From Candidatus Yonathbacteria bacterium (GTDB lineage Bacteria > Patescibacteriota > Minisyncoccia > Phycocordibacterales > JACNGX01): a stretch of 64,000 bases of DNA. This document shows, piece by piece, positions 1-64,000 of the stretch. The translations under genes were made by a program, and so were the position numbers. The notes under the pieces are model-generated. The model was not told the origin of the DNA and did no database searches. It saw only the letters and a list, made by a program, of their open reading frames with translations. Where the stretch lies: positions 11,769 to 75,768 of the forward strand of contig JAAXWR010000001.1 in assembly GCA_013334825.1 (NCBI GenBank), read 5' to 3'. Within the stretch, counting starts at the first letter, position 1. Every line of letters starts with the position of its first letter.

Positions 1-1
1 T

Positions 2-1417
2 ATTGATGAGATTGTGTTAGAAAAAGAAGGTAAGGAGTATCGTCGTGTCGTGGATGTCTTTGATTGTTGGTTTGAATCGGGCTCAATGCCGTTTGCGCAA
101 TTTGGATATCCCGCGCGGAACACAGAACTCTTTACCAAAAATTTTCCTGCTGACTTTATTGCTGAAGGAGTGGATCAGACACGTGGGTGGTTTTATTCAC
201 TTCTCATGCTCGGTGTCGGGCTTTTTGACCATGCGCCGTACAAGCATGTTATCGTGAATGGGCTTATTTTGGCAGAAGATGGTAAAAAGATGAGTAAGAA
301 ACTCAAGAATTATCCGGACCCGATGGATGTGGTCGCACGATATGGCGCGGACGCGCTTCGCATGTATCTGTTGGGCTCACCTGCGACACGAGGAGAGGAA
401 CTTCGTTTTTCAGAGAAGGGTGTTGATGAAGTGTATAAAAAGATAATCGCGCGTCTTGAAAACGTCGTGTCGTTTTATACGCTCTATGCTTCGCGTGATA
501 CACTTGGACAGGACACATCACCATCTACACATGTGCTTGATCGTTGGATTATGGCACGACTGTCAGAGGTGGCACGTGAAGTGACTGAGGCACTTGATGC
601 ATATGAACTTGATCGCGCAATACGTCCTTTCGGTGACTTTGTGGATGATGTGTCTACATGGTATGTGCGTCGTAGTCGTGAACGTATCAAAGACGAGAGT
701 GATGACGCGCGCGTCGCGCTCATGACGCTCCGCACGGTACTCCACGAGACGGCAATACTTCTTGCACCGTTTGCGCCATTTCTTGCAGAGCGTGTATATG
801 CGAACGTGCGCGGAGAAAAAGAGAGTGTGCATCTTGAGACATGGCCCCTCACTTCGCCAATACTCCGCGAGGCAGGCGAACAAGAAAGAGAGACTAACGT
901 AGATATTGTTGGAGATATGCAACGAGTGCGTGATATCGTATCACAAGCGCTTGAAGTACGTAAACGCGAAGGTATCAAAGTGCGCCAACCGCTCGCGACG
1001 CTCTATGTATCTTCGGATGAACTGTTTGTAAAAAATCCTGAACTTGCAGGCATCGTTAAAGACGAATTGAATGTGAAGGAAATCATTGCCGATACAGAGA
1101 AGGCGGAGGAGAGTGTTGCGTATGATATGACTATCACACTGGAGCTTCGCCGTGAAGGGCAGATGCGTGAACTTCTCCGTGCTGTGCAGGATGCGCGAAA
1201 AGCGTCAGGTATGTCGCCCGAGGACCGCGCGACTCTTTCGATTGTCGAAACACAGGGTATCCGCGCGATTGTCGAAGAACACAACGAGACAATCATGAAG
1301 ACAGCACTCCTTGACGACATCACACTCGTCCTGTCACTTGAGGGTGGCGCTTCCGCCGATCTTGGTGATGGAGTATCTGTGGTATTTGTGGTGGAGAAAA
1401 AAGAAAAAAGTAAATAA
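2..1417 (+). CDS. ileS: isoleucyl-tRNA synthetase, C-terminal part (5' end outside window)
   Basis: Open frame runs from the window edge. Class I KMSKS motif 'KMSKKLKNYPDP' and 'DCWFESGSMPFAQ' are typical of IleRS (type 2). An anticodon-binding-like tail follows. Confidence 0.8.
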   Translation: MDEIVLEKEGKEYRRVVDVFDCWFESGSMPFAQFGYPARNTELFTKNFPADFIAEGVDQTRGWFYSLLMLGVGLFDHAPYKHVIVNGLILAEDGKKMSKKLKNYPDPMDVVARYGADALRMYLLGSPATRGEELRFSEKGVDEVYKKIIARLENVVSFYTLYASRDTLGQDTSPSTHVLDRWIMARLSEVAREVTEALDAYELDRAIRPFGDFVDDVSTWYVRRSRERIKDESDDARVALMTLRTVLHETAILLAPFAPFLAERVYANVRGEKESVHLETWPLTSPILREAGEQERETNVDIVGDMQRVRDIVSQALEVRKREGIKVRQPLATLYVSSDELFVKNPELAGIVKDELNVKEIIADTEKAEESVAYDMTITLELRREGQMRELLRAVQDARKASGMSPEDRATLSIVETQGIRAIVEEHNETIMKTALLDDITLVLSLEGGASADLGDGVSVVFVVEKKEKSK

Positions 1418-1530
1418 AATGAAAACGAGGAGATTAAAAATTAGGAGATTAAACGAAACATGTTAAATAAAAAATAAACAAAGAATTTCGGTGCAGAGTA
1501 CTGATGTGTGAGGAATACCTATAAAAAAAT

Positions 1531-1564
1531 GGCGCAATAACTTTTCGGGAAAAGTTATTGCGCC
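1531..1564. terminator. GC-rich hairpin GGCGCAATAACTTTTC-GGGA-AAAGTTATTGCGCC, likely bidirectional terminator
   Basis: Perfect 15-bp inverted repeat. An A-run lies on the + side, which is a U-run for the minus-strand gene ending at 1570. It also sits downstream of ileS. Confidence 0.6.
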
Positions 1565-1569
1565 AGTGC

Positions 1570-1821
1570 TCACTCGTTACGACCTCGAATGAATAGCCAT
1601 ATCGCCAAGAGAGCACACAGAAGCGACATCCCGAAATACATCGAAGATGTTTGGGAAGGGATAACCCCGGTAATCAAAACAGGTGCTACTGCTTGTGACT
1701 GGGAAATCCATGAACCAAGGTACAGGGCGCATGAGCTCGCAATAGCCAGTACTAACCCTCTCAAGGTGTTCATTTTCATTAGTTGTGTATTTTTAGTTTT
1801 GTGAGATGACGGAAAAACCAA
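1570..1821 (-). CDS. small hypothetical membrane protein (83 aa)
   Basis: Two hydrophobic segments. Terminator hairpin immediately 3'. No homology recognised. Confidence 0.3.
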   Translation of the reverse strand: MVFPSSHKTKNTQLMKMNTLRGLVLAIASSCALYLGSWISQSQAVAPVLITGVIPSQTSSMYFGMSLLCALLAIWLFIRGRNE

Positions 1822-2045
1822 TTTGATTTATACTATATTGATAATATAAAGTCAATAGTTTCTAAAATATATGCTATTTATTTCTGAGATTTATATCATA
1901 GTAGTGACTTCCGAAAGGATGGTCCTCTTTAAATTGAAAAAAGTGTAGTCTAATAGTATCTCAATATAAACTGTTGGACGAATAGTGGAAAAGAAAAGTA
2001 TAATTCCTACGAACTACGAACTCGCTTTAGTCTCATTCAAACAAC

Positions 2046-2633
2046 TTGAAACTGACAACTCGTATGTACCACATCTACCATACCGAAGGCATCATACTTG
2101 CATCCGTGCCGACAGGGGAATCGGATCGCTTTTTTCATATACTGACACCCGACCTTGGGCTTATCCCCGTTGTTGCGCGTGGCTCGCGCGCGCTTGCCTC
2201 AAAGCTTCGTTATCATCTCGTGGAATATGGACATGTGGGACTCGATCTCGTGCGGGGTAAAGACGTCTGGACACTGACAGGAGTCTTACCGATGGAGGAT
2301 ACGTGTCCTGATGTACGGACTTATCGAGTGATGGCAGACGCATCAGCGTTTCTCAGACGTCTTATTCATGGAAGTGTAGCGTTGCCAGATATGTATACAG
2401 ATGTCCGTACACTTCGCACGCTTGCATCAAAAGTATCAGAAAAAAATATTGATGCGCTTCTTCTTGTGTTTCGTGTGAGAACACTTGCCACTCTTGGGTA
2501 TGGTGCATCTGATGAACTACTCACCCCTCTTATAGTGTCGCCCTTAAATGAAGAAGTGGTGCAGATGACTGCTGCACATGCACCATTCATTCGTGAAGCA
2601 ATCCGTATTGCCCTTGCCGATTCACATCTATAG
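2046..2633 (+). CDS. recO: DNA repair protein RecO-like (short form)
   Basis: N-terminal OB-fold pattern 'YHTEGIILASVPTGESDRFFHILTPDLGLIPVVARGSRALASKL' matches the RecO N-terminus. 'ALLLVFRVRTLATLGYG' resembles the RecO C-terminal helix. Confidence 0.55.
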   Translation: MKLTTRMYHIYHTEGIILASVPTGESDRFFHILTPDLGLIPVVARGSRALASKLRYHLVEYGHVGLDLVRGKDVWTLTGVLPMEDTCPDVRTYRVMADASAFLRRLIHGSVALPDMYTDVRTLRTLASKVSEKNIDALLLVFRVRTLATLGYGASDELLTPLIVSPLNEEVVQMTAAHAPFIREAIRIALADSHL

Positions 2634-4613
2634 ATGCGCGAGGGGCTTTCTATTTGCTATACTATAATTATGAATAGAGAATTTCATTCAGATATTGAAG
2701 AAGACGCGGGACGTATTGACGAAGTAAAAGAACGTCTATATGGGAAGAATTTTACTTCACGAAAAACATCTCTTCGCCCCGCATTTGGAACTCGTGACGC
2801 AGCACTCCCCTCATCTTGGGAAGGGCGTTCTGACGAAGACACTCCGGCTCCGCGTCCACGCAAAAAAGGATTTGGACTCCGTGTATTTTTTGTTACTTCA
2901 ATTATTTTTTTTATCGTTGCGGCAGGGATTGCTGGTGTTATGTTGATATGGGGAGGGAATGGTGTTTCTTCGGAACGGATTGAGATTGTCGTTGATGGCC
3001 CTGTTTCTGTTGCGGGTGGGGATGAGACAGATTTACATATTAAGATTACGAATAACAATCGAATGCCAATATTAGATGGAAATATGGTGATATCTTTCCC
3101 TTCAGGATTTCATGTGAAAGATACTGAAGGAAATGAAATAACCAGTCAATTTTTCTCCATTGGCGTCCTTGGGGCAGGGGAGACGAGTGAGCAGACACTC
3201 AAGGGAAGGATTTTTGGAGGTGAAGATGAAAGGAAACATATTGCCATTGTCATGGAATATCGTGTAGAAGATTCAAATGCCATATACACAAAAGAAGCAG
3301 GGTATGACATTGTGATTGACGCTGCCCCTATTGCGGTTTCGGTGGACACACTTCAGGAAGTAAATACAGGGCAAGAGACGGAGGTTACGATTACTGTGGT
3401 ATCCAATACAGATACGATTGCGGAAGACCTCGTTCTTTCAGTGGAATATCCTTTTGGTTTTGAACCAAAAACAGCAGACCCGAAACCCTTCTCAGGAACT
3501 ACCTTGTGGCGTTTGGGAGATTTACCTCCAGGAGCAGAACGCACCGTGACTATTCGTGGTATTGTACGTGGACAAAATAATGATGAAAAGACGTTTCGCG
3601 CTTTTGTAGGGCAAGAAGATCCTAAAAATCCAGGAGTATTAGGGGTGCTGTATAATGAAGCAGAAACATTTTTTGTCGTGAAAGACTTATTTCTTGGTGT
3701 AGGACTTTCTTTAAATAGTGAAGTAGATGATACCTACACATTTGGACCAGATACTGTCGTGCGTGGAGTTGTTACGTATACAAATAATCTCTCTGTTCCT
3801 CTGCGCAATGTCTCTATCGAAGTTGAACTTGATGGTGAGGCCGTTGATACATACGCCGTGGATGTACGTGATGGATATTACAATCCAACAACAAGCGTGT
3901 TGGTGTGGGATCGAACAACATACGATGAACTTGCATCTCTTGATGCGGGTGGATCGGGGACATTGTCTTTTTCATTCCGCACGCCCGTGCTTTCGAGTGG
4001 CACAAATGTGTTGGTAAAAAATCCTTCTATTGATGTCCGTGTCAACGTTGCGGGTGTCCGTGAAGGAGAAGAGAATGTAAACGAAGAGAGAGTTGGTGCT
4101 GTTGAACGTACTGTGTACGTTTGGTCAGATATGCATCTTGCGGCGCACGCAGTCTATGGAAATGGTCCTTTTAAAAACACAGGGCCTCTTCCACCTGTTG
4201 CGGGAAAAGAGACAACGTATACGGTTATGATGTCCGCGACCAATTCATCGAATAATCTTTCTGAAGTGACTGTGACGGGCGTGTTACCTCAAGGAGTTTC
4301 ATGGAAAGGTGTCATTGATCCTCTTCACGCAGCGGTCTCGTATAATGAATCGACGCGTAGTGTCACGTGGCGTATTGGACGTATGGAAGCGGGCGCGGGT
4401 ATTGCTGGTGCAGGACCTTCTGTTGCTTTTAGCATCGGACTTGTGCCGAGTACAACACAGATAGGAAGTGTTATTCCTTTAGTGTCCGATATTCGTATGA
4501 CTGGATATGATGAATATGCGCGCACACAAATTAGACAAACGGTACGTGATATCACTACCAATATTGTATCTGATCCTTCTTATACGCAAGGATGGGGGAC
4601 AGTGACTCGATAA
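2634..4613 (+). CDS. hypothetical membrane-anchored protein with large beta-rich extracytoplasmic domain
   Basis: 659-aa ORF. About 75-aa cytoplasmic N-terminus, one TM helix (FFVTSIIFFIVAAGIAGVMLIW), then T/V/S-rich repeats. The likely start is the internal M of 'MNREF'. Confidence 0.6.
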   Translation: MREGLSICYTIIMNREFHSDIEEDAGRIDEVKERLYGKNFTSRKTSLRPAFGTRDAALPSSWEGRSDEDTPAPRPRKKGFGLRVFFVTSIIFFIVAAGIAGVMLIWGGNGVSSERIEIVVDGPVSVAGGDETDLHIKITNNNRMPILDGNMVISFPSGFHVKDTEGNEITSQFFSIGVLGAGETSEQTLKGRIFGGEDERKHIAIVMEYRVEDSNAIYTKEAGYDIVIDAAPIAVSVDTLQEVNTGQETEVTITVVSNTDTIAEDLVLSVEYPFGFEPKTADPKPFSGTTLWRLGDLPPGAERTVTIRGIVRGQNNDEKTFRAFVGQEDPKNPGVLGVLYNEAETFFVVKDLFLGVGLSLNSEVDDTYTFGPDTVVRGVVTYTNNLSVPLRNVSIEVELDGEAVDTYAVDVRDGYYNPTTSVLVWDRTTYDELASLDAGGSGTLSFSFRTPVLSSGTNVLVKNPSIDVRVNVAGVREGEENVNEERVGAVERTVYVWSDMHLAAHAVYGNGPFKNTGPLPPVAGKETTYTVMMSATNSSNNLSEVTVTGVLPQGVSWKGVIDPLHAAVSYNESTRSVTWRIGRMEAGAGIAGAGPSVAFSIGLVPSTTQIGSVIPLVSDIRMTGYDEYARTQIRQTVRDITTNIVSDPSYTQGWGTVTR

Positions 4614-4666
4614 CACGTAGTGCATGCACTGTTGTCGGCATGTAGTTTTTTTGATATTGTGGTTAT

Positions 4667-6046
4667 ATGAATACACAAAAAACGATGGAAGATATTGTCG
4701 CATTTGCAAAACGTAAAGGATTCGTGTTTCAAGGATCTGAGATATATGGAGGTGCTGCGGGGTTGTATGATTTTGGTCCACATGGAGTGGAACTCTTGAA
4801 CAATATCAAAGCTTCATGGTGGAAAACGAATGTCCATGATAAACAGCAGTATTATGGACTTGATTCTGCCATGTTTAAAGACCCGCGTGTGTGGGAAGCG
4901 TCGGGACATGTGGGAGGATTTTCAGACCCGCTCGCGGAATGTCGGACTTGCAATACACGTATTCGTGTTGATAAAGAACTTGAACGTATTGGTGTTCATG
5001 CAGATGAAAAAATGAGTGAAGGAGATATTAACGCACTATTTACTCAACACAAAGCGAGCATTTCTTGTCCCAAATGTGGGGGACATGATTTTACAGATGC
5101 ACGTGCGTTTAATCTGCTTGTGAAGTCAAATCTTGGAGATTTTACATCCAAAGGTGATAATCCTGTGTATTTACCAGGAGAAGCGTGTCAGGGTATTTAT
5201 CTCAATTATAAAAATGTTGTTGACTCTATGCATCCGAGTATACCATTCGGTATTGCGCAAATAGGGAAGGCGTTTCGCAATGAGATTTCACCGCGTAATT
5301 TTTTGTTTCGTACTCGTGAATTCGAACAAGCGGATACGCAGTATTTTGTTCGTCCGCATGAAAATAAAGATGCATATGAAACAATTAAAAAAGACCGCTG
5401 GCAGTGGTATCTGTCGCTTGGTATTGATGAAAGCCATTTGCGCTGGAAGCAACATGAGAACCTTGTATTTTATGCTTCAGATGCGTGGGATATTGAGTAT
5501 GACTTTCCTACGTATGGGTTTGATGAAGTGGAGGGTATTCACGATCGTACCGATTATGATTTAACCCAACATACCAAGTATTCTGGTACTGATCTTTCGT
5601 ATAATGATAATGGTGAAAAATTTATTCCGTGGATTTTGGAAACATCGATGGGACTTGGTCGTGTGTTTCTCGCGGTATTGTCCGAGGCGTATGATGTTGA
5701 TGAACTTGGAGGGGAAGCGCGTACTGTCCTCCGCTTGCCGGGGCATGTAGCACCGGTTAAAGTTGCTGTTTTTCCTCTTGTCAAAAATAAGCCAGAGCTT
5801 GTGGAGAAAGCACGTGGAGTCTATAGCGAACTCAAGAAACATATTTCGACGGTTGCGTGGGATGATAATGGTAATGTAGGGAAGCGCTATCGGAGACAAG
5901 ATGAAATAGGAACTCCCTATTGCGTCACAATCGATTATGACACACTTGAGTCAGACACCGTAACCGTACGTGATCGCGATACAGGAGAGCAGATACGGAT
6001 GCCGATTGCGGAACTTGCATCATATATTGCTGAAAACATAAAGTAG
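4667..6046 (+). CDS. glyQS: glycyl-tRNA synthetase (class II, alpha2 type)
   Basis: 'FAKRKGFVFQGSEIYGGAAGLYDFGPHGVELLNNIKASWW' is a near-canonical GlyQS N-terminus. Class II motifs and a C-terminal anticodon-binding domain are present. Confidence 0.9.
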   Translation: MNTQKTMEDIVAFAKRKGFVFQGSEIYGGAAGLYDFGPHGVELLNNIKASWWKTNVHDKQQYYGLDSAMFKDPRVWEASGHVGGFSDPLAECRTCNTRIRVDKELERIGVHADEKMSEGDINALFTQHKASISCPKCGGHDFTDARAFNLLVKSNLGDFTSKGDNPVYLPGEACQGIYLNYKNVVDSMHPSIPFGIAQIGKAFRNEISPRNFLFRTREFEQADTQYFVRPHENKDAYETIKKDRWQWYLSLGIDESHLRWKQHENLVFYASDAWDIEYDFPTYGFDEVEGIHDRTDYDLTQHTKYSGTDLSYNDNGEKFIPWILETSMGLGRVFLAVLSEAYDVDELGGEARTVLRLPGHVAPVKVAVFPLVKNKPELVEKARGVYSELKKHISTVAWDDNGNVGKRYRRQDEIGTPYCVTIDYDTLESDTVTVRDRDTGEQIRMPIAELASYIAENIK

Positions 6047-6057
6047 AAAGAAAAAAG

Positions 6058-6101
6058 ACACAATACCACGGTGGGCTAAATGCCCACCGTGGTATTGTGT
6101 G
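6058..6101 (+). terminator. rho-independent terminator after glyQS
   Basis: 19-bp perfect inverted repeat CACAATACCACGGTGGGC / GCCCACCGTGGTATTGTG. Confidence 0.6.
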
Positions 6102-6157
6102 AGTGGCGTCTTTCTGGTATGGTGCGTAAAGAGAATGTTCAATCAACCAATTGAGAT

Positions 6158-6592
6158 ATGTGGAAAAGATACCAAGAGAATACGTGGCTTCACTACGTTG
6201 ATGCTCTCCGTGAAAAAGCTGATATCGTTGATGTTGTACGGAGTGAACATATCAAGATAAAAAAGTGCGGGAAGGATTGGCTTGGGTGTAGTCCATTTAA
6301 TCGGGAACAGAAACCCTCATTTCGTGTTTCTCAAGAGAAACAGATATTCAAATGTTTTTCTACAGGGAAAGGAGGTAATGTGTTCACATTTTTTATGGAA
6401 ATACGAAAGTGTACATTTAGTGAGGCTGTGGCTATGATTGCGAAGATGTATCATTTTGGATACGTACAGTGGAAGGACGAAAAGAAGAAACGTCCTGGTG
6501 GGACAGAACACCTCCATCATTCCACGGCGACCTCTCAGAACGCATGTCTTGGTCAAAAGATCCACGATGAAGACGATGACTTACCATTTTGA
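6158..6592 (+). CDS. DnaG-type (CHC2) zinc-finger-like protein, stand-alone and degenerate
   Basis: 'CSPFNREQKPSFRVSQEKQIFKCFSTGKGGNVFTFFM' aligns to the primase zinc-binding motif CPFHxEKTPSFxV..CFGCGxGGN, but His is replaced by Asn and Cys-x-Cys by Ser-Thr. No TOPRIM domain follows (144 aa). Confidence 0.5.
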   Translation: MWKRYQENTWLHYVDALREKADIVDVVRSEHIKIKKCGKDWLGCSPFNREQKPSFRVSQEKQIFKCFSTGKGGNVFTFFMEIRKCTFSEAVAMIAKMYHFGYVQWKDEKKKRPGGTEHLHHSTATSQNACLGQKIHDEDDDLPF

Positions 6593-6596
6593 AAGA

Positions 6597-6622
6597 AAGG
6601 CGCCAAAAGTGGCGCCTTTTTG
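6597..6622 (+). terminator. rho-independent terminator
   Basis: AAAGGCGCC-AAAAGT-GGCGCCTTTTT. Confidence 0.7.
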
Positions 6623-6842
6623 TACCCGACATGTTTTCAAAGAGCACATATGCTATTTGAAGCACGTCGCATTAAACGGGAGCGATTCCATTCCGACATC
6701 GCGGGATGTTTTGGTGCGGGAATGGCGCGACTGCACTCAGGAAGATGCGGATAGCATATGAGCTGAGTGCCCCCTTAGAGTTAAGCATATCTGAAACATG
6801 CAGTATGTCAACATATGTCCGCTTGTTCGTATGCTTTAGCAC

Positions 6843-7922
6843 GTGTATGATTGTAGTATGTCTGAAAAACATATCTCCATATCCATCACAACGGGAACGA
6901 TTGTGCATGCGATGCTTATCGGCATACTCTTTTGGCTTGTGTATGTGCTTCGCGATATCGCGCTTGTTGTTCTCTCGGCTGTCGTGATTGCTTCTGCTAT
7001 GGAGCCTGCAATCAAGTGGTTTGGAAGCTTTAAGATTCCACGTGTCGCAGGTGTCCTTCTTACCTATGCGATTGTATTTTTTATTTTGGGCGGTGTGGTG
7101 TATCTTTTTATCCCACTGTTTATCGAACAACTAGGTAATGTAGCAGGACTTCTTCCCAAATATCTTGATATGCTCAGTTCGTGGACGGCGTCACCCGAAG
7201 CTACGGTGTATGCACCCAAGAGCCTTGTGGGTGATTTGTCGGATACGTTTTCTGTAGCAAAATCGATTGAGGCAATGCGCATGTCAATGACATCTGCGAC
7301 GGGGGATATGTTTCATCTCGCAGGGACAGTCTTTGGGGGAGTATTTGGATTTATCTTGGTTGTTGTTCTTTCGTTTTATCTTGCGGTACAAGAGCATGGT
7401 GTTGAGGATTTTCTTCGTTTTGTTGCGCCAGCAAAATATGAACCATATATTGTTGGATTGTGGAAACGTTCTCAAGCAAAAATAGGTAAATGGATGCAGG
7501 GGCAACTTCTTCTCGGTGTACTTATTGGTGTGTTGGTGTATCTCGGACTTACGATTCTTGGTGTAGAGTATGCGCTTGTACTCGCGCTTATCGCCGCAGT
7601 TGCTGAGCTCATCCCGATATTTGGCCCTATCATTTCTGCAGTACCTGCAATTGCCATTGGCTTTCTTGACAGTATGACATCAGGTCTTGTGATTACGGGA
7701 CTCTACGTCATTATTCAACAGTTTGAAAATCATCTGATTTATCCACTTGTGGTGCGTAAGGTTGTGGGAGTACCACCTATTGTATCCATTCTCGCTCTTG
7801 TTATCGGAGGAAATCTCGCGGGATTTGTAGGCATGCTTCTTTCTGTTCCTATTGCGACAGTTATCATGGAACTCATGGATGATATGTATGAACGTAAACG
7901 TTCTCTGCTTACCACTAAATAA
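6843..7922 (+). CDS. AI-2E family transporter (PerM/TqsA-like permease)
   Basis: Multi-pass membrane protein. 'LSAVVIASAMEPAIKW' and the overall TM pattern are typical of UPF0118/AI-2E. Confidence 0.75.
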   Translation: MYDCSMSEKHISISITTGTIVHAMLIGILFWLVYVLRDIALVVLSAVVIASAMEPAIKWFGSFKIPRVAGVLLTYAIVFFILGGVVYLFIPLFIEQLGNVAGLLPKYLDMLSSWTASPEATVYAPKSLVGDLSDTFSVAKSIEAMRMSMTSATGDMFHLAGTVFGGVFGFILVVVLSFYLAVQEHGVEDFLRFVAPAKYEPYIVGLWKRSQAKIGKWMQGQLLLGVLIGVLVYLGLTILGVEYALVLALIAAVAELIPIFGPIISAVPAIAIGFLDSMTSGLVITGLYVIIQQFENHLIYPLVVRKVVGVPPIVSILALVIGGNLAGFVGMLLSVPIATVIMELMDDMYERKRSLLTTK

Positions 7923-7925
7923 CAT

Positions 7926-7990
7926 TGGAAAAACTATAAACGATAAAAAGAAAAAACTATAAACGATGAAATAAGAAAAGAGAAATATGG
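7926..7990 (+). repeat. three direct repeats of AAAACTATAAACGAT(A/G)AAA
   Basis: Seen directly: 'aaaactataaacgataaaaagaaaaaactataaacgatgaaa...aaaactataaatgataaaaa'. Confidence 0.6.
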
Positions 7991-8026
7991 GAAGAGAAAA
8001 CTATAAATGATAAAAATAAAGAAGTT

Positions 8027-8095
8027 ATATTCGTATATTCGTACACATTCGTTATTCGTAACCGTTCTTGAAACTTGAAACTTGAAACTCGTCCA
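8027..8095 (+). repeat. module A of dispersed intergenic element (ATTCGTA heptamer array + CTTGAAACT repeats)
   Basis: 'tattcgtatattcgtacacattcgttattcgtaaccgttcttgaaacttgaaacttgaaactcg'. The same module is at 9582, 10055, 24071, 29079, 30172, 32731, 34008, 34288 and 38800. Confidence 0.8.
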
Positions 8096-8135
8096 TATTG
8101 TCTCGCCTGGCATTTAGGTTTATAGTGGAGAGACT

Positions 8136-9584
8136 ATGCCACACAATAAACCTTTTTATATTACTACCACGCTTCCGTATGTGAACGCCGATCCACATGT
8201 CGGTTTTGCAATGGAGATTATTCGCGCTGATGCTGTTGCGCGATACAAGACACTTCGTGGGTATGATGTATTCTTTAATACAGGCACTGATGAGCACGGG
8301 ATGAAGATGGAACGTGCAGCACGTGATGCGGGCAAGACACCACAAGCGTATGTGGATGCCTACGCGGAACGGTTTCGCGGACTCATTGACCTTCTCGGTA
8401 TTTCACCTGATGTACACTTTATTCGGACAACAGATGAACATCATATGCATGCCGCACAGGCATTTTGGAAGTTGTGTGCGGACAATGGATATATTTATAA
8501 AAAAGAATATGAAGCGAAATATTGTGTTGGGTGTGAATTAGAAAAAACTGACTCTGAATTGGTTGATGGACGATGTCCCGAACATCCAAACAAAGACATT
8601 GAGATTATTAAAGAAGAAAATTACTTTTTTAAATTTTCTGCATTTCAAGAGAAACTTCTTGCCTTGTATGAAGCGCGACCTGATTTTGTTCGTCCTGACG
8701 TACGTTTTAATAATATTAAAAAATTTGTTGAAGGGGGATTGCAAGATTTTAGTATTTCACGGTTGAAAGAAAAAATGTCATGGGGTATTCCTGTCCCTGG
8801 AGATGATGCACATGTGATGTATGTGTGGTTTGATGCACTGGTTAATTATGTTTCAACGCTCGGTTGGCCAGAAGATACAGAAACATTTTATAGATATTGG
8901 GGAGAGGGAAATCCCGTGCAGTATGCGGGCAAAGACAATCTCCGCCAGCAATCTGCTATTTGGCAGGCGATGCTTATGGCAGCAGGACTCCCTAATACAT
9001 ATACCGTCGTGATTGACGGATTTATCACGGGTGGCGGAGGAGTAAAGATGAGTAAATCACTCGGTAATGTGGTGAATCCGTATGATGTTGTGAGTGCGTA
9101 TGGAACAGATGCGCTCCGCTATTTCCTTTTGCGTCATGTGCACCCATTTGAGGATTCTGATTTTACCATGGAGCGATTTGCTGATGATTATACCGCTCAT
9201 TTAGTGAATGGACTGGGAAATCTTACGAATCGTATTCTCAAGATGAGTGAGACGTATGTTGACGAACCCGTACCTGTCATCAAGAAAAGACTCGAAGATT
9301 TTCCTACCTATTGTGAATCTGCCGATATGTTTGAATGGCATAAGGTTGCTGATAGTGTATGGGAAAAAGTGGGTGCAGCTGATGCACGTATTCAAGAATC
9401 TGAACCATTCAAACTGGTAAAGACTGATCCCGAAAAGGCAAAAAAGATTGTCGTGGAACTTGTGCAAGAACTTTCTGATATTGCCGTGCTTCTTGCGCCA
9501 CTTCTTCCTGAAACTGCACGCAAGATAGAGGAGGGGATTGCAAAGAATAAAAAACCAGAGTTACCACTTTTCGCGAGAAAGTAA
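8136..9584 (+). CDS. metG: methionyl-tRNA synthetase (minimal form)
   Basis: 'ADAVARYKTLRGYDVFFNTGTDEHGMKME' and 'KMSKSLGNVVNP' are MetRS signatures. 482 aa, no C-terminal dimerisation domain. Confidence 0.9.
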   Translation: MPHNKPFYITTTLPYVNADPHVGFAMEIIRADAVARYKTLRGYDVFFNTGTDEHGMKMERAARDAGKTPQAYVDAYAERFRGLIDLLGISPDVHFIRTTDEHHMHAAQAFWKLCADNGYIYKKEYEAKYCVGCELEKTDSELVDGRCPEHPNKDIEIIKEENYFFKFSAFQEKLLALYEARPDFVRPDVRFNNIKKFVEGGLQDFSISRLKEKMSWGIPVPGDDAHVMYVWFDALVNYVSTLGWPEDTETFYRYWGEGNPVQYAGKDNLRQQSAIWQAMLMAAGLPNTYTVVIDGFITGGGGVKMSKSLGNVVNPYDVVSAYGTDALRYFLLRHVHPFEDSDFTMERFADDYTAHLVNGLGNLTNRILKMSETYVDEPVPVIKKRLEDFPTYCESADMFEWHKVADSVWEKVGAADARIQESEPFKLVKTDPEKAKKIVVELVQELSDIAVLLAPLLPETARKIEEGIAKNKKPELPLFARK

Positions 9585-9630
9585 TGTTTACGAATAACGA
9601 ATGTTTACGAATATACGAATAATATTTCTT
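9582..9630 (-). repeat. module A, inverted copy (overlaps metG stop)
   Basis: 'gtttacgaataacgaatgtttacgaatatacgaataat' is the reverse complement of the ATTCGTA array. Confidence 0.7.
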
Positions 9631-9645
9631 AATATAAAAGTATAA

Positions 9646-10038
9646 ATGAAAAATCTTATAAAAAAAGAAATTCTCTATCCAGAGCTTAGTTATATTATTA
9701 TGGGCTGTTTATTTAATGTTCATAATGAGATTGGGTCAGGACACAAAGAGAGAATCTACGAGAGGGCGGTTGCTGAAGCTTTTATAGAGAGAGGGCTCTC
9801 TTTTAAGGAACAAGTATACGTCCCTGTTATTTTTCATGATAAGTATGTGGGTAAATATTTTCTCGATTTTCTGGTCGATGGGAAAATTGTTGTTGAATTA
9901 AAAGCGGGCGATCAATTTCTGAAGAAAGATACAGATCAGATATTGAGATATTTGCAGATACATAATATTTCATTAGGTATTCTTGCGCGTTTTACATCTC
10001 GTGGAGTAATTGCAAAAAGGATAATACACATAAAATAA
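9646..10038 (+). CDS. GxxExxY family protein (PD-(D/E)XK nuclease-like)
   Basis: 130 aa. 'SYIIMGCLFNVHNEIGSGHKERIYERAVAEAF...VELKA' fits the GxxExxY architecture, with a variant G-x-x-E motif (GHKERIY). Confidence 0.65.
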   Translation: MKNLIKKEILYPELSYIIMGCLFNVHNEIGSGHKERIYERAVAEAFIERGLSFKEQVYVPVIFHDKYVGKYFLDFLVDGKIVVELKAGDQFLKKDTDQILRYLQIHNISLGILARFTSRGVIAKRIIHIK

Positions 10039-10054
10039 TTTTTTATTTTGTAGA

Positions 10055-10101
10055 GGTAACATAGGTAATTCGTATATTCGTAAACATTCGTTATTCGTAT
10101 G
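10055..10101 (+). repeat. module A copy, supplies the tatD start codon
   Basis: 'ggtaattcgtatattcgtaaacattcgttattcgtATGaaat'. Confidence 0.7.
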
Positions 10102-10866
10102 AAATATATTGACATTCACTCTCATCTTCACGACGAACCATTTGACCACGACCGCATGGAGGTTCTTGGACGTATGCGAGATGAGAGTCTCGGTACGATT
10201 ACTGTTGGGACGGGGCTTGTGTCATCGCGTAAAGCGGTTGCTCTTGCGGAAAAAGAAGCAGATATATGGGCGAGTATCGGGGTGCATCCGAACGATGACC
10301 CATGTGAGGAATTTGATATGGGCGCATTCACAGGTCTTGCGAGTAATCCGAATGTCGTTGCGATTGGAGAGTGTGGATTTGATTTTTTTAAAACCGATAA
10401 GGATATGGATTATGAACGACAAAGAATACTGTTTGAACAGCACCTTGTGCTTGCTGAAAAGACAGGGCTTCCTCTCATGCTTCATGTTCGCGATGCGTAT
10501 GAAGAAACACTCGAAGTGCTGGGGACATGTAAAGGAAACCTGAAAGGAAATGTACACTTTTTTGCTGGAGATATATCTATCGCAAAACGTTTTCTCGATA
10601 TTGGCTTTACATGTTCGTTCACAGGCGTTATCTCGTTTACCCGAGATTATGATGATATCGTTCGATATATCCCTGACGATATGATACATGCTGAAACTGA
10701 CGCGCCGTACGTTACCCCCGTGCCATATCGTGGTAAACGGAATGAACCGGCATATGTCAAGTTTGTTGCTGAACGTATCGGAGAAATAAAAGCGTGGAAA
10801 CCAGAGTATCAAGAAAAAACACTTTTACAAAATGCGACTCGAGTATTTCTTAAAAACATTGAATAA
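10099..10866 (+). CDS. tatD: TatD family metal-dependent hydrolase/DNase
   Basis: 'IDIHSHL', 'GECGFDF' and 'LMLHVRDA' are canonical TatD motifs. Confidence 0.85.
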   Translation: MKYIDIHSHLHDEPFDHDRMEVLGRMRDESLGTITVGTGLVSSRKAVALAEKEADIWASIGVHPNDDPCEEFDMGAFTGLASNPNVVAIGECGFDFFKTDKDMDYERQRILFEQHLVLAEKTGLPLMLHVRDAYEETLEVLGTCKGNLKGNVHFFAGDISIAKRFLDIGFTCSFTGVISFTRDYDDIVRYIPDDMIHAETDAPYVTPVPYRGKRNEPAYVKFVAERIGEIKAWKPEYQEKTLLQNATRVFLKNIE

Positions 10867-11018
10867 TAAAAGGTTTTATAGGTTTCGTGTTCATGCCCCA
10901 TTTTTTATGAGGAGAGGTGTCGTGTGCTAAACATTCATACGTTAACCTCCCGAGAAATGTTGAAATATAAAGAAATCTCGGTCATCCGAGTTATCCACGA
11001 AAAAGGGTCAACAGGGGT

Positions 11019-11858
11019 GTGGAAAAGATATATAATAATGTAATGGAGGAGACTCTGTGTATTGAAGGAAAAACATATATGGCGTCTTCCTCCGCAGCGA
11101 AAATGGTGGGGTATGCTTCTGATTATGTGGGACAACTCTGTCGCGGAGGTAAAGTTGAGGCAATACGTGTTGGACGTGTGTGGTTTGTTAATATTGCATC
11201 TCTTACCGCATATAGCACATCAACTGACATGCGCACGTCGCGTCAGTCTCCTTTATCATCAGAACACATTTCTTCCACAAAAATGTTTTCTGAGAAGAGT
11301 TTTTTGAGTGATGCCGTAAAATCAGGATTTTCGACATGTATTGAAAGCGTCTTTGCAATCCTTGTGTGTTGTGCATTGTTTGTTGTGGGGATGCGTACTT
11401 TCTCGGGAAATAGTGTTATGACACTCCCAACAATACCACCTAATGTATTTGCTTTTTCCGAGCACGTCATTTCAGAGGATGTGTCCGCAATAGTAAGTCT
11501 TTCAGGAGGACAAATGCATTTGGGGTTTGGTCAGAGCATTGCCGTTATGATATATCGAGGCATAGAATTGTTAGCTTCTGGTGTGCGCATTGTACTCGGG
11601 AAGGCGTTGTATGCTTCTTTAAATATTCTTGGTTTTGGAGTTCCAGAAGGTGTCATTTCAGATCATGTGATGGTTGTTGTACCAGCTGCAGTGAGTGAGG
11701 CAGATAATGAAGAGATGAAAGAAAAAATAAAACAATCATTCTCTGACCCTGTGGATGTGGCAGTTGAAGATGATGGAACAGGTATTATTACGCCAGTCTT
11801 TAAGAGCGGTAAGGAAGACAATTATATGTTTGTTATGGTTCCAGTGGGAGGGGAATGA
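11019..11858 (+). CDS. hypothetical membrane-tethered protein with N-terminal HTH-like segment
   Basis: N-terminal 'AAKMVGYASDYVGQLCRGGKVEAIRVGRVWFV' resembles an excisionase/MerR-type HTH. One TM helix (FAILVCCALFVVGM), then an extracytoplasmic domain. First gene of the surface locus. Confidence 0.4.
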   Translation: MEKIYNNVMEETLCIEGKTYMASSSAAKMVGYASDYVGQLCRGGKVEAIRVGRVWFVNIASLTAYSTSTDMRTSRQSPLSSEHISSTKMFSEKSFLSDAVKSGFSTCIESVFAILVCCALFVVGMRTFSGNSVMTLPTIPPNVFAFSEHVISEDVSAIVSLSGGQMHLGFGQSIAVMIYRGIELLASGVRIVLGKALYASLNILGFGVPEGVISDHVMVVVPAAVSEADNEEMKEKIKQSFSDPVDVAVEDDGTGIITPVFKSGKEDNYMFVMVPVGGE

Positions 11859-11860
11859 TT

Positions 11861-11898
11861 CCTCATCGATATGTCTGTGAACAGATATATCGATGAGG
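11861..11898 (+). terminator. hairpin CCTCATCGATAT-loop-ATATATCGATGAGG
   Basis: 12-bp inverted repeat immediately after the stop at 11858. Confidence 0.45.
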
Positions 11899-12055
11899 GT
11901 TCGTTCTACAGAGAAAAATGCAAGGTCGATGCACCAATCTATGAATACCCCCAAAAAATAACGTGAATATTCCGCACCACGAGGGAATGTTCATGTCGCA
12001 TAAGAACACTGTCATTTGTGTGACAGTTATTAATCAAAATATTATTTTTATCGTT

Positions 12056-12697
12056 ATGTATATATTTAAATTATTTTTTTCATCAGCGACGATAATGGCG
12101 CTCATGTTGACGCTAGTGTATCCTGCGCTTGAACCAGTGATTGTACGTGCCCAAGTTACAGATACGGTTGTTGTAACGCAGACAGTTGATGCTGGGATCG
12201 CTATTTCGTCACCAAGTGATATCACGATGACGCATCTCTCTACCACGCAAAATAGTGCTGTGGGGAGTGCTACGTGGACAGTTACGACGAACAATCAAGC
12301 TGGATATACACTTGATGTACACGCATCAACTGATCCAGCACTTCAAAGTGGATCAGAGCAATTTACTGATTATACAGAGACATCCGCAGGTGTTCCTGAA
12401 GTCTGGAATGTGGTTAGTGCATATGAATTCGGGTTCTCCGCGTATGGGACACATGTGCCTGCTGCGTGGGACACTAATACTGCTACAGATTGTATTGAGG
12501 GGGCGAATGTTCCAGGTGTAGACCTTCGATGGTTGGGATTTAATGGGACGACCGATATTGAGGTGGCGTCATCTTCTTCTGAAACAGGAACTTCAGGAAT
12601 TGCATCTACTATATGTGTGGCAACAGAACAAGATGGAGTCTTCGCACCCTCCGGTGTTTACACTGCCACTATCACAGCGACTGCGACAACTCAATAA
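12056..12697 (+). CDS. secreted surface protein, paralog A (WxL-like C-terminus)
   Basis: Signal-peptide-like N-terminus (the true start is one of the in-frame ATGs at 12056 or 12095). C-terminal 'WLGFNGTTDIEV...GVFAPSGVYTATITATATTQ' is paralogous to 13746..14483 and resembles the WxL motif 'P.G.YTG.LTWTL'. Confidence 0.55.
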   Translation: MYIFKLFFSSATIMALMLTLVYPALEPVIVRAQVTDTVVVTQTVDAGIAISSPSDITMTHLSTTQNSAVGSATWTVTTNNQAGYTLDVHASTDPALQSGSEQFTDYTETSAGVPEVWNVVSAYEFGFSAYGTHVPAAWDTNTATDCIEGANVPGVDLRWLGFNGTTDIEVASSSSETGTSGIASTICVATEQDGVFAPSGVYTATITATATTQ

Positions 12698-13669
12698 ATG
12701 TTTACTGATATGAAAACTCATACAGTTTTAAAAAAGAATATGTATTTTTTTGGATTGTTCATCGTAAGTATGTTGTTGTTTCCTGGATTTGTGAGTGCGT
12801 ACACAATTACTCATATAGGTGCTTCAATACGAGGGGACTTTGTCCTTGAGCCAGCAAAGATTGAACTCTTCACTAATCCTGGGCATGAGTCAGTTACTGA
12901 ACTTCAGGTAACGAATCGAACTGATGATACGCTTACTTTCTCTGTATCAATCGAAGACATGTCTGGTTCTGATGATCCGATGCGCCCAGTGCTTTTGCTC
13001 GGTGATAAACAGGGGCCGTACTCTCTTCGTGATTACATTAAGCCAGAGATTGATACCTTTACGCTCAAATCAGGCGAACGGATAACATTACCGGTGACTA
13101 TCTCGATTCCCTTGGATGCCGAGCCAGGGGGATTATATGGCAGTGTGTTGTTCGAAAGTCGAAGTATTGGTCAAAGTGAAGAGGCGTCTCGAACAATATC
13201 GCGTCTCGGAGCACTCCTTTTTGTTCGTGTAAATGGAGATGTTGCAGAGAGCGGTGCACTTGAAGATTTTCGTGTATCGGGTGGATCCCCTGTCTCTTTT
13301 ACACAAGAGCCAATCGGATTTGAAATGTTGTATCGAAACAGCGGATCAGTGCACGTTAACCCGTACGGTATGATTACGGTACGAAATTTGTTCGGACTTA
13401 CTGTTGGAGAAATTGAAGTGACTCCATATTACGCGATGCCAGAATCACTTCGATATCGAAAAGTCATGTGGGAACATGGACCTCTTTTCGGATACTATAC
13501 GGCGACGCTTGAACAAAATCGTGGATACGATGATATCGTTGATACTCGTACACTTTCATTTGGTGTGTTGCCATGGAGAGAATCTCTTATCGCATTTATT
13601 CTTATCCTATTTGTTATCTTTGGAGGACGATGGATAATTACAACATTTGAATTTAAGCGTAAGAAATAA
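12698..13669 (+). CDS. DUF916/DUF3324-like cell-surface protein with C-terminal membrane anchor
   Basis: Signal peptide. 'FVLEPAKIELFTNPGHESVTELQVTNRTDDTLTFSVSIEDM' resembles the DUF916 N-terminus. C-terminal TM helix plus basic tail 'FILILFVIFGGRWIITTFEFKRKK', as in CscA proteins. Confidence 0.5.
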   Translation: MFTDMKTHTVLKKNMYFFGLFIVSMLLFPGFVSAYTITHIGASIRGDFVLEPAKIELFTNPGHESVTELQVTNRTDDTLTFSVSIEDMSGSDDPMRPVLLLGDKQGPYSLRDYIKPEIDTFTLKSGERITLPVTISIPLDAEPGGLYGSVLFESRSIGQSEEASRTISRLGALLFVRVNGDVAESGALEDFRVSGGSPVSFTQEPIGFEMLYRNSGSVHVNPYGMITVRNLFGLTVGEIEVTPYYAMPESLRYRKVMWEHGPLFGYYTATLEQNRGYDDIVDTRTLSFGVLPWRESLIAFILILFVIFGGRWIITTFEFKRKK

Positions 13670-13745
13670 TTGTATTCAAGATTTGGTACACACATTCTTC
13701 ATGACCACATGTATGCACACAGAAATAAAAAGATGTTCCGGACAT

Positions 13746-14483
13746 ATGCATGTACGCATAGCTCTCATCTGCTGTCTTTTGTGTGCTCCTGTTGCGTTTG
13801 CTGCGGTAATGGAAAGTGACTCGTATCGTATGAGTGCGGATAGTGTGAATATCGGAGGGGCGTTTGGTGAGAGTGATTCATATCACATAGAGGATACAGT
13901 CGGTGAGATTGCGACGGGAGATTCGGGAAGTACATCATATCGTCTTCATGCGGGGTATCAACAGATGCATGGATCAATGATATCAGTAACACCTGGATCT
14001 GATGTAAATCTCAGTGCACTTTCTATGGCACAGAACTCGGCTGTTGCGTCAACTTCTTGGGTCGTAACAACTGACAATACTGCAGGATATATATTTTCAG
14101 TTCGAGCTTCTTCCGTTCCAGCACTCATTGATGGAGGAACAAATGAATCATTTACTGATTATACCGATGGGGGAGTTCCCGAGAGTTGGAATGTTACCGG
14201 AGCTTACGAATTTGGTTTTTCGGGATATGGAGGAAATGTTGAAACAGCAACATGGGGAATGGACATAGGGCCTGATTGTATCGAGACTCCCAATGTTCCG
14301 TCCGCAGGACTCAATTGGCTTGGTTTTGAAGGCACAAATGATATTCTTCTTGCATCTTCAGAATATAGAACTGATGAAGCGGGAGAGTCCACTGTTATGT
14401 GTGTTGCCACACAACAGAATGGGGTCTTTGCGCCGTCGGGTACGTATACGGCAACAGTGACAGCTACCGCTGTCGCGCAATGA
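13746..14483 (+). CDS. secreted surface protein, paralog B (WxL-like C-terminus)
   Basis: Signal peptide 'MHVRIALICCLLCAPVAFAAV'. Its C-terminal half is clearly paralogous to 12056..12697 (YEFGFSGYG, NWLGFEGTNDI, GVFAPSGTYTATVTATAVAQ). Confidence 0.6.
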   Translation: MHVRIALICCLLCAPVAFAAVMESDSYRMSADSVNIGGAFGESDSYHIEDTVGEIATGDSGSTSYRLHAGYQQMHGSMISVTPGSDVNLSALSMAQNSAVASTSWVVTTDNTAGYIFSVRASSVPALIDGGTNESFTDYTDGGVPESWNVTGAYEFGFSGYGGNVETATWGMDIGPDCIETPNVPSAGLNWLGFEGTNDILLASSEYRTDEAGESTVMCVATQQNGVFAPSGTYTATVTATAVAQ

Positions 14484-14530
14484 TGACATGTTGTTCTTTG
14501 AGAACTATGGATACCACTTCAAGACAACAC

Positions 14531-15883
14531 ATGAAAAAAAAAGCCATTCATGTGGCCATAAGTTTTTTCTTCGTGTTGAATTACATGGGAATGACCCCAT
14601 TGCATCTTTTTGCCGCAACGGATAGTGACATTCTTCTTATTCGTCAACAGGTGGGGGATAGTATTGTGCCTCCACCACCATCTTCACTGGGAGGGGGTGG
14701 AGGGACATTTCTTGCCCCAGAACTTTCTATCACCAATGTACGTACTGATGCACACACGACGGATGTTGTCGTTTCGTGGACGACAAGCATCTTTTCGACG
14801 GCCGTACTCACATGGGGGACAGAGGGTGTGTATGGCAAAGGACAATCGGCCGAAGTTGTCCCTTCAATGGAACATACGATGTCGATTGATGGGTTGTCAC
14901 CAGGTACTCAATACGCATTGTCTTTGCGAGTGACAGATATATACGGGAGAGTGGTTACTGTTGAAGGAGTGTTATTGAGAACAGAACGTCTTCCTGACAG
15001 TATTCCTCCAGCGAACGTATCTGATTTCACAGCGATATATCAAGATGAAGGGGTCATGCTCTCATGGGATAATCCTCCTGACACTGATTTCAAGCGTGTA
15101 CGCATTGTGCGGTCAGACATGTTTTTCCCTGAGGATCCATATGATGGACTTGTTGTGTATGAGGGGCGTAAGGAATTTGCACGCGATACATGGGTTGACT
15201 TAGGAACGACGTATTATTATACGGCATTTGCAGAAGACAACACAGGGAATTATGCATCGGGCGCACTTGCTCGTATCCGTATTCCACGTTCTCTCGACGA
15301 AGTGTTTGTTCCTGAGACAGATGAGGGTGATATGTTTGGTGGCATTGAGATACTTCCCGAATACGGTGAAGTTCCGGAAGAAATAAAAACACTTTCATTT
15401 CAAGACTTTCGTTTTGTGCAGTTTGGAAAAGACGTAGAAAGAAATGGGAATACACTTGTCATTGATGCGTCAGGAAATCTTCAAATTCTTCTCGGGTATG
15501 ACTCTGTTCCAGAAGTGTTAAAGACAATCGGGGTGACTCTTGTTGATCCAAATGACCCATCGAAAGTATTTCCATTTTTGTTGCGCCGTGACACAGAAGG
15601 TGATGCATACAGCGCGACACTCGCTCCGCTCACGCGTCCAGGCGTATATCGTATTTCTGCGACAGTGCTTGATTATAAACATCAAGTACTCAAACGATTC
15701 GAAGGAAAACTTATTGTTCCTGGGACAATCGAAACAGAGAGCTTTCCCGCGTTTATAGGTGTTTGTGATTATTGTACAAAAGAGCTGAATGGTTGGCGAT
15801 TTCTTTTCTGTTATGGTTGGATAGCTCTCATACTCATATTGATACTCCTTATGCGTCGGAAAAAAAAGAAGAAAAATTATTGA
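14531..15883 (+). CDS. surface protein with fibronectin type III domains and C-terminal TM anchor
   Basis: Signal peptide. FN3/PAP-N-like 'TDVVVSWTTSIFSTAVLTWGTEG...YALSLRVTD', then a second FN3. C-terminal TM helix plus poly-K tail. Confidence 0.6.
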   Translation: MKKKAIHVAISFFFVLNYMGMTPLHLFAATDSDILLIRQQVGDSIVPPPPSSLGGGGGTFLAPELSITNVRTDAHTTDVVVSWTTSIFSTAVLTWGTEGVYGKGQSAEVVPSMEHTMSIDGLSPGTQYALSLRVTDIYGRVVTVEGVLLRTERLPDSIPPANVSDFTAIYQDEGVMLSWDNPPDTDFKRVRIVRSDMFFPEDPYDGLVVYEGRKEFARDTWVDLGTTYYYTAFAEDNTGNYASGALARIRIPRSLDEVFVPETDEGDMFGGIEILPEYGEVPEEIKTLSFQDFRFVQFGKDVERNGNTLVIDASGNLQILLGYDSVPEVLKTIGVTLVDPNDPSKVFPFLLRRDTEGDAYSATLAPLTRPGVYRISATVLDYKHQVLKRFEGKLIVPGTIETESFPAFIGVCDYCTKELNGWRFLFCYGWIALILILILLMRRKKKKKNY

Positions 15884-15901
15884 TGTAGTTTTTACAAGAA
15901 C

Positions 15902-18900
15902 ATGTATATACCACGCACACGATATATAGTAATGTTTGTAACATTTCTCATAGGAGTGAGTGCTTTTGTTGTGGTGCGTGCGGCATTTAATCCAGAGATA
16001 AATTATCAAGGGAAACTTACGAATACGAGTAACGTCGCGGTGAATAATGGAGACTATAATATACGTTTTCGTCTGTATACCGTTCCGTCGGGCGGTTCTC
16101 CACTATGGACGGAGACGCTCTGTTATTCTCCTGATGCGGGAACTACGTGTGACGGAACAGGTGTCGACAATCGTCCTGAGATTTCGAGTGGTTTATTTTC
16201 TGTACTGCTAGGTGCTGTGTCATCGCTCGCGTCTGTTAATTTTGATCAGACACTCTATTTGGGTGTTGAGATTGGAGGATCCAGCTCAACGCCGACCTGG
16301 GACGGCGAAATGACCCCGCGTAAAAAACTCGGTGCGGTCCCTGCTGCATTTGAAGCAGGGAGACTTGATGGAATTGACTCAGCATCGTTCTTGCGTTCAG
16401 ATGAGCCAGATACAATGGCAGTAACGTCTGCATCGACAGCTCTTACTATCACTCAGTCAGGAACAGGAGATATCCTAAATATCAACGACGGCGCAAGTGA
16501 AGTGTTCACCATCCTTGATGGTGGCAATGTCGGCATTGGCACCATTACCCCTGGTCAAAAACTCACCGTTGACGGCACCCTCGGTATTTTGGAAGGAGGC
16601 ACGACCCCGACGTACCACACGATATTCCAAGGGGGAGATCAGGCAGGTGATGTTACGTATACACTACCGACCGCACAAGCAGGAGGGAGCGGCTATGTGC
16701 TTTCTAATAATGGATCAGGAATTTTGTCGTGGGTTGCTGGAGGGGGTGGAGGAGGTATGGCAATCGGCGGAGCAGTGACTTCAGGGACTTTAGGTTCCAT
16801 ACTTTTTGTTGATGCATCGGGAAATCTTGCACAAGACAATACGAATTTCTTTTGGAATAACACTGATAAAAGATTGGGTATCGGGACGAATACGCCAAAC
16901 GAAGCACTGGATGTAAATGGTACGATTCAAGCAAAAAAAATCCTATTTTATGACGATACCATTACAGGCAAAACTCACAGCAACATCTCTTTTTCGGAAA
17001 CGGAAGTATCCCCAACAGTTACAGATCTTTTGCTTGATTCTGATACAGGAACTGACTTTCGGTTTATAATGGATCATGTATATGAGATAGATTTTGGCAC
17101 ACCTCCTGGAGGTATGAGCGGTTTTTCAAATGCTATAACACTTGGGACGACCGGGACTTCGAGTTTGCGCTTTAATAGCGGTCCGCAGATATACGGTGGT
17201 GTCGGGGATGCGTTGTACCTGGATAGCTATCACGGCACTCTTGTTTCTAATAACAGTGGTGATATCGTTCGTTTTGGGACCAGTAGTGCTAATACAGACA
17301 CGTATTTTTATGGAAATGTCGGTATCGGCACCGCCGTCCCCGATCGTCGTCTCGACGTCCTCGATGCCACAAACCCTCAGCTCCGTCTCACCTACACCGA
17401 CGGCTCGGTGTACACTGATTTTCAGACAACTTCTGCTGGTGATTTATATATAAATCCATCGGGTGGTAGTGTTGGTATCGGGACTGCACTCCCGACTTAT
17501 CCACTGGAAGTTAGTGGAGGAAATCTTGGAGCACAAATGAAGATAACACATTCTGGCGTTGGTTATGCCCCCGCAAGTATTTTATTGGAAGAAGAAACTG
17601 ATTTTGGAAGAGGACAAGGCATTTACCAGCATAGTGTTCCCGATGGCGACTCTTGGTTTTCTGGTGTTCCCTATGGAGCTGATGGAGATTTGTGGGGTGT
17701 CTTCTATAAAAATGATGTGGTGTGGGATCCTAGTGTAGCCTCTACCGCATATTCTGTTCTTAGAGTTGAGAAAAGCGGAAACATAGGACTTAATACTTCT
17801 GCTTATTTAAATTGGGGTGAGATTGGAACGAGCGGATATGGTCTTCGAGATAATGGAGGAGTAATGCAATATAAAAATTCTAGTGGTTCATGGACAAATC
17901 TTTCTGCCGGCGGTGGAGGCATGGCAATTGGAAGTGCTGTAACGTCAGGGACTTCTGGCTCTGTACTTTTTGTTGATGCATCGGGAAATCTTGCACAAGA
18001 CAATACGAATTTCTTTTGGAATAACACTGATAAGAGATTGGGTATCGGGACGAATACTCCTGCATATGATTTGGATGTGGCAGGAAGCGGATATTTTAGA
18101 TCAAAGAGCGGATTAAGTACTGTTACAGAAAGTTTTGAAGGGGTGACGTTTCCCCCAACTAGTTGGACAACAGGAGGTGATGCGAACTGGACAAGAACAA
18201 CAGCGGAAGCACAAGAGAGTGCGGCATCCGCAAATTCAGGGACAATAACAAACAGTCAAATTGCATGGATTGATCGTGATTATACATTTACCACAACAGG
18301 GGAGGTAAAATTCTACTGGAAAGTAAGTTCAGAGACAGCATATGATTACCTCTTGTTTTGTGCTGACAACGATTTATCATGTACAGATAGTTCGTATACG
18401 CAGCGTATTTCAGGCGAGGTTGACTGGGTTGAAGTGACATATGTTGTATCAACACCTGGTGTACATAGTTTTCGTTGGGTTTATTCAAAAGATTCTGGAG
18501 ATCCAGGAGTTTTTCCTTGGTCAGATGAAGGATGGATTGATAATGTGCGTTTTATAGAATCAACAGGAATATCTGGTGGTAATGTGTTTGCTGAAGGGTA
18601 TCTTTCCACAGGAGATAGTGGAGTGTTTATAGGATCTTCCACAAATGATCGAGGGAGTATTTTATATGATACAACGAATAATATTCTTGCATTTGATACG
18701 GATTCGGTTACAAATGCTGACGTTTCGTTCTTTTCCGATAATTTATATATTGATAAATCAACAGAATATATCGGCATTGGTGATGTGACACCCGATTCCG
18801 TTCTCGATATCCTCTCTGCCACCGCTTCCAACACCCAACTCTCCATCGGAAACACTAATGCCGGAGACTATGACCCACAAATCGGGTTCCAGCTCGCCGA

Positions 18901-21778
18901 CGGAACGACCAATATCTTCACGATGGGTATTGACGATTCCGACTCCGACAAGTTCAAGATTTCCGGTGGCTCTGCTCTCGGCACGAACGACCGCCTTGTG
19001 ATTGATTCGTCGGGGAATGTCGGACTTGGCACCGCTGGTCCCGATCGTCGTCTCGATGTCCTCGATGCCACGAACCCTCAGCTCCGTCTCACCCATACCG
19101 ACGGCTCGATGTACACTGATTTTCAGACAACATCAGAAGGAGATATTACTGTCACCCCATCGGGCGGGGATTTAACATTTATAGGAAATATTCTCCCAGG
19201 TGGTACATCGGGTGCATATAATCTTGGTTCTGATACTGCACGATGGGGCGATTTTTATCTTGACGGTGAGACAATTCATATTGGTTCATCATTAACGGAT
19301 GAAGGAATTATCTCATATACGTCTGGAAATATTCTCTCTTTTGACACTGACACAACGACAGGTGGTGACATTGCCTTTTTTACTGATGATATTTATCTTG
19401 ATAAATCAACAGGATATGTAGGTTTGAGTGATACTACACCCGATCACACTCTTGATGTCGCAGGCAATATTGGACTTAACACTTCTTCATACATCAACTT
19501 TGGTGACACTGATGGCACCGATGGTTATGGTTTTCGTGATAATGGGGGAACACTTCAGTTCAAGCACAACGGTGGATCATGGACAAATTTTGGAGCATCA
19601 TCGTCCTCGGTGACCCCAAGGGATTTTTGGTCATTCAATCATTTTTATTATAACGGTGTTAGTTCAATGGATCCGTTTTTCGGAGCGGCGATTTCCTCGG
19701 GAACGATAGGTGCTCCGACTGCCGCATCAATGGCGAGTGGTAACCATCCGGGAGCGATTCTTGTCAGCAAAGCAGCAAGTACGACAGCGAACTCGGGATA
19801 TCGTATTACTGGACTCAGTACAGCGATGGTTTTGGGAGGAGGATATCTTTTTGAGGGGGTGATAAACGTGCGCACTCCCGCAGCAGGGACAAACACTATT
19901 TATCTTGGTTTTCATGACGCGACGAGTGTGACTGCTCCGGTGGACGGTGTGTATTTTGATATTGCGGGAACGACGGTAACAGGGCGTTCACGAGGAGGAT
20001 CTGCAACTCTTGCAACAGCGAGCACATACACAGTTTCTACTGGAAACACTGATTGGTATCGCTTTAGAATTGTCATTAATACAGCGGCAACGCGTGCGGA
20101 CTTTTATATTTATGATGACGCTGGCACGCAGGTGTGGACAGATTATGTCAGCGGAAACGCGGGCGATCTTCCAACGGCGACAGCAGACTTGCTCACCGCT
20201 GGATTTCTCGGGGTGAACTCTTCAACCACGGCAACTGCCTATGAAATTGCAAATGTCGATTATATGGGAATGGGAACAGTCGCGGGATATGATGCGTTTA
20301 CAACAGGCGGTTCTGGTCTTTGGACGGTGAATGGATCGAATGTGTATTATAATGCTGGTAATGTCGGTATTGGAACAACAGCACCTTCACAGGCACTTTC
20401 TGTTTCGGGGACATTGGGTATTATTGAAACAGGAACAACACCACAGTATTACAGTATCTTTCAAGGAGGTGACCAAGCTGGCAATATTACCTATACGTTA
20501 CCGACAGCTGTTGGTGGTGCAGGACAACAACTTACCGATGCAGCAGGTAATGGCGTGCTTTCATGGGCGGCAGCTGGTTCAACTCGCAATTTAAAAGATA
20601 TTGATGGATTAATCGAAGATCCGCAAGAAGCTCTTGAGACAATTTTGGAAACAAATATTTATGCCTTTCATTATAAGGAAGGTATGGGAACAGGAGACGC
20701 GCAAACACAATATGTTGGTGTTATGGCGGATGAAGCATCATGGGCAATGCACTATGATGGAAATGTAGTAAACCCTGTGAATACATTGGGGTATATGGTC
20801 CTTGGTATGCAAGCGACAAACAAACGCATTGATGACATTATTGCTGGGTTGGCATCAGTATCGGATAGTGGAGGGAATTCTCTTTCGGATACAGGAATGG
20901 CAGTATTGTATGCGCCAATTACCGCCATGCTCTCAAATGATCCAATGAATGGTATGCGAATTGCCTCAATACTCTCTTCGTTTATTGAAGGAGGGGATGT
21001 CGGTACGTCATTTTGGAATGTAGATGCTGTTACTGGTGTTATTTCACCTCTCGGATCTCTTGATATGGATGGGAATGGTGTGTATGATGTTGCGGAAATT
21101 ATTGGTATCGATGAATCATGGAGTGTTAATCGACAAGGACTTCTTACGGTGAATGGTCTCGTCGTACGGGGAGATATTGAGGTGGGAAGTCGTGAAAAAC
21201 CTTCGGGCATTACACTCTATGATGAAGTGACAGGAGAGCCGTATTGTCTCCGTATGGTTGCGGGAGTGATAGAGTCCACGCTAGGGACATGTGAAAGTTT
21301 ACGGGCGTCTTCATCTGATGGTGGTGATATGGGGGACATCACACCTCCCACCATTGTACTTCGAGGCAATAACCCCGCACGTATTGAAATTGGTGATGAA
21401 TACGGTGATCTTGGCGCAACAGTAACAGATGACAATGATGAATATCCAACACTGGAGATATATATTGAGGGTGAAAAAGTTGATACTGTTCATATTATGG
21501 CAAGAGAAGATGCGACGTATACTATTGAGTATGTTGCCTATGATGATGTAGGAAATACCTCAACCGTAACACGTACCGTGATTGTGGGGAATGGGAGTCC
21601 AGATGCTCAAGAAGAAAGCGAAGTTGAGGATGTTCCTTTAGTCGAAATACCTCCGGTAGCAGAGCCAGACCCCGAACCGTCAGTAGAAGAAGTGATTATT
21701 GATACAGAACCAATACCAGAACCAGTCAGTGGGTCTGGAAATGTTCTCTCAGATGAGCCACAAACTCTTCATGAATAA
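15902..21778 (+). CDS. giant (1958 aa) tail-fibre-like cell-surface protein with internal intramolecular-chaperone (peptidase S74-like) domain
   Basis: N-terminal signal/TM. Repeated 'GNVGIGT..P...LDV' fibre motifs. Two jelly-roll/lectin-like inserts. 'STRNLKDIDGLIEDPQEALETILETNIYAFHYKE...YVGVMADEA' matches the phage endosialidase chaperone domain. A further about 380 aa follow it, including a DUF5011-like Ig segment 'PPTIVLRGNNPARIEIGDEYGDLGATVTDDND' and an acidic P/E-rich tail. Confidence 0.7.
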   Translation: MYIPRTRYIVMFVTFLIGVSAFVVVRAAFNPEINYQGKLTNTSNVAVNNGDYNIRFRLYTVPSGGSPLWTETLCYSPDAGTTCDGTGVDNRPEISSGLFSVLLGAVSSLASVNFDQTLYLGVEIGGSSSTPTWDGEMTPRKKLGAVPAAFEAGRLDGIDSASFLRSDEPDTMAVTSASTALTITQSGTGDILNINDGASEVFTILDGGNVGIGTITPGQKLTVDGTLGILEGGTTPTYHTIFQGGDQAGDVTYTLPTAQAGGSGYVLSNNGSGILSWVAGGGGGGMAIGGAVTSGTLGSILFVDASGNLAQDNTNFFWNNTDKRLGIGTNTPNEALDVNGTIQAKKILFYDDTITGKTHSNISFSETEVSPTVTDLLLDSDTGTDFRFIMDHVYEIDFGTPPGGMSGFSNAITLGTTGTSSLRFNSGPQIYGGVGDALYLDSYHGTLVSNNSGDIVRFGTSSANTDTYFYGNVGIGTAVPDRRLDVLDATNPQLRLTYTDGSVYTDFQTTSAGDLYINPSGGSVGIGTALPTYPLEVSGGNLGAQMKITHSGVGYAPASILLEEETDFGRGQGIYQHSVPDGDSWFSGVPYGADGDLWGVFYKNDVVWDPSVASTAYSVLRVEKSGNIGLNTSAYLNWGEIGTSGYGLRDNGGVMQYKNSSGSWTNLSAGGGGMAIGSAVTSGTSGSVLFVDASGNLAQDNTNFFWNNTDKRLGIGTNTPAYDLDVAGSGYFRSKSGLSTVTESFEGVTFPPTSWTTGGDANWTRTTAEAQESAASANSGTITNSQIAWIDRDYTFTTTGEVKFYWKVSSETAYDYLLFCADNDLSCTDSSYTQRISGEVDWVEVTYVVSTPGVHSFRWVYSKDSGDPGVFPWSDEGWIDNVRFIESTGISGGNVFAEGYLSTGDSGVFIGSSTNDRGSILYDTTNNILAFDTDSVTNADVSFFSDNLYIDKSTEYIGIGDVTPDSVLDILSATASNTQLSIGNTNAGDYDPQIGFQLADGTTNIFTMGIDDSDSDKFKISGGSALGTNDRLVIDSSGNVGLGTAGPDRRLDVLDATNPQLRLTHTDGSMYTDFQTTSEGDITVTPSGGDLTFIGNILPGGTSGAYNLGSDTARWGDFYLDGETIHIGSSLTDEGIISYTSGNILSFDTDTTTGGDIAFFTDDIYLDKSTGYVGLSDTTPDHTLDVAGNIGLNTSSYINFGDTDGTDGYGFRDNGGTLQFKHNGGSWTNFGASSSSVTPRDFWSFNHFYYNGVSSMDPFFGAAISSGTIGAPTAASMASGNHPGAILVSKAASTTANSGYRITGLSTAMVLGGGYLFEGVINVRTPAAGTNTIYLGFHDATSVTAPVDGVYFDIAGTTVTGRSRGGSATLATASTYTVSTGNTDWYRFRIVINTAATRADFYIYDDAGTQVWTDYVSGNAGDLPTATADLLTAGFLGVNSSTTATAYEIANVDYMGMGTVAGYDAFTTGGSGLWTVNGSNVYYNAGNVGIGTTAPSQALSVSGTLGIIETGTTPQYYSIFQGGDQAGNITYTLPTAVGGAGQQLTDAAGNGVLSWAAAGSTRNLKDIDGLIEDPQEALETILETNIYAFHYKEGMGTGDAQTQYVGVMADEASWAMHYDGNVVNPVNTLGYMVLGMQATNKRIDDIIAGLASVSDSGGNSLSDTGMAVLYAPITAMLSNDPMNGMRIASILSSFIEGGDVGTSFWNVDAVTGVISPLGSLDMDGNGVYDVAEIIGIDESWSVNRQGLLTVNGLVVRGDIEVGSREKPSGITLYDEVTGEPYCLRMVAGVIESTLGTCESLRASSSDGGDMGDITPPTIVLRGNNPARIEIGDEYGDLGATVTDDNDEYPTLEIYIEGEKVDTVHIMAREDATYTIEYVAYDDVGNTSTVTRTVIVGNGSPDAQEESEVEDVPLVEIPPVAEPDPEPSVEEVIIDTEPIPEPVSGSGNVLSDEPQTLHE
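16801..16893 (+). repeat. intragenic repeat R1a, near-identical to 17964..18056
   Basis: About 93 nt, identical except one base: 'actttttgttgatgcatcgggaaatcttgcacaagacaatacgaatttcttttggaataacactgataa'. Confidence 0.9.
17327..17432 (+). repeat. intragenic GC-rich repeat R2a, about 93% identical to 19028..19133
   Basis: 'ggcaccgccgtccccgatcgtcgtctcgacgtcctcgatgccacaaaccctcagctccgtctcacc...' is seen twice. Confidence 0.85.
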
Positions 21779-21910
21779 TGCGTGGTGTGGGGGGGGGAGA
21801 CATATATATGAATGTTTTTAAAGAATCTGTAAAAAAGATGATAGTGTACAGGTTATTCTTATGGCAGTTAGTGGGGGGAGCCTACGTCCAACTTCCCATA
21901 GTGATAGTAC

Positions 21911-21916
21911 TATAAT
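21911..21916 (+). promoter_or_regulatory. TATAAT -10 box upstream of rpsF
   Basis: 'gtgatagtacTATAATgcg', about 55 bp upstream of the rpsF ATG. The -35 is weak. Confidence 0.35.
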
Positions 21917-21969
21917 GCGATATATTTTTGGTATTGCGTTCGGGACTGTTTTCTGGTACCATTGCGTGC

Positions 21970-22476
21970 ATGAATACGAAAGATGCACACACTGAAGATG
22001 CGGACGTCCGGCTGTATGAGCTTGGATATATACTTGTTTCCGCTATCCCTGAAGAAAAAGTCGCTGCAGAAGTTGTGGCGATGAAAGATATTATTACCAA
22101 TAACGGTGGTACAGTACAGACAAGTGCCGACCCATCGCTTCGTGATTTGGCATACCCAATGTCAATTTCCCGTGAACACAAAAAGACAACGTATGTTGCA
22201 GGATATTTTGGATGGATTGTCTTTGATGGTACTGCAGATACGGCTCTCGCCGTAGAACAAGCTGCAAAAAAGAGTGATACAGTGTTGCGTCACCTTCTCA
22301 TTAAACGCCCGCCACTTAATGTGAATGCTTCTGCTAAGTCTCAAGCTCCCGGTGTCGGTGCACGCAAAGGCATCAAGAAAAAGAAAGAGGATGTGAATGA
22401 AGAAGAAATTGATAAGACGATTGAGGAACTCGTTGAAGGAAGCGTTGAGAATACTACAGAAAAAACAGAAGCATAA
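21970..22476 (+). CDS. rpsF: 30S ribosomal protein S6 (with K/E-rich C-terminal tail)
   Basis: 'RLYELGYILVS...GGTV....RDLAYPM' is the S6 fold pattern. Position upstream of ssb. Confidence 0.8.
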   Translation: MNTKDAHTEDADVRLYELGYILVSAIPEEKVAAEVVAMKDIITNNGGTVQTSADPSLRDLAYPMSISREHKKTTYVAGYFGWIVFDGTADTALAVEQAAKKSDTVLRHLLIKRPPLNVNASAKSQAPGVGARKGIKKKKEDVNEEEIDKTIEELVEGSVENTTEKTEA

Positions 22477-22501
22477 CCTATAAGCTAATTATTTTATCAT
22501 T

Positions 22502-22972
22502 ATGTACATCAATAAAGTCTTTTTGTATGGAAATCTTACTCGTCAACCGGAACTACGTGTTTCGCCATCGGGTTCAAAAGTATGTTCATTTAGTATTGCG
22601 ACAAATCGTCGTTACAAAGATCAAACGGGTAACTGGAATGAAGCAAGCGAATACCATAGTTTGGTTGCCTTCGGAAGAAGTGCTGAACTCATCGCTCAAT
22701 ATCTGACTACAGGGAGCAGTGCGTTTATCGAAGGACGATTGCAGACGCGTAGTTGGGAAGGTCCTGATGGTAAAAAGAATTTTCGTACAGAAGTTGTTGT
22801 TGAACAAGTGCAATTTGGTCCTCGCCGTACGGGAGAAGGACAGCAGGGGGGTGGGTATCGTAAAGATGCTGGCTCCGCACAAAACGATAGCGGACAACCG
22901 ATGGCACACGAAGAACTTGATACTATCGAATACCCAACAGAAGATATTAATCCTGACGATATTCCATTTTAA
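22502..22972 (+). CDS. ssb: single-stranded DNA-binding protein
   Basis: 'VFLYGNLTRQPELRVSPSGSKVCSFSIATNRRYKD' is an OB fold. Gly/Gln-rich linker. Canonical acidic tail '...PDDIPF'. Confidence 0.9.
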   Translation: MYINKVFLYGNLTRQPELRVSPSGSKVCSFSIATNRRYKDQTGNWNEASEYHSLVAFGRSAELIAQYLTTGSSAFIEGRLQTRSWEGPDGKKNFRTEVVVEQVQFGPRRTGEGQQGGGYRKDAGSAQNDSGQPMAHEELDTIEYPTEDINPDDIPF

Positions 22973-22985
22973 TTAGTAAATCAGT

Positions 22986-23375
22986 ATGATAGGAAATCAG
23001 GAGATAAGTAAGAAAGATAAAGAAAAGGTGTGCTCATATCGCTCTTTGATTGTATGGCAAAAAGGTTTCGAGGTATCTTTAGTTGTGTATCGCCTGACGA
23101 AGACATTTCCTGATGACGAGCGATATGGTCTCGTATCGCAAATGAGAAGAAGTGCAGTTTCTATTCCGTCGAATATTGCAGAAGGATACGCGCGAGGATC
23201 AAAAGCATCATTTCACCAATTTCTGAGAATCGCATACGGTTCAGCTGCTGAGCTTGAGACGCAATTATTATTAGCAAAAGAATTGAAATACCATAAAGAA
23301 ACAGACATTGAAGAATTGTTGATTGAGGTTATGAAGATGATTAACGCAATTCTTTCAAAAGGAAAATATACATGA
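22986..23375 (+). CDS. four-helix-bundle protein (TIGR02436 / 23S rRNA IVS-protein family, Avd-like)
   Basis: 'SLIVWQKGFEVSLVVYRLTKTFPDDERYGLVSQMRRSAVSIPSNIAEGYARGSKASFHQFLRIAYGSAAELETQLLLAKEL' is diagnostic. Inserted between ssb and rpsR. Confidence 0.85.
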   Translation: MIGNQEISKKDKEKVCSYRSLIVWQKGFEVSLVVYRLTKTFPDDERYGLVSQMRRSAVSIPSNIAEGYARGSKASFHQFLRIAYGSAAELETQLLLAKELKYHKETDIEELLIEVMKMINAILSKGKYT

Positions 23376-23416
23376 GTTATGTTTAGAGCCCGAGATATCT
23401 TCATAGTAATCTCATC

Positions 23417-23492
23417 ATATACTAACCTCCTAATCTCCTAGTTTACTAACTTCCTAACGTACTAACCTCCTAACTTACTAATCTTCTAACTT
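23417..23492 (+). repeat. degenerate tandem repeat of a 13-mer (ACTAACCTCCTAA-like), about 6 units
   Basis: 'tactaacctcctaatctcctagtttactaacttcctaacgtactaacctcctaacttactaatcttctaacttcctatcc'. Related to the AGGAGATTA motifs flanking the other four-helix-bundle copies. Confidence 0.7.
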
Positions 23493-23499
23493 CCTATCC

Positions 23500-23697
23500 A
23501 TGCAATGCTACTTTACCGCAAATAATATTAAATACATCGATTATAAAGATGTAGAGACGCTCAAGAAATTTGTAAATCAACATGGGCGTATTCAAAATAG
23601 TCGTTATTCGGGTGTTTCGGCGAAGCATCAACGACAACTTGCAACGGCAATCAAGCGCGCTCGTTACATGGGACTTCTTGCATACGTTTCTCAATAA
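23500..23697 (+). CDS. rpsR: 30S ribosomal protein S18
   Basis: '[50 protein letters not shown]' is canonical S18. Confidence 0.9.
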
Positions 23698-23712
23698 GAT
23701 ACAAAAGAAAAC

Positions 23713-23743
23713 AAAAACACGGACAGAGAGTCCGTGTTTTTGT
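23713..23743 (+). terminator. rho-independent terminator after rpsR
   Basis: AAAAACACGGAC-AGAGAG-TCCGTGTTTTTGTTTT. Confidence 0.7.
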
Positions 23744-23905
23744 TTTATGTTGTTTCATCAGTTGTTTTTTGGAACATAACTATGTTACAAAAGAGTTGAA
23801 AAACCAATACTCAGTCTCTTTTTTCGGGCGCGGACACGCACACTTCGTGTAACGGAGACGCTGCGGGAGAACTACGAATTCAGTAAAGTCTGTTTTTTAA
23901 ATTAT

Positions 23906-24110
23906 TCCGTCTGTCACCCTCAACCCTCCCGTCCGTCATCCTAAACCCTCTCGTCTGTCATCCTGAACTTTTACCTTGTCGAAGGAAGGTGATTCAATAT
24001 CTTGCCGTTGCAAGCCATCGAAACATTAGGTTAAACCTAGCGGAATACCGCTAGGTTTAACCTAATGTTTTTATTCGTACATTTGTGCATATTCGTTATT
24101 CGTAACCGTG
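23906..24110 (+). repeat. composite intergenic element copy 1 (modules B + C + A)
   Basis: B: 'gtcatcctgaacttttaccttgtcgaaggaaggtgattca', with three 21-bp direct repeats before it. C: the palindrome 'ttaggttaaacctagcggaataccgctaggtttaacctaa'. A: the ATTCGTA array. Confidence 0.8.
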
Positions 24111-25409
24111 TTATCTCTTTGCCCACTCTTCTTCTTGTCGCACAAGTAAATGAGAAGCTTGTTTTGGGTGTGCAAGAAGTGCTTTGACGATACGTTCCAT
24201 ACGGACACCTTGTGATCCTTTGACAAAAACAGTTGCCCCGTCAGGAATAAGATTTGATAGTTGTGTTGTCGCTTCTTGTGCGTCAGCAAATATGTGCATA
24301 TGTGCATGGTCTACACCTGCTTCCTGGGCGCCTTGTGCGAACAGCTTTGCATTGTCTCCAACAAAAATAAGTATATCGGCAGAGATGGCAGCGTCTTTTC
24401 CGGCGTCTTTATGTGCGGATTCCGTCATGTCTCCGAGCTCGCGCATGTCTCCCAAGATTGCAACTTTGATACCTGCGCTTGTGATATCGCGAAGTGTAGA
24501 AAGACCTGCGGCAACGGCGAGAGGGGACGCATTGTATGTGTCATCAATAAGACAGATGTTGCGTATGCCCTCAAGAAGATGTAATCGTCCTGGGGTAGGA
24601 CTGATATGGGAGAGACGCATAGCAGCGTCTTGAGGGGAAATACCTGCGGATACCCCAGCTGCAAAGGCGGCAAGCGCGGTATATGCGTGGTGCGCGCCTA
24701 TGGTGTGCGAAAGAGTAACGGGGTACATGTCGTCTTTGGTAATGAGTGAAAAAGCAAGACCAGACGGTATATTGTTTTCATACACAATATGTATGTTTTC
24801 TGCGCATACAGTATTCTCTGGATGTGTGCCATAGAGAATGACTGTCTTGTTGGAAAGCGTTTTCGCAAGAGGGGCAATACGTGTATCATCTCCGTTTAAA
24901 ATAGCTGTTCCCTCCAAGCGTAACGCATCAAGGAGAGATGCTTTCTCATGAAGGACAGCATCAACAGAAGGAAAAAACTCAACATGTACAGGAATGTCGC
25001 CGACGCGCGTGAGTATCGCGATATCAAGAGATATCCCCGCGAGTGAACGCGCGATATCCCCCGGATGATCAGCGCCGACTTCAAGGATAAGCCATGCGGG
25101 ATAGGGGGCACGAGAAATGACACGCAAGGCGCCTCTATAGAGGGTGAGCATCCACGCACGTGGGCTATTCCATCCTGTAGGCAAATCAAGAATGGTCAAA
25201 GGAACACCAAATTCACTGTTGAAACTTTTTTTGTTTTTTCGCACCGTATACGATTCTTTCATAATGTCATACAAGGCATCTTTCACGGATGTTTTTCCTA
25301 CACTTCCTGTAACGGCGATAATACGCGGACGATGTTTTTTGATAACGAGACGCGCCTCAAATGAAAGTATACTGATCACGATTTGTTTAATGAGTGTGCG
25401 AAGAGACAT
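24111..25409 (-). CDS. murF: UDP-N-acetylmuramoyl-tripeptide--D-alanyl-D-alanine ligase
   Basis: 'IIAVTGSVGKTS', 'DDTYNASP' and 'GDMRELG' are Mur ligase motifs in the MurF arrangement. Confidence 0.8.
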   Translation of the reverse strand: MSLRTLIKQIVISILSFEARLVIKKHRPRIIAVTGSVGKTSVKDALYDIMKESYTVRKNKKSFNSEFGVPLTILDLPTGWNSPRAWMLTLYRGALRVISRAPYPAWLILEVGADHPGDIARSLAGISLDIAILTRVGDIPVHVEFFPSVDAVLHEKASLLDALRLEGTAILNGDDTRIAPLAKTLSNKTVILYGTHPENTVCAENIHIVYENNIPSGLAFSLITKDDMYPVTLSHTIGAHHAYTALAAFAAGVSAGISPQDAAMRLSHISPTPGRLHLLEGIRNICLIDDTYNASPLAVAAGLSTLRDITSAGIKVAILGDMRELGDMTESAHKDAGKDAAISADILIFVGDNAKLFAQGAQEAGVDHAHMHIFADAQEATTQLSNLIPDGATVFVKGSQGVRMERIVKALLAHPKQASHLLVRQEEEWAKR

Positions 25410-25411
25410 AA

Positions 25412-25933
25412 TTACGCGTGATGAGAATGAGTAATGGGGGAGAGTAGTGTCGCGACAATAGCAACCAAAACAAAGCGTATCGAAGAAAGAAAGAGTATGG
25501 CGTACGGTATCATGCCAATGCGAGAGTCAAGCGTGAATGAGTCGGGAAGAAAAAGAAAAATGATTGATTCAACGACAAATGAGGTGAGCGCAATAATGAT
25601 GAGTGGACGATCAAGTCCGCGAGGTAAACGAAATCGTGTTCGTGTACACGAGCACATGTTATTGCTCAAGGAGAGAAGAAGGATAAACAGTATACCAATA
25701 TGGAGTGTCTGCGCGGTCATACCAAGCATGATATATGCGATGCCCGCAGAAAATATCATACGTCCTCCCACAGGGAAACTTTTCAAGACTTCTTTGCCAA
25801 ATGTTGTAGGAAGCCATGCAAAAAACGCTTTTGGGTCATATGCGCGCTCTTTCCATACGGTAGCAAAAATGACACTTTCATACAGCGCGGAAATACCGTA
25901 AAGCATAATAATCACCAAAAGAAGCATGTCCAT
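25412..25933 (-). CDS. hypothetical polytopic membrane protein
   Basis: 173 aa with 4-5 predicted TM segments. Couples directly to the murF start. Confidence 0.4.
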   Translation of the reverse strand: MDMLLLVIIMLYGISALYESVIFATVWKERAYDPKAFFAWLPTTFGKEVLKSFPVGGRMIFSAGIAYIMLGMTAQTLHIGILFILLLSLSNNMCSCTRTRFRLPRGLDRPLIIIALTSFVVESIIFLFLPDSFTLDSRIGMIPYAILFLSSIRFVLVAIVATLLSPITHSHHA

Positions 25934-25995
25934 AGTGCCCAGTATAGCAAGTTTTTTCTCCTCAGGAAACGTAACATCTGTAATAAAAAATCGTC

Positions 25996-26083
25996 TATAC
26001 CAAGGTTAAACCTAATCTATACCAACATTAAGAGTTGGTATAAGAGTCGGCATTTTATACCAAGGTTTAACCTTGGGAGCATA
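25996..26083. repeat. REP-like palindrome pair (REP1 'TACCAAGGTTTAACCTTGG' + REP2 'ATACCAACATTAAGAGTTGGTAT')
   Basis: Seen directly. Same families as at 29004, 38689, 39468, 43677 and 44945-45172. Confidence 0.75.
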
Positions 26084-26266
26084 ATATTTCCTTGTTCCTG
26101 TCAAGTTTTGTATGATACAAATGTTTAACTTCAGTGTTTCTATTGTTTTATGAGTCCGCGTTCCATAAAAGGTTAGGTTGAAAGTAATATTTCTTTTTTG
26201 ATAGTTTGTGTTAAATGAACTATCTCACAGTGGCTGTGTGGAATTGAATTTCAAAATAGATTAAAA

Positions 26267-26290
26267 ATCAGGGGGTATACTCCCCCCTGA
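26267..26290 (-). terminator. rho-independent terminator for minus-strand gene
   Basis: TCAGGGGG-TATAC-TCCCCCCTGA, with a T-run on the minus strand (TTTTTAA). Confidence 0.6.
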
Positions 26291-26301
26291 TATGAAACGT
26301 G

Positions 26302-26688
26302 TTATTGTTGAAAAGTTTCTACAATTTTTTCGAGAAAATTACATCGGAAATCTTTGTCGATAATCGTCACTCCTCTTTCTGAGGGTGAGGGAGCGCCTGT
26401 CAAAACGATGACTGAGGTGTTTTGACACATATGTTTTACCTCAATTGCCGTCTCGAGTTCACCTCTGGTAAGAAAAATCACCCCGCTATACTGCTCGTAG
26501 TCATCCGCTGACTGAGGACGCTCGGTGATAACTGTAACAGAAAATTCATTATCAAGATGTTCTTTGATAATCTCTGCCTGCTGGTTATAACACTGAGCAT
26601 CAGAAGGGTCTCTTCTGTCCATGAATCCCCAATCACCAAAATTGCAAATGAGGATGTTGCGCTGTACAGGTTTGTCTGCGTTTTCCAT
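26302..26688 (-). CDS. hypothetical protein (alternating hydrophobic strands and helices, suggestive of a flavodoxin-like fold)
   Basis: 128 aa. No motif confidently recognised. Confidence 0.35.
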   Translation of the reverse strand: MENADKPVQRNILICNFGDWGFMDRRDPSDAQCYNQQAEIIKEHLDNEFSVTVITERPQSADDYEQYSGVIFLTRGELETAIEVKHMCQNTSVIVLTGAPSPSERGVTIIDKDFRCNFLEKIVETFQQ

Positions 26689-26807
26689 AACGTCCTTTTC
26701 CTTTGTTTAATTTTTGATATTTTTGACGAAAAAACTTTATCATATAAAATACATCCCTGTCTGTCTTTTGTCAAGCACTCCGTCCGTGATATAAACTAAA
26801 AACTCAC

Positions 26808-27386
26808 CTACGCTCGTTCCACGTAACTCTTGGTCGTCGTATTGATGCGAATAACGTCGCCTTGTGCGATAAACATCGGTACGTTGATTGTAGCACCTGT
26901 CTCAACAGTTACTTCTTGCGTTGCGTTTTGCGCAGTGTTCCCACGCACCGCAGGCGTTGCTTCTGTTACTTTCAGGTCCACCTTGATTGGGGGATTGATA
27001 CCAATAATGCTTGCATCATCATCGCGACCAAACAACAGCGCTTCAAGTTCGCTGTTTTCTTTGACGAAGAGTAGTTTATCGGCAACGGTTTCAGAGGGAA
27101 GGGTAAAACGGTTTTTCGCGTCATCCTTTTTGTGGAACCAATATTCACCTTTACGCGGATCTTTGTAGAGATACACAATAGTTCCTTTTTCGATAATTGC
27201 TTCATCAAATGAATCGGACTGGTGAAATGTCTTATCCACTGTCTTACCCGAAATCATATTGCGCACCTTTGTTTGATTGGTCGCTTTTTGACGATTCTTC
27301 TTGGCGGTTTGGGAAAAAACCACTTCATAAGGCTGCCCGTCCATGACGAAGTAGGTGCCCACGGTGAGTTCATTGTAGTCTAACAT
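26808..27386 (-). CDS. efp: elongation factor P
   Basis: 'GTYFVMDGQPYEVV...KTVDKTF' and the three-domain length are typical of EF-P. Confidence 0.85.
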   Translation of the reverse strand: MLDYNELTVGTYFVMDGQPYEVVFSQTAKKNRQKATNQTKVRNMISGKTVDKTFHQSDSFDEAIIEKGTIVYLYKDPRKGEYWFHKKDDAKNRFTLPSETVADKLLFVKENSELEALLFGRDDDASIIGINPPIKVDLKVTEATPAVRGNTAQNATQEVTVETGATINVPMFIAQGDVIRINTTTKSYVERA

Positions 27387-27490
27387 TGTACAATAAAAAG
27401 ATTATGAATAAAGAAATGATTTAAAGAGAATTATACTCGCTTTGTAAGAGGAGATTAAAAATTAGGAGATTAAAAAAGCGAAAAACACCC

Positions 27491-27856
27491 TCAATGGTCT
27501 GAATATAACATAGTATTTAACATTTTCATAACTTCCTGAAGAAGGGTATCGGTTTCTTGATAAGCAGACAAAGGATAATCAAATATTTCCTTAGCGAGTG
27601 CGATTTGTGTTTCAGGTTCTGCACCAGAGGCATAAGCGATACGAAGGAAGTGATGAAATTCTTTTTTTGAGCCCCGAGCATATCCCTCTGCTATATTTGA
27701 AGGAATAGAGACAGACGAACGACGCATTTGGCTTGTGAGACCGAATCTTTCATCTGGAGGAAAAGACTGTGACAATTTGTATATTGATACGCTGAGTCGA
27801 AAACCTTTTTTCCAAGCGGTGATGTTTTGATAGGAACCTTTTATTGTGTCACTCAT
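27491..27856 (-). CDS. four-helix-bundle protein (TIGR02436 family), copy 2
   Basis: 'ITAWKKGFRLSVSIYKLSQSFPPDERFGLTSQMRRSSVSIPSNIAEGYARGSKKEFHHFLRIAYASGAE'. Flanked by AGGAGATTA motifs at 27440-27470 and 27862-27890. Confidence 0.85.
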   Translation of the reverse strand: MSDTIKGSYQNITAWKKGFRLSVSIYKLSQSFPPDERFGLTSQMRRSSVSIPSNIAEGYARGSKKEFHHFLRIAYASGAEPETQIALAKEIFDYPLSAYQETDTLLQEVMKMLNTMLYSDH

Positions 27857-27888
27857 AGAAAGGATATTAATCTCCTAATCTCCTTTAA

Positions 27889-28932
27889 CTATTTCTCTTT
27901 CTGCTTCTCATCAAGCGCTTTTCCAATTGCTTTTGCAATCTCATTACCAATTTTTTTGTTTTCTTTCAAAAACTCACGCGCCGCGTCATATCCGCGACCA
28001 AGTTTTTCTTCACCATACGCATATGATGAACCAGATTTATCGACGATACCAAATTGCTCTCCCAACATGAGCATCTCGCCTTCACGAGAAATCCCTTCGC
28101 CATAAACAATGTCAAACTCCGTCTGACGGAACGGGGCTGCGACTTTATTTTTGACAATCTTTACACGTGTCCGTGACCCAATCACTTCATCACCCTTTTT
28201 TACTTGCGCGATGCGACGGATATCCACGCGTACCGAAGTATAGAATTTGAGTGCTTTGCCACCTGGTGTTGTCTCAGGATTGCCAAACATCACACCGATT
28301 TGCATGCGGATTTGATTGATGAAGATGACGACCGTTTTTGTCTTGTCTACGATGGCGGTCAATTTGCGAAGCGCTTGACTCATGAGACGAGCTTGTTTGC
28401 CGACATGTTGTGCGCCCATGTCTCCTTCGATTTCATCACGTGGGGTGAGTGCCGCGACAGAGTCAATGACAATCACATCCATTTTACCTGAACGTACCAA
28501 ACTCTCGGCAATTTCAAGCGCTTGTTCACCGTTGTCTGGTTGGGCGATGAGAAGCTCATTTGTTTTGACTCCCAATTTGCGTGCGTAATCAGGGTCCATG
28601 GCATGTTCCGCATCAATAAATGCACAGAGGCCACCTTTCTTTTGTGCTTCGGCGACAACATGAAGTGCGAGCGTTGTTTTTCCAGATGATTCTGGACCAA
28701 AAATTTCAATGATACGACCACGAGGGAATCCACCCACACCGAGCGCATGGTCAATACCGATGGATCCAGAAGGAATAACGTCCACGTCCACGCGTGGTTT
28801 GTCACCGAGTTTCATGATGGCACCTTCGCCAAATTTCGTCTGAATCGCTTTGATCGTATCAGCAATATCGGTGTTGCCGTCACGTGAGGGGATCTCTGGA
28901 CGGGCTACTTTTGCTTTTTTGGGTGCAGGCAT
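27889..28932 (-). CDS. recA: recombinase RecA
   Basis: '[36 protein letters not shown]' with Walker A, L1/L2 loops and C-terminal tail. Confidence 0.95.
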
Positions 28933-29003
28933 AGTATTGAGAAAATAAATGAGTATCTGTGTATTATATCACGAGATATCCGAATGCGAATACAGCACAA
29001 GTC

Positions 29004-29190
29004 ATACCAGGGTTTAACCTTGGGAGCATATGCTATACCACCACTAAGAGTTGGTATAAAACGTAGGGTGCTGGATATACGTACGTATTCGTTATTCGTA
29101 AGCATTCTTGAAACTCGTCCGCCCCGTCCTTTCTTAAGAAAGGACGGGGCGGACGCGCGTGCTCCGCGTAGCGGAAACATCGCGGGAAAC
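29004..29190 (+). repeat. composite intergenic element copy 2 (REP1 + REP2 + module A + 40-bp GC palindrome + hairpin)
   Basis: Includes the perfect palindrome CGTCCGCCCCGTCCTTTCTT|AAGAAAGGACGGGGCGGACG at 29116..29155. A second copy of that palindrome is at 34875..34912. Confidence 0.8.
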
Positions 29191-29202
29191 TTGTCTTCTG
29201 CG

Positions 29203-29694
29203 TCAGTTCCGCGTTTCTTCTGTGTCGTTTTCTATTTCTTGCGTCTCAACATCCGAATCGTCGCCCAACGTCTCTTCCGTGTCAGTTTGGTGACTTTCAG
29301 CTCTGTCTTCTGTCTCTCGCAGCTCGACACTCGACACTCGCGATTCATCCATTTTTCCTATTATCTCTCGTGTCTCCGCGCATTCATTACCAAAACGGTC
29401 TCGCGCGTAGAGTGTAATGATATTAAGCCCAGGGGAGAGGATGTATGTCTCGTTAAAGTGTCCCTGCTCATCAATGAAAATCGGCCGACCGTTCATAGCG
29501 ATAAACGTCGCATTTGTCGCGACACCAAATATATGAATCATTGGTTCCTCAAACGTCGCCCCATTTCCGGGGCCTTCGAGCGCGATACGTGGACCAAGCA
29601 TGAGTGCCCATGCCTGATGTACGACATACACAACTAAGAGAATGCCCAAAAGCACCCACCCCACGCGTATAAATATGTCTTTTAAGGTTACCAT
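29203..29694 (-). CDS. hypothetical membrane-anchored protein with acidic C-terminus
   Basis: N-terminal TM helix, then a beta-rich domain, then a D/E/T-rich tail. Confidence 0.45.
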   Translation of the reverse strand: MVTLKDIFIRVGWVLLGILLVVYVVHQAWALMLGPRIALEGPGNGATFEEPMIHIFGVATNATFIAMNGRPIFIDEQGHFNETYILSPGLNIITLYARDRFGNECAETREIIGKMDESRVSSVELRETEDRAESHQTDTEETLGDDSDVETQEIENDTEETRN

Positions 29695-29741
29695 GAAGAA
29701 AGTGTTCAGTTATCAGTTTCAAGCATTGCCTATTCGCTATT

Positions 29742-30126
29742 TTAATGAGAAGAAAGAGATTGAATAAGTGCATTTAACATTTTTTCAATCTCTGTTATTT
29801 TTGAAATAATTTGCTCATAGTCACTATCTTTTATAAAAGATAATTCTTTTGCGAGGATAATTTCAGTTTTCAATTCAGCAGCTGAGCCATATGCGATACG
29901 AAGAAACTGTGTAAAGTCTTTTTTTTGTACCGCGACACTGTCCCTCGGCAATATTGGAAGAAATTGAAATTGCTGCCCGTTTTATTTGAGAGATCAGTCC
30001 GAATCTTTCATCAAGAGGAAAATATTTTGTTACTGCGTAAACTTCTTTTGCGAGCTGAATGCCTTTTTGCCATACCAAGAGATCTTGATATGAGATACTG
30101 CGTTTATTGTTTAGATACTCAGGCAT
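29742..30126 (-). pseudogene. four-helix-bundle protein (TIGR02436 family), copy 3, frameshifted
   Basis: Two overlapping ORFs in different frames (29875..30126 and 29742..29951) together cover one family member: 'LLVWQKGIQLAKEVYAVTKYFPLDERFGLISQIKRAAISISSNIAEGQCRG' plus 'FTQFLRIAYGSAAELKTEIILAKEL'. Confidence 0.65.
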
Positions 30127-30171
30127 ATATGTTATGGAGTTTTGTTAACCATCTTTTTGGATATAGGGTGT

Positions 30172-30234
30172 GGGGCAAGCGTACGTATTCGTTATTCGTA
30201 AGCATTCTTGAAACTGACAACTTGAAACTCGTTC
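30172..30234 (+). repeat. module A copy at the 3' end of ftsK
   Basis: 'ggggcaagcgtacgtattcgttattcgtaagcattcttgaaactgacaacttgaaactcg'. Confidence 0.8.
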
Positions 30235-32549
30235 TACTCCCCATACCCTTCAGACTCAACACCCTTTCCCTCCAGCACTTCTCGTGGCTTTGCGCCTTCT
30301 CCCGGTCCCACGACACCACGTTCTTCAAGCATATCCATGAGACGTGCTGCGCGCGCGTATCCAACCTTCAGTTTGCGTTGCAAAAATGATGTGGATGCTT
30401 TTCCTGCTTCAATGACCGTTTGTCGCGCTTCTTCATACATGTCGTCATCGTCATCATCACCAAAGCCACCACCTGCGCCACCACGTTCATCAAGCGACCC
30501 ACTCATGATATCAGCGAGTGAGGATAAGGGCGATACGCCCGAAGGGTCAGAAATGGTAATGTCGTCAAAGTCTCCGCCAGAATACTCTTTGCGCAAGTAT
30601 GACACAATACGTTTGATTTCGTTTTCTGTGACGAATGCCGATTGAATACGCTGTGGTTGAGACATGTCACTTGAAAGATAGAGCATATCACCTGCGCCAA
30701 GAAGTTTTTCTGCGCCACCAGTATCAAGAATGGTACGTGAATCAATCTGCGATGAAACTTGAAGCGCGATACGTCCCGGAACGTTTGCCTTGATAAGACC
30801 GGTGATAACATTGACCGACGGACGCTGTGTGGAGAGAATAAGATGAATACCCACGGCGCGACTCATCTGCGCGAGACGAACAATTGCCGATTCCAATTCA
30901 CGCGGATACGTGGTCATGATGTCAGCGAGCTCATCAATAACGACAACAATATAGGGCATTGCTTCGGGAAGAGCGGCGCCATCGGGTGCGCCGTCATTCT
31001 GAGCAGCTTTATACGCGGGGGCAACAATATTTTCATGGTATGACGCGATATCTCGAACAGACTCTGATTCAAGAATGTCATAGCGACGATCCATTTCCTT
31101 GGCTGCCCATTTGAGAGCGAGGATAGCTTTTTTGGGTTCGGTAATGACAGGCGTCAGTAAGTGGGGGATGCCATTGTACATCGTGAGTTCGACGCGCTTT
31201 GGGTCAATCATGATAAAACGCATGCGCTCTGGACCATTCCTATATATAAGAGAAGCGAGAATGGCATGAATAGTTACCGACTTTCCCGAGCCAGTGGTTC
31301 CCGCGATAAGCATGTGGGGGAGTTTTGCGAGGTTTGCAAAGAACGATTGTCCCGAGATGCCACGTCCAAGAGCAAAGAGGAGAGGCTTTTCCGAACCGAC
31401 AAATTCAGGCGCGGAAAGAAGTTTTGCCAAGCCGATAGTACTGCGTGCCGAGTTAGGAACTTCAATACCGACAAGAGACTTGCCGGGAATAGGTGCTTCG
31501 ATACGTACAGGATGTGCCGCCAGAGCGAGACCGAGGTCGTTTTGGAGTCCGACAATGCGCGAGAGCTTGACCCCTTCGGCAGGTTTCAAAGCGTAACGAG
31601 TAACAGTTGGACCAACAGAAATTTCATCCATCTCAACGGTGATACCAAAGTTTTGCAGTGTGCGTTTGATGATGTTGGCGTTTGCCTTGATGTCTCCAAC
31701 TTCTGGTTTACCCTTGTCTACCGAAAGGAGAGAGACGGGTGGAGGAAGATACGTGCGATTCTGAAGAGGGTATGCACTCGTTGCCATTTTAGGAAGTTCT
31801 TCTTCGTCTTTTTTCTTTTTTCCAAAAAATCCTTGTGTGGGAGATGGTTCTTCCGGTGGAGTGTGCTCATCAGCAACTGGCGTAGGGGGGACGGGAGTGA
31901 GGGTATCTTCTTCTGTATCAGGGACAGTGATGAATGTGCCATCCTCTTCGTCCGACTTGGTACGGTTGCGAAAACGAAGAAGCCATGAGAGGGGAGGTCG
32001 TTCGGGTGAGAGCGGTTTATCAAAGATGAGGAGAAGAGAGATGATGATAAATGCAATGAGAAAGACCGATGCTGCGACCGCGTCAAAAAGTTTTACGAGA
32101 GGAGAGGCGAGCACTTTTCCAAGCCATCCACCGCCGGTGTTTCCTGAAAGAATGGAAGTGAGTCCAAGCGCAGAGACGAAGAAGAGAACTGCTCCCAGAG
32201 TTTTTGGCAGTGCAATGTGTTCGCGGGCATCTTCTGCGTCAAAGAGAGATGCTCCAACGAGGAAAAAGATGATAGGGAGGAACACATACCCTAACCCAAA
32301 GAATGCATCAAGTTCATCGAATGTAAATGTTCCCGCCATGCCTGCGATACCGAGTGCTGCGAGAATAAAAAAAACGCCGAGCACAAAAAAAAGAATACCG
32401 AGCATGCTACGTTTTGTCTCGCGTTTGATATTGAGACGAGGAGTTTTTTCTCCATTTGTATCAGATGATGTTCCGCGTTTTTTGACCGGAACGGGCGCCG
32501 GTTTCTTTTTTGGGGATTGTTTTTTAGAATCGTTTTTTGCCATATACAC
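30234..32549 (-). CDS. ftsK: DNA translocase FtsK/SpoIIIE
   Basis: N-terminal TM helices. 'LIAGTTGSGKSVTIHAILASLIYRNGPERMRFIMIDPKRVEL' is the FtsK motor. C-terminal gamma-like wHTH. Confidence 0.9.
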   Translation of the reverse strand: MYMAKNDSKKQSPKKKPAPVPVKKRGTSSDTNGEKTPRLNIKRETKRSMLGILFFVLGVFFILAALGIAGMAGTFTFDELDAFFGLGYVFLPIIFFLVGASLFDAEDAREHIALPKTLGAVLFFVSALGLTSILSGNTGGGWLGKVLASPLVKLFDAVAASVFLIAFIIISLLLIFDKPLSPERPPLSWLLRFRNRTKSDEEDGTFITVPDTEEDTLTPVPPTPVADEHTPPEEPSPTQGFFGKKKKDEEELPKMATSAYPLQNRTYLPPPVSLLSVDKGKPEVGDIKANANIIKRTLQNFGITVEMDEISVGPTVTRYALKPAEGVKLSRIVGLQNDLGLALAAHPVRIEAPIPGKSLVGIEVPNSARSTIGLAKLLSAPEFVGSEKPLLFALGRGISGQSFFANLAKLPHMLIAGTTGSGKSVTIHAILASLIYRNGPERMRFIMIDPKRVELTMYNGIPHLLTPVITEPKKAILALKWAAKEMDRRYDILESESVRDIASYHENIVAPAYKAAQNDGAPDGAALPEAMPYIVVVIDELADIMTTYPRELESAIVRLAQMSRAVGIHLILSTQRPSVNVITGLIKANVPGRIALQVSSQIDSRTILDTGGAEKLLGAGDMLYLSSDMSQPQRIQSAFVTENEIKRIVSYLRKEYSGGDFDDITISDPSGVSPLSSLADIMSGSLDERGGAGGGFGDDDDDDMYEEARQTVIEAGKASTSFLQRKLKVGYARAARLMDMLEERGVVGPGEGAKPREVLEGKGVESEGYGE

Positions 32550-32599
32550 ATCATGATACCATAAATAGGGAAGAGAATGAAAAAACAGTGTTATCCGTT

Positions 32600-32785
32600 T
32601 TCGCCCGTCATCCCGAGCTCCACGCCTTGCCGAAGCCTTGGCGAAGGAAGGTAATGTAAGATTTAGAGTTGCAAGTCGCCAAAACGTTAGGTTAAACCTA
32701 GCGGCGCTCCGCTAGGTTTAACCTAACGTTTTTATTCGTATATTCGTTCGTAAGCATTCTTGAAACTGACAACTTGAAACTCATC
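32600..32785 (+). repeat. composite intergenic element copy 3 (B + C + A)
   Basis: 'cgtcatcccgagctccacgccttgccgaagccttggcgaaggaagg', then 'ttaggttaaacctagcggcgctccgctaggtttaacctaa', then the ATTCGTA array. Confidence 0.8.
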
Positions 32786-32860
32786 CACACTCATTCCCCT
32801 TGCCCCTCTCGATTCACTGTGTTCCACTCCATGCAATGCTCTTGAATCAATTGAGAACGC

Positions 32861-33862
32861 ATGTATAATGGACAAGTCTTTAAGTGTCCGAGAACGTCCG
32901 TAAGAGCTCACGGACACAATTTCTCAAGGACACAGACACTAACGGACATTATGGATACAAAAAAGGACATGAGAGAAACGGACTCATATCGTCGTGATAC
33001 GATGTCCGATATAAATACTCAATCTCCCGTTGCGTACAATAACCGCAATGAGTTTTCGCTTCTCTGTCTCAAAAGGACAGAACGTCTTTCCGCCGCGCTC
33101 TACATGGTAACGGGACTCATCCCCGATGCAGAACCTCTCAAATGGCGTCTTCGTGAAAAGACACTTGTCCTTTTGACTGACATGGCAATCATCCGCGAAA
33201 CACTTACTGCCGATAGAATGTCCGTTATGAATCGCGCGCGTGACACCATCACTGAACTCGCAACACTTCTCAATGTTGCATTTGCAGGAGACCTTTTATC
33301 AGAAATGAATGTTGCGGTACTCAAAAAAGAATATATGATACTCAACGATATATTAGAAGAAGGGAGACAGATGGCATCAAGCACCGAACGAGTAGTGGGC
33401 GATTTATTTAAAGAGCAATACACAATGACATCGCTCAATAATACCGAGCGTGCGACGGAGTCTGTTATCCTCAAAGCCGAAACTCTTAAAGGACATATAA
33501 AGGACATTGAAAGAATGTCCGATAGAAAAATGTCCGATAGAAAAGATGTCCTTTATACAAAAGAACGTCCGATAATGTCCTTTACGAAAGAGACAAACGC
33601 ACATGAAGAATATACAACACACCAGCCTGTAATAGAAAAAGAGATAGAAAAAACAAAGCCAATAGCAGATATCAAAAATCAAAGGCGAAATGAAATTATT
33701 GCCGTCATAAAGAAAAAGAAACACGTCGCTATAAAGGACATTACACTTCTTGTCCGTAATGTCGGTGAAAAGACAATACAGCGCGAAATCACTGCAATGG
33801 TCGAAGAAGGTGTCCTTAAGAAGCAGGGAAGTAAACGTTGGAGCACCTACTCCCTCGCGTAA
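32861..33862 (+). CDS. hypothetical protein with C-terminal winged-helix DNA-binding domain
   Basis: C-terminus 'RRNEIIAVIKKKKHVAIKDITLLVRNVGEKTIQREITAMVEEGVLKKQGSKRWSTYSL' is DeoR/wHTH-like. Tandem 'MSDRK MSDRK' at 33520-33550. The true start is probably the internal M of 'MDTKK'. Confidence 0.45.
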   Translation: MYNGQVFKCPRTSVRAHGHNFSRTQTLTDIMDTKKDMRETDSYRRDTMSDINTQSPVAYNNRNEFSLLCLKRTERLSAALYMVTGLIPDAEPLKWRLREKTLVLLTDMAIIRETLTADRMSVMNRARDTITELATLLNVAFAGDLLSEMNVAVLKKEYMILNDILEEGRQMASSTERVVGDLFKEQYTMTSLNNTERATESVILKAETLKGHIKDIERMSDRKMSDRKDVLYTKERPIMSFTKETNAHEEYTTHQPVIEKEIEKTKPIADIKNQRRNEIIAVIKKKKHVAIKDITLLVRNVGEKTIQREITAMVEEGVLKKQGSKRWSTYSLA

Positions 33863-33894
33863 ATGATAAGTATAAAAACTGTCGTTCTAAACCC

Positions 33895-34380
33895 ACTCGT
33901 TCGTCATCCATTCCAGTCTGTCATCCCGGGCTCCGTGCCTTGCCGAAGCCTTGGCGAAGGAAGGTGACACGGGATCCAGAGTCGTCAGTTTCATCCATCT
34001 TAGTTTAGTTGTATTCGTACATTCGTACGTATTCGTTATTCGTAACCATTCTTGAAACTCGTCATGGAACTCGTTTCATTGACTTTATACCATAAAAAAA
34101 CTATAATAAAAGGAGATATTTTGTTGTTTAAAAACCACATCATTTTCGTGTCATAACAAACTCGTTTCATCATTCGTCGAGTCGTCCTTGAGAGTCTGTC
34201 GTTCTGAACTTTTTACCTTCCCGAAGCCTTGGCGAGGGAAGGTGATTCAGGATCCAGAGTCATCAGTTTCATCTATCGTAGTCTAGTCGTATTCGTACAT
34301 TCGTACGTATTCGTTATTCGTAAGCATTCTTGAAACTTGAAACTTGAAACTGACAACTGACAACTCGTCTTCATTGCACA
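33895..34380 (+). repeat. tandem array: B-A, then B-A composite elements (copies 4 and 5)
   Basis: B copies at about 33895-33990 and 34190-34285. A copies at 34008-34075 and 34288-34375 (the latter with CTTGAAACT x3 and GACAACT x2). Confidence 0.8.
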
Positions 34381-34774
34381 AGTGCGATGAAGAATGTAGT
34401 TATCCACACGAAAATCTTTGCGGTATAACGAACGGCAAAATATAATGTATACAGATACACATTGTTCCATTTTCTCTCGACGGATGCTCTGCATCCGTGT
34501 GTGGTCGTAGGGGACGATGTGTATGCACGGGATGCTCGTTGACAACAGAACAAACGGCGCTACCAAAGAGTAACAGCGACTGTCATCCGATTGCGCAAGC
34601 AATCGTGTTGTCATCGTCATCCGCGCCGACTCGTCTTACGACGGTCGCCGTGTATGTCATTATTATCAAACTCTTTTATTATCAGCTGTAACTGATATCG
34701 GTAAGTCGCGCCACCGCATAAGCGAAGGACAAAGAAAAGACCAACACTTAATGTTGGTCTCAAAGAAGTCTCAG

Positions 34775-34970
34775 CGAAGTCTGTCATCCTGAACTTTTTA
34801 CCTTGCCGAAGCCTTGGCGAAGGAAGGTGATTCAGGATCCACGGAGTCGTCCGTCGTTTCGTTTCTTGAAACTTGTCCGTCCCGCCCTTTCTTAAGAAAG
34901 GGCGGGACGGACCCGCGCGCTCTGCGTAGCAGAGACGTCGCGGGAAACTGACAACTTGAAACTCGTCAAG
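34775..34970 (+). repeat. composite element copy 6 (B + 38-bp GC palindrome + hairpin + partial A)
   Basis: 'gtcatcctgaactttttaccttgccgaagccttggcgaaggaaggtgattcaggatcc', then 'gtccgtcccgccctttcttaagaaagggcgggacggac', then 'gaaactgacaacttgaaactcg'. Confidence 0.8.
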
Positions 34971-35145
34971 TCATTCGCTCATGCGGTGTCGCGATGCACA
35001 CCGAACTAATTAGTTACAGGTAAGTGTGCACGGAATCATCGACAATGTCGAAGTCGACCTTCTCCGTACACATGTGCTCTTCACCTGCGCGCGTCTCGCA
35101 AGAAACGCGCGTCCGAAGATCATCGCATTATCATCAATCTATCAT

Positions 35146-38100
35146 ATGAGTACTCAATCCAAATTCTCGAAGTTGGTTGCAGGTCTCGTGGGGTTTTCTA
35201 CAGCCTTCATGATGATCGGCACCGCTTCAGTTGCGGAAGCTGCTGCTTTGACACAGAGCCAAATTGACGCCATCGTCTCTTTGCTCCAGTCATTCGGCGC
35301 GGACTCGCAAACCATTGCGAACGTCCAAGCTTCTCTTTCAGGTGGCACTCCGACCGGCGGTTCTACTACCGGCGGAACCACAACAGGTACGTGTGCGTAC
35401 ACATTCGCCACGAACTTGAAACAAGGTATGACAAGCACCGATGTGATGAACCTCCAAAAGGTTCTGAACAAAAACGCTGCCACCCAAGTTGCCGCCACGG
35501 GCGTCGGCTCAGCGGGTAATGAATCCACGTACTTTGGTGCAATGACCAAAGCCGCCGTTGTAAAGTTCCAAGAACTTTACGCAGCTGACATTCTTACACC
35601 GGTCGGTTTGACCGCGGGTAACGGATATGTCGGTGCGGGCACACGTGCCAAATTGAACGCGGTATGCGCGGGTGGCTCCACAACAGGTGGTTCCACTACG
35701 ACCGGTACAGGCGTGACGGTTTCTTCCGCCACCCAGCCGGCAAACTCGCTCGCGATTGAAAACGCGGCAAATCTTCCGTTTACCAAATTTACGCTCACCA
35801 ACAACGGTTCGTCCGATGCAACGGTGAACAGCGTAACAGTTGAACTCCAAGGTTTGGCTCAAAAGAGCGCGTTTGACAGCGTTGTCCTCTTGGACAATGA
35901 TGGTCAACGCATCGGTCGCGCGCGTTCGTTGAATTCCAACGATCAAGCGACCATCGGCGAAGCAGTCGTCATCAAGGCGGGTGCTTCCAAAACATTCACC
36001 GTCGCTGCAAATATGGATGCAGACCTTGCTTCTGAAGCAGGTGAAGTCGCCAATTTTGCGGTTGTTGCCGTGAATACGAGTGCAACCGTTTCTGGTTCAC
36101 TCCCGATCGTCGGTGCAAGCCACACAACTAACGCGACACTCGCGATGGGAACGGCTGTTATCGATGAAGGTTCCAACCAACCGAATGACAACGATGACGT
36201 TGAAGTTGGTGACGAGAAAGAAGTTCTCGCCTCTGTTCAAGTTGAAGCTGGTTCTGCTGAAGACGTTTCTGTCAAGAGCATCCGCTTCTACCAAACAGGT
36301 TCCGTTTCTTCCTCTGACCTTTCAGGTTTGAAGATTGAAGCAGATGGCGATGACTACACCGTTTCTGTATCATCTGACGGCAAGTACTACACCGCTACTT
36401 TTGGAAATGGTATCACCATTGAAGAAGGTCGTGATTTGGACTTCAAGCTCGTTGGAGATATTGACTCCGGTTCTGGTCGCACGATTGAATTCGAAATCGA
36501 TGAAAACACTGACGTCGTTGTTGTAGGCAAGACCTATGGCTACGGTATCACCCCGACGGGAACATTTACGTCTTCAACACTCGATATTACGGGTGGAGAA
36601 TTCCAATCGTTCTCTCGCGACAATGAAACATCTTCGGCAAATGTTGCCGTTGAGAAGTCTGGTGAAGTGCTCGGTGGATTCCTTATCGAACTCACTGGTG
36701 AAGCCATCAATGTTGATGACATGACGATCTATGTTGATCTTACCAATGCCGGTGGCGCAGCTGCCGATGTTGCAGACATCACAAACGTCAAACTCGTTGA
36801 CGAAGACGGTACTGTCCTTGCTGGACCAGTTGATGGTGATTCCACCAACTCTGGTGCACATGAAGGTTCCATTCTCTTTACAAACGTTACTATCCCGTCC
36901 GGTGAGACTCGTCTTATCGTAACAGGAGAACTCGGTGACGCGTTTGGAACAAACGAAACTGTTATCCTTTCTACAAATCCTTCAACGGATTGGGACGATG
37001 TCCGCGGTGAAGACACCAACGATGCCGCCACCTTGCCGAACGTAACCGTAAGCGCCCACACCATGACGGTGAAAGCCGCTTCTCTTACCGTACGCAATCT
37101 TGCCACACCGGCCGCGCAAAACGTGGTTGCTGGTATGAAGGACTTCGTCTTTGCCAAGGCAGCGCTTGACGCGCAGGATTCTGGTGAAGATGTCGAAGTA
37201 ACAAGCATTACTGTTGATGTTGCAGTTGCCGATGACGCCACTGTTGGTGATCTCGACAATATGGAAATCTGGACATTGAAGTCCGACGGTTCCCTCAATG
37301 TCAAAGTATCTGATACCAAGAACATCACCGCAGCTTCAACTGCATTCGATCTCCGCAGCGACATCGTTGTTGCCAAGGGAACGACTGTAAACGTTGCAAT
37401 CGTTGCCGACATTTCAAGCGGTGCGACACGTAACGGTGATGCAGGTGATACATGGACTGTTGACGTTTCTGACGCTGAAGCCGAAGGTGCCACATCCAAT
37501 GTGGATGCCGACCCGTCTTCAATCGGTGGTACGAACGGTCAAGCAATGACGCTTGCCGAGAATGCTACTGTTGCAGTAACTATCGACTCTACATCTCCTG
37601 AAGCAACCTTCGTACTTGATGGTTCTGAAACAACTCTTGCAGTCTTCCAATTCGAAGAAACTGCGAACGTTGAAGATGTTAACCTCGAGAAGATTACCCT
37701 CGATGTAAACCCAGGTGTTGATGATGCCGTGGATACCTACAAGGTATACAAGGGCTCAACACTTGTTGGTGAAGCTTCCGGCGGTTCTGCTGACGTTGCA
37801 ATCACATTGAACAATGTGGTCATCGCCAAGAACAGCAAGGTTGATCTCACCATCAAGGGTGTGATGGCAGATGTTGACGGAACAACCGTACAAAACGGTG
37901 ATACTGTCGCCCTCTACGTCACTGCGTACGAAGCAACAGGCAAGACTTCTGGAACGTCTCTTGACTCTTCCGCGAACTCTTCCTCTGCTGCAACGCACAC
38001 CTTGTACGAAGCATACCCGACCGTTGCCTTTGACAACACGGGTGTGAGCACGACTCTTGTGAACAATGCCAATCATTTGCTCGCCAAGATCAAAGTAACG

Positions 38101-38517
38101 AACAATGGTTCTGAAGATGTCACGTTCAACAACGCTGACACGAACACATTGACCGTTCAGATCAACAGCGTCAGCGATGACTCTGACACTGCCGCAGCCG
38201 AAGCGCTTTCTCTCCGCGATGAGAATGGAAACATTCTTGACAGCAACCAGACGTTCAACAACGTCACTGGTGCGGAAGTAACCTTCAACCTCGACGGTGC
38301 CTACACGGCAGGACTCACAGTTGGTCCGAACTCGTCCAAGTACTTCTACCTCTACGCTGATACCTCTGATCATGAAGATGACGGAGACAGCATCCAGGTA
38401 TGGCTTGACGACACCGCTGGTGACCTCGTCTTCGGTATTGACAGCACGGGTGCTTACAACGCTGGAGCGGTTGCCTTCAAGGGTGATCTCTACGGTCCGA
38501 CCCACGTCAATCCGTAA
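35146..38517 (+). CDS. S-layer-like major surface protein with peptidoglycan-binding (PG_binding_1) domain
   Basis: Signal peptide 'MSTQSKFSKLVAGLVGFSTAFMMIGTASVAEAA'. 'LKQGMTSTDVMNLQKVLN...YFGAMTKAAVVKFQELY' is a PGBD fold. Over 900 aa of T/S/G/D/V-rich beta repeats. Markedly more GC-rich, with strong codon bias typical of highly expressed genes. Confidence 0.7.
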   Translation: MSTQSKFSKLVAGLVGFSTAFMMIGTASVAEAAALTQSQIDAIVSLLQSFGADSQTIANVQASLSGGTPTGGSTTGGTTTGTCAYTFATNLKQGMTSTDVMNLQKVLNKNAATQVAATGVGSAGNESTYFGAMTKAAVVKFQELYAADILTPVGLTAGNGYVGAGTRAKLNAVCAGGSTTGGSTTTGTGVTVSSATQPANSLAIENAANLPFTKFTLTNNGSSDATVNSVTVELQGLAQKSAFDSVVLLDNDGQRIGRARSLNSNDQATIGEAVVIKAGASKTFTVAANMDADLASEAGEVANFAVVAVNTSATVSGSLPIVGASHTTNATLAMGTAVIDEGSNQPNDNDDVEVGDEKEVLASVQVEAGSAEDVSVKSIRFYQTGSVSSSDLSGLKIEADGDDYTVSVSSDGKYYTATFGNGITIEEGRDLDFKLVGDIDSGSGRTIEFEIDENTDVVVVGKTYGYGITPTGTFTSSTLDITGGEFQSFSRDNETSSANVAVEKSGEVLGGFLIELTGEAINVDDMTIYVDLTNAGGAAADVADITNVKLVDEDGTVLAGPVDGDSTNSGAHEGSILFTNVTIPSGETRLIVTGELGDAFGTNETVILSTNPSTDWDDVRGEDTNDAATLPNVTVSAHTMTVKAASLTVRNLATPAAQNVVAGMKDFVFAKAALDAQDSGEDVEVTSITVDVAVADDATVGDLDNMEIWTLKSDGSLNVKVSDTKNITAASTAFDLRSDIVVAKGTTVNVAIVADISSGATRNGDAGDTWTVDVSDAEAEGATSNVDADPSSIGGTNGQAMTLAENATVAVTIDSTSPEATFVLDGSETTLAVFQFEETANVEDVNLEKITLDVNPGVDDAVDTYKVYKGSTLVGEASGGSADVAITLNNVVIAKNSKVDLTIKGVMADVDGTTVQNGDTVALYVTAYEATGKTSGTSLDSSANSSSAATHTLYEAYPTVAFDNTGVSTTLVNNANHLLAKIKVTNNGSEDVTFNNADTNTLTVQINSVSDDSDTAAAEALSLRDENGNILDSNQTFNNVTGAEVTFNLDGAYTAGLTVGPNSSKYFYLYADTSDHEDDGDSIQVWLDDTAGDLVFGIDSTGAYNAGAVAFKGDLYGPTHVNP

Positions 38518-38606
38518 TCCGTTTGTTCATGATACGAAACGCGCAAGCGTAACGTAACAGAGCAATATTCCTTGCCCTAAAAAGCAGGAAGGGGAGCAAT
38601 CCCCAA

Positions 38607-38635
38607 CAAAAACCCCCGCAAGGGGGTTTTTGTTA
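38607..38635 (+). terminator. rho-independent terminator after S-layer-like gene
   Basis: AAAAACCCCC-GCAA-GGGGGTTTTTGTT. Confidence 0.8.
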
Positions 38636-38639
38636 TGTC

Positions 38640-38895
38640 CCAATCTGCCATACCAAAGCCCACACCAACTCTTCCAACAGTCTGTTTCCCGTACCAAGGT
38701 TAAACCTTGGTAGCGTCGTCCGTCATCCTGAAAAAAGGAGTGTCATCCTGAACTCGATTCAGGATCCACGAAGTCGTCAGTTTCATCTATCGTAGTCTAG
38801 TCGTATTCGTACATTCCCCAGCACCACGTAGGGCGCGGGGCAGGCGTACGTATTCGTTATTCGTTTCCCGTATCAAGGTTAAACTTTGGTAAAAA
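38640..38895 (+). repeat. composite element copy 7 (REP2-like + REP1 + B + A + REP1-like)
   Basis: 'ccgtaccaaggttaaaccttggtagcg' at 38689, B module from 38715, A module from 38800. Confidence 0.75.
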
Positions 38896-38960
38896 TTCTT
38901 TGACATCCTTAAAATATATGGTAATATGGTAGACGGTAAATAGTACATAACATAAAAAAA

Positions 38961-39413
38961 TTGCAAATCATGGATAATCTATTGTTGCTCGCTGTACAGG
39001 CGATTGTTGGAGGTATTCTCTATTGTGTGAGATTCCCTCAAAAAAAGTATGACATGGCACGCGTTATTACGTATGCCATAGTGTACGTTGCAATGGTCGG
39101 GGAAGCCCTGGGACTTCTCTTTGGACTTTTTTTAGAGGGGGCAATTTTTTCCTCCATGACAATGTTGCTCTTTATCGTCTTCGCATTTTCAATGCGGGGA
39201 TGGGACATTGTCGCCAACGATATCATGGCGAAAACGGGTGCAAATTTTTTTTCCGTGCATATGTGCATGGGAAGCATCGCACTCATTTCGCTCACTGGAA
39301 CTATCCTTGGTCCGGTGATCATGATTATGTTTGCAGCAATTTTTACAGGGGCCATCGTGTTTTTCATGGTGATGCTCTCTGCATTTATCGCCCCGCATAT
39401 TGCGGGGAAGTGA
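38961..39413 (+). CDS. hypothetical 4-TM membrane protein
   Basis: 150 aa, four hydrophobic helices. Same terminator-plus-repeat module downstream as the S-layer gene. Confidence 0.5.
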   Translation: MQIMDNLLLLAVQAIVGGILYCVRFPQKKYDMARVITYAIVYVAMVGEALGLLFGLFLEGAIFSSMTMLLFIVFAFSMRGWDIVANDIMAKTGANFFSVHMCMGSIALISLTGTILGPVIMIMFAAIFTGAIVFFMVMLSAFIAPHIAGK

Positions 39414-39427
39414 AGAGTATGAAATAC

Positions 39428-39452
39428 CAAACCCCCGTCCGCGGGGGTTTTT
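39428..39452 (+). terminator. rho-independent terminator
   Basis: AAACCCCC-GTCCGC-GGGGGTTTTTGTT. Shares the 'gggggtttttgttatgtcccaa' tail with 38620-38645. Confidence 0.8.
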
Positions 39453-39640
39453 GTTATGTCCCAACCCGCAATACCAACATTTCTGTACCAACTCTTAATG
39501 TTGGTACAGAGTTGGTATCCTATACCAAGGTTAAACCTCGGGAGTATCTTCTGTCATCCTGAACTTTTTACCTTGCTGAAGCCTTGGCGAAGGAAGGTGA
39601 TTCAGGATCTATGGAGCCGTCCGTCATCTGTTCGTCTCTC
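39452..39640 (+). repeat. composite element copy 8 (REP2 + REP1 + B)
   Basis: 'gtaccaactcttaatgttggtac' palindrome, then 'tataccaaggttaaacctcggg', then 'gtcatcctgaactttttaccttgctgaagccttggcgaaggaaggtgattcaggatc'. Confidence 0.8.
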
Positions 39641-39755
39641 GACATTCGACACTTGTAACTCGTCTTCCGCGCTTCGTTATACACACCCACACCATCCACA
39701 AAATAAATGAGCAGCGATATACTAGAAGTATTATTCGTCGTTATGGTATCTCCCT

Positions 39756-42700
39756 ATGACTACGTATCATCTCACATCTTTTGCTACAATAATCCGTCGT
39801 ATGACAGGTGTTTTCTCGACCGTTTTCGCGGTCTTTTTTATTGTTGCCTTTGGTGTATACAGACCGGGGATATTGGTATATGCGCAATCATCTGATGAGG
39901 TATCTTTTTCTGTGGAAACATTTGGTGCATTTCTTGTTTCAGAATCTTCAGCATTAATCGAGTGTCATATTTCTGGAGCGATACCTGATGAAATACACAT
40001 GTTTGTTCTTCAAAAAGATGAGACATCATCTCAAGAGATAGAGTCAGTTTTTGTTGAGAGATCTATATATCAGTCACCGTTGTTGTATATACAAGCAAAT
40101 CATTCTTATACCTATCAGTGTATTGGGCGAAGTGATGCGGGGGAAGTACGTGGAGAAGAAAAGACATTCATGACGAAAGGGAATGCAACCGTTCTGGCGA
40201 TAACGCATCAAGGAAAGGAAATTCACGAAGGAGATATTCTTTATACGGAAGATTTTCTCTTCCCGACCGATTCGTATGGCATGGTAATGCAGATGCAATT
40301 TTATTGGCCAGTCTGGGTTGAAAATGGGAGAACACTTTTTGCATTGGTAAGGGGTGTCCCAGGACACCTTGAAGGGGGGAGTCCTCTTGATGATGTAAAT
40401 TATGTGTCCAGTATGCAGGTGTGGGGTGAGGGAGTAAACGGTATTACAAAATATATGGGTCAATACGGGTATGATAATAACAAAGTTTCAATGTTAGCTG
40501 ATGCACGTACGATGCCATCTCTTTACACATTCTTCATTGCTGAACGTCCTCCGAGAGACCAATATGTTACAGATGATGAAATAATGACATGGTTCGCTTC
40601 AGGGGGAAGTGAAGGTGTTGCTCCTATACGCCATGCCACAATGACTTTTGAGTATCGTGGTACACGTCGTCACGATACACCTCCAACCCTCAACTATATC
40701 CCTAATGACTCCTATGCCACCGACGCACACATAGCAGGTAGGGGAGTTGAACCCAACAAAGGTGTCGCGGACAAAGACCCGCTCACGTTCGCCACTCTCT
40801 ATACTGACCAAGACGGTGACACCCCCGCTTACGTTCGTCTATGGGTCAAAGACGCGACAGGCACAGACACCTTTTATGACATGACACGCGAAACGGGCGC
40901 TCACGCGCCCGCCCCCCACACCGACGGCAATACCCAAAACGGCGAATGGTACACATTCACTGGCACATTCCCCAAAGGTATATACTCCTACGCATTTCTT
41001 ACTGCCGACACACATGACGGTAACCCCGGTGAAGAAGTGTCATTCCCCGCGCCACTTTCAGGGACACCCACAGACAATCCGCTTTCCTTCACCACCGGCT
41101 ACAGCAATGTCGCATTCCTGCCGGGGATTGGTGGCAGTCGTCTGTATGCGGATTATGGCGTAGGTGAAATGGTGTGGGAACCAAATGACCTTGCGGATGT
41201 TGCGGAAATTCGTTTGGATACAGACACGCATGAAAGCGCCAATCCGTCTATTGTCGTGTCGGGTATCACCGATGAGATACTCCTTCGTCTTGATGCGTGG
41301 CCAACAACGAATGTTTACAAAACGTTCATGCAGTTCATGGATACACAAGTCGTCGGTGCAGGTATCATCAACACATGGAAGCCACTTGCCTATGACTGGC
41401 GCTTAGGTCTTGATACACTTGTTACGCGTGGAACACATATTGATACACGAAATGGCAATGACGTCATTTCATATAACATAACGACAGAGGGGACAAGTAC
41501 TCCGTATCTTCTTTCAGAACTGCGTCATCTCGCCGACACATCTGATTCGGGCAAGGTGTCTCTCATCGCCCATAGTAATGGCGGGCTCCTCGCCAAATAT
41601 ATACTGAAGCATCTCGTGGATACACACGACCCGCTTCTTGACCGTATTGATACTGTCATGCTTGTCGCTTCGCCACAGTGGGGCACACCAGAAGCTGCCG
41701 CGACACTGTTGCATGGCACAACAAAGATTGGCAAAGGCATGGAACGCGACACCGCCGAAACACTGCCGTCCGCGTATCACTTATTGCCGTCAGAAGCGTA
41801 TCTCGAACATGTGCAAACGCCCGTTTTTGTTTTTGACCCCGAAGTATCTTCCATCTCCGACCTTGTTGATTTCGCGGGTCGCGCAATCGGGGGAAGTGGT
41901 GCGTATGAAGCGTTCACTGACTTTATGACGGGACATGCGGGGACATGGACAGAACCAATCGATGTTGATGCCCCCAATGTCCTTGATACAGAACTTCTTG
42001 CCTATGCCAAAGATGTACACGAAGCACTCGACACGTGGACACCACCCGCGCATGTACGAGTTGTACAAATCGCCGGATGGGGTGTTGATACCATACGAGG
42101 CATCGCATACGACAATTGCGATATTCCGTTTTGTCCGCAAACACTGAGCACACTCGACAGGACATTGCAAAAGACAACACTCGGCGACGGCACCGTCGTT
42201 CTTCCCAGCGCGATTGCGATGTCTGGTGGTGTGGAGACGTATTTTTTGAATTTAGATGCATATAATCATTCGGGACTTCTTTATAGTACTCGAAACAGAA
42301 AACATGCTGGAATCTTAGAAGTTGATATCTTAAAAGACTTTCTCAAAAATATCTTTACAAATACAGACCTTCTTCCCGCATATATTTCTACAATAGAGCC
42401 AACGTCTCCTTTGGCAAGCAAAGCATTACATTTCACCATGCACTCTCCCGTTGCCGTGCATCTCTATGACACGGAAGGAAATCATACAGGCATCATCCCC
42501 AATCCCAATAGTGCATCGGACATTCGCGTCTATGAAGAAAACATTCCCAATTCATATTACGAAGAATGGGGTGAAACGAAATACATCGGTGCATCAGATG
42601 ATGGTCCAATCACACTCGTCCTTGATGGCGAAGGAAGTGGTACCTTTACACTTGAGATAGAAGAAACGCAAGGGAACGAGACAACAGCATATACCGTCTT

Positions 42701-43178
42701 TACAGACATTCCTGTCTCTACAACAAGCGCGGGATCACTCACGATTGCCTCTGTATCTGATGTTGGCGCTCTCACGCTCGACAACAATGGGGACGGTACT
42801 CCCGACGTCTATGCATTCACCGACGAGATGAAAGAGGTGATTGATTACGGTATACTAAAAGAAGCGGTACAGGCACTTTCTTCAAATCAAAAGAAAACGC
42901 TTTTGACACAAATCACCCTCATGGAAGCACTTCACAAACGTGGCGCCGTCATCGCCGAAAAAGCACTTCTTCGTGTATTTGATAAGCAAATTGAGACATT
43001 GGTGAATCCAAAACTTCCCGCAAAGGCACGTATAACCATGGCAGAAAAGGTAAAAATTGACGCGATTGTTACTGTATTATTTGAACAACTTGAGGAACCT
43101 GTAAAAAAGAGAAAGAACGATATCCAAGAAAACATAAAGAAATTGAGAGAACGGATAGTGAATGAATTGCGTAAATAA
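39756..43178 (+). CDS. large secreted protein with LCAT-family (lecithin:cholesterol acyltransferase-like) alpha/beta-hydrolase lipase/phospholipase domain
   Basis: Signal/TM N-terminus. 'PGIGGSRLYADYG', 'YDWRLGLD' (LCAT YDWRL motif) and 'VSLIAHSNGGLLAKYIL' (GxSxG nucleophile elbow). Flanking beta domains. A helical K-rich C-terminal tail about 75 aa long. Confidence 0.7.
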   Translation: MTTYHLTSFATIIRRMTGVFSTVFAVFFIVAFGVYRPGILVYAQSSDEVSFSVETFGAFLVSESSALIECHISGAIPDEIHMFVLQKDETSSQEIESVFVERSIYQSPLLYIQANHSYTYQCIGRSDAGEVRGEEKTFMTKGNATVLAITHQGKEIHEGDILYTEDFLFPTDSYGMVMQMQFYWPVWVENGRTLFALVRGVPGHLEGGSPLDDVNYVSSMQVWGEGVNGITKYMGQYGYDNNKVSMLADARTMPSLYTFFIAERPPRDQYVTDDEIMTWFASGGSEGVAPIRHATMTFEYRGTRRHDTPPTLNYIPNDSYATDAHIAGRGVEPNKGVADKDPLTFATLYTDQDGDTPAYVRLWVKDATGTDTFYDMTRETGAHAPAPHTDGNTQNGEWYTFTGTFPKGIYSYAFLTADTHDGNPGEEVSFPAPLSGTPTDNPLSFTTGYSNVAFLPGIGGSRLYADYGVGEMVWEPNDLADVAEIRLDTDTHESANPSIVVSGITDEILLRLDAWPTTNVYKTFMQFMDTQVVGAGIINTWKPLAYDWRLGLDTLVTRGTHIDTRNGNDVISYNITTEGTSTPYLLSELRHLADTSDSGKVSLIAHSNGGLLAKYILKHLVDTHDPLLDRIDTVMLVASPQWGTPEAAATLLHGTTKIGKGMERDTAETLPSAYHLLPSEAYLEHVQTPVFVFDPEVSSISDLVDFAGRAIGGSGAYEAFTDFMTGHAGTWTEPIDVDAPNVLDTELLAYAKDVHEALDTWTPPAHVRVVQIAGWGVDTIRGIAYDNCDIPFCPQTLSTLDRTLQKTTLGDGTVVLPSAIAMSGGVETYFLNLDAYNHSGLLYSTRNRKHAGILEVDILKDFLKNIFTNTDLLPAYISTIEPTSPLASKALHFTMHSPVAVHLYDTEGNHTGIIPNPNSASDIRVYEENIPNSYYEEWGETKYIGASDDGPITLVLDGEGSGTFTLEIEETQGNETTAYTVFTDIPVSTTSAGSLTIASVSDVGALTLDNNGDGTPDVYAFTDEMKEVIDYGILKEAVQALSSNQKKTLLTQITLMEALHKRGAVIAEKALLRVFDKQIETLVNPKLPAKARITMAEKVKIDAIVTVLFEQLEEPVKKRKNDIQENIKKLRERIVNELRK

Positions 43179-43206
43179 ATGTATTTAATCATTTTATTAT
43201 TTTCTT

Positions 43207-43641
43207 ATGCAGAAAAAACAAAAAGGAATTATCATTATTATAGGATCATTTTTTTTAGGACTCTTTCTTACAAGTTTGTATAATCTTCACATATGTCAGT
43301 CGCGGGGTGTCTTTTGTGGAGATATTCTTGGTGAAATGATTGGGCAGACGTTGGGATTCTTCTCCCTTGCCGCACTCCTTCCCGTCATCATCCTCTCTTT
43401 TATGAAAGAAGAGGTCTATGAAAGATGGTGGAAATTCGCAAAAAAATATCTTATCATTTCCGCAATTCTTATCGTCATTACTCCTTCAACAAGTAGTGGT
43501 ATGCTTGGGGGTCTTGGCGCGGGTGGGGGATATGACCGCGAAGGAATGATATGGTTTCTCACGGGACTCTTTTTCGTCATTTCCGTGATCCTTATTCCTG
43601 TCAAAGCGTGGCAATTACGAAACACGTCATCGAAAAAATAA
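43207..43641 (+). CDS. small 4-TM membrane protein, paralog 1
   Basis: Shares 'WWKFAKKYLIISAILIV...GGLGAGGGYDRE...WFLTGLFFVISVILIPVKAW' with 43693..44178. More distantly related to 44447..44905. Confidence 0.6.
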   Translation: MQKKQKGIIIIIGSFFLGLFLTSLYNLHICQSRGVFCGDILGEMIGQTLGFFSLAALLPVIILSFMKEEVYERWWKFAKKYLIISAILIVITPSTSSGMLGGLGAGGGYDREGMIWFLTGLFFVISVILIPVKAWQLRNTSSKK

Positions 43642-43676
43642 ACTATTTCCGTGATGATTGATGTCCTTATTGTTTC

Positions 43677-43702
43677 GTACCAAGGTTAAACCTTGGTAGC
43701 GT
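43677..43702. repeat. REP1 palindrome CGTACCAAGGTTAAACCTTGGTAGCG
   Basis: Seen directly, between paralogs 1 and 2. Confidence 0.8.
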
Positions 43703-44178
43703 TATTACCAATTTATTTTTTTACCAATATGAAATTAAAACCTCTTTCTAACAGACATTCTGGCTATTTGATGTTGATATCTCTTGTTTTGTTTTTTGCG
43801 GGAATGGTTACAGGGGCTCCTCAGTGGTTCGGGCTGTGTCGGATGTTTGATTTTGGGTGTTATGACTTCTATAGATATCATTTTAGTTATCTCTGGTGGT
43901 TCTCCATCTTTATGCCCGTTCCGTTCCTTCTTGGTCTCATGTCATGGGTAAAAAACAAATCTGAAAAAGTATTCATGGCATGGTGGAAATTTGCTCGCGT
44001 CTATATACCCATAGCGCTCATCCTTATCGTCCTCTCTGACGGAGGCGGAGCACTCAGTGGACTTGGCGCCGGAGGTGGTTTTGACCGTGAGATAACTATC
44101 TGGGTTACTGCAGTTATTTTCTTTCTCATTACCTTCATCCTCCTTCCACTCAAATTCAAAACATATAAAAACGCTTAA
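43693..44178 (+). CDS. small 4-TM membrane protein, paralog 2
   Basis: 'WWKFARVYIPIALILIVLSDGGGALSGLGAGGGFDREITIW'. Confidence 0.6.
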   Translation: MVALLPIYFFTNMKLKPLSNRHSGYLMLISLVLFFAGMVTGAPQWFGLCRMFDFGCYDFYRYHFSYLWWFSIFMPVPFLLGLMSWVKNKSEKVFMAWWKFARVYIPIALILIVLSDGGGALSGLGAGGGFDREITIWVTAVIFFLITFILLPLKFKTYKNA

Positions 44179-44184
44179 CTGAAA

Positions 44185-44442
44185 AAAGCGCCGTCATCGC
44201 CGAAAAAGCACTTCTCTTTGCAATAAAAAAAGAAATAGAGAAACATGATTGTGAATTAGTAAAAGTAAAGAAAGGAAGGAAGCCAGTATGTATTGAAAAA
44301 ACAGATGTGCTTGAGCTTTCTGCCCTTCTTGATGCCATGATAGAGAATATAGAGACACCAATAAAAGAAAGAAGAGTTGAATTGAGAAAAAATATTAGTA
44401 ATATAATCAATAATCTAAAGAAATTATTCAAGTAATACTTAT
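44185..44442 (+). other. orphan start-less C-terminal module homologous to the 3' end of the lipase gene
   Basis: Frame reads 'AVIAEKALLFAIKKEIEKHDCELVKVKK...NNLKKLFK*'. It begins with the same 28 nt (gcgccgtcatcgccgaaaaagcacttct) as 42944-42972 inside 39756..43178, then diverges. No start codon. Confidence 0.55.
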
Positions 44443-44446
44443 TTTT

Positions 44447-44905
44447 ATGAAACATAAAAAACAACTGAAAATTATTGAAGGACTTTTGTTTATCTCTTTC
44501 ATTTTTATTGGTGGGATTAGATTTTGGAATGAGGTTTTTGTGAATGACTGTATGTCAATATACAGAAATATCTTTCGCTGTGCTGATGTTTCTCTTTTTG
44601 GTGAACACGCTGAGTATATGCTCATATCTCTTTCTTTGTTTTTCTCCATCTTACCACTCCTCTTTCTAAAAGAGACGATATATAATATTTGGAAAAATTT
44701 TGCAGTTGTTGCTTTTCCTCTCCTTTTGCTTCTCGTCTTCACAACACCAGAATCAAGTGGGGGATTGTTCGGACACACAAGTCTCTTTATTCGTGAAGAG
44801 ATTGCTCTCTACTGCTCCATCCTCTTTCTCATCCTTTCCTACATCATTATTGCCGTACAAGCGTGGAGACACGGGGGGAATAAAAGCACTTCTTCGTGTA
44901 TTTAA
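44447..44905 (+). CDS. small 4-TM membrane protein, paralog 3 (divergent)
   Basis: 'WKNFAVVAFPLLLLLVFTTPESSGGLFGH...IIIAVQAWRHGG' parallels paralogs 1 and 2. The 3' end overlaps a second duplicated fragment of the lipase gene tail. Confidence 0.5.
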   Translation: MKHKKQLKIIEGLLFISFIFIGGIRFWNEVFVNDCMSIYRNIFRCADVSLFGEHAEYMLISLSLFFSILPLLFLKETIYNIWKNFAVVAFPLLLLLVFTTPESSGGLFGHTSLFIREEIALYCSILFLILSYIIIAVQAWRHGGNKSTSSCI

Positions 44906-44950
44906 AAAACACATTGAGACATTGGTGAATCCAAAACTTCCCGCATTTCC
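44880..44950 (+). other. second duplicated fragment of the lipase gene 3' region (about 70 nt)
   Basis: 'aaagcacttcttcgtgtatttaaaaaacacattgagacattggtgaatccaaaacttcccgca' matches 42960-43025 (encodes KALLRVF.K.IETLVNPKLPA). Confidence 0.7.
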
Positions 44951-45175
44951 GTACCAAGGTTTTCCGTACCAAGGTTAAACCTTGGTAGCGCCTCACCCAT
45001 CTTTGTATGTCAAGTATGTTTACGCAGGTTAAACCTTGGTATAAATACCAAGGTTTAACCTGCGTAAACTATCGCGAATCATTTTCGTCTTCTGTACCAA
45101 GGTTAAACCTCGGTGACGGATTTTTGTCTGTCAACATGTTGAATGTTTATACCAAGGTTTAACCTTGGTATAATG
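44945..45175. repeat. cluster of 5 REP1 palindromes immediately upstream of the RAYT gene
   Basis: Copies at about 44950, 44965, 45018-45071 (nested 52-bp perfect palindrome GTTTACGCAGGTTAAACCTTGGTATAAATACCAAGGTTTAACCTGCGTAAAC), 45093 and 45147. The last carries a TATAAT -10 eight bp before the ATG. Confidence 0.85.
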
Positions 45176-45180
45176 CGTGT

Positions 45181-45900
45181 ATGTTAAGAGATGCTCCCTT
45201 TGTTGAAGGAGAAATATACCATCTATATACGCGTGGTGTTGAAAAAAGAGAGATATTTCTTTCTGATTTTGATCGTAAGAGATTTCAATTATCATTATTT
45301 CTTTCAAATAACAATCATGCAGGGATGCAGATAAGAAATACAATAAAGATTTTTGAAGATAATGGCGCCACTAGTTGGGGAAAGATTTATCAAGAATACG
45401 AAAAAGGGGAGCCATTTGTGGATATTCTCGCCTATGTTCTTATGCCTAATCATTTTCACATACTCGTAAAAGAGCATATACCTGAGGGTGGTGGAATTTC
45501 AAAGTTTATGCAGAAAATCATGAATAGTCATACAGGATATTTTAATAAAGCTAATGAGCGTACAGGTGCATTATTTGAAGGGACGTTCAAGAGTAAACAT
45601 GTAAATGACGAGGCATATTTTCGTTGGTTGTTTTCATATATTCATCTCAATCCACTCAAGTTAATTGAACCCGGATGGCGGGAAGGTATTATTCGCGATA
45701 TGCCCCGCGCGATCCAATTTTTGAATAATTACGCGTGGTCAAGTTTCCCCGACTACGCCGGAGTGGAACGCCCCGAAGGTGTTATTCTTACCAAAGATGC
45801 TCTGCCAGAATATGTTACATTAGTAAAAGACGTTGAAGGTCTTATTGCTGAACGTGCGACACATATACCAAGTGATACAAGGCGTATGCGTTTTTCATGA
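45181..45900 (+). CDS. REP-associated tyrosine transposase (RAYT; IS200/IS605 Y1 HUH transposase-like)
   Basis: 'ILAYVLMPNHFHILVKEHIPEGGGISKFMQKI' holds the HUH motif (HFH). 'YFRWLFSYIHLNPLKLIEPGW...YAWSSFPDY' holds the catalytic Tyr motif. This closely parallels E. coli YafM 'LPEHMHCIWTLPEGDDDFS...YIYINPVKHGW...WPFSSF'. Confidence 0.85.
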   Translation: MLRDAPFVEGEIYHLYTRGVEKREIFLSDFDRKRFQLSLFLSNNNHAGMQIRNTIKIFEDNGATSWGKIYQEYEKGEPFVDILAYVLMPNHFHILVKEHIPEGGGISKFMQKIMNSHTGYFNKANERTGALFEGTFKSKHVNDEAYFRWLFSYIHLNPLKLIEPGWREGIIRDMPRAIQFLNNYAWSSFPDYAGVERPEGVILTKDALPEYVTLVKDVEGLIAERATHIPSDTRRMRFS

Positions 45901-46023
45901 TCATATTTTTTCATTGGTATATGTTTTTGTTAGATGGGCTATCAAGTTATGTTTAGTGAGATATTATCTTTCGATTGAAATGAAGAATGGTATGAATTTG
46001 TTGTAAGTTGGTAGCGCGGCGGG

Positions 46024-46060
46024 CATGCGTGCCCGCCGCGCCGCTTTGTTATGGTCAGAA
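46024..46060 (+). terminator. rho-independent terminator after RAYT
   Basis: GCGCGGCGGGC-ATGCGT-GCCCGCCGCGC, followed by TTTGTT. Confidence 0.65.
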
Positions 46061-46165
46061 TGTCTCGTCCAAATACTTCTGTGGATAACCTCTTGACAAA
46101 CAGAACATGTCATATACTATGGAAATAGGAATTTCTTTTCTAACACTATAACCCTTGGAGAAGTT

Positions 46166-46750
46166 ATGAAGCGAGTCTATTTGCTGTACCTCATAGGGTT
46201 GTTGATGACAACTTTTATGGGGATACCGACAGTTCTTTTGGGGACTGTGGGTGCGATAAAAACAGTTTTTTTGATAACATTTGTTTGCGGTCTCTTTTTT
46301 GCTCTCATAAAAAAGAGCGAGACTGCGCAGATGTTTGCGATATTTTTTCTCGCCTCAGCGCTTGGTGTCGCAACGGCACTTGGTGTGAAGGGAGATGTGA
46401 ATGGTATCTTGATGTTTGGGGTTGCTTGTATTACTGCGTTTCTTGGAGCAGTTCCTAAACATCTTGTGCATCTGTCTCGAGTGAATATTCGAAAAGAGTA
46501 TAATTCGATGTTTGCTCCCGACAATCCGTTCACGGTATCGCAGGTGCTCGTGTATGCCTTTGCACAGTTTGCCACTGTTGCAATCGCATGTGCACCTAAT
46601 GCACTTACTTTTTCGGTCGTCGCGTTTGGTGGTCTTCTCCTTGTGTTGTATTCAGGGGAAAGAGCGCTGTCGCGCATGCAAAAGAAAAAAAAGGTTATCA
46701 ACTGTCCCGCTTGTTTGGGACGGGGAAATATCCATCATCATGCCGCCTGA
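46166..46750 (+). CDS. hypothetical polytopic membrane protein with C-terminal CPxC-like motif
   Basis: 194 aa, 5-6 TM segments, ends '...INCPACLGRGNIHHHAA'. A promoter-like TTGACA...TATACT lies at about 46095-46125. Confidence 0.5.
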   Translation: MKRVYLLYLIGLLMTTFMGIPTVLLGTVGAIKTVFLITFVCGLFFALIKKSETAQMFAIFFLASALGVATALGVKGDVNGILMFGVACITAFLGAVPKHLVHLSRVNIRKEYNSMFAPDNPFTVSQVLVYAFAQFATVAIACAPNALTFSVVAFGGLLLVLYSGERALSRMQKKKKVINCPACLGRGNIHHHAA

Positions 46751-46765
46751 AATAGGGCGGCTTTT
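46741..46765 (+). terminator. rho-independent terminator
   Basis: GCCGCC-TGAAATAG-GGCGGCTTTTTG. Confidence 0.6.
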
Positions 46766-46841
46766 TGTTTGCTTTACAAATAGTGATAAATATGTTTAAA
46801 TATAAACAGGGTCTTTTGTAACATATAAAAATGGAAAAGAA

Positions 46842-47099
46842 ATGAAAAAATCATCTTTGATTTTCTGGGCACTCGTTTTTGGAGTGTCCGTTGCCCTTTC
46901 TGCCATTGAGGGTGGGGGGACGACGATGCAGAACGTCCTTTCGGGCACTCTGAGTTTTTTCGGAATAATTTCTTTCGCTATTGCGCGCCACAACTTGCAC
47001 GCAATACGTAGTGCGTGGAGTTGTGCTTCGTCGGCATATGCCGAAGCGCTCCGTGGAGTAAACACAGAACTTCATGCACGAAATAGGTATCGTTTTTGA
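46842..47099 (+). CDS. small hypothetical membrane protein (85 aa)
   Basis: Two hydrophobic helices. Followed immediately by a strong terminator. Confidence 0.4.
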   Translation: MKKSSLIFWALVFGVSVALSAIEGGGTTMQNVLSGTLSFFGIISFAIARHNLHAIRSAWSCASSAYAEALRGVNTELHARNRYRF

Positions 47100-47123
47100 C
47101 CGCCCTTCGGGGCGGCTTTTTTG
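47100..47123 (+). terminator. rho-independent terminator
   Basis: CCGCCC-TTCG-GGGCGGCTTTTTTG. Confidence 0.8.
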
Positions 47124-47205
47124 TCTAAAAAACTTTCGTACAACACGTCTTTCGGTTATCCACAGGGGTAGGTGGCACTTGCTTGAGAATGGTAAAATAG
47201 AAAAC

Positions 47206-47448
47206 ATGATTACGGAAGCATTACACAGTGCGGCACGCTTTACGATGGGCTTTGCCACAATCGTAGGTGTGAGCGCAGGGCTTACGCTCGCAGTTAATCA
47301 TCTTGCGGCGCAAGCGCCGAATAATGATAAAGCTATTGCGAGTCCCGCGGCCGTTGGGTCTCTCGGTCCGGACGCGTTGGGAACGGCATCTGCTCCTGTC
47401 GCGGACAATACATCATTTGCCTCGGAAGAGGATTCGGTGGTGAGATAA
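47206..47448 (+). CDS. small hypothetical secreted/membrane protein (80 aa)
   Basis: 'MITEALHSAARFTMGFATIVGVSAGLTLAVNHLAAQA' is signal-like. Weak call. Confidence 0.25.
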   Translation: MITEALHSAARFTMGFATIVGVSAGLTLAVNHLAAQAPNNDKAIASPAAVGSLGPDALGTASAPVADNTSFASEEDSVVR

Positions 47449-47503
47449 TTAATGTACACTGAGAACACTATGTCCAGATGATAGAGTCTTGGATTTGTAT
47501 ACT

Positions 47504-47533
47504 CAGCGCGCGCCATTGCTATGGCGCGCGCTG
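47504..47533 (+). other. 13-bp perfect GC-rich inverted repeat CAGCGCGCGCCAT-TGCT-ATGGCGCGCGCTG
   Basis: Seen directly. No T-tract follows. Lies just upstream of the rplJ promoter. Confidence 0.5.
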
Positions 47534-47548
47534 AACGTATATAGCACT

Positions 47549-47750
47549 TGCAAAACATCCTATTTTTGCGTATAGTATCGTCCATAAGCCGAAGAAAGTG
47601 GGGGTCTGCATACAGACTTAAGTGAGGGATATAGTCCCAAACCCTGCCGAGGTCGAAATCTGCGGAACGCACAATCTGCGTTTTGTATACGGCTTACAGC
47701 CGTTTTTATATTGTCCATAGTGGCGGTATAAAAACATTTAACAGTTACTT
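47549..47750 (+). promoter_or_regulatory. rplJ promoter (TTGCAA-17-TATAGT) and candidate L10 leader RNA
   Basis: 'cTTGCAAaacatcctatttttgcgTATAGTat', followed by an about 170-nt structured leader (hairpins such as GGCTTACAGCC and CGCAGATTGTGCGTTCCGCAGAT) directly before rplJ. This is the known genomic context of the L10 leader. Confidence 0.4.
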
Positions 47751-47753
47751 TGT

Positions 47754-48242
47754 ATGGCAATTACACAACAAAAGAAAGAGACGATTGTTGGTTCGTTAAA
47801 GGATGGTTTGAAGGACGCACAATCCGCGGTATTCGTTGGATTTCGTGGACTTTCCGTTGCTGATACAACCGAACTTCGTCGAGCATTGCGTGCTGAAGGT
47901 GTGAAGTATACCGTTGCCAAGAAGACGCTCATGCGTCGGGCACTTGAAGAAACCGCCCCTAAGGGTGAACTTCCTGAACTTCCTGGAGAAGTGGCTATCG
48001 CGTATGGAACCGATCTTCTCACGCCTGCTCGTGAAGTATATGCCTTTGAAAAAAGGTTTAAAGAAAAAGTAAAGATTCTCGGAGGTATCTTTGATGGTAC
48101 GTACAAGAATCAGGCAGACATGTTGTCTATCGCGGCAATTCCTTCACCGGAAGTTCTCCGTGGCATGTTTGTCAATGTTATCAACAGCCCGATTCAAGGT
48201 CTGGTCATTGCACTAGATCAAATCGCGCAAAAGAAAGGATAA
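47754..48242 (+). CDS. rplJ: 50S ribosomal protein L10
   Basis: 'KKETIVGSLKDGLKDAQSAVFVGFRGLSVADTTELRRALRAEGVKYTVAKKTL' is canonical L10. Confidence 0.9.
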   Translation: MAITQQKKETIVGSLKDGLKDAQSAVFVGFRGLSVADTTELRRALRAEGVKYTVAKKTLMRRALEETAPKGELPELPGEVAIAYGTDLLTPAREVYAFEKRFKEKVKILGGIFDGTYKNQADMLSIAAIPSPEVLRGMFVNVINSPIQGLVIALDQIAQKKG

Positions 48243-48308
48243 GGATATACGTACGTATGTGCGTATAACCAACGCTTATTTATCTCATTTATTATTTATA
48301 CATATTGT

Positions 48309-48815
48309 ATGGCAGATGAACTATTGAATGATACAGTGGATACAACTGAAGAAGTATCTACTCCGGAAGTTGTTACAGAAACAGCAGCTCCCGCCGCTCC
48401 GGTGCAAGACGCTCCTGTTGCCGATCTTGGCGAAGAGGTGGAAGTTCCGGAAAAATTTAAAAAGATTGTTTCGGCAATCGAAGATATGTCCGTGCTTGAT
48501 TTGCACGAATTGGTAAAAGTATTTGAAAAGAAATTTGGTGTATCTGCTGCCGCAGTCGCGGTTGCTGGTGCTGGCGCAGGTGCAGCTGATGCTGCTGATG
48601 AGCAGACATCATTCACTGTTGAGCTTTCTGATGCGGGGGCATCCAAGATTGCCGTCATCAAGGTGGTGAAAGAAGCTCTTGGCCTCGGTCTTAAGGAAGC
48701 GAAAGATATGGTAGATGCCGCTCCGGCCGAACTCAAGAAAGATATGAAAAAGGAAGACGCCGAAGCACTCAAGAAACAACTTGAAGAAGCAGGTGCAAAA
48801 GTGAACTTGAAATAA
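48309..48815 (+). CDS. rplL: 50S ribosomal protein L7/L12 with about 45-aa acidic N-terminal extension
   Basis: '[30 protein letters not shown]', an Ala/Gly hinge, and '[27 protein letters not shown]...[10 protein letters not shown]' are canonical. The only upstream in-frame ATG gives the acidic N-terminal extension. Confidence 0.85.
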
Positions 48816-48849
48816 TAGAAAACGACAAAAATAAAAAAGAAAATTATAT

Positions 48850-48885
48850 AACGTAAGCGCGGCCCTTCGGGCCGCGCTTACGTTA
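48850..48885 (+). terminator. rho-independent terminator after rplL
   Basis: AACGTAAGCGCGGCCC-TTCG-GGCCGCGCTTACGTT. Confidence 0.7.
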
Positions 48886-48918
48886 TCTCTGAAAAGATAT
48901 GTTCTTCATGATAGAATA

Positions 48919-50835
48919 GTGTATATGAAATATCCTTTTCTTTCTGTCCTGCGAATAGTAAGTATATGTTTCTTTGTGCTGACTTGCAGTGTCCCTATCA
49001 CATTTGCCCAAACAGAATCTTCGCGTTCATACACATATGAACATATTGCCACCATGTTTACACTTCATGCGGACGCCAGTATGTCGGTGGAAGAGACACA
49101 GACGTATCGTTTCGTAGGGGAGTATCATCAAGGGTGGCGAGATATTCCGCGTAGCGGATATGATGATATTTCCGTTCGAGGTGTGGCGGATGCGGACACC
49201 GGAGAACTATACATGTATAGTTCGTCGCGTCTAGAAAAGACTGATCCAGCAAACTGGGGCAAGTACACAACATTCATACAAGACGGCGCAACGGTGATTG
49301 AATGGTATTACAATGCAAAAGACACAGAAAAAACGTTCGTACTTTCGTATGACGTAACAGGTGTTGTTGGTTTTTATTCTGATCATGATGAATTGTACTG
49401 GAATCTGTTTACTGACTATGATGTCCCTGTGCATATCGCCGAAGCGACGGTCATACTTCCTACTGAAGCATCGCTCGCGTCTCTTACGACGATGGCGTAT
49501 GTATCAGGAGGAACACTCGAGCATGCACGTGTCGTGGATGGACGTACAATTAATTACATATTTAGAGAGCTTGCACCAGATGCCGATGTTACGATTGCTC
49601 CGGGATGGCAAAAAGATATTATCTCGGCCTCGGCATATCGCATGTCATGGTTCGCACGCAATTGGGGATATGTTGGCACATGGATTGTAAGTATACTTTT
49701 TCCCATCGTGCTGTTTATCAGATGGTATCTCAATGAACGATACAAAAAGGGAAGAGGAACGATTATTCCACAGTACGAACCGCCGCGAAATCTTCGTCCA
49801 GCGATGGCAGATATTGTCATGCATGAACATCTCTCACAAAAAGCATGGTCAGCGACCATTGTCGATTTGGCAGTGCGTGGGTATTGTTCTATAGAGGAAA
49901 TACCTCTATCGGAGTTAGCACAACGTGTCCTTTGGGGTATCGCCAGTGTATCACTCGGTATCTTTTCTCTCGTTATATGGTTGTCTGACCCATCCCTTTT
50001 GTGGATTGTTGCTATACCACTTATGGTGATTATCTTTTTATCTTTCAAACAAAAAACAGGAACACCGACAAGTGTTGGCACTGAATACATTATCCGTCGA
50101 AAAGAGGATGGAGATATATCTCTTCTTGAAACATATGAGACAGATGTGTTAAATGCACTCTTTTCTGGTACAGACACATTTTCCACAAAAGAGATGAAAC
50201 GAAACGTAACAAAAGCACAGACACTCTCAAAAAGACTTATTGAAATTGCAAAAAATGTGGCGAAAGAGACTGCCGATGATACACGTGTATATGAAGTAGG
50301 TTTTCGTACATGGCAAAAGATACTCCCTCTGCTTATTGTTGTCGGCGTGGTGTTATACATATTCATCATCCCTGCCGGCATTCCTCACTGGGTGATATTC
50401 TTCCTTGTACTTATGTACGCAGGTGCGACTGTCTATATATATGATACATATAACCCACGTCTCAATGCCGAGGGGCATGTTCTTCGCGAAGAGATTCTCG
50501 GTTTTAAGATGTATCTTGAAACGGCCGAGCGATATCGTTTAGAGAATTTGACTCCTGAAACATTTGAAAAGTTTTTACCCTATGCCATGATATTTGGAGT
50601 TGAGAAAAAATGGGGAAAGGCATTTGAACATATTGCCATGGATGCTCCTCATTGGTATGTATCGCACAGTGTCGTTGCGGGCAGTATGTCGAATACACCA
50701 TTTTCTCCCAGTGCGTTTTCTGCATCGTTTGGTACCGCATTTACATCGTCATTTGCTTCGTCAGGAGGGGGAGGTGCAGGAGGTGGCGGTGGAGCTGGCG
50801 GCGGGGGAGGTGGCGGAGGTGGCGGCGCAAGCTAG
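48919..50835 (+). CDS. DUF2207 domain-containing membrane protein
   Basis: Signal peptide, then a beta-rich ectodomain, then TM helices, then the characteristic Gly-only tail 'SSGGGGAGGGGGAGGGGGGGGGGAS'. Confidence 0.65.
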   Translation: MYMKYPFLSVLRIVSICFFVLTCSVPITFAQTESSRSYTYEHIATMFTLHADASMSVEETQTYRFVGEYHQGWRDIPRSGYDDISVRGVADADTGELYMYSSSRLEKTDPANWGKYTTFIQDGATVIEWYYNAKDTEKTFVLSYDVTGVVGFYSDHDELYWNLFTDYDVPVHIAEATVILPTEASLASLTTMAYVSGGTLEHARVVDGRTINYIFRELAPDADVTIAPGWQKDIISASAYRMSWFARNWGYVGTWIVSILFPIVLFIRWYLNERYKKGRGTIIPQYEPPRNLRPAMADIVMHEHLSQKAWSATIVDLAVRGYCSIEEIPLSELAQRVLWGIASVSLGIFSLVIWLSDPSLLWIVAIPLMVIIFLSFKQKTGTPTSVGTEYIIRRKEDGDISLLETYETDVLNALFSGTDTFSTKEMKRNVTKAQTLSKRLIEIAKNVAKETADDTRVYEVGFRTWQKILPLLIVVGVVLYIFIIPAGIPHWVIFFLVLMYAGATVYIYDTYNPRLNAEGHVLREEILGFKMYLETAERYRLENLTPETFEKFLPYAMIFGVEKKWGKAFEHIAMDAPHWYVSHSVVAGSMSNTPFSPSAFSASFGTAFTSSFASSGGGGAGGGGGAGGGGGGGGGGAS

Positions 50836-50916
50836 AAATGCTTCCGCTTATACTCCCTTCATGATACACTTTGGCATATCGCGTATGCACGCGTCCCAAT
50901 AATCTTTTTTACTTGT

Positions 50917-51531
50917 ATGGATATTCTCGCAACACTTTTCGGTAACAAACAAATTATTAAACTCATGCGCCTGTTTCTTATGAATGCTGAGACCGGGTTT
51001 GATACGGACGATATTTCTTTGCGAACAAAAATTGCTAAAACGGCACTTCGCTCTGACATGACGCGACTAAAAAACATTGGCTTTATTAAGCAGACATCTG
51101 TCACAAAAGATGTCCCTGCGAAATCAAAAAAGGGAAAGCCAACAAAGAAACGCGTTGAAGGGTTTATCCTTAATCAAGACTTCCCATTTCTTTCCGGTCT
51201 TCGCCTCATGCTTATGAGCGATCATATGGTAAACCGAACAGAAGTAGTGGGACGTATCAAGAAAGCAGGACAAATTAAACTCATCGTCCTTTCGGGAGTT
51301 TTTATCCGTGAAAATGAGGGAAGGGTAGACCTGCTTGTTGTGGGAGACAATATAAAAAAAGCGTCTTTGGATAGTGCTTTGAAAACACTCGAATCTGAGG
51401 TGGGTAAAGAACTTTCCTATGCCGTTATGGATACCAATGAATTCAACTACCGTCTGAGTATGTATGACAAGTTCATCCGTGATATTCTCGATTATCCGCA
51501 TGAAAAGCTCATTGACCGAATAGGATTGTAG
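50917..51531 (+). CDS. hypothetical protein
   Basis: 204 aa, soluble. N-terminal region is possibly wHTH. No confident motif. Confidence 0.45.
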   Translation: MDILATLFGNKQIIKLMRLFLMNAETGFDTDDISLRTKIAKTALRSDMTRLKNIGFIKQTSVTKDVPAKSKKGKPTKKRVEGFILNQDFPFLSGLRLMLMSDHMVNRTEVVGRIKKAGQIKLIVLSGVFIRENEGRVDLLVVGDNIKKASLDSALKTLESEVGKELSYAVMDTNEFNYRLSMYDKFIRDILDYPHEKLIDRIGL

Positions 51532-51547
51532 ATGTCTCTTTATCCAC

Positions 51548-51575
51548 ACCCCGCGCCCTTCTTTTGGGCGCGGTC
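51548..51575 (+). terminator. candidate terminator hairpin
   Basis: CCGCGCCC-TTCTTTT-GGGCGCGG. Confidence 0.4.
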
Positions 51576-51712
51576 TTGGTATAATAGATATACAGCTTTA
51601 TCACGGTCGAAACATTGGTGAAGCTTACGCGTAAGCGCTTTTACCCACCGACCCGTGCGTGGGACAAAGAGCTCATTTTATTCATCTCGTTTAATGGAAT
51701 TCCAATATCAGT

Positions 51713-52396
51713 ATGTTACTGCAAACATGGAGTGATGTGCTCACTCAATCGTTTCAGGGATTGTGGCTCGGTGTGGTGGCATTCGTGCCGAACATCATCG
51801 TTGCCGTTATCATTTTCATCATCGGCTGGGTTCTCGGCTCACTCATCGGCAAGGTGGTTGCACAAATCATCAGTGCGGTGAAAGTCGACCGTGCGCTTGA
51901 AAGCGCCGGTGCCAAAGAATTGCTCTCGAAGGCGGGCTTCAAGCTCGATGCGGGTGCGTTCGTAGGAGGACTCATCAAGTGGTTTGTGATTATTGCGTCA
52001 CTCGTCGCTGTGTTCGATGTTCTTGGTTTGTACCAAGTAAACATCTTCCTTCAGACGGTCGTTCTTGCATATTTGCCGAACGTCATTGTCGCCGCGCTTA
52101 TTATTCTTGTTGCCGCAGTTATTGCTGACGCAATGCAAAAGGTTGTCGTCGGTTCTGCCAAAGCCGCGGAAATGCGCCATGCGTATTTCCTCGGTGGTAT
52201 GACTCGCTGGGCTATTTGGATCTTCGCCATTATTGTGGCGCTCGATCACTTGGGTATCGCCGCGTTTTACATGCAGACGATTTTCGTCGGTGTTATCGTG
52301 ATGCTCTCGCTTGCCGGAGGTCTTGCCTTTGGTCTTGGTGGCAAGGATGCCGCGGATCGTGCAATCGAAAAGATGCGCAAAGAAATCTCTGAGTAA
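51713..52396 (+). CDS. conserved TM-helix repeat protein (MscS N-terminal-like small membrane protein)
   Basis: Six TM helices in repeated units 'VPNIIVAVIIFIIGWVLGSLIGKVV...' with repeated LPN/IIxA patterns. This is memory-based family recognition. Confidence 0.5.
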   Translation: MLLQTWSDVLTQSFQGLWLGVVAFVPNIIVAVIIFIIGWVLGSLIGKVVAQIISAVKVDRALESAGAKELLSKAGFKLDAGAFVGGLIKWFVIIASLVAVFDVLGLYQVNIFLQTVVLAYLPNVIVAALIILVAAVIADAMQKVVVGSAKAAEMRHAYFLGGMTRWAIWIFAIIVALDHLGIAAFYMQTIFVGVIVMLSLAGGLAFGLGGKDAADRAIEKMRKEISE

Positions 52397-52432
52397 TTGA
52401 TTTCATTCTCCTTTTTCAGGATGATGAAAAAG

Positions 52433-52467
52433 AAAAAAGCGCGGACATTCGTCCGCGCTTTTTTTGT
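52433..52467 (+). terminator. rho-independent terminator
   Basis: AAAAAAGCGCGGAC-ATTC-GTCCGCGCTTTTTTTG. Confidence 0.8.
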
Positions 52468-53401
52468 ATGTGTATGAACATTTCACGTATCGATAAAACA
52501 TCACGAAAGTGGTAGTAACGCAAATTAATATAGCGGTATATTATTTTTGAATAGTAACATATTGGATATTGAAAATTGTTTGTGATTTGGTATTTTGCAT
52601 TTGTCATTTCAATCACGAGTGATAGAGAAGATTTGATAAGAGAAAAAGAATTTTTTTTTACACACCTCTTTTCTTGTAACATGATAGTCATGTTCTCTAT
52701 AGTTTCGTGTATGTCTATGTTCGTTCTACATGCATGTTGCATGGTTTCCGCATGGTCTTTGAGAGTCATATCGATTTAAAAATTAACACTGTATATACGC
52801 TATCTTTGAAGTTTCGTCTATAACCGATGACCTCTTACCTATTTCCTAAACAAAACGCTTGACATTATTTTTCATTCGATTATACTAGCCGGTACGTATG
52901 GTAATGAACTTCACACGCAGGCGGCAATAAGAACACCGACTCGGGGTTCCTATTGTCCGCCCTCGCGGCGGTTTTTCATTATCAGACGGGCTCGTTGTCA
53001 ACTGAAGAAGATATCAAGAGTCTTAATCGTCTAGGGGAAATGTGAAGCGCTTCGTGCGTCGACATTTCCCGAACAAAGGAATGTATCCTTTGCAACACGC
53101 CAAGCGCGACGCATTGCTTCGCGCTTGGCGTAAAAAGAAACGCGGTTAAGGGCATACGGTGGATGCCTAGACTCTCAGAGGCGATGAAGGACGTGGCATG
53201 GCTGCGATAATCTTCGGCGAGGTGCCCAGCAACCTACGACCCGGAGGTCTCCGAATGGGGAAACCCTATCCGGTAAACCCGGATAGTCTCGGTATTATAT
53301 CGAGACGCAAACCAGGGGAAGTGAAACATCTCAGTACCCTGAGGAAAAGAAACCAATAGGAATTCCCTAAGTAGCGGCGAGCGAAACGGGAAGAGCCCAA
53401 A

Positions 53402-53726
53402 CCGAGCACCACTCTTTGATTTTAAGGTATACTATTCACATGTGGGTGGTATACATCATTCAGCAATCTTTTTCCAAAGAGATATATGTAGGAGTGACGA
53501 GTGATTTAACCAGAAGAATGGAAGAACATAACTCTCACAGAAAAGGATCCTATACGCGGAGAAAGAATGAATATGAATGGGTTCTTGTTTATGCCGAAGC
53601 ATATCGGGATAAACAAGATGCATATGTACGTGAGTTTCGTTTGAAACAACGTGGACGTGCAAAACAGGAAGTCCTTAAGAGAGCAGCACGAAGTCTGCTT
53701 CCTTAAAATCAAAGAGTGGTGCTCGG
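53402..53726 (+). other. 23S IVS 1 (domain I) bounded by 25-bp perfect inverted repeat, encoding a GIY-YIG protein
   Basis: CCGAGCACCACTCTTTGATTTTAAGG ... CCTTAAAATCAAAGAGTGGTGCTCGG. Confidence 0.8.
53440..53706 (+). CDS. GIY-YIG nuclease family protein (YhbQ-like), encoded inside 23S IVS 1
   Basis: 'MWVVYIIQQSFSKEIYVGVTSDLTRRMEEHNSHRKGSYTRRK...WVLVYAEAY' matches small GIY-YIG proteins (GIY...YVG, R, E, N). Confidence 0.8.
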   Translation: MWVVYIIQQSFSKEIYVGVTSDLTRRMEEHNSHRKGSYTRRKNEYEWVLVYAEAYRDKQDAYVREFRLKQRGRAKQEVLKRAARSLLP

Positions 53727-53941
53727 GGTCGTAAGGCGGTAATGTCGCTTTTATAGTGAGAGATACGTGTGAAGGTTAATGGAACCGACTGGGAAGTCGG
53801 ACCCTAGAGGGTAATAGTCCCGTACATGAAAACCAGATCCGATCTTTGTTACCGTTCTTGAGTACTCCAAGACACGAATAGCTTGGGGGAATTCGCCGGA
53901 ACTAACCGGCAAGGCTAAATACTCTGAGAGATCGATAGTGA

Positions 53942-53975
<34 letters not shown>

Positions 53976-54026
53976 GGAGAGGGGAGTGAAATAGATCTGA
54001 AACCGTATGCCTACAAGGAGTCGGAG

Positions 54027-54131
54027 CCGAGCACCACTTTTGCTAAAGATGTGTTTATTCGAAATGTTATTGTGAGAAATTACAATATGTTTTTGTATTG
54101 AAATAACATCAGAAGTAAAAGTGGTGCTCGG
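54027..54131 (+). other. 23S IVS 2 at the helix-25 site, ORF-less
   Basis: 'ccgagcaccacttttgc' ... 'agtaaaagtggtgctcgg', inserted between UACAAG..GGAGC and GUGAC. This is a classic IVS site. Confidence 0.75.
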
Positions 54132-54744
54132 TGACGGCGTGCCTATTGAAGAATGAGCCAACGAGTTGATGTATGCGGCTTGGCTAAGTCCTTGTCGGAC
54201 GGAGCCGTAGGGAAACCAAGTGTGAATAGCGCGTATTTGGTCGTATACATCAGACCCGAAGCCAGATGAGCTTGCCATGAGCAGGGTGAACGCAACGGAG
54301 ACGTTGCGGGAGGCCCGAACCAGTTGGTCGTGCAATTCCATTGGATGACTTGTGGTAAGGAGTGAAAAGCTAATCGAATCTGGTAATAGCTGGTTCTCTC
54401 CGAAACAGCTTTAGGGTTGGCGTCGCGTGATCCTTCCGGGGGTAGAGCACTGGAAGGAACAAACAGGGGGAAACCTCGTTGTTCCTATCAAACTCCGAAT
54501 ACCGGAAATTATAGCGCGGCAGTTAGACTCCGGGGGCGAAGCTCCGGTGGTCGAAAGGGAAACAGCCCAGATCGCAATCTAAGGTCCCTAAATCTATACT
54601 CAGTACACTTAAGGAGGTGAAATTTCTCAGACAATGAGGAGGTTGGCTTAGAAGCAGCCATCCTTTAAAGAAAGCGTAACAGCTCACTCATTCAGAGATC
54701 TTGCGCCGCAGATGATCGGGGTTAAGTATAGTACCGAAGGTGCG

Positions 54745-54846
54745 GGCCCAGCTCCACTTTTGTTTATGACTTGTTGTACATCATATCGTCTTCCAAGATG
54801 TTATATATGTATGAACAAAAAGTCATGAGTAAAAGTGGGGCTGGGC
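54745..54846 (+). other. 23S IVS 3 at the helix-45 site, ORF-less
   Basis: 'cccagctccacttttg' ... 'taaaagtggggctggg', inserted after GUACCGAAGGUGCGG. Confidence 0.7.
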
Positions 54847-55556
54847 GGTAGGAGAGCGTTCCTGTCCGCGATGAAGCCCAAGCGTGAGCTTTTGGGTGGA
54901 GCGTCAGGAAGTGAGAATGTTGGCACAAGTAACCGCAAGGAAGGTGAAATCCCTTCCCGCCGAAATACCGAGGTTTCCTTCGCAATGTTAATCAACGAAG
55001 GGTTAGTCGGGCCTAAGGAGATGGTGAAAACCGTATCCGATGGACACATGGTTAATATTCCATGACCCGCATGCGTTCCGATGGAGTGACGGAGCGTTGT
55101 ACTGTGAGCAAATAATCGGATTTTTGTCCGTGCCGTGAGGATGGTTCCATAGGTAAATCCGGGAACCGCTAGTCCAAGCGGAGCGGAAATTCTGCGGTTC
55201 GCCGTAGGAGATTCACAGGAGCACGCTTCCAAGAAAAACTTCTCAGGTTAAACGTATGCGGACCGTACCGCAAACCGACACAGGTGGTAGAGTCGAGAAG
55301 ACTAAGGCGAACGAGTGATAATTCCCCAAGGAACTCGGCAAAAAAGCAGCCGTAACTTCGGAATAAGGCTTTCCAGCTCTTTCTTCGGAAAGGGCTGGAT
55401 GCAGCGAAAGTATCTCTGGCGACTGTTTATCAAAAACACAGCTCCCTGCGAACTCGCAAGAGGATGTATAGGGGGTGACGCCTGACCAATGCCGGAAGGT
55501 CAAACATGGATGGTCCAAGGGACGCAAGTTTTTTGGGCTGGGCTATGTAAGCCCCG

Positions 55557-55607
<51 letters not shown>

Positions 55608-55920
55608 TGGTAAGTTCAGACCCGCACGAATGGCGCAACGATCAGAGAACTGTCTCGGGGAACAGCTCGGTGAAAATACAGTACCGGTGAAGATGCCGGT
55701 TACCTACAGCTAGACGAAAAGACCCCAGGAGCTTTACTGCAACTTCATATTGGGTATGTGCTCTTACTGCGTAGAATAGGTGGGAGGCTTTGAAGCGGTT
55801 CTTTTGGGAGCCGTGGAGCCGACAGTGAAATACCACTCTGTAAGGGGGCATATTCTAACCCGTACGGCAAAACCGTGCGGAGACAGTGTGTGGTGGGTAG
55901 TTTGAGTGGGGCGCTCTCCT

Positions 55921-56288
55921 TCGGGATGGCATATGTGTAAACATATGGTATCCCGAAACAGGAGCGCCTCCGAGGTATCATCCGGTACCTGAAACAAATA
56001 AATGAGGGGGACGCCATACGGTAACGTATGTGTCGTGAACCAAGCTATATGCCGGAATATCCGAGTATCTTTTGTGTCGTTCTTCTCATTATGAAGAGAA
56101 CGGAACAGTACAAAAGTGCGGACAATCGGCAGGGAAGATGTATATGACAACATGTCTACATCCCCTCAGAGGCCATACGCTTGGATTCCTTGTTAAACAA
56201 GGAATAAGAGATGGTCCGATCTTCATGGCGACATGGAGTGTATATCAACCCGTTGATATACGGCCACTATTCATACTAGTGGTACCAG
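55921..56288 (+). mobile_element. about 370-nt insertion in 23S domain V (between GGGGCG.UCUCC and CCUAAA..UAACGGAGGAG), possible ORF-less group I intron
   Basis: The flanking exon sequence is continuous with the canonical 23S. The insert ends in G. No credible ORF. Confidence 0.45.
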
Positions 56289-56624
56289 TATGCCTAAACT
56301 GTAACGGAGGAGTCTAAAGGTTGGCTAGGCGCGAATGGACACCGTGCCGATAGTGTAATGGCACAAGCCAGCTTGATTGCGAGGCGTACATGCCGAGCAG
56401 GTGCGAAAGCAGAGCATAGTGAACCGATGGTTCGCTTTAGACGCGGCCAGAGATTAACGGATAAAAGCTACCCTGGGGATAACAGGCTAGTTCCGCCTAA
56501 GCGTTCAGAGCGACGGCGGAGTTCGGCACCTCGATGTCGGCTCAACTTATCCCGGGGCTGGAGAAGGTCCCAAGGGTTTGGCTGTTCGCCAATTAAAAAG
56601 TTACGCGAGCTGGGTTCAGACCGT

Positions 56625-56975
56625 TCAGGGGCGTATGATATGCGTATGCATGTCATAGGCCTCTGAACCAATCTGAACCCGAGGAAGACATCAATACGGC
56701 GGCATCATATAGCAATATATGATGAGAAGTTAACTGATATCGGTGAAATCCTTTTCACATGACCAGAAAAGGACAATACCGAGGGAATTATATTGTTTAC
56801 AATATATGCCCGTAGAGACTGCACGTTAACCGCCCAGCTTCATTTTTATCGCAAGGTGAGAGTGAATAAACCATGTTAAAAAGTGGTGCTGGGATGAAGA
56901 TATAGTCCGATCCCGTTGGTAACAGCGGTGTCATTCATAAAATCATATAAAGTATCTATGAATGGCTACATCATG
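56625..56975 (+). mobile_element. about 350-nt insertion at the L2593 (I-CreI-type) site of 23S, probable ORF-less group I intron
   Basis: 5' exon '...gggttcagaccgT', then the insert, which ends in G, then 3' exon 'cgtaagacaggttggtctcctatctgc' (= CGUGAGACAGUUCGGUCCCUAUCUGC). The upstream exon nucleotide is U and the terminal nucleotide is G, consistent with group I. Confidence 0.5.
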
Positions 56976-57412
56976 CGTAAGACAGGTTGGTCTCCTATCT
57001 GCTGTAGGCGTTGATTCTTGAGAAGATCCGTTCGTAGTACGAGAGGACCCGAATGGACTAACCTCTGGTGTACCGGTTGTTCCGCCAGGAGCACGGCCGG
57101 GTAGCTATGTTGGGAATGGATAACCTCTGAAAGCATCTAAGAGGGAAGCCAACTTCAAGATGAGGAATCGTTTGAAACTCCTCAGAGATGATGAGGTTGA
57201 TAGGCACCAGGTGGAAGCGCAGTGATGCGTTGAGCCGAGGTGTACTAATGCGTTGACGCGTTTCTTCTTGCGCCAAGCGCGGTTTGATGCCGCGCGGCGT
57301 GTTGCAAGCACTCTTTTTGTTCGGGAAATGCCGGCGTATGCCGCGTTTCCCAGACGTTGATTTTTTGATATCTTTTTCAGGGCACTTACGATTATTATAT
57401 AGTCGCATGTTG

Positions 57413-57526
57413 TGTTCCGGTGATTCGTCGGAGGGGTCACACCCGGTCTCATTCCGAACCCGGCAGTTAAGCTCTCTTGAGGCGATGATACTCCTTCGGG
57501 GGGAAAGTAGCTCGTCGCCGGAACAC
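57413..57526 (+). rRNA. rrf: 5S ribosomal RNA
   Basis: 'gttccggtgattcgtcggaggggtcacacccggtctcattccgaacccggcagttaagc...gtcgccggaac' with a terminal helix and the loop C/E pattern. Confidence 0.8.
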
Positions 57527-57537
57527 ACTATACGACA

Positions 57538-57578
57538 CAAAAAACAGTTCGCGTTACGTGGACTGTTTTTTGTTTTTA
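57538..57578 (+). terminator. rho-independent terminator after 5S
   Basis: AAAAAACAGT-TCGCGTTACGTGG-ACTGTTTTTTGTTTTT. Confidence 0.65.
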
Positions 57579-57618
57579 GAGTCTTTCTCGTAGATACATG
57601 GTATAATATAGGGCATAT

Positions 57619-58404
57619 ATGTCATCATGGTCTGGAAAAAGAAGATCGATGTATCTCCTTGTTGCGGTGGGTATAGTTATTGCGGCAGTATCAATACCAA
57701 TCTTTTTATATGTGAATCGTCCTGAAACATGTACAGATGGTTTGAAAAATCAAAATGAAGAAAATGTAGATTGTGGAGGTGTGTGTACCGCAGTGTGTCA
57801 GACGGGGTCGCGAAGTCTCGTTGTTGATTGGGCGAGAGCGTTTAAAGTTGGTGATGGATTGTATGACCTTGGTGCACTCATTGAAAATGCCGATGTGGAA
57901 ACAGGTGCGAAAGAAGCGGTGTATCATTTTAAATTATACGATGATATGAATGTCCTCGTTGCGGAACGTTTTGGCAAGACGTTCGTTCTTCCGGGAAGCA
58001 AATGGGTTATCTTTGAGGGAAATATTAATACAGGAGAACGAACACCGCGTCACGCTTTTATTGAATTTTCTGATACTATTGCATGGATGCGTGTCGATAC
58101 GTCAGCCCCGTCTGTTCCTGATGTAGGTGTTCGTGATCAAGTATATATCGAACGAGAAGGGAAGCCCCGCCTCACTGCAACATTGGTAAATCGTTCGCCG
58201 TTTCCTGTAGAAAATATTGAAGTTGTTGCACTTTTGTCAGGAGCAGATGATACAGCGATAGGAGTAAGCCGAACGATTATTCCTCGTCTCGAGAAATATG
58301 GTTCCGTTGAACTCGTATTTACCTGGAGGGGAACATTCGACACTACCCCGGTAAAAATAGATATTATTCCGCGTGTCAATTATATTGCATCACCGGCACA
58401 ATAA
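57619..58404 (+). CDS. hypothetical membrane-anchored protein with Cys-rich juxtamembrane motif
   Basis: N-terminal TM helix, then 'CTDGLKNQNEENVDCGGVCTAVC', then a beta-rich domain. Confidence 0.5.
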   Translation: MSSWSGKRRSMYLLVAVGIVIAAVSIPIFLYVNRPETCTDGLKNQNEENVDCGGVCTAVCQTGSRSLVVDWARAFKVGDGLYDLGALIENADVETGAKEAVYHFKLYDDMNVLVAERFGKTFVLPGSKWVIFEGNINTGERTPRHAFIEFSDTIAWMRVDTSAPSVPDVGVRDQVYIEREGKPRLTATLVNRSPFPVENIEVVALLSGADDTAIGVSRTIIPRLEKYGSVELVFTWRGTFDTTPVKIDIIPRVNYIASPAQ

Positions 58405-59551
58405 ATGTATGTTTGGAAAAGATATACGACATATGTATGACTGGCCACTTCTGGGCGCAATGTTAGGGCTTTTTTCTATGGGGCTGGTGACGATGTATGG
58501 GTTTACAGGAGAAAGTGCTTTTTTTATGAGACAACTCATTTGGGTTATCGTCGGATTTATTGCGTGCTTTATAACTGCATCGGTTGATGTACGTTTTCTC
58601 AAAAAGACAAGCATTCTCGTCGGACTTTTTTTGTTTTTTAATGTCATCTTTATATTGCTTCTTGCATTCGGTGTTGCGACAAAAGGAGCGCAGAGCTGGC
58701 TTTCATTTGGTGGACTTGGCATACAGCCCGCAGATCCGATGAAGCTTGTTCTTATTCTCATGTTTGCGAAATATTTTTCTCGTAGACATGTTGAAATCGC
58801 CCACATCAGACATATTTTAGTTTCGGGATTGTATGTACTGGTTCCTTTTCTTCTCGTGTTTTTACAACCGGACTTTGGCTCGGCAATCATCTTTTTTGCA
58901 ATATGGTTTGGTATGGTTGTAGTATCGGGTATCTCTAAAAAACATTTATTTGCAGTTCTTGGTCTGGGTATCGTGTCATTCGCGATATTGTGGCAATTTG
59001 TATTTTTGCCACACCAAAAAGAACGTATAATGACGTTTCTCCATCCGCTTACGGACATTCAAGGAGCAGGATACAATGCATTCCAGTCTACGGTGGCAGT
59101 TGGTTCAGGACAATTTCTAGGAAAAGGAATTGGTTATGGAACACAATCACGATTGGAGTTTCTTCCTGAATATGAGACAGACTTTATTTTTGCCGCATTT
59201 GCTGAAGAGTGGGGTTTTGTCGGATCACTTCTTTTGTTCGGATTGTTTGCTGTTGTGTTTGGGCGTATTATCAGTATCGCGTCGCGTGGAGCAGGAAATT
59301 TTGAAACATTATATGGACTCGGGTTGGTTGTGTTTTTGGGAAGTCATGTGATAGTGCATGTAGGTATGAATATTGGATTATTGCCAGTGACGGGGTTGCC
59401 GCTTCCTTTTGTGTCGTATGGAGGTTCACATGTATTGACTGAATGTGTTGGTGTGGGAATATTACTTGCTCAAAAGAAATATGCGCGAGCGGCTCACAAA
59501 GACGCATTATCGAGAGAAATCGTCGGAGTAGGGGATGCCCCCATTATGTAG
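58373..59551 (+). CDS. SEDS family peptidoglycan glycosyltransferase (RodA/FtsW)
   Basis: 'GAQSWLSFGGLGIQPADPMKL', 'LPEYETDFIFAAFAEEWGFVG' and 'LPFVSYGGS' are SEDS signatures. The start is probably at M-9 (58397) or M-17 (58421). Confidence 0.85.
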   Translation: MSIILHHRHNKCMFGKDIRHMYDWPLLGAMLGLFSMGLVTMYGFTGESAFFMRQLIWVIVGFIACFITASVDVRFLKKTSILVGLFLFFNVIFILLLAFGVATKGAQSWLSFGGLGIQPADPMKLVLILMFAKYFSRRHVEIAHIRHILVSGLYVLVPFLLVFLQPDFGSAIIFFAIWFGMVVVSGISKKHLFAVLGLGIVSFAILWQFVFLPHQKERIMTFLHPLTDIQGAGYNAFQSTVAVGSGQFLGKGIGYGTQSRLEFLPEYETDFIFAAFAEEWGFVGSLLLFGLFAVVFGRIISIASRGAGNFETLYGLGLVVFLGSHVIVHVGMNIGLLPVTGLPLPFVSYGGSHVLTECVGVGILLAQKKYARAAHKDALSREIVGVGDAPIM

Positions 59552-59767
59552 TGGTATTGAAAAACCCTTATATTGCAACATATATAAAGCACTTGCTTTT
59601 TTTGTCTTTTTCTGCTATAATACTGATGTGAGTGCTGTAAAGGCGCTTCCAAAAACAACGAATGTCTGCGTAAGTCCCGCCCTTGTGGCGGGATTTGCGT
59701 GTTTGTGTTTTTTGTTTTTCTGGTGGATATAGACATATCCGTCAATATTGATTGACAGGCATTTGGG

Positions 59768-61189
59768 GTGTATACTCTCGGCTATATGTGGAAAACTCGT
59801 ATCGCCGCACTTTTTATTCTTCTTGCCGGGTCGGCTCTTGGCTATGTTGTATATTCATCAGAAATCAATCCAGAGAGTACATTTCCGTTTCGTTACGGTC
59901 TTGATCTTTCAGGTGGCACGCACTTGACCTATACCGCGGATGTCTCCGCCGTAACGCCAGGTGAAGAAACGGTTGCTATGGATTCACTTCGTGATGTTAT
60001 TGAACGTCGCGTCAATCTCTTTGGGGTCTCTGAACCGATTGTTCAGACTGAACGGGGGAGTATGCTTGCGGGTACCGCCGATGATTATCGTCTCGTTGTT
60101 GAGTTGCCAGGTATTACCGATGTTGATGCGGCAGTCGACATGATTGGGCAGACGCCATTTCTTGATTTTCGTTTGGAGCAAGCAAACACAGAAGCGATTA
60201 TTAATGCAAAAATTGCGGCGCAACAGACACTCCAAGAAGGAGGTGCCATCGCTTCGGTTGACCCGCTTGCATTCGAGGAGCCGTACGCTGATACTGGTTT
60301 GACGGGTCGCTATGTAGAGCGCGCACAACTTGAATTTGACCCAACGACAGGTGAACCGGTTGTGAGTCTCAAGTTTAACGCGGAGGGGTCTACTCTTTTT
60401 GCTACGATTACGCGCGAAAATACAGGGAAGGCGCTTGCTATCTATCTCGACGGGTCACCTATTTCTACTCCCGTGATTCGTGAAGAAATTACGGGTGGAA
60501 GTGCGCAGATTTCAGGTTCAATGAATCCAGAAGAAGCAAAACTTCTTGTGGGACGTCTCAATTCTGGTGCATTGCCTGTACCTATTACGCTTGCATCAAC
60601 ACAATCCGTAGGCCCATCGCTCGGTATGGAAGCACGTGATGCGGGTGTCTTCGCGGGGATTATCGGACTTCTCGCAGTTATTGCGTTTATGATTCTTTGG
60701 TACCGTTTGCCCGGATTTGTCGCAGCGATTGCTCTCGTTTTGTATACCGTTGTGATGCTTGCCGTCTTTAAATTTGTTCCCGTCACCCTTACTGCTGCGG
60801 GTATCGCTGGATTTATTCTCTCTGTTGGTATGGCAGTCGATGCGAATATTCTTATCTTTGAACGCATGAAGGAAGAACTCCGTCGCTCGCATGCATTCAA
60901 CGATGGTCGGGGAGAAGATGTGATGCTTGATGCCGCGGTGAAAGAAGGATTCGCTCGCGCATGGACATCTATTCGTGATGGTAATATCTCGAGTATGATT
61001 ACCGCAGTGATTCTCTTTTGGTTCGGGACGTCAATGGTCCAAGGGTTCGCGCTTACGTTTGGACTCGGGGTACTTTTCTCTATGATTTCAGCCATTAGTG
61101 TCTCGCGCACGCTCCTTGTGTCCATTGCTCCGCGTCTTCACAAAGGAGCTGCACGTTTTCTCTTTAATAGTGGTTTGTCGCTCCGTTAA
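59768..61189 (+). CDS. secD: protein translocase subunit SecD
   Basis: 'YGLDLSGGTHLTY' and the periplasmic domain. 'VGPSLG' and six C-terminal TM helices. Confidence 0.9.
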   Translation: MYTLGYMWKTRIAALFILLAGSALGYVVYSSEINPESTFPFRYGLDLSGGTHLTYTADVSAVTPGEETVAMDSLRDVIERRVNLFGVSEPIVQTERGSMLAGTADDYRLVVELPGITDVDAAVDMIGQTPFLDFRLEQANTEAIINAKIAAQQTLQEGGAIASVDPLAFEEPYADTGLTGRYVERAQLEFDPTTGEPVVSLKFNAEGSTLFATITRENTGKALAIYLDGSPISTPVIREEITGGSAQISGSMNPEEAKLLVGRLNSGALPVPITLASTQSVGPSLGMEARDAGVFAGIIGLLAVIAFMILWYRLPGFVAAIALVLYTVVMLAVFKFVPVTLTAAGIAGFILSVGMAVDANILIFERMKEELRRSHAFNDGRGEDVMLDAAVKEGFARAWTSIRDGNISSMITAVILFWFGTSMVQGFALTFGLGVLFSMISAISVSRTLLVSIAPRLHKGAARFLFNSGLSLR

Positions 61190-61213
61190 TCGACGTTCAT
61201 TTTCTCCATCATC

Positions 61214-62143
61214 ATGTTTATTATTTCATACAAACATATCTTCTTTTCGCTCTCGACTCTTTTTGTTGTCGCGGCAATAGGATCGATTGCGTATTTTGGT
61301 TTGCGTCCAGGTATCGATTTCGCGGGAGGAAGCGTTACGGAAGTTCGATATACTGATACGCGTCCTGAAACATCCGTCCTTGTTACCTCACTTGAAACAG
61401 CAGGTTTTACCGGTGCAGTCGTGCGCGATATTGGCAATAATGCAGTATCTGTTCGCACAACGCATGTGACTGATGAAGATGAACATAGCAAGCTCGAAAA
61501 AGCACTTTCACTTAACGGCTCGGTTTCATATGAAGAGACAAACTTTTCCTTTGTTGGTCCTGTTGTTGGTCAAGAGCTTCGTCAAAAGGCATGGATTGCT
61601 ATTATGGCAGTCATTGTAGCAATCATTTTGTTTATTGCATTCGCGTTCCGTCAGGTCTCCAAACCAGTCTCCTCGTGGGTGTATGGAGGTGTTGCCATTG
61701 TTGCGCTCATTCATGATGTCATCGTCCCCACAGGGGCATTTGCAGCGATGGGGGCACTGTTCCCCGGGTATGAACTTGATGTACTTTTTGTGACGGCACT
61801 TCTTTCAATTCTTGGTTTTTCTATTCACGATACCATTGTCATTTTTGATCGTGTGCGTGAAAATCTCAAAAGAGATAATCGTGAACATACAGGAAAGAGT
61901 TTTGCGGAAACTGTTGCCTTGAGTTTGAAAGAAACTATGACACGATCTATCAATACATCACTCACTGTTCTTATTGTCATTGCGGCGCTCTATTTCTTTG
62001 GAGGCGCAGCGACCAAGCCGTTTGCCTTTACATTGTTTGTGGGTATCATCGCGGGAACGTATTCATCAGTATTCCTCGCCGCACCACTTTTGGTGACGAT
62101 TAATGATATGCAGGAGAGAAAGATGACGACAAAAAAACGATAA
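61214..62143 (+). CDS. secF: protein translocase subunit SecF
   Basis: 'GIDFAGGSVTEVRY' and 'VGPVVGQELRQKA' are SecF motifs. Follows secD. Confidence 0.9.
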   Translation: MFIISYKHIFFSLSTLFVVAAIGSIAYFGLRPGIDFAGGSVTEVRYTDTRPETSVLVTSLETAGFTGAVVRDIGNNAVSVRTTHVTDEDEHSKLEKALSLNGSVSYEETNFSFVGPVVGQELRQKAWIAIMAVIVAIILFIAFAFRQVSKPVSSWVYGGVAIVALIHDVIVPTGAFAAMGALFPGYELDVLFVTALLSILGFSIHDTIVIFDRVRENLKRDNREHTGKSFAETVALSLKETMTRSINTSLTVLIVIAALYFFGGAATKPFAFTLFVGIIAGTYSSVFLAAPLLVTINDMQERKMTTKKR

Positions 62144-62240
62144 ACGGTAAACTATAAAAACGATAAACTACAAAACGAGAATTATGAAGCAAGAAAAAAT
62201 GGTAAACTATGAAAGAGATAGATAACATTATTTCTTATCT

Positions 62241-62825
62241 ATGGAGCAGATTCCAGAACATCTCAATACTCCTGAACATCTTACCTTTCATAAAGAAACA
62301 GGATGTTTATTGCTTGATATCAATCAAGATATCTTTTCTTCTGAACGAAATATTCTCGAAGGTATCGCTTCTGAGTATGGGCTTGTACCGAAAGAAGATT
62401 TGCATATCACTGTTATTGGAAACCAAAATGGTCAAAAAATAATGAGCATCTTGAATAAAAAACCAGAACATGAAAAAGATGCACTTCTTGAAGAGATGCA
62501 TGTTGTAGCAGAACAAACGGATTGGAGTTTTTCCCTTCTTCCCACTGATGTATATCGTGTGGAAAAGGGGTATGCCTATAAAGATCCAGAAACAAAAGAA
62601 CCAAAAAAAGAACATCGTATTGCAATTGTTCAAGCAGTCTCTGTTCCTGGTGTCGATTCTTTTTTCAAAAAGTTGAATGATATGTTGGGAACTGAAATGG
62701 CTCCGCAACCCATGCATGTTACCTTGTACACAGGTGGTACCGACCCTGAACGTTCAAAGAAAGGTATCGGCGTCAATTCAATAGAGGAATTTTTTGCACT
62801 GCGCCCAGCACAGATATTGGTGTAG
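62241..62825 (+). CDS. 2H phosphoesterase superfamily protein (LigT/2'-5' RNA ligase-like)
   Basis: Two H-x-T-x motifs, 'LHITVIG' and 'MHVTLYT', spaced as in 2H enzymes. Confidence 0.55.
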   Translation: MEQIPEHLNTPEHLTFHKETGCLLLDINQDIFSSERNILEGIASEYGLVPKEDLHITVIGNQNGQKIMSILNKKPEHEKDALLEEMHVVAEQTDWSFSLLPTDVYRVEKGYAYKDPETKEPKKEHRIAIVQAVSVPGVDSFFKKLNDMLGTEMAPQPMHVTLYTGGTDPERSKKGIGVNSIEEFFALRPAQILV

Positions 62826-62924
62826 GGGTATTCTTTTTAAGAGGAGATAAACTGTCAAGAAATTAGAAAATAAAAAAGCTCCACGGAAGGAGCTTTGTAG
62901 TTCGGAAATGTTTTTTGTTTCAAT

Positions 62925-63440
62925 TCAGTACCATCCCCATATTCGTGACTCCTCTTGTGCTCTCTCCATTGCCTCTTTCGTATTCTTTGTCATACGGAGT
63001 TCAATGCATTTGAGGATTGTTTCTTTTTCATAGAGTGGCATGAAAAGTCCAACCATTTCTTTCCAGTGACCACTGAGAAGATATCCTGAAACATGTTCTC
63101 TGATGGGAATATGTGTAATGGGGGTATCTCTATCCCATTGTCTGGCAACGACAATGACATCACCGGGGCGCATAGACATTGCCAGATATCCCTCTGTATC
63201 GAATATCCTCCCAGCGCGAAGCGCAAGCCATGCCATGTGTCTATCCCATTTTCGATCAGGACGTGAAATCTGGTGTATTGTCCCAGTTGTGTGTGCCTCT
63301 TCCATAAGCATACACATTTTTGTTGAGAGAGGTGAACTTTCATCCGTGACGAATCTTGTAAGATGGTCAGGATGACAAAATTCATCATAAAGATTCCAGA
63401 ATTTTGTACTACCGATTTGCGGAAGGATTTCTTTATCCAT
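62925..63440 (-). CDS. hypothetical protein
   Basis: 171 aa, soluble, no motif recognised. Confidence 0.4.
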   Translation of the reverse strand: MDKEILPQIGSTKFWNLYDEFCHPDHLTRFVTDESSPLSTKMCMLMEEAHTTGTIHQISRPDRKWDRHMAWLALRAGRIFDTEGYLAMSMRPGDVIVVARQWDRDTPITHIPIREHVSGYLLSGHWKEMVGLFMPLYEKETILKCIELRMTKNTKEAMERAQEESRIWGWY

Positions 63441-63762
63441 GATGTTGATTTTTTTGATTATTCAAATTTGTTTCCGTGTCGGATAATACCACAGATAATT
63501 GGATTATTCAATGATATAGATTTTGATAATGCGTGGAGTTTTTATCCATCACAAAATTACGTTTTTTTGATGCATCTGTTGTCTTTCCTAAATCGCTTGA
63601 CTCTGAACTCGACCTGTGTATAATAGGGTGACGCTCGAATACGGGCGGCTCTTTGACAAGAGAATAAGCCAACGTCTATTAAGTAGTAGAGACAAAGAAA
63701 TGCCCTTTCTTTTGTCTCGTTCGTGTGAGTGTATCGACTTCGGTCGACACATTCATTTTTAA

Positions 63763-64000
63763 CTAGAGTTTGATCCTAGCTCAGGATGAACGCTGGCGAC
63801 GTGGATAAGGCATGCAAGTCGAGTGGGTTTAGACCCACGGCAGACGAGGTAGTAACACGTAGGAACATTCCCCATAGTCGGGCATAATCCGGAGAAATCC
63901 GGAATAATTCTCGATGGTCCGAGCACCACTTTTGCTTATAACGTCATATCGCTCATTGATGAAAAATCAGTGAAGACCTGATGTGATGATATAAGTTGTG
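63763..64000 (+). rRNA. rrs: 16S ribosomal RNA, 5' part (continues beyond window), with an insertion starting about 63919
   Basis: 'AGAGTTTGATCCTAGCTCAGGATGAACGCTGGCG...' is the canonical 16S 5' end. At 63919 the 'cgagcaccacttttgc' stem motif of the 23S IVS recurs. Confidence 0.85.

Follow-up and report, generated by a model that had tools for sequence, protein, structure and literature searches.

The window analysed here, 64 kb of Candidatus Yonathbacteria (Patescibacteria) DNA, carries short repeats between genes that include murF, recA and ftsK, together with a RAYT-like HUH-Y1 gene and four small-gene cassettes. An earlier note on this DNA had described one dispersed element of 170–200 bp, with composite copies at 23906, 29004, 30172, 32600, 33895, 34190, 34775, 38640 and 39452 and isolated A modules at 8027, 9582 and 10055. 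All of these modules were found where they had been placed, far above chance and nearly all on the + strand, the isolated A modules being mapped to 8028, 9588 (− strand) and 10068. The single element itself did not survive: there are extra modules, they are nested, and the whole does not behave as one unit. What had been taken for one repeated "element" is an intergenic mosaic made of several kinds of small structured repeat. Modules that had been missed are the R1/R2 hairpins, E, "mid", a second GC hairpin and tandem B 5′ half-sites. Copies are clustered in two stretches of the window, about 2–10 kb and 24–45 kb, and none was found at 10.1–23.4 kb or 46–64 kb.

Module B was sought with its 5′ arm pattern YGTCATCCYGRRC, at one mismatch or less, which gave 10 matches against 0.79 expected by chance, nine of them on +. 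The seven B hairpins start at 23956, 32606, 33919, 34197, 34782, 38741 and 39552. Five contain a full core, CCTT(G/C)C(C/T)GAAGCCTTGGCGA(A/G)GGAAGG; of the other two, 23956 has lost 11 nt of the core and 38741 lacks it altogether. Two copies (23956 and 32606) are decayed, with the 3′ arm lost. Module A (ATTCGTTATTCGTA, again at one mismatch or less) gave nine matches against 0.03 expected, eight on + and one on −; a tenth, shortened copy lies at 32734.

The composites differ in content. At 23912–24005 (+) two tandem 5′ half-sites (tag plus 5′ arm, ~22-nt period) precede the first B copy, a TGTC-tagged REP with the shortened core CCTTGTCGAAGG and a decayed 3′ arm. Module C follows at 24026–24071 (+; arms TTAGGTTAAACCTAGCGG and CCGCTAGGTTTAACCTAA, loop AATA, then TGTTTTT; fold z −12.3), and then module A, of ATTCGTA-type repeats, at 24072–24105 (+), ending 5 nt before the murF stop codon. 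The composite at 32606–32787 (+) consists of B (CGTC tag, full core, decayed 3′ arm), a linker, C (32687–32726), a T-run, a short A (32734–32752) and an A-tail (32753–32787). At 33902–34063 (+) there is a half-site, B (33919–33980), mid, A (34012–34045) and an A-tail; its near-tandem duplicate at 34197–34365 (+; 278-nt offset, 84–91% identity, fold z −4.1) has B at 34197–34258, with two G.T wobbles in the + stem, A at 34290–34323 and the A-tail at 34324–34365.

In the next composite, at 34782–34968 (+), B has the core (34782–34844), and the A-tail is split by a GC palindrome (34875–34912) that is followed by a second GC hairpin (34913–34944); in the relative L049 the orthologous B has no core, and the GC palindrome is missing from the site. 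At 38692–38891 (+) the order is R1, a half-site, B without the core (38741–38771; TGTC-ATCCTGAA-CTCGA-TTCAGGAT-CCA), mid, an A split by E (38816–38845) and an R1-like hairpin (38871–38891). R2 (39486–39506), R1 (39523–39543) and B with the core (39552–39614) make up the composite at 39486–39614 (+), where a C-to-U change in the core retains a G.U pair. One composite, at 29005–29185 (+), lacks B and is built of R1b, R2, E, A (29080–29100), an A-tail, the GC palindrome (29117–29154) and a second hairpin. Nested insertion is recurrent: B-core lies in the B loop, E in A, and the GC palindrome in the A-tail. Between close relatives, orthologous sites differ through gain and loss of modules.

The two copies of module C (24026–24065 and 32687–32726) have identical 18-nt arms and different 4-nt loops; with its T-run, C looks like a terminator on the + strand. 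The GC palindrome, which had been given as 40 bp, is present and perfect in both of its copies, at 38 nt; the two differ by two compensated pairs. In adjoining and nesting in one another the modules are comparable to E. coli BIMEs and to Neisseria intergenic mosaic elements. BIMEs and NIMEs are modular intergenic mosaics of palindromic units and other short conserved motifs in variable order. The modules here are likewise combined in variable intergenic mosaics; their sequences are different, small-gene-cassette arms are included, and they have a strong single-strand orientation.

The R1/R2 hairpins (TACCAA..TTGGTA) are clustered just 5′ of the RAYT-like HUH-Y1 gene and are also dispersed; the earlier note had not set them apart as a module of their own. 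Five R1 hairpins (TACCAAGG-TTWAA-CCTTGGTA) lie at 44967–45170 (+), within 215 nt upstream of the gene and including one inverted doublet (45022–45066). The 3′ edge of the cluster is 10 nt before the start codon, a REPtron-like layout. Ten more copies are dispersed in the window, as at 25998–26078 (R1 partial at 25998, R2 at 26020, R1b at 26058; no strand assigned), 34739–34759 and 43678–43698; downstream of the gene there is only a half arm (46008). The R stems covary, with 91.9% of cells paired and double changes in five of nine pairs, and none of 500 shuffles reached the observed score. The same hairpin–gene arrangement is present in the relatives L049, L050 and L214, where the hairpin just before the start codon is kept with different stems.

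The gene itself (45181–45900, +) encodes 239 aa with the motifs H91-F-H93 and Y153-x3-N157, and H91, H93, Y153 and N157 are invariant in 39 homologs. Class 2 TnpA-Y1 enzymes have an HUH motif and a catalytic Tyr with an Asn four residues on (PMC6006769). The protein matches Pfam Y1_Tnp; its best NCBIfam match is NF047646, REP_Tyr_transpos, at 43.2 bits against a cut-off of 80; it is a distant member. A search of its sequence against the PDB gave no match. For the AlphaFold2 model (pLDDT 93.2) the top PDB match by Foldseek is 4ER8_A, the E. coli RAYT on a REP hairpin (E 2.9e-6, target-normalised TM 0.67), which ranks ahead of the IS608 and ISDra2 TnpA and points to a TnpA-REP fold.

Together the R1/R2 hairpins and the gene, which encodes a putative enzyme, form a REPtron-like system of the kind treated in the REP, REPIN-RAYT and REPtron literature (Nunvar 2010; Bertels and Rainey 2011, PMC3116915; Messing 2012, PDB 4ER8; Quentin 2018, PMC6006769). 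In such systems the enzyme occurs once per genome, and it binds and cuts its REP in single-stranded form. As in RAYT systems, an HUH-Y1 gene has Y-x3-N and a modelled fold closest to the E. coli RAYT, it is syntenic in relatives, which fits vertical inheritance, and its hairpin stems co-vary with lineage; as in REPtrons, a cluster of cognate hairpins abuts the gene while copies are dispersed in intergenic DNA. Unlike those of RAYT systems, the hairpins have no 5′ GT[AG]G guide: the R 5′ foot is (C)GTAC or (T)ATAC rather than the canonical form, GTAG is found only on the 3′ side of R1a (TTGGTAGCG), and full hairpins stand only upstream of the gene. The protein also differs from the E. coli RAYT in being ~75 aa longer and below the NCBIfam cut-off. 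R hairpins, not B, flank the gene, and none of B, A, C and B-core has an enzyme linked to it.

In stem-enclosed small-gene cassettes of ~450–530 nt, module A and its heptamer tail recur as the inverted arms; the cassettes have the build of 23S rRNA intervening sequences (IVSs), here outside rRNA. One cassette (9589–10099, +) has a GxxExxY/PDDEXK_3 nuclease gene (9646–10038) between inverted A modules; its arms, 43 nt long, are 88% complementary and include a perfect core of 32 nt (fold z −6.7). Another (29701–30229, −), called IVP3, holds a frameshifted pseudogene of the four-helix-bundle 23S_rRNA_IVP type between inverted A-tail arms (29701–29726 and 30204–30229), with E and A (30161–30200) on the right arm. 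A third (27444–27889, −) has an intact IVP gene (27491–27856) and inverted GGAGATTA-type arms, of which there is a solo copy at 1427–1453. The fourth lies between ssb and rpsR (22972–23498, +), with an IVP gene at 22986–23375 and an octamer array (23404–23499) as its right arm. All four, three IVP and one GxxExxY, have inverted arms of 13–43 nt, and in both cassettes that were folded (GxxExxY and IVP3) the arms form the terminal stem.

Intervening sequences of rRNA are sited in 23S helix 25 or 45 and are excised by RNase III. In Coxiella burnetii the terminal stem of the IVS measures 28 bp, and the unit also has heptamer repeats and an S23p ORF (PMC4990558). The cassettes resemble 23S rRNA IVSs in their size (~430–530 nt units), small ORF (PF05635), terminal stem of 25–40 bp and heptamers beside the ORF, and one cassette ORF is decaying, as in the Coxiella IVS. 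Unlike rRNA IVSs, all four lie between protein-coding genes and not in 23S helix 25 or 45, one carries a GxxExxY nuclease, and the arms belong to the dispersed repeat families A and A-tail. By analogy the cassettes may work like IVSs, yet we do not class them as rRNA IVSs.

A solo A with its A-tail (8028–8092, +; three CTTGAAA heptamers) lies 44 nt upstream of a metG-like gene. Cyanobacterial STRR are a related case of intergenic heptamer direct repeats. TAACTGA intergenic repeats have been described in Beggiatoaceae, Cyanobacteria and Bacteroidetes (MacGregor 2015, PMC4679880), with a passing remark that in Microcystis the sampled repeat sets between stop codons are on the same strand (PMC4679880). 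The window has comparable short heptamer runs near start codons (CTTGAAA, CAACTGA, ATTCGTA), and CAACTGA is one base from TAACTGA; unlike the TAACTGA repeats, the arrays here have 2–4 imperfect units and are tied to cassette stems.

Module B fits the described family of CGTC/TGTC-tagged REPs (PMC3733652), a super-family that includes Neisseria dRS3 and Rickettsia RPE-4 and RPE-6 (Di Nocera, De Gregorio and Rocco 2013, PMC3733652). Its marks are an unpaired terminal CGTC tag (or TGTC/CCTC), a stem of 8–9 bp with A-T pairs at the first and second positions, a loop of 4–5 nt and a short unpaired tail of consensus CCA; copies are mostly head-to-head dimers, and according to the literature there is no dedicated transposase (PMC3733652). 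B has the (C/T)GTC tag, an 8-bp stem starting A-T/T-A, a 5-nt loop and the CCA tail. All seven copies, and the half-sites, carry TGTC or CGTC; among 347 related hairpins GTC is preceded by T in 186 and by C in 114. At 38741 the stem is 8 bp, starting AT, and the loop is CTCGA. The loop is 5 nt in 312 of the 347 related hairpins and is expanded in the window by the nested core in five copies and by the shortened core at 23956. In L050 the B stem ATCTCGGG/CCCGGGAT is compensatory to that of the window. The tail is CCA at 33919, 34197, 34782 and 38741 and in L049 and L050, and CTA at 39552. The family features are present in the window at 38741–38771 and in the relatives L049 and L050.

Like other CGTC/TGTC REPs, B is multi-copy and intergenic, and like those of Neisseria it stands in mosaic intergenic arrays with other repeat families. 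The differences are that Patescibacteria are outside the five phyla listed (PMC3733652), that most B copies have a second hairpin nested in the loop and several are preceded by tandem 5′ half-sites, and that B occurs as co-oriented singletons on one strand instead of head-to-head dimers, dimerism being a family tendency and no strict criterion. In other contigs there are 90 inverted pairs (75 with tags outward, 15 with tags facing) against 158 singletons. Fetched contigs totalling 1.1 Mb yielded 339 tagged hairpins, of which 126 have other stems, where shuffles gave 1–5; the B-outer pattern was seen in over 120 stretches of metagenome and in 41 viral contigs. A general tie of CGTC REPs to heptamer arrays in other contigs was rejected: one of 201 is near a period-7 array, against a background of 0.65%, and a stricter first detector of such arrays gave zero detections, even within the window.

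B-core, nested in the B loop, is a hairpin of 26–27 nt in which a 6-bp stem is followed by a symmetric internal loop (GAA/GAA) and then by a GC stem with the loop CUUG. The point of insertion is the same in every B copy that carries the core, and the orthologous B copy in L049 lacks it. In a genome collection the B-core 20-mer had 46 exact matches against ~2 expected; 35 of the 46, in about eight phyla, carry a complementary 5′ extension, and most fold as the same hairpin. Travel of B-core with IVP genes was rejected, none of the 46 loci having an IVP ORF within 8 kb. A literature search with the B-core and B-outer strings returned chance primer matches only.

The orientation bias is genuine. 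The earlier note's counts stand: B is on + in all seven copies, A in nine of ten, and the sole reversed A is the partner arm of the GxxExxY cassette and so no true exception. All nine intergenic regions with oriented solo modules have them on + (two-sided binomial about 0.004). The bias is nonetheless weakly informative because the window is one replichore by GC skew, most of its genes are on +, and just one composite stands between minus-strand genes; with the whole window in one replichore, replication and transcription are inseparable here. The further claim that co-orientation holds even beside the minus-strand genes murF, recA and ftsK carries less weight than it seems to. The murF copy has a + gene on its opposite side, the 32600 copy upstream of ftsK faces a + gene at 32861, and the copy at 30172, by the 3′ end of ftsK, belongs to the IVP3 cassette as its right arm. 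Only the 29061–29200 composite is free between two minus-strand genes, recA and the gene at 29203–29694.

Elsewhere the same REP type occurs as co-oriented singletons, 10 of 10, 5 of 5 and 5 of 5 in three other contigs. In strongly skewed contigs the tag is on the C-rich strand, whereas in the window it is on the G-rich strand, and across taxa there is no single rule for the tag strand relative to GC skew. In the one phage contig checked (L189) the tag is antisense to the terminase gene, the only gene assignable there, and transcription and replication are confounded. P. fluorescens REP arrays have opposite orientation on opposite replichores (PMC3116915). Co-orientation is also expected of a mobile element of this type, since the related IS200/IS605 enzymes act on one DNA strand at the replication fork, namely on the lagging-strand template (PMC6006769). 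To go from the bias to a strand-specific function (an sRNA or a replication signal), as the earlier note did, is unwarranted given the REP match, the RAYT-type neighbour and the lack of an Rfam match; a dedicated sRNA or replication signal is not supported.

The idea of the earlier note was that the modules, notably B, are functional RNAs of the + strand, whether sRNA, cis-acting leader or terminator. We hold this to be unlikely, although the B fold scores better on + (z −3.0) than on − (z −2.3), the 34197 stem is kept by its two G.T wobbles, which are A.C on the opposite strand, the 39552 core retains G.U, and C plus TTTTT is terminator-like on +. B-core in other phyla also tends to be sense to the downstream gene (~15 against 5, with crude gene calls), and each B copy is bordered by a + gene on one side or both. 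Against this, Rfam gave no match for any module in the window scan, at gathering or relaxed thresholds, and none at 18 foreign B-core loci from other phyla. Close relatives gain and lose modules, and several copies (23956, 32606) are decayed. The same hairpin type is usually found as inverted doublets, and in the phage contig it is antisense to genes; gene contexts are mixed: some modules precede promoters, some follow terminators, and others lie in gaps between convergent or divergent genes. The strand asymmetry of wobbles is slight, 11 against 6 among 347 hairpins, and was dropped as evidence because the difference is too small. Polar signals of replication or segregation, like KOPS, Chi or Ter and read by the replisome or FtsK, are very improbable: orientation does track the G-rich, presumably leading, strand across the window, and the nearby ftsK gene is coincidental context only, but the elements are too long, few, clustered and variable, are missing both from much of the window and from L214, a syntenic relative at greater distance, and vary in module content even among close relatives.

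Co-orientation might instead reflect segmental duplication and gene conversion of a few founders within a 40-kb neighbourhood, with neither transposition nor any strand-specific process. Local duplication alone could preserve orientation because the copies are clustered and two are near-tandem duplicates (33903–34059 and 34181–34337, at the 278-nt offset). Module order is constant (R, B, mid or C, E, A, tail, GC palindrome), copies are restricted to the two stretches given above, and the one insertion point in all core-bearing B copies implies a single founder. We nevertheless doubt that duplication is the whole account. The copies occupy ~11 separate intergenic regions with unrelated flanks between conserved housekeeping genes, the same hairpin families are scattered over hundreds of unrelated contigs, and the coreless orthologous B in L049 means that copies were replaced or converted and not simply inherited. 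A conventional MITE moved by a DDE transposase would likewise be short, non-coding, multi-copy and intergenic; it is scarcely credible here and was rejected. No terminal inverted repeats bound the composite, module boundaries differ among copies, and no DDE transposase is among the window proteins scanned. That the element is no randomly inserting MITE had been correctly surmised: neither terminal inverted repeats nor target-site duplications were seen in the 10 aligned A copies with their flanks or in the B flanks inspected.

The mosaic is a fresh case of a known phenomenon, neither a novel RNA nor a replication signal, and its parts are of known types: REP-like palindromes near a transposase-like gene, and the stem arms of small-gene cassettes. 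We give a probability of about 0.6 to this reading when it includes strand-specific mobilisation of single-stranded DNA hairpins together with local duplication. The hairpin modules would spread as single-stranded DNA hairpins, cut and re-joined at the replication fork by a strand-specific HUH-Y1 enzyme, and extra copies would arise by local duplication and gene conversion. Copies would be co-oriented because this chemistry is one-stranded and the window is one replichore. Once inserted, the modules may be transcribed as stable hairpins; C with its T-run could act as a terminator, and the long cassette stems are, by analogy, likely RNase III substrates. Such RNA effects would be by-products and not the reason for which the repeats exist.

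A bolder proposal is that B-core is an undescribed structured module and that B-core, CGTC-type REPs and IVS-like cassettes together form one mobile class that targets hairpin loops. We regard this joint claim as improbable. If it is true, nesting, tandem 5′ half-sites and orientation on a single strand would all have one explanation, and the GxxExxY nuclease and the four-helix-bundle proteins, or an unseen HUH enzyme, would be mobilising or maintenance factors.

Modules of this kind matter for annotation, as they break assemblies; Logan contigs end at them. They also give rise to spurious ORFs. On the mosaic reading, even a very small genome of the Patescibacteria has room for a dense REP/RAYT-type system together with IVS-like cassettes outside rRNA, and the range of CGTC-tagged REPs now takes in a further phylum as well as phage contigs. 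That a small core hairpin should be identical across phyla is a puzzle of interest. The way in which modules are nested, the arrays of half-sites and the strictness of the co-orientation are all relevant to the movement of orphan CGTC-type REPs.

Read directly, the region 23700-24400 holds two partial 'GTCAYCC' units, then the hairpin of module B, the palindrome C (here 40 nt long and followed by a T-run) and an ATTCGTA-rich module A that stops 5 nt short of the minus-strand Mur ligase gene. This reading bears out the layout that an earlier note had claimed at 23906-24110, and self-comparison of the window recovered the same pieces at every other copy position it had named. Pattern counts over the window gave 9 matches to the module A pattern ATTCGTTATTCGTA against 0.03 expected (8 on the plus strand, 1 on the minus) and 10 matches to the 5′ arm of B against 0.79 expected (9 on the plus strand). 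The exact coordinates of every module were checked. The proposed pieces are thus all present and far above chance, but they do not form the single element that had been proposed; they belong to a mosaic of more modules. The additional ones are the R1 and R2 hairpins (TACCAA..TTGGTA), a 'mid' segment, a second GC hairpin, a G-rich module E, an A-tail of CTTGAAA/CAACTGA heptamers, and tandem 5′ half-sites of B. Where present, modules are colinear in the order R, B, mid or C, E, A, tail, GC palindrome, and a composite can lack any given one. They also nest: a core hairpin (B-core) lies inside the loop of B, E interrupts A at 38816-38845, and the GC palindrome with its second hairpin interrupts the A-tail at 34875 and 29117. 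Two intrinsic-terminator hairpins (AAACCCCCG..CGGGGGTTTTTG), at 38605-38660 and 39426-39481, are each followed by a common sequence of ~30 nt (TTGTTATGTCCCAAYCYGC.ATACCAA) running into R/B composites, which is an additional repeated, terminator-attached module.

Module C with its flanking bases folds as a 24-bp hairpin (z -12.3), and at both of its sites C together with the T-run is scored as a plus-strand intrinsic terminator. The two 38-nt GC palindromes are each perfect despite differences at four positions, and therefore palindromy itself is being maintained.

A B copy without the core reads TGTC-ATCCTGAA-CTCGA-TTCAGGAT-CCA. CGTC REPs are defined by an unpaired CGTC (often TGTC) tag, a stem of 8-9 bp with A-T pairs first, a loop of 4-5 nt and a CCA tail; they have no dedicated transposase (Di Nocera et al., PMC3733652), and in Neisseria they share mosaic intergenic regions with other, interspersed repeats. 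A scan with GTCATCCTGAACNNNNTTCAGGATC matched more than 120 metagenome stretches (among the matches listed) and 41 viral contigs, and an inverted partner whose stem is different yet complementary often comes after the match. In 1.1 Mb of matched contigs there were 339 tag-plus-hairpin units, 126 of them with stems other than the query stem (1-5 in shuffles); of 347 tagged hairpins, 300 had T or C as the base ahead of GTC and 312 had a loop of 5 nt. A B-type stem in the syntenic relative L050 is compensated (ATCTCGGG/CCCGGGAT). B thus belongs to this described family, here in a phylum (Patescibacteria) absent from the list in PMC3733652.

At 23912-23968, 33902-33918 and 38721-38740 in the window and at 6040-6110 in L050, half-sites made of the tag and the 5′ arm, in tandem at a period of ~21-22 nt, stand ahead of a complete CGTC-type hairpin. 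They also occur in the unrelated metagenome contigs L060, L068, L080, L104 and L143; the pattern suggests repeated one-sided events. Four IMG/VR viral contigs (L186, L189, L193 and L198), with very strong GC skew (magnitude 0.17-0.25), carry 3-10 CGTC-type REP singletons each, all on the C-rich strand; L189 was confirmed as phage by its terminase. Thus CGTC-type REPs are abundant in some phage genomes.

B-core has a wider distribution. Its 20-mer GAAGCCTTGGCGARGGAAGG had 46 exact matches, against ~2 expected by calculation, in one-genome-per-species contigs; 35 of the 46 carry a complementary 5′ extension, and most of these 35 fold into a 6-bp stem, a GAA/GAA internal loop, a GC stem and a CUUG loop. 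The 20-nt core is identical across ~8 phyla, as named in the records: Bacteroidota, Patescibacteria, Lentisphaerota/Verrucomicrobiota, Pseudomonadota, Nitrospirota, Omnitrophota, Elusimicrobiota and Hydrogenedentota. Elsewhere these loci (L001-L046, e.g. L013, L022, L030, L032 and L044) are embedded in unrelated local repeats. B-core lies within a ~130-nt multi-copy repeat (11 loci) in a Victivallis MAG, between cysD and cysN with flanking arrays of ACGAATG heptamers in an Aureitalea MAG, and, in an rRNA operon from Cytophagales, in the spacer between tRNA and 23S. B-core loci gave no match to an Rfam family, and no IVP gene was found near them.

The R hairpins accompany a transposase-like gene. 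The protein of ORF 45181-45900 (NCBI HGB03_00210, from a Candidatus Yonathbacteria MAG, 450-kb contig) has a Pfam match to Y1_Tnp, and its best NCBIfam match, below cut-off, is the REP-associated tyrosine transposase (RAYT) model. It has more than 1,400 homologs, mainly in Patescibacteria and some with the source label RayT; among those aligned, HUH and Y-x3-N are invariant, the latter a class 2 (TnpA-REP) signature (PMC6006769). The AlphaFold2 model (pLDDT 93) best matches 4ER8, E. coli RAYT with a REP hairpin, ahead of IS608 and ISDra2 TnpA. The 215 nt upstream of the gene are taken up by five R1 hairpins, and 10 nt separate the last of them from the start codon. At the same position the relatives have hairpins with other stems: ACCAACACT/AGTGTTGGT in L049, ACCAAAGCT/... 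in L050, and ATCAAGG/CCTTGAT in the more distant, syntenic L214. Over 15 copies, R stems are 91.9% paired, with double changes in five of nine pairs and an observed score reached by none of 500 shuffles. RAYT and R hairpins form a REPtron-like system, although, unlike in a REPtron, the R hairpins lack the GT[AG]G foot and complete ones lie solely 5′ of the gene. On the 3′ side, at 46008-46045, half an R1 arm (TTGGTAGCG) runs directly into a hairpin of 11 bp, rich in GC and with GTAG before its foot, either a canonical-looking GTAG REP or merely the RAYT gene terminator; similar hairpins of GCGCGGCGG type occur at 660-695 and 1358-1392 in L050.

The relatives L049 and L050, fetched via RAYT homologs (70% and 65% protein identity), have flanking genes in common with the window and different module sets. 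In L049 the orthologue of the 34782 site reads GTCATCCTGAACTTGTTTCAGGATCC, without core or GC palindrome, and no A module or B-core was found in either relative. Nearby, a near-consensus promoter (TTGACT-17-TATAAT, 34079-34107) is followed after ~270 nt by a ~390-nt stretch (34380-34770) that is ~81% conserved in L049 and partly in L050. A 168-aa ORF is called in the L049 counterpart; in the window the stretch lacks a conserved ORF, it matches no Rfam family, and it may be a non-coding RNA that annotation has missed.

The arms of small gene cassettes are what module A and the heptamer tail turn out to be. An inverted repeat of 43 nt, perfect over a 32-nt core, consists of the only reversed A copy (9588-9621) and a forward one (10068-10099), and it encloses a GxxExxY / PDDEXK_3 nuclease gene; in the predicted fold of the 536-nt cassette transcript these two arms make a long terminal stem (z -6.7). 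Three four-helix-bundle (23S_rRNA_IVP) genes have the same build. IVP3, a frameshifted pseudogene, is enclosed by inverted A-tail arms, and IVP2 by GGAGATTA-type arms (a solo arm lies at 1427-1453). IVP1, whose right arm is an octamer array, is inserted into the conserved rpsF-ssb-rpsR operon (22502-23700), between ssb and a 65-aa S18 gene (rpsR, ~23501-23698) recognised in its translation by visual inspection. In L050, too, the IVP gene is enclosed by inverted arms, which are its own. In size (445-530 nt), terminal stem, small ORF and adjacent heptamers the cassettes match the Coxiella 23S rRNA intervening sequence (IVS), which is excised by RNase III (PMC4990558), and IVP ORFs are known within CPR rRNA insertions (bioRxiv 10.1101/2024.02.27.582315). 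Unlike 23S IVSs, they have protein-coding genes on both sides, and the families of dispersed repeats include their arms. The window's own 23S gene (53136-57267) spans 4.1 kb against the usual ~2.9 kb, with two group I introns (55967-56238 and 56671-56929) and further insertions with ORFs, one of which (53416-53706) has its counterpart in a GIY-YIG gene predicted on the Logan contig L047. Also in the window are a 5S gene and, apart from it, the start of the 16S gene (63758-64000), which lies 6.2 kb 3′ of the 5S with protein-coding genes between; the rRNA operon is therefore unlinked.

The orientation bias described in the earlier note is confirmed: all seven B hairpins, 9 of 10 A copies and 13 of 14 CTTGAAACT tails are on the plus strand, and both exceptions (an A copy and a CTTGAAACT tail) are partner arms of cassettes. 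All nine independent intergenic regions with solo oriented modules are likewise plus. That the bias holds even next to minus-strand genes is true of 29061-29200, which lies between two of them, but the other eight regions adjoin a plus-strand gene on at least one side. Window genes are mostly on the plus strand, the only minus block being 24111-32549 (Mur ligase, efp, recA, ftsK and two IVP genes), and cumulative GC skew climbs over the entire window, which is therefore a single replichore. With one replichore and eight of nine regions beside a plus gene, replication-, transcription- and duplication-linked explanations are inseparable here.

A strand-specific function, as an sRNA or a replication signal, had been read from this orientation; it is not supported, though it keeps a low probability. 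Co-oriented singletons of the same REP type do occur in some other contigs (L189 10/10, L186 5/5, L198 5/5); in L189, the one contig examined for this, the sole assignable gene, the phage terminase, lies antisense to the tag strand. Replication-linked orientation has a published precedent in the IS200/IS605 relatives of RAYTs, which act on the lagging-strand template (PMC6006769). The window's tag strand is the G-rich one; it would correspond to the lagging-strand template sequence, a polarity that would match the prediction of the IS608 model.

The repeats resolve into known kinds, namely a CGTC-type REP, a RAYT with its hairpins, IVS-like cassettes with their arms, and terminator-like palindromes, and in combination they are a BIME/NIME-like mosaic, whose remaining odd features are the cross-phylum core hairpin, the tandem half-sites and the systematic nesting.

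Follow-up and report, generated by a model that had tools for sequence, protein, structure and literature searches.

Recombining tail copies at a predicted lipase/four-helix membrane-protein locus in a Candidatus Yonathbacteria genome

Immunity arrays of T7SS lipase toxins hold multiple non-identical intact partner genes beside lipase fragments (PMC13560087). In the silent-cassette systems pilE/pilS and vlsE, an expression site is accompanied by promoterless cassettes and altered by frequent directed gene conversion. The locus analysed here occupies 39756–44978 of a 64,000-nt stretch (the window) of a Candidatus Yonathbacteria MAG, from a tiny symbiotic CPR/Patescibacteria bacterium, and comprises a lipase gene, three genes for 4-TM proteins and two start-less copies of part of the lipase tail, with REPs and, just beyond it, a RAYT gene. 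It resembles the T7SS lipase toxin arrays in keeping several differing intact partner genes next to lipase fragments, and bacterial toxin/immunity loci in having spare start-less 3′ copies that recombine with live genes. The lipase, 4-TM genes, repeats and REP/RAYT elements of the original prediction were all recovered in place, far beyond chance.

Lipase1 (39756–43178; genes and tail features are on the forward strand throughout) encodes 1140 aa with predicted export. An HMM search placed its hydrolase domain above the gathering cut-off of 21 for Pfam LCAT (PF02450; E 5.2e-6, 26.4 bits). The LCAT-type YDWR and GxSxG signature noticed at the outset holds across a 28-sequence family alignment (A4), where Y546-D-W-R549 (YDWR, 41391–41402), H606-S607-x-G-G (nucleophile S607, 41574–41576), G810-D811 (D811, 42186–42188) and H850 (42303–42305) are invariant. 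The AF2 model has as its best PDB matches by Foldseek the lysosomal phospholipase A2 structures 4x90 and 4x97, with TM-scores on the target of 0.66–0.68 and an E-value of 2.9e-10 for 4x90. By sequence and model, lipase1 is thus a predicted serine lipase of the LCAT/lysosomal-PLA2 fold. Its N-terminal signal peptide or anchor (aa 1–45), a hydrophobic stretch read directly from the sequence, is followed in the model by a variable N-terminal region of low confidence, an Ig-like domain (aa 340–430), the LCAT-like α/β-hydrolase catalytic domain (aa 440–870; 41073–42365), a C-terminal β-sandwich (aa 889–1020; 42420–42815; strands with pLDDT 80–90) and a helical tail (aa 1023–1139; 42822–43175). The tail helices span 1046–1061, 1065–1081 and 1095–1139, the last a 45-aa charged helix. 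We found no dedicated toxin-delivery domain in lipase1; export is predicted through an N-terminal Sec-type signal. All 35 homologs (35/35) come from Patescibacteria and differ in their N-terminal domains. Polymorphism between strains falls on the tail, a helical, K/R/E-rich module of ~65–80 aa; the catalytic domain lies upstream of the junction. The part that varies is non-catalytic and not a toxin domain, which leaves this side of the polymorphic-toxin reading unsupported.

Three 4-TM genes follow. TM1 (43207–43641; 144 aa) has no counterpart in a strain 89% identical to the window (L007/L008/L009). TM2 (149 aa), the most conserved type, lies directly 3′ of the lipase in L005, L006, L007, L014, L026 and L050, and its dN/dS against L007 is 0.06. 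The TTG start first proposed for it at 43693 gives way to ATG 43729 as the most likely one (43729–44178), matching the source-assembly call. TM3 (44447–44905; 152 aa) is the partner of a second lipase type, lipase2; its dN/dS against L043 is 0.16, and its C-terminal residues are rewritten where the second tail copy, orphan C, begins, orthologs finishing in QAWKTRKK. That the three are paralogs is borne out by pairwise identities of 31–36%, but the WWKFA and GLGAGGG(Y/F)DRE motifs said to be common to all are confined to TM1 and TM2; the TM3 counterparts are IWKNFA and GHTSLFIREE. The modelled 4-TM protein has four helices (pLDDT 86) and two short outside loops of about 12 and 17 aa, with a Cys pair in loop 1. 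The family comprises at least 1,468 representative clusters (50% identity) at E ≤ 1e-3 and 553 at E ≤ 1e-10, and no model for it exists in Pfam, NCBIfam or PADLOC.

In 25 of 26 species-representative Patescibacteria loci, a 4-TM-family ORF starts no more than about 150 nt past the stop codon of the lipase. Several lipase/4-TM copies occur per genome, and the pair is conserved across the phylum. These gene neighbourhoods show a widespread, conserved two-gene module of Patescibacteria, which the original prediction had missed; the 4-TM family is so far unstudied and the module uncharacterised. Such breadth would suit a role in lipid harvesting. Host membranes would then be the source of acyl chains or lysolipids that the lipase/acyltransferase frees or transfers, with the 4-TM protein as acceptor, flippase or uptake component, and the orphans would be by-products of duplication. 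LCAT-family enzymes are phospholipase A/acyltransferases, in keeping with the LPLA2 fold match. Patescibacteria lack lipid synthesis and are enriched in lysolipids (PMC11665869), and their mechanism of lipid uptake and breakdown is described as not known (PMC11665869; see also PMC7242380). We nevertheless consider harvesting rather improbable: housekeeping uptake would not be expected to come with tails replaced at strain level, arrays of orphans, partners turned into pseudogenes and one to three variable partner copies, structure comparison matched the 4-TM fold to no known transporter, and the loci often adjoin restriction-modification or other variable genes.

The duplicated units, always a tail piece plus a 4-TM gene, could point to docking, in which the 4-TM protein would hold the secreted lipase at the cell surface through its C-terminal β-sandwich or helical tail, perhaps with tail and partner co-diversifying under host or phage pressure. 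The lipase signal looks cleavable and no other anchor is present; one lipase homolog, P0031, has a hydrophobic C-terminal helix in place of the tail; and Cys pairs in B-type tails and in outside loop 1 of the 4-TM protein fit extracytoplasmic exposure. Yet 4-TM genes also follow lipases with no detectable tail (L021, L027, L029, L035, L036 and L039), and pairing between tail type and 4-TM type does not appear to be strict. In L005 the gene after the P0002-type tail is of TM2 type, but in L052 it is of TM1 type, as is probably also the case in L051, whose contig begins within the upstream ORF; the CxKAKREWQ tail has TM2 behind it in L014 and L026 and a truncated TM3 in L002. Across loci, 4-TM similarity correlates at r 0.69 (partial r 0.48) with that of the catalytic domain and at r 0.57 (partial r 0.06) with that of the C-terminal module; both comparisons are confounded by phylogeny and domain length, and they weakly suggest that the partner tracks the catalytic domain more than the C-terminal module. 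Nor is it obvious what surplus anchors would do with no lipase to hold, yet they are intact in the window. On balance, docking is unlikely.

As first proposed, lipase 3′ sequence recurs twice downstream, though the repeated part is not the gene's final ~100 nt: it lies 157–236 nt ahead of the stop codon, where the penultimate tail helix begins. Nucleotide alignment delimited the shared stretches: 42943–42970 equals 44188–44215 (28/28 nt), and 42959–43022 matches 44882–44945 over 64 nt at 94%. Each segment is present at those two places only within the 64-kb window, against none expected from shuffles. The repeats are therefore not generic REP sequence, and the effector/immunity reading is left standing on this point. 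The first copy belongs to orphan B (44169–44435), an 88-codon open frame lacking a start codon (tail HMM E 2e-18). It is homologous to tail helices 2–3 and the terminal helix, bears a Cys-Cys pair, and shares 78% aa and 91% nt identity with the lipase2 tail of L043, which is there attached to a lipase body. Orphan B and TM3 are thus the 3′ portion of another lipase paralog, lipase2, which the original prediction did not recognise and whose body is found in sister populations; lipase2 is known as a partial gene, every contig ending inside it. Orphan C (44882–44945) is the 64-nt copy of the lipase1 tail, and a REP truncates it at the 3′ side. Analogous short third fragments follow TM3 in L014, and likewise in L043 and L044.

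The orphan B frame opens 7 nt upstream of the TM2 stop, and in L014 one stop codon is all that separates it from TM2 in the same frame. These positions could hint at recoding, in which frameshifting or stop-codon read-through would extend the TM2 C-terminus by orphan B. We regard this as barely credible, since the frame relation varies by genome (it is −1 for the window, L002 and L007), no X_XXY_YYZ slippery heptamer was read in the short overlap of the window or L002, and the fused orphan would be cytoplasmic whereas the homologous lipase tail is extracytoplasmic.

Units of a 3′ lipase fragment plus a 4-TM gene recur in several independent lineages, both in the window clade (L002, L007, L014, L050 and L052) and outside it (L013, L020 with two units, L032, L033, L034, L044 and L060). 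Their 5′ boundaries vary, giving fragments of 62 to 428 codons; the longer ones elsewhere often start near the β-sandwich onset, at HMM positions 817–866 (L013, L020, L032 and L033). The TM2|orphan junction is present in four independent assemblies. At the junction, a conserved motif, H-x-R-G-A/N-V-I-A-E/A-K, gives way to divergent tails, with a small membrane-protein gene after each. Conserved junction, divergent tails, one membrane-protein gene per tail and start-less orphan units agree with the polymorphic effector architecture originally predicted, and the sequence comparisons support an effector-like arrangement with active recombination.

Comparison between strains provides direct evidence that orphans and expressed lipase genes recombine. 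L043 corresponds to L044 carrying a clean deletion between two direct repeats of ~230 nt, with flanks 98.4–99.9% identical, and the deletion joins the lipase2 body to a cassette that is an orphan in L044. The start-less orphan of L007 equals the lipase2 tail and TM4 start of L044 at 100% over 284 nt. The window's own lipase carries a conversion patch of orphan type, 45 nt long: at the junction, 42924–42973 (alignment A6; BLAST) is of lipase2/orphan-B type, unlike lipase1's own ortholog, takes in the 28 nt identical to orphan B, and matches L044 and L048 at 88–90% over 52 nt by BLAST. The lipase1 tail has also been replaced relative to the 89%-identical strain. Between the window and L007 its pS is 0.83 and pN 0.35, so that its synonymous sites are saturated; the lipase bodies of the two strains stand at dS 0.35 and dN 0.05. 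The L002 orphan lies nearer to the expressed tails of L014 and L026 (dN 0.16–0.19) than one lipase body does to another (dN 0.33).

That the orphans are inert passengers of tandem duplications or partial deletions, possibly helped by REP/RAYT, is a doubtful but serious alternative; the 4-TM genes would then be a plain tandem family, and the open frames a sign of recency or of copying from live genes. The orphans lack start codons, their frame relation to TM2 is inconsistent, several of their boundaries adjoin REPs, some partner genes are in decay, and a tandem duplication with its left breakpoint inside the lipase 3′ end would yield just such fragments. However, the same orphan position is kept between lineages whose lipases are only 54% identical. 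The frames are open, with a dN/dS of about 0.26 (range about 0.2–0.3) and conserved Cys and heptad residues; even a pair of start-less copies shows this, with 11 synonymous against 13 non-synonymous differences (neutrality rejected at P of about 0.005). Such a dN/dS signal can arise by repeated copying from expressed genes, without orphan function. Orphan sequence has also entered the window's expressed lipase, and a natural deletion variant turns an orphan into an expressed tail; through these events, the orphans have evolutionary consequences even without direct selection.

A single expressed gene with start-less partial copies in the same orientation, a short conversion tract and no terminator-like site found inside the array also recall programmed silent-cassette variation, in which cassettes would convert one expression site within a clone in frequent, directed events, varying a surface-exposed tail. 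The locus has only two cassettes, one of them the 64-nt stub, and we saw neither a dedicated recombination signal nor such an enzyme. Variants are seen between populations and not inside a clone, and deletion-type events are irreversible. Nothing points to programmed, high-frequency switching, and the suggested antigenic variation is very unlikely.

Overall, we give about an even chance to an exported lipase with a protective 4-TM partner in a recombination-prone array. The lipase, predicted to be a serine phospholipase or acyltransferase of LCAT/LPLA2 type that is exported by Sec and bears a variable, adhesin-like N-terminal region, would have the membranes of hosts or competitors as its extracellular target, and the dedicated four-helix membrane protein of ~145 aa encoded directly downstream would sit in the producer's own membrane and shield it, an immunity-like role. 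To our knowledge, Patescibacteria such as this source can neither make nor repair their own lipids, which is why self-protection would matter. The comparisons show how the locus evolves. Homologous recombination at the junction H-x-R-G-A/N-V-I-A-E/A-K-A, within tails and at REP-bearing intergenic sites duplicates, deletes and swaps units of lipase 3′ end and 4-TM gene, and displaced 3′ ends persist as start-less orphans. Orphan B with TM3 is the remnant of a lipase2 module, and orphan C a piece of the current lipase1 tail type. Through gene conversion and deletion fusion the orphans still exchange sequence with expressed lipases, and so serve in effect as a store of alternative tails and partner genes. 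Surplus 4-TM genes may be retained as protection against variant lipases in the population.

From the retention of multiple non-identical intact 4-TM genes beside lipase fragments, we hold self-protection, with moderate confidence, to be the leading reading of the 4-TM protein. The closer tracking of the catalytic domain by 4-TM similarity lends it weak support. Several observations speak against it. The polymorphic part is a small non-catalytic tail, whose exchange gives no evident reason for a new immunity gene; tail/4-TM pairing is not strict, and partner genes are in part decaying, as in L002 with its frameshifted TM1 and truncated TM3; and the two short outside loops would offer little surface to inhibit a large enzyme.

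The window contains 11 sites of the REP palindrome TACCAAGGTT(T)AAACCTTGGTA. One lies inside the array at 43678, between TM1 and TM2 (43670–43698), near a strain-level mosaic breakpoint at about 43702. Five others, at 44967–45170 (cluster 44946–45170), directly precede the RAYT gene, so a REP cluster and RAYT do abut the array as predicted. The latter (45181–45900) encodes a RAYT-like Y1 (IS200-like) transposase of 239 aa, which matches Pfam Y1_Tnp above cut-off (E 1.1e-6) and NCBIfam REP_Tyr_transpos under that model's cut-off (E 3.4e-11). In L026, a homolog of this transposase lies upstream of the lipase.

The 1140-residue exported protein encoded at 39756–43178 (lipase1) adds a new member to the LCAT fold family. 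Pfam LCAT (PF02450) matches residues 594–788 with 26.4 bits (cut-off 21; E 5.2e-6), and the same match is precomputed for most lipase1 homologs. In a 28-member family alignment, YDWR546–549, H606-S607-x-G-G, G810-D811 and H850 are invariant; the predicted catalytic triad of S607, at a GxSxG-type elbow (AHSNGG), D811 (GDGTV) and H850 is retained in 28/28. A sequence-only search of the PDB gave no significant match for the lipase. With the AF2 model of lipase1, which is confident from residue ~340 on, Foldseek placed the LPLA2 entries 4x90 (E 2.9e-10) and 4x97 (E 9.7e-10) at the top of the PDB matches, with TM-scores on the target of 0.66–0.68. The model comprises an Ig-like domain (340–430), an α/β hydrolase (440–870), a β-sandwich (889–1020) and a helical tail (1023–1139) that ends in a 45-residue charged helix. 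Like LCAT and LPLA2 (PLA2G15, PF02450), of which LPLA2 4x90 is the best structural match, lipase1 has an α/β-hydrolase fold, a Ser-Asp-His triad, an xHSxGG nucleophile elbow and a YDWR motif. Unlike them, it originates from the CPR, is just 15–16% identical to LPLA2, and carries the domain inside a large multidomain surface protein with Ig-like, β-sandwich and helical-tail modules. A phospholipase A or acyltransferase activity is putative. The N-terminus (MTTYHL...RRMTGVFSTVFAVFFIVAFGV...VYA|QS) reads, from the sequence alone, as a Sec signal. All homologs found belong to Patescibacteria, and one, a hypothetical protein of the Ca. Yonathbacteria MAG GCA_013335985.1 (contig JAAXUO010000004; Parcubacteria/Patescibacteria), is identical residue for residue. 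The N-terminal modules ahead of the conserved core differ among homologs (parallel β-helix and choice-of-anchor domains, for example), and several genomes hold up to four lipase loci.

Downstream of lipase1 lie the genes of three paralogous four-helix membrane (4-TM) proteins, TM1 (43207–43641), TM2 (43729–44178) and TM3 (44447–44905), which are mutually 31–36% identical. The AF2 model of the 4-TM protein has four helices (pLDDT 86). By the positive-inside rule, both termini would be cytoplasmic, with two short outward loops: a predicted Cys-x8-Cys loop and a Gly-rich loop with a near-invariant R120-E121 at its end. We found no match for these proteins in Pfam, NCBIfam or PADLOC and no fold match in the PDB by Foldseek, and ten sampled family members gave zero Pfam matches. 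Scanned in full with HMMER, 1.84 billion representatives contained 1,468 clusters of the family at E≤1e-3, of which 553 reached E≤1e-10; the best 150 of the 1,468 matches are mostly 130–160 residues long. With the family HMM, a 4-TM reading frame starts no more than ~150 nt past the lipase stop codon in 25 of 26 species-representative loci, a set collected with the lipase as query and including lipases with no detectable helical tail. We therefore regard lipase and 4-TM protein as a conserved two-gene module without a name. A metagenome scan anchored on the 4-TM gene yielded at least 11 loci, and on one contig (L061) the gene has no lipase within ~1 kb upstream.

The partner is a candidate immunity protein, a role that we hold tentatively and would put at somewhat below an even chance; a rival explanation gives it a docking or anchor role. 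Over 27 lipase/partner pairs, in a correlation confounded by phylogeny, partner similarity goes with that of the catalytic domain, at r 0.69 and a partial r of 0.48, rather than with that of the C-terminal module (partial r 0.06). This tracking faintly suggests that the 4-TM partner relates to the enzyme itself and not to the tail. In locus L002 of a sister genome, and also in L003, L004 and L015, the TM1 ortholog (L002 3502–3914) is frameshifted within a run of Gly codons; in the same loci the TM3 ortholog is cut to its C-terminal 69 residues, a state common to three assemblies.

Every gene of the array region is on the + strand. A REP palindrome (43670–43698) separates TM1 from TM2. A start-less open frame, orphan B (44169–44435), overlaps the end of TM2 and precedes TM3, and a 64-nt tail fragment, orphan C (44882–44945), leads into five REPs (44946–45170) and a RAYT-like gene (45181–45900). 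A simple scan placed a promoter-like site at 39695–39723 and strong hairpins resembling terminators at 39429 and 46014, with none inside the array, a faint sign that the array may be one transcription unit. Genes for ribosomal proteins L10 and L7/L12 (47754–48815 in the window) lie 1–3 kb 3′ of the array here and in L002, L014 and L026, and provide a stable synteny anchor against which the numbers of 4-TM genes and orphan units vary. At 35026–38517, in a stretch of higher GC (0.48–0.53), is the gene for a 1163-residue exported protein that is Thr/Gly/Ala-rich and repeat-like, with a weak PG_binding_1 hit as its sole Pfam-type match; a protein of similar size is encoded 5′ of the lipase in L014, and it is possibly a conserved surface-layer neighbour. 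On the other side, 48919–50835 encodes a 638-residue membrane protein with a C-terminal run of ~30 Gly (some Ala). In other Yonathbacteria-like genomes the array adjoins a RhuM, type I restriction-modification or DpnI-like gene (L050 5665–13898, and 3′ of the 4-TM gene in L051 and L052), and therefore sits in variable, defence-type neighbourhoods.

The original prediction held that the 3′ end of the lipase gene recurs twice downstream. The repeats are real, one exact over 28/28 nt and the other 94% identical over 64 nt, but they derive from a position 157–236 nt before the stop codon and not from the very end. Each segment occurs at two sites only in the 64-kb window, where shuffled sequences lead us to expect 0 repeats of this kind. 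That they might be generic REP sequence, raised beforehand as an alternative, is ruled out: within the window they occur only at lipase/orphan sites, and they have homologs in the lipase tails of other genomes. In the lipase frame, orphan B is homologous over 81 codons to the tail, from A1064-V-I-A-E-K through the stop codon. It has a Cys-Cys insertion of its own, and ATG, GTG and TTG are absent until codon ~46 of its 88-codon open frame. The junction motif H-x-R-G-A/N-V-I-A-E/A-K-A is common to all tails and orphans of the clade, and it is here that orphans and mosaic breakpoints begin. The variable segment is a helical, charged tail of ~65–80 residues; the junction comes after the catalytic domain. 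Four tails scanned against Pfam at E≤10 returned noise only, with no enzyme-family match and neither FIMAH nor LXG, so we place the tail in no family.

With tail and lipase HMMs we found further orphan fragments, start-less or truncated 3′ pieces of lipase genes, each directly 5′ of a 4-TM gene. They measure 106 codons in L002/L015, 87 codons in L014 (with a 13-codon stub past its TM3), 138 in L050, 282 and 62 in L020, 216 in L032, 176 in L033, 97 in L044 and 428 in L060; L013 has one of 313 codons upstream of a full lipase gene, L052 has two, and that of L034 runs off the contig end. Fragments are 31% to 87% identical to the full lipase of the same locus. Some therefore arose by recent duplication, and others stem from another paralog or donor. 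Strict cognate pairing of tail and 4-TM type was rejected on counter-examples. Tails of the type of homolog P0002 precede a TM2-type gene in L005 and a TM1-type gene in L052, and probably also in L051; TM2 follows the CxKAKREWQ tail in L014 and L026, and a truncated TM3 follows it in L002. Tail type and partner type thus recombine independently of each other.

Related populations supply direct evidence of exchange. Among contigs carrying a TM3 93% identical to that of the window (P0050), several from lake metagenomes (L044, L046, L047 and L048) encode a second paralog, lipase2, which is ~40% identical to lipase1 over the last 380 residues and keeps the catalytic Asp and His. All lipase2 contigs break inside the gene, and homology searches for the full-length protein gave distant partial proteins only. 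Downstream of its B′-type tail come, in this order, TM4 (a fourth type of 4-TM gene), a REP, a 97-codon B-type orphan, TM3, another REP and a short stub of a tail. The orphan B + TM3 unit of the window is 91% identical in nucleotide sequence to the unit at the lipase2 locus; the lipase2 body is absent from the 64-kb window. Locus L043 matches L044 apart from a clean deletion between the two ~230-nt direct repeats (tail B′ and orphan B), with flanks 98.4% and 99.9% identical; in L043 the lipase2 body is therefore fused to the segment that is an orphan in L044, followed by TM3. This is an assembly-level example, in lipase2, of the structural variant joining lipase gene and orphan tail that the original prediction had called for. 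The lipase2–TM3 unit of L043 lies directly upstream of a homolog of window 29203–32596 (L043 1644–5042), a block with a Glucodextran_B-like gene, a bAvd-like gene and FtsK that is rearranged between strains; the matching window site has a REP at 29005 and no lipase2. Within this block, a four-helix-bundle gene of the 23S-rRNA-IVP/bAvd-like type at 29742–30126 (− strand) is split into 83- and 69-residue reading frames, either a frameshift or a pseudogene; it is intact (127 residues) in the sister contigs L043–L045.

Three further loci (L007, L008 and L009) are ~89% identical to the window across lipase1, an alignment that holds to 42993. Past this point they carry a different tail that leads straight into TM2 without TM1; alignment resumes at 43702 and is lost again after 44373. 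The TM2/orphan junction is identical in four independent assemblies. In a comparison of the window with L007, dS is 0.35 and dN 0.05 for the lipase body, against a pS of 0.83 and a pN of 0.35 for the tail, which points to allele replacement rather than divergence in place. Within lipase1, positions 42924–42973 match the lipase2/orphan type and not lipase1's own ortholog, a conversion patch; past 42973 the gene continues with a tail of A type, and orphan C is a duplicate of the first 64 nt of that tail. Programmed cassette variation like that of pilE/pilS, in which promoterless cassettes would feed frequent one-way gene conversion within a clone, is a rival account of the locus; the variation seen consists only of between-population variants and one conversion tract.

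The orphans could alternatively be inert debris. Over 284 nt, the start-less orphan of L007 matches at 100% the tail and TM4 start that sit on the lipase2 body in L044. The L002 orphan, of CAKAKREWQRKRC type, differs from the expressed tails of L014 and L026 at a dN of 0.16–0.19, compared with a pN of 0.35 from L002's own tail and a dN of 0.33 among the lipase bodies themselves. What is an orphan in one genome (L002) is thus the expressed tail in others (L014, L026). Orphan frames are open, with a dN/dS of ~0.26, and the start-less copies of the window and L007 differ by 11 synonymous and 13 non-synonymous changes (binomial P ~0.005 against neutral proportions). Recoding that joins TM2 to orphan B is a further rival that would have such frames translated; it was rejected, as the frame relation of orphan to TM2 differs among genomes and no slippery site was seen at the TM2/orphan boundary. 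For the same reasons we attribute the apparent constraint to repeated copying from expressed genes and not to the orphans being translated.

Orphan CT/immunity modules have been described for polymorphic toxin systems such as CdiA-CT/CdiI and Rhs-CT/RhsI (Zhang et al. 2012 PMC3482391; Jamet and Nassif 2015 PMC4436062). As in those systems, a large exported protein has a conserved body, a short conserved junction and a divergent C-terminal segment. A small gene lies directly 3′ of each variant, start-less orphan units of 3′ end plus small gene lie downstream, and main gene and orphan recombine, deletion fusion included. Unlike in those systems, the variable segment is a helical tail of ~65–80 residues and not a toxin domain, the enzyme domain being upstream of the junction; tail and partner types are not strictly cognate, and the immunity role is putative. 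Some orphans are also long fragments of a different lipase paralog, and there is a Sec signal only, without a T5, T6 or T7 trafficking domain: the Pfam results contain no T5SS, T6SS or T7SS trafficking domain, and the N-terminal hydrophobic signal stands alone. The proposed polymorphic-effector architecture therefore holds for the junction, the orphan units and the recombination (the L043 versus L044 fusion and the conversion patch), but not for a toxin domain as variable module or a dedicated delivery system.

Tle effectors, delivered by the T6SS, have as counterparts the Tli immunity proteins, which are periplasmic or are lipoproteins and bind the effector's catalytic domain; multiple immunity paralogs are common. 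Similar to Tle/Tli pairs, a putative phospholipase here adjoins an envelope-located, putatively protective protein; Tli proteins have no sequence or fold relation to the 4-TM family. The 'reverse' lipase toxins TslA and TslM of the S. aureus T7SSb combine a lipase domain with a helical domain C-terminal to it, and their loci are recombination hotspots in which immunity genes persist where the toxin is truncated or absent (PMC13560087). The order of lipase and helical domain and the adjoining tandem arrays of non-identical genes for small membrane-associated proteins are alike. However, the lipase and immunity families of S. aureus are others (DUF576 lipoproteins and single-pass DUF1433 proteins), and secretion there needs the T7SS as well as WXG100/Lap partners, which bind the helical domain. 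The present locus has no genes for partners of this kind; its lipase has an N-terminal Sec signal, and its four-helix partner protein lacks a Pfam model. Tail and neighbours gave no LXG or WXG100 match in Pfam, and the neighbouring FtsK is a true FtsK because its gamma domain is present.

Taken together, these data establish an exported LCAT-type lipase, an obligate 3′ 4-TM partner and recombining cassette-like units. We are largely confident of the architecture and its recombination; a statement that combines these with immunity is evenly poised. The logic of the locus would make it, by analogy, a new form of the polymorphic effector/immunity theme. A sizeable fraction of bacterial diversity belongs to the Patescibacteria, which live on other cells and are unable to make lipids; a 2024 review reports no identified mechanism of lipid uptake or breakdown (PMC11665869). 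The lipase would attack foreign membranes, and the 4-TM partner would protect the producer's own membrane, which, as the cells lack lipid synthesis (PMC11665869), would be built from scavenged lipids. Extra partner genes may persist because they protect against lipase variants that occur in the population, and orphan tails may be displaced 3′ ends that still donate and receive sequence. A role of the pair in lipid uptake is a rival to this attack-and-protection reading. More speculatively, and in our judgement improbably, the pair could be the missing machinery for host-membrane attack and lipid harvest, and the cassettes a competence-fed recombinational switch that retools the enzyme's surface-exposed end together with its protection partner. 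If so, polymorphic-effector logic would be built around a non-catalytic module, in the first cassette-variation system described in the CPR.

The lipase and its unnamed 4-TM family (at least 1,468 clusters), paired phylum-wide, are a candidate for host-membrane attack or lipid harvest, and bear also on how a symbiont spares its own membrane. In the searchable literature we found no description of the pair or of the orphan arrays in Patescibacteria. Orphan cassettes, natural fusion variants and conversion tracts show that polymorphic-effector-style evolution is at work in these reduced genomes, centred on a Sec-exported enzyme and a non-catalytic variable module. Were the partner an immunity protein, it would found a new immunity family; as an anchor or lipid acceptor, it would be a new piece of CPR surface biology.

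The REP palindrome occurs at 11 sites in the window, five of them directly 5′ of the RAYT-like gene, as anticipated for a REP cluster and RAYT abutting the array. This gene matches Pfam Y1_Tnp with 29.1 bits (cut-off 23) and NCBIfam REP_Tyr_transpos with 43 bits, below the cut-off of 80. As in REP/RAYT systems, a 21-nt palindrome clusters around a Y1 (IS200-like) transposase gene and recurs at scattered intergenic sites; the score below the NCBIfam RAYT cut-off sets the gene apart. REPs mark unit boundaries in the window (TM1/TM2 and orphan C/RAYT) and in L043/L044 (TM4/orphan B and TM3/stub), and one lies directly 5′ of orphan A in L052. The RAYT gene is on opposite sides of the lipase in the window and L026. 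These positions fit REPs that simply occupy 3′ intergenic sites as well as breakpoints made by REP/RAYT activity; a part for RAYT in cassette rearrangements is only suggested by REPs at unit boundaries.

An intergenic block with a G+C-rich terminator hairpin, a REP and a conserved ~25-nt motif is duplicated at 38607–38781 and 39428–39624, flanking a gene for a 150-residue multi-TM protein at 38961–39413. Related intergenic repeats at 29061–29138, 30164–30215, 34193–34369, 34777–34972, 38731–38864 and 39550–39629 recur in sister-strain contigs. A second palindromic element, AAAAACACTAGGTTAAACCTAGCGG...CCGCTAGGTTTAACCTAGTGTTTTT, which differs from the main REP and has the same GGTTAAACC core, is found at 24021–24075 and 32681–32736 in the window and at 1310–1366 in L043; in L043/L044 it truncates the short tail stub 3′ of TM3.

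Follow-up and report, generated by a model that had tools for sequence, protein, structure and literature searches.

The gene at 45181-45900 in a stretch of 64,000 nt from a Candidatus Yonathbacteria chromosome (Parcubacteria, CPR), here called the window, probably forms a REPtron/TIRtron-like unit together with the palindromes around it, and we regard this unit as a variant of the REP/RAYT systems of E. coli and Pseudomonas. A first-pass annotation read the locus chiefly as a RAYT-type Y1 HUH nuclease accompanied by palindromes of its own, clustered and spread; this reading is supported by the match of the protein to Y1_Tnp, by its structural match to 4ER8, by the single copy of the gene in the window and by the palindromes found at homologous loci. 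Among replicators that are long-lived and vertically inherited in bacterial genomes, REP/RAYT systems are the best case and, to our knowledge, they have been studied nearly exclusively in Gammaproteobacteria. The host here is a CPR bacterium whose genome is strongly reduced, a setting in which repeated DNA is unexpected.

The nuclease, its gene and its neighbourhood

The gene (RAYT/TIRYT-like Y1 HUH/tyrosine nuclease) was found exactly where the first-pass annotation had placed it, at 45181..45900 on the + strand, with an ATG start and a product of 239 aa; an identical protein is on record from a 450-kb contig of a Candidatus Yonathbacteria MAG. Its neighbours are housekeeping genes, namely a Mur ligase gene, recA (27889-28932, - strand) and ftsK (30234-32549, - strand), two genes for proteins of about 1,150 aa and, downstream of the nuclease gene, those for ribosomal proteins L10 and L7/L12. 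One copy and no fragments of the nuclease gene are present in the 64-kb window, no tnpB was found near it, and no tRNAs were found. Rfam models at gathering thresholds gave nothing at the repeats, the matches being to rRNA and group I introns only. Two independent short-read assemblies of the same organism (Logan contigs) both stop 265 bp upstream of the gene, within the repeat cluster described below; as multi-copy repeats break assemblies, the cluster explains the breaks at this locus.

The HUH and catalytic Tyr motifs that had been read in the 239-aa protein were located at residues 90-93 (NHFH; nt 45448-45459, +) and 153-158 (YIHLNP; nt 45637-45654, +), and an SS motif lies in the protein tail at residues 187-188. 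Across 44 homologues, residues H91, H93, Y153 and N157 are invariant, and the same holds for an N-terminal YH.Y.RG block and for some tail residues. The Pfam family Y1_Tnp (PF01797) was matched with 29.1 bits (cutoff 23), and apart from it no Pfam match was obtained at E up to 1, an HTH or Bac_DnaA_C tail domain thus not being detected by Pfam. The RAYT-specific NCBIfam profile REP_Tyr_transpos (NF047646) gave 43.2 bits against a cutoff of 80, so the protein is not that equivalog; the earlier label of a YafM-type RAYT therefore holds for the RAYT kind of Y1 nuclease and has to be given up for the YafM type. Profile searching with E of 1e-30 or lower put the nuclease family at a minimum of 1,327 clusters at 50% identity, and its named members are nearly all from Parcubacteria.

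In the AlphaFold (AF2) model of the nuclease (pLDDT 93.3) the tail is helical. A single-sequence search of PDB sequences with the nuclease gave no matches and a PDB profile search gave only borderline ones (E ~0.07), to ISDra2 TnpA and 4ER8, so that fold comparison was required. The top structural match was 4ER8, which is E. coli TnpAREP with bound REP hairpin, and the fold is nearer to that of TnpAREP than to that of IS200/IS605 TnpA. In the profile alignment the LFEG of the protein is placed opposite the IWQP of 4ER8, with F replacing the W of the WQ motif.

Extragenic palindromes at the gene and in the window

Five palindromes of 21-26 bp had been described in the 230 bp upstream of the gene, and five were confirmed at 44965-45172, with a half copy at 44950-44962 in addition. 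The gene-proximal palindrome (ATACCAAGGTTTAACCTTGGTATA, 45149..45172, unstranded) reaches with its 3' arm into the -10 box and folds as a ssDNA hairpin of -10.3 kcal/mol (z = -7.9). Upstream of it lie a variant of the type A repeat (TGTACCAAGGTTAAACCTCGGTGA, 45093..45116, +) and a REPIN-like head-to-head REP doublet (45018..45069, unstranded); the latter is the nested 52-bp perfect palindrome reported before (25+2+25 nt, 100% complementary), each arm of which is singly an imperfect palindrome, and its ssDNA fold was calculated at -27.7 kcal/mol (z = -12.6). The cluster begins with a type A copy (CGTACCAAGGTTAAACCTTGGTAG(CG), 44965..44988, +), ahead of which a half-REP 'stutter' (CGTACCAAGGTTT, 44950..44962, +) stands as a direct repeat broken at the loop apex. 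Downstream of the gene, 12 nt with the sequence CATTGGTATATG (45912..45923, +) are a weak candidate for the remnant of a flanking REP and align with the 3' arm of the intact REP after the L128 orthologue. The system had been called complete; here it is not flanked on two sides, CATTGGTATATG being the only downstream remnant.

The gene is preceded by a promoter-like site, TTTATA-17-TATAAT with TG, in which the extended -10-like element TGGTATAAT (45166..45174, +) ends 6 nt ahead of the ATG; this suggests that the mRNA of the nuclease gene may be leaderless. That the last REP provides a TATAAT -10 had been proposed from this locus, and the proposed promoter role now has comparative support from six other loci, in which the order palindrome arm, TATAAT, 6-7 nt and ATG is found again (one has TAGAAT). 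The proximal palindrome is at the equivalent place in L123, L124, L128, L129, L130 and L143, and a TATAAT-like box 6-7 nt ahead of the ATG is kept in seven other homologue loci.

Within the window, TACCAAGGTTWAACCTTGGTA has 11 sites at three mismatches or fewer (0.00 expected from 100 shuffles) and the core AGGTTWAACCT has 14 exact matches (0.03 expected), which together with near-matches at 29015 and 38881 bring the total to 16 copies. Eleven of the 16 are outside the gene-proximal cluster, in eight other spacers, with about zero expected. The sites listed in the first-pass annotation are all real (~25996, 26056, 29003, 38690, 39521, 43676, 44965 and 45149), and to them were added a degenerate copy at 38869-38892 and doublets at 24021-24070 and 32681-32732, which are built like that at 45018-45069 and share only the core AGGTTWAACCT. 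A profile search of the window gave no copies beyond 24.0-45.2 kb (none in 43 kb); the repeats, described as dispersed across the window, are thus dispersed over one 21-kb stretch that ends at the gene. All window copies sit between likely genes and, for the window and 28 metagenome loci together, 16% of copies are in stop-free frames of at least 100 codons, against 82% of random positions. The 15-mer TACCAAGGTTWAACC was too short for searching a 596 Gb genome collection, with at least 120 single matches in unrelated taxa among the matches listed and ~2,000 chance matches estimated.

Upstream of the cluster, a type A copy (43676..43699, +) is located between two paralogous small membrane-protein genes, and a type B copy (TATACC..CGGGAGT, 39521..39545, +) is located downstream of a terminator-like hairpin and beside a palindrome of a second family (39486-39506). 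The degenerate type A copy (38869..38892, +) is just 5' of a site that resembles a promoter and would serve the gene at 38961, and a further type A copy (38690..38713, +) follows a terminator-like hairpin after a gene for 1163 aa. The spacer between the divergent ftsK and 32861 genes holds a doublet (32681..32732, unstranded), a 52-bp perfect nested palindrome with the core TAGGTTAAACCTA and a ssDNA fold of -27.9 kcal/mol. Upstream of recA there is a type B copy (29003..29027, +), kept at the orthologous site in L149, with a second-family palindrome nearby (29036-29056). A mosaic spacer (25996..26080, +) holds a partial REP (25996-26014), then TACCAACATTAAGAGTTGGTA, a palindrome of the second family (26020-26040), and finally a REP of type B (26056-26080), and the perfect nested palindrome of the last doublet (24021..24070, unstranded) lies 41 nt past the stop of the Mur-ligase gene.

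Type A repeats, (TTTCC)CGTACCAAGGTTAAACCTTGGTAGCG, are present in five copies and type B repeats, TATACC..GGGAG(C/T)AT, in three, the other subtypes being the promoter copy and the doublets. The 5' ends are CGTACC, TATACC or CATACC; a 5' GT[AG]G foot is absent, and where GTAG does occur, in three copies, it is part of the 3' arm and flank (GGTAGCG). Among the 16 copies there are three doublets of the 52-bp class, with arms 2-4 nt apart. As ssDNA hairpins, single copies fold at -6 to -10 kcal/mol and doublets at about -28 kcal/mol (z below -10). All eight asymmetric single copies are oriented alike on the + strand, the GC skew of which is positive window-wide. The central A/T base was considered as an orientation marker and dropped, copies with the same asymmetric flanks differing in it (T at 26056, A at 39521). 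The second palindrome family, TACCAAC..GTTGGTA, was found at 26020, 29036 and 39486, and the spacers also contain the motif ATTCGTTATTCG (nine copies), repeated GC-rich hairpins and common stretches after terminator-like hairpins. A terminator reading of the repeats was rejected: no T-tract follows them and they are mostly placed past terminator-like hairpins, so that they are neither terminators nor likely mRNA elements.

Gene and palindrome at homologous loci

For comparison, 17 loci encoding homologues with 36-70% identity were used, and in most of these a palindrome is beside the gene, often on both sides. A palindrome of their own lies against the gene in L123, L124, L128, L129, L130, L131, L126, L143, L145, L159, L136, L134, L161 and L162. 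Close relatives (60-70% identity) keep the layout and differ in the palindrome interior, the palindrome before the ATG being TATACCAACACTTAGTGTTGGTATAAT in L123, TATACCAAAGGTAAGCTTTGGTATAAT in L124, TATACCAAAGTTAAACTTTGGTATAAT in L128 and CAGTAAGGTTTAACTTTGCTAGAAT in L129; in these four the ATG is 6-7 nt past the palindrome and a 52-bp head-to-head doublet lies upstream. Both flanks are occupied in L130, L143, L145, L159, L136, L161 and L162. More distant homologues are bracketed on two sides by the palindrome or by inverted repeats (L130, L131, L126, L161 and L162), and copies of the palindrome family abut both gene ends in L143, L156, L145, L159 and L136. The 3' copy overlaps the ORF end in L143, L159, L136 and L161, and in the first three it encodes the last residues (..TKV) while its loop provides the TAA stop. 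Exceptions are L127, with a -10 box and no palindrome, and L160, with degenerate copies.

The exact 21-mer was found in 28 metagenome contigs of 28-50% GC (~200 kb in total), in six of which a homologue lies within ~600 nt of a copy; homologues in these contigs share only 36-50% identity with the window protein and mostly 40-55% among themselves. The 21-mer was present in 0 of 2.9 million viral contigs, and nothing thus points to a phage origin. Stem covariation was assessed with 12 palindromes from different loci, and eight of the ten pairs have changed on both sides, which none of 500 shuffles reached, in a set chosen as palindromes and thus carrying an ascertainment bias. REPs do not usually retain one palindrome so deeply, and, judging from these sequence comparisons, this suggests constraint by protein recognition.

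At least three chromosomal contexts of the gene recur. In the window, L124 and L126 the gene stands between recA-ftsK and the genes for ribosomal proteins L10-L12; in L127 and L131 the order is sigma-DUF8128-YceG-gene-MnmA; and in L160 and L161 the gene is beside gapdh-rpiB-rpe-tkt. Synteny is kept with homologues of 45-66% identity. Given the single copy in the window and the conserved contexts, a domesticated, mostly vertically inherited gene would be a better fit than an active insertion sequence.

The spacers may have undergone turnover. Contigs of close relatives (87-95% nt identity; L132, L139, L149, L147 and L155) have repeat subtypes in common with the window and include arrays, with seven copies in 320 nt. 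Relative to the window, their module content and gene order differ exactly at the REP-bearing spacers, where assembly chimeras at repeats are possible: in L149 recA abuts the gene at 39.6 kb, and in L132, which carries a near-identical doublet to that at 32681..32732, the gene at 44.9 kb abuts that at 29.2 kb. In the window (44950), L147 and L132 the stutter (GTACCAAGGTTTCCC)n is found ahead of a full copy, and (AACCTTGGTAGAGTCA)2 is found in L157. Both types break at the loop apex, and these half-copy stutters could be the mark of a nick site or the product of slippage during replication.

Proposed mechanism, alternative readings and known systems

For the REPtron/TIRtron-like unit, the data show the fold and catalytic motifs of the protein, palindromes that are real, extragenic and non-random in number, and a pairing of gene and palindrome in many lineages; from these we infer catalysis, mobilisation, promoter use and autoregulation as follows. 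In the nuclease, H91 and H93 would hold the metal and Y153 would act as nucleophile, and N157 corresponds in position to N119 of E. coli TnpAREP. In single-stranded DNA, for example at a replication fork, the 21-26-nt palindromes would fold to hairpins, which the nuclease would bind, cutting and rejoining the strand beside or within the hairpin via a 5'-phosphotyrosyl link. Single palindromes or head-to-head doublets could thereby be copied to other intergenic sites, and such copying may in time have given rise to the local family, now at least 16 copies strong, as well as to the mosaic (BIME-like) spacers. With the proximal copy presumably doubling as the extended -10 TGGTATAAT, hairpin formation or enzyme binding at this copy might feed back on expression of the gene.

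Movement of the gene itself has to be weighed against this: a minimal, autonomous IS200-like element, made up of a hairpin, tnpA and a second hairpin, would move whole and leave the solo palindromes as debris or MITE-like derivatives. Such an element is unlikely here. The bracketing of many homologues by inverted copies of one palindrome, the 3' copies that overlap the ORF end in L143, L159, L136 and L161 (with the TAA stop in the first three) and the spread of the gene family over at least three chromosomal contexts agree with it, but each context is kept between proteins only 45-60% identical, in agreement with vertical descent, and solo palindromes are far more numerous than genes, of which 64 kb contain one copy and no fragments. 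The Tyr motif is moreover Y---NP and not Y---Q, tnpB is missing and the downstream end is decayed here.

Two further readings would separate the repeats from the enzyme. According to one, which we consider very unlikely, the palindromes are duplex operator/promoter sites of a dimeric regulator, TTGGTATAAT is merely a strong extended -10, and the Y1 gene is a member of the regulon that does not act on the repeats. The overlap of the proximal copy with a promoter-like site is a conserved arrangement, TATAAA or TAAAAT comes after some of the other copies, and symmetric half-site changes could mimic stem covariation. A -10 box is nevertheless missing from many copies, which have GGTAGCG or GGGAGC at their end, some copies follow stop codons or lie in convergent spacers, and the Y1 gene has copies at its 3' end too; operators would also leave the 52-bp doublets, the arrays of seven copies in 320 nt and the half-copy stutters to be explained, together with the presence of the gene in 6/28 exact-21-mer loci, far above the random rate for a gene found once per genome. 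According to the other, the palindromes serve as a host signal conserved across Parcubacteria, for DNA uptake or another purpose, or are plain terminators, and are beside the Y1 gene by chance. An identical 21-mer kept across 28-50% GC, beside proteins 36-50% identical, is typical of lineage-wide signals; even so, we regard this explanation as extremely unlikely, in view of the tight linkage to the Y1 gene in independent lineages and of a density that is low and local (none in 43 kb of the window), while terminators are opposed by the missing T-tract and by the usual position past recognisable terminator-like hairpins.

The preferred reading of a REPtron/TIRtron-like unit can be extended to a joint one, which in its full form we hold to be doubtful. 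It would describe a Parcubacteria-wide, ancient and vertically inherited hairpin-nuclease module, in which the AGGTT-N-AACCT type and its covarying derivatives are bound to a subclass-2.1-like Y1 enzyme down to ~36% identity, the palindrome is part of the promoter and stop codon of the gene, and mosaic repeats and synteny breaks are seeded in genomes of less than 1 Mb. The apex-breaking stutters would then suggest nicking inside the loop, as by Rep-type HUH proteins and unlike IS608 TnpA or E. coli TnpAREP.

We know of no DNA partner for the largest RAYT-like group (subclass 2.1 / Group 1). At the present locus and in its relatives, a subclass-2.1-like enzyme is accompanied by a hairpin partner that is clear and covaries; the palindromes are a concrete candidate substrate for biochemistry on such enzymes, and the hairpin repeats may be where some intergenic mosaicism and rearrangement of CPR genomes comes from. 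In the literature library searched, no report was found that connects CPR, Patescibacteria or Parcubacteria with REP, RAYT or IS200 palindromes. The term REPtron is said to stand for E. coli TnpAREP (RAYT, YafM; subclass 2.2) with its REP/BIME sequences, reportedly from work by Nunvar in 2010, Ton-Hoang in 2012 and Messing in 2012 (4ER8).

The Tyr signature of TnpAY1 class 2 is Y---NP (PMC6006769), and the nuclease carries it, which places it among RAYT / TnpAREP proteins in the broad sense; the flanking of the gene by palindromic repeats, by which a REPtron is recognised, is here mainly upstream. Subclass 2.1 is defined by NH[YF]H, Y[IV]HLNP, an SS tail and a median of 238 aa (PMC6006769 Table 1), corresponds to RAYT Group 1 (Bertels 2017, PMC5581495) and largely overlaps with TIRYT/TIRtron (Di Nocera 2013, PMC3733652). 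By motif match the nuclease, with 239 aa and all three of these motifs, fits TnpAY1 subclass 2.1 / TIRYT and not subclass 2.2, that of E. coli. No REP-like sequences were reported for subclass 2.1 (Quentin 2018, PMC6006769), whereas a palindrome family is clearly associated with the gene here. As in TIRtrons, the gene is in many homologues bracketed by inverted repeats, and TIRs can be self-complementary, overlap gene ends and form modest families (PMC3733652); the TIR consensus GGGGWSAS was not seen in the gene flanks and, in contrast to TIRYT, Pfam revealed neither an HTH nor a DnaA_C domain in the tail. The earlier statement that REP/RAYT systems are described mainly in Proteobacteria needs widening, REP-associated Y1 genes being already known in Cyanobacteria and Bacteroidetes as well (PMC6006769).

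From TnpA of IS200/IS605 elements (IS608, ISDra2) the nuclease differs in having NP and not Q in the Y motif, in being ~90 aa longer, in its single-copy, syntenic gene and in the lack of tnpB, and the same palindrome occupies both flanks in place of distinct left and right ends. The features of subclass 1.1 (Y---Q, ~150 aa, multiple near-identical copies, often tnpB) are accordingly not those of this locus. The REPINs of Pseudomonas and Enterobacteria (Bertels & Rainey 2011) are likewise inverted REP pairs that form a long hairpin, and the doublet at 45018-45069 resembles them in making a perfect pair from imperfect arms; it differs in a spacer of 2-4 nt rather than tens of nt, and only three doublets are present among the 16 copies here.

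The nuclease shares with E. coli TnpAREP the HUH and Y---NP core, the best structural match and the single-copy state (here in the window). It has 12% identity to that protein, a 75-aa longer tail with the SS motif, and F for the W of the WQ motif, in which W94/Q95 of E. coli are the GTAG-reading residues (PMC6006769). It is not a canonical E. coli-type RAYT: it scores below the equivalog cutoff, its WQ motif is altered and its repeats lack the 5' GT[AG]G foot. The repeats are AT-rich perfect 21-mers with no 5' GTAG foot and with doublet arms 2-4 nt apart, unlike E. coli REPs, and the host is a CPR bacterium in which the palindrome forms the -10 box of the gene and, in relatives, its stop codon. 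In common with the E. coli REPtron, the gene abuts clusters of short extragenic palindromes that are found elsewhere as well, here within the 21-kb stretch, inverted pairs included, and, as in E. coli BIMEs, the spacers are mosaics of several repeat modules.

Repeat structure around the nuclease gene

This organism is also represented by two Logan assemblies, L121 and L122, which are independent of each other; both were found to end, at their position 1, 265 bp upstream of the nuclease gene and within the palindrome cluster, a shared end point consistent with short-read assembly having been broken by the palindrome repeat. A half-palindrome with its flank was present as a direct repeat, once or twice, adjoining a full copy, and the break lay at the loop apex every time (window 44950-44962; L147 3270-3320 and L132 1625-1650, both contigs of close relatives; and L157 1295-1340). 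These direct repeats could be the trace of loop nicking, or of slippage. On the 3' side of the nuclease gene, a GC-rich terminator-like hairpin, GCGCGGCGGGCATGCGTGCCCGCCGCGC, was located at 46005-46050 and was preceded by TTGGTAGCG, the same 9-mer that closes the type A palindromes.

A second palindrome family, TACCAAC..(TTAAG/CTAAG)..GTTGGTA, adjoined type B copies at 26020-26040, 29036-29056 and 39486-39506. At L123, the locus encoding a 70%-identical nuclease homologue, this second family adjoined the nuclease gene instead of AGGTTWAACCT (8676-8760 and 9680-9910).

Other repeat modules and the rRNA genes

The 12-mer ATTCGTTATTCG, frequently lengthened to CGTATTCGTTATTCGTAA, is a repeat module distinct from the palindromes, and was present nine times in intergenic spacers of the window (8047, 9591, 10086, 24091, 29087, 30187, 34031, 34309 and 38852), with eight of the nine on the + strand. 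A GC-rich 40-bp palindrome, (C)GTCCG(C/T)CCCG(T/C)CCTTTCTT..AAGAAAGG.., recurred in the window (29116-29155 and 34875-34912) and in contigs of close relatives (L149, ~4490-4530; L132, ~4050-4090); it looks like a terminator, yet is a repeat family. The same two contigs carried a ~140-nt MITE-like module with inverted repeats CCAGCCCCACTTTTAC / GTAAAAGTGGGGCTGG at its ends (L132, ~2660-2790 and ~4155-4300; L149, ~4560-4680), matched in the window by one 16-mer at 54829-54844, between the two ends of the 23S rRNA gene.

That gene (53136-57267) extended over 4,132 nt, whereas the model used for comparison has 2,925 nt. Within it were two introns of group I, one at 55967-56238 and the other at 56671-56929, as well as more inserts with minus-strand ORFs. 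It was followed by a 5S gene (57416-57523); the 16S gene began downstream of both, at 63758, and ran to the window end at 64000, with protein-coding genes in between.

Membrane-protein genes and gene order in close relatives

Three tandem genes for small membrane proteins lay 5' of the cluster (43207-43641, 43693-44178 and 44447-44905) and are apparently paralogous; a GLGAGGG(Y/F)DRE motif is common to the first and second. Palindrome copies were present in the spacers between and after the three genes, and the third gene was duplicated once more in L132 and L139, contigs of close relatives.

When compared with the window, L149 and L132 (87-95% nucleotide identity) united genes 10-15 kb apart in the window, joining window points 28993/39632 and 44873/29203. 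The junctions were located in palindrome-bearing spacers, and represent either true rearrangements or assembly chimeras at repeats.
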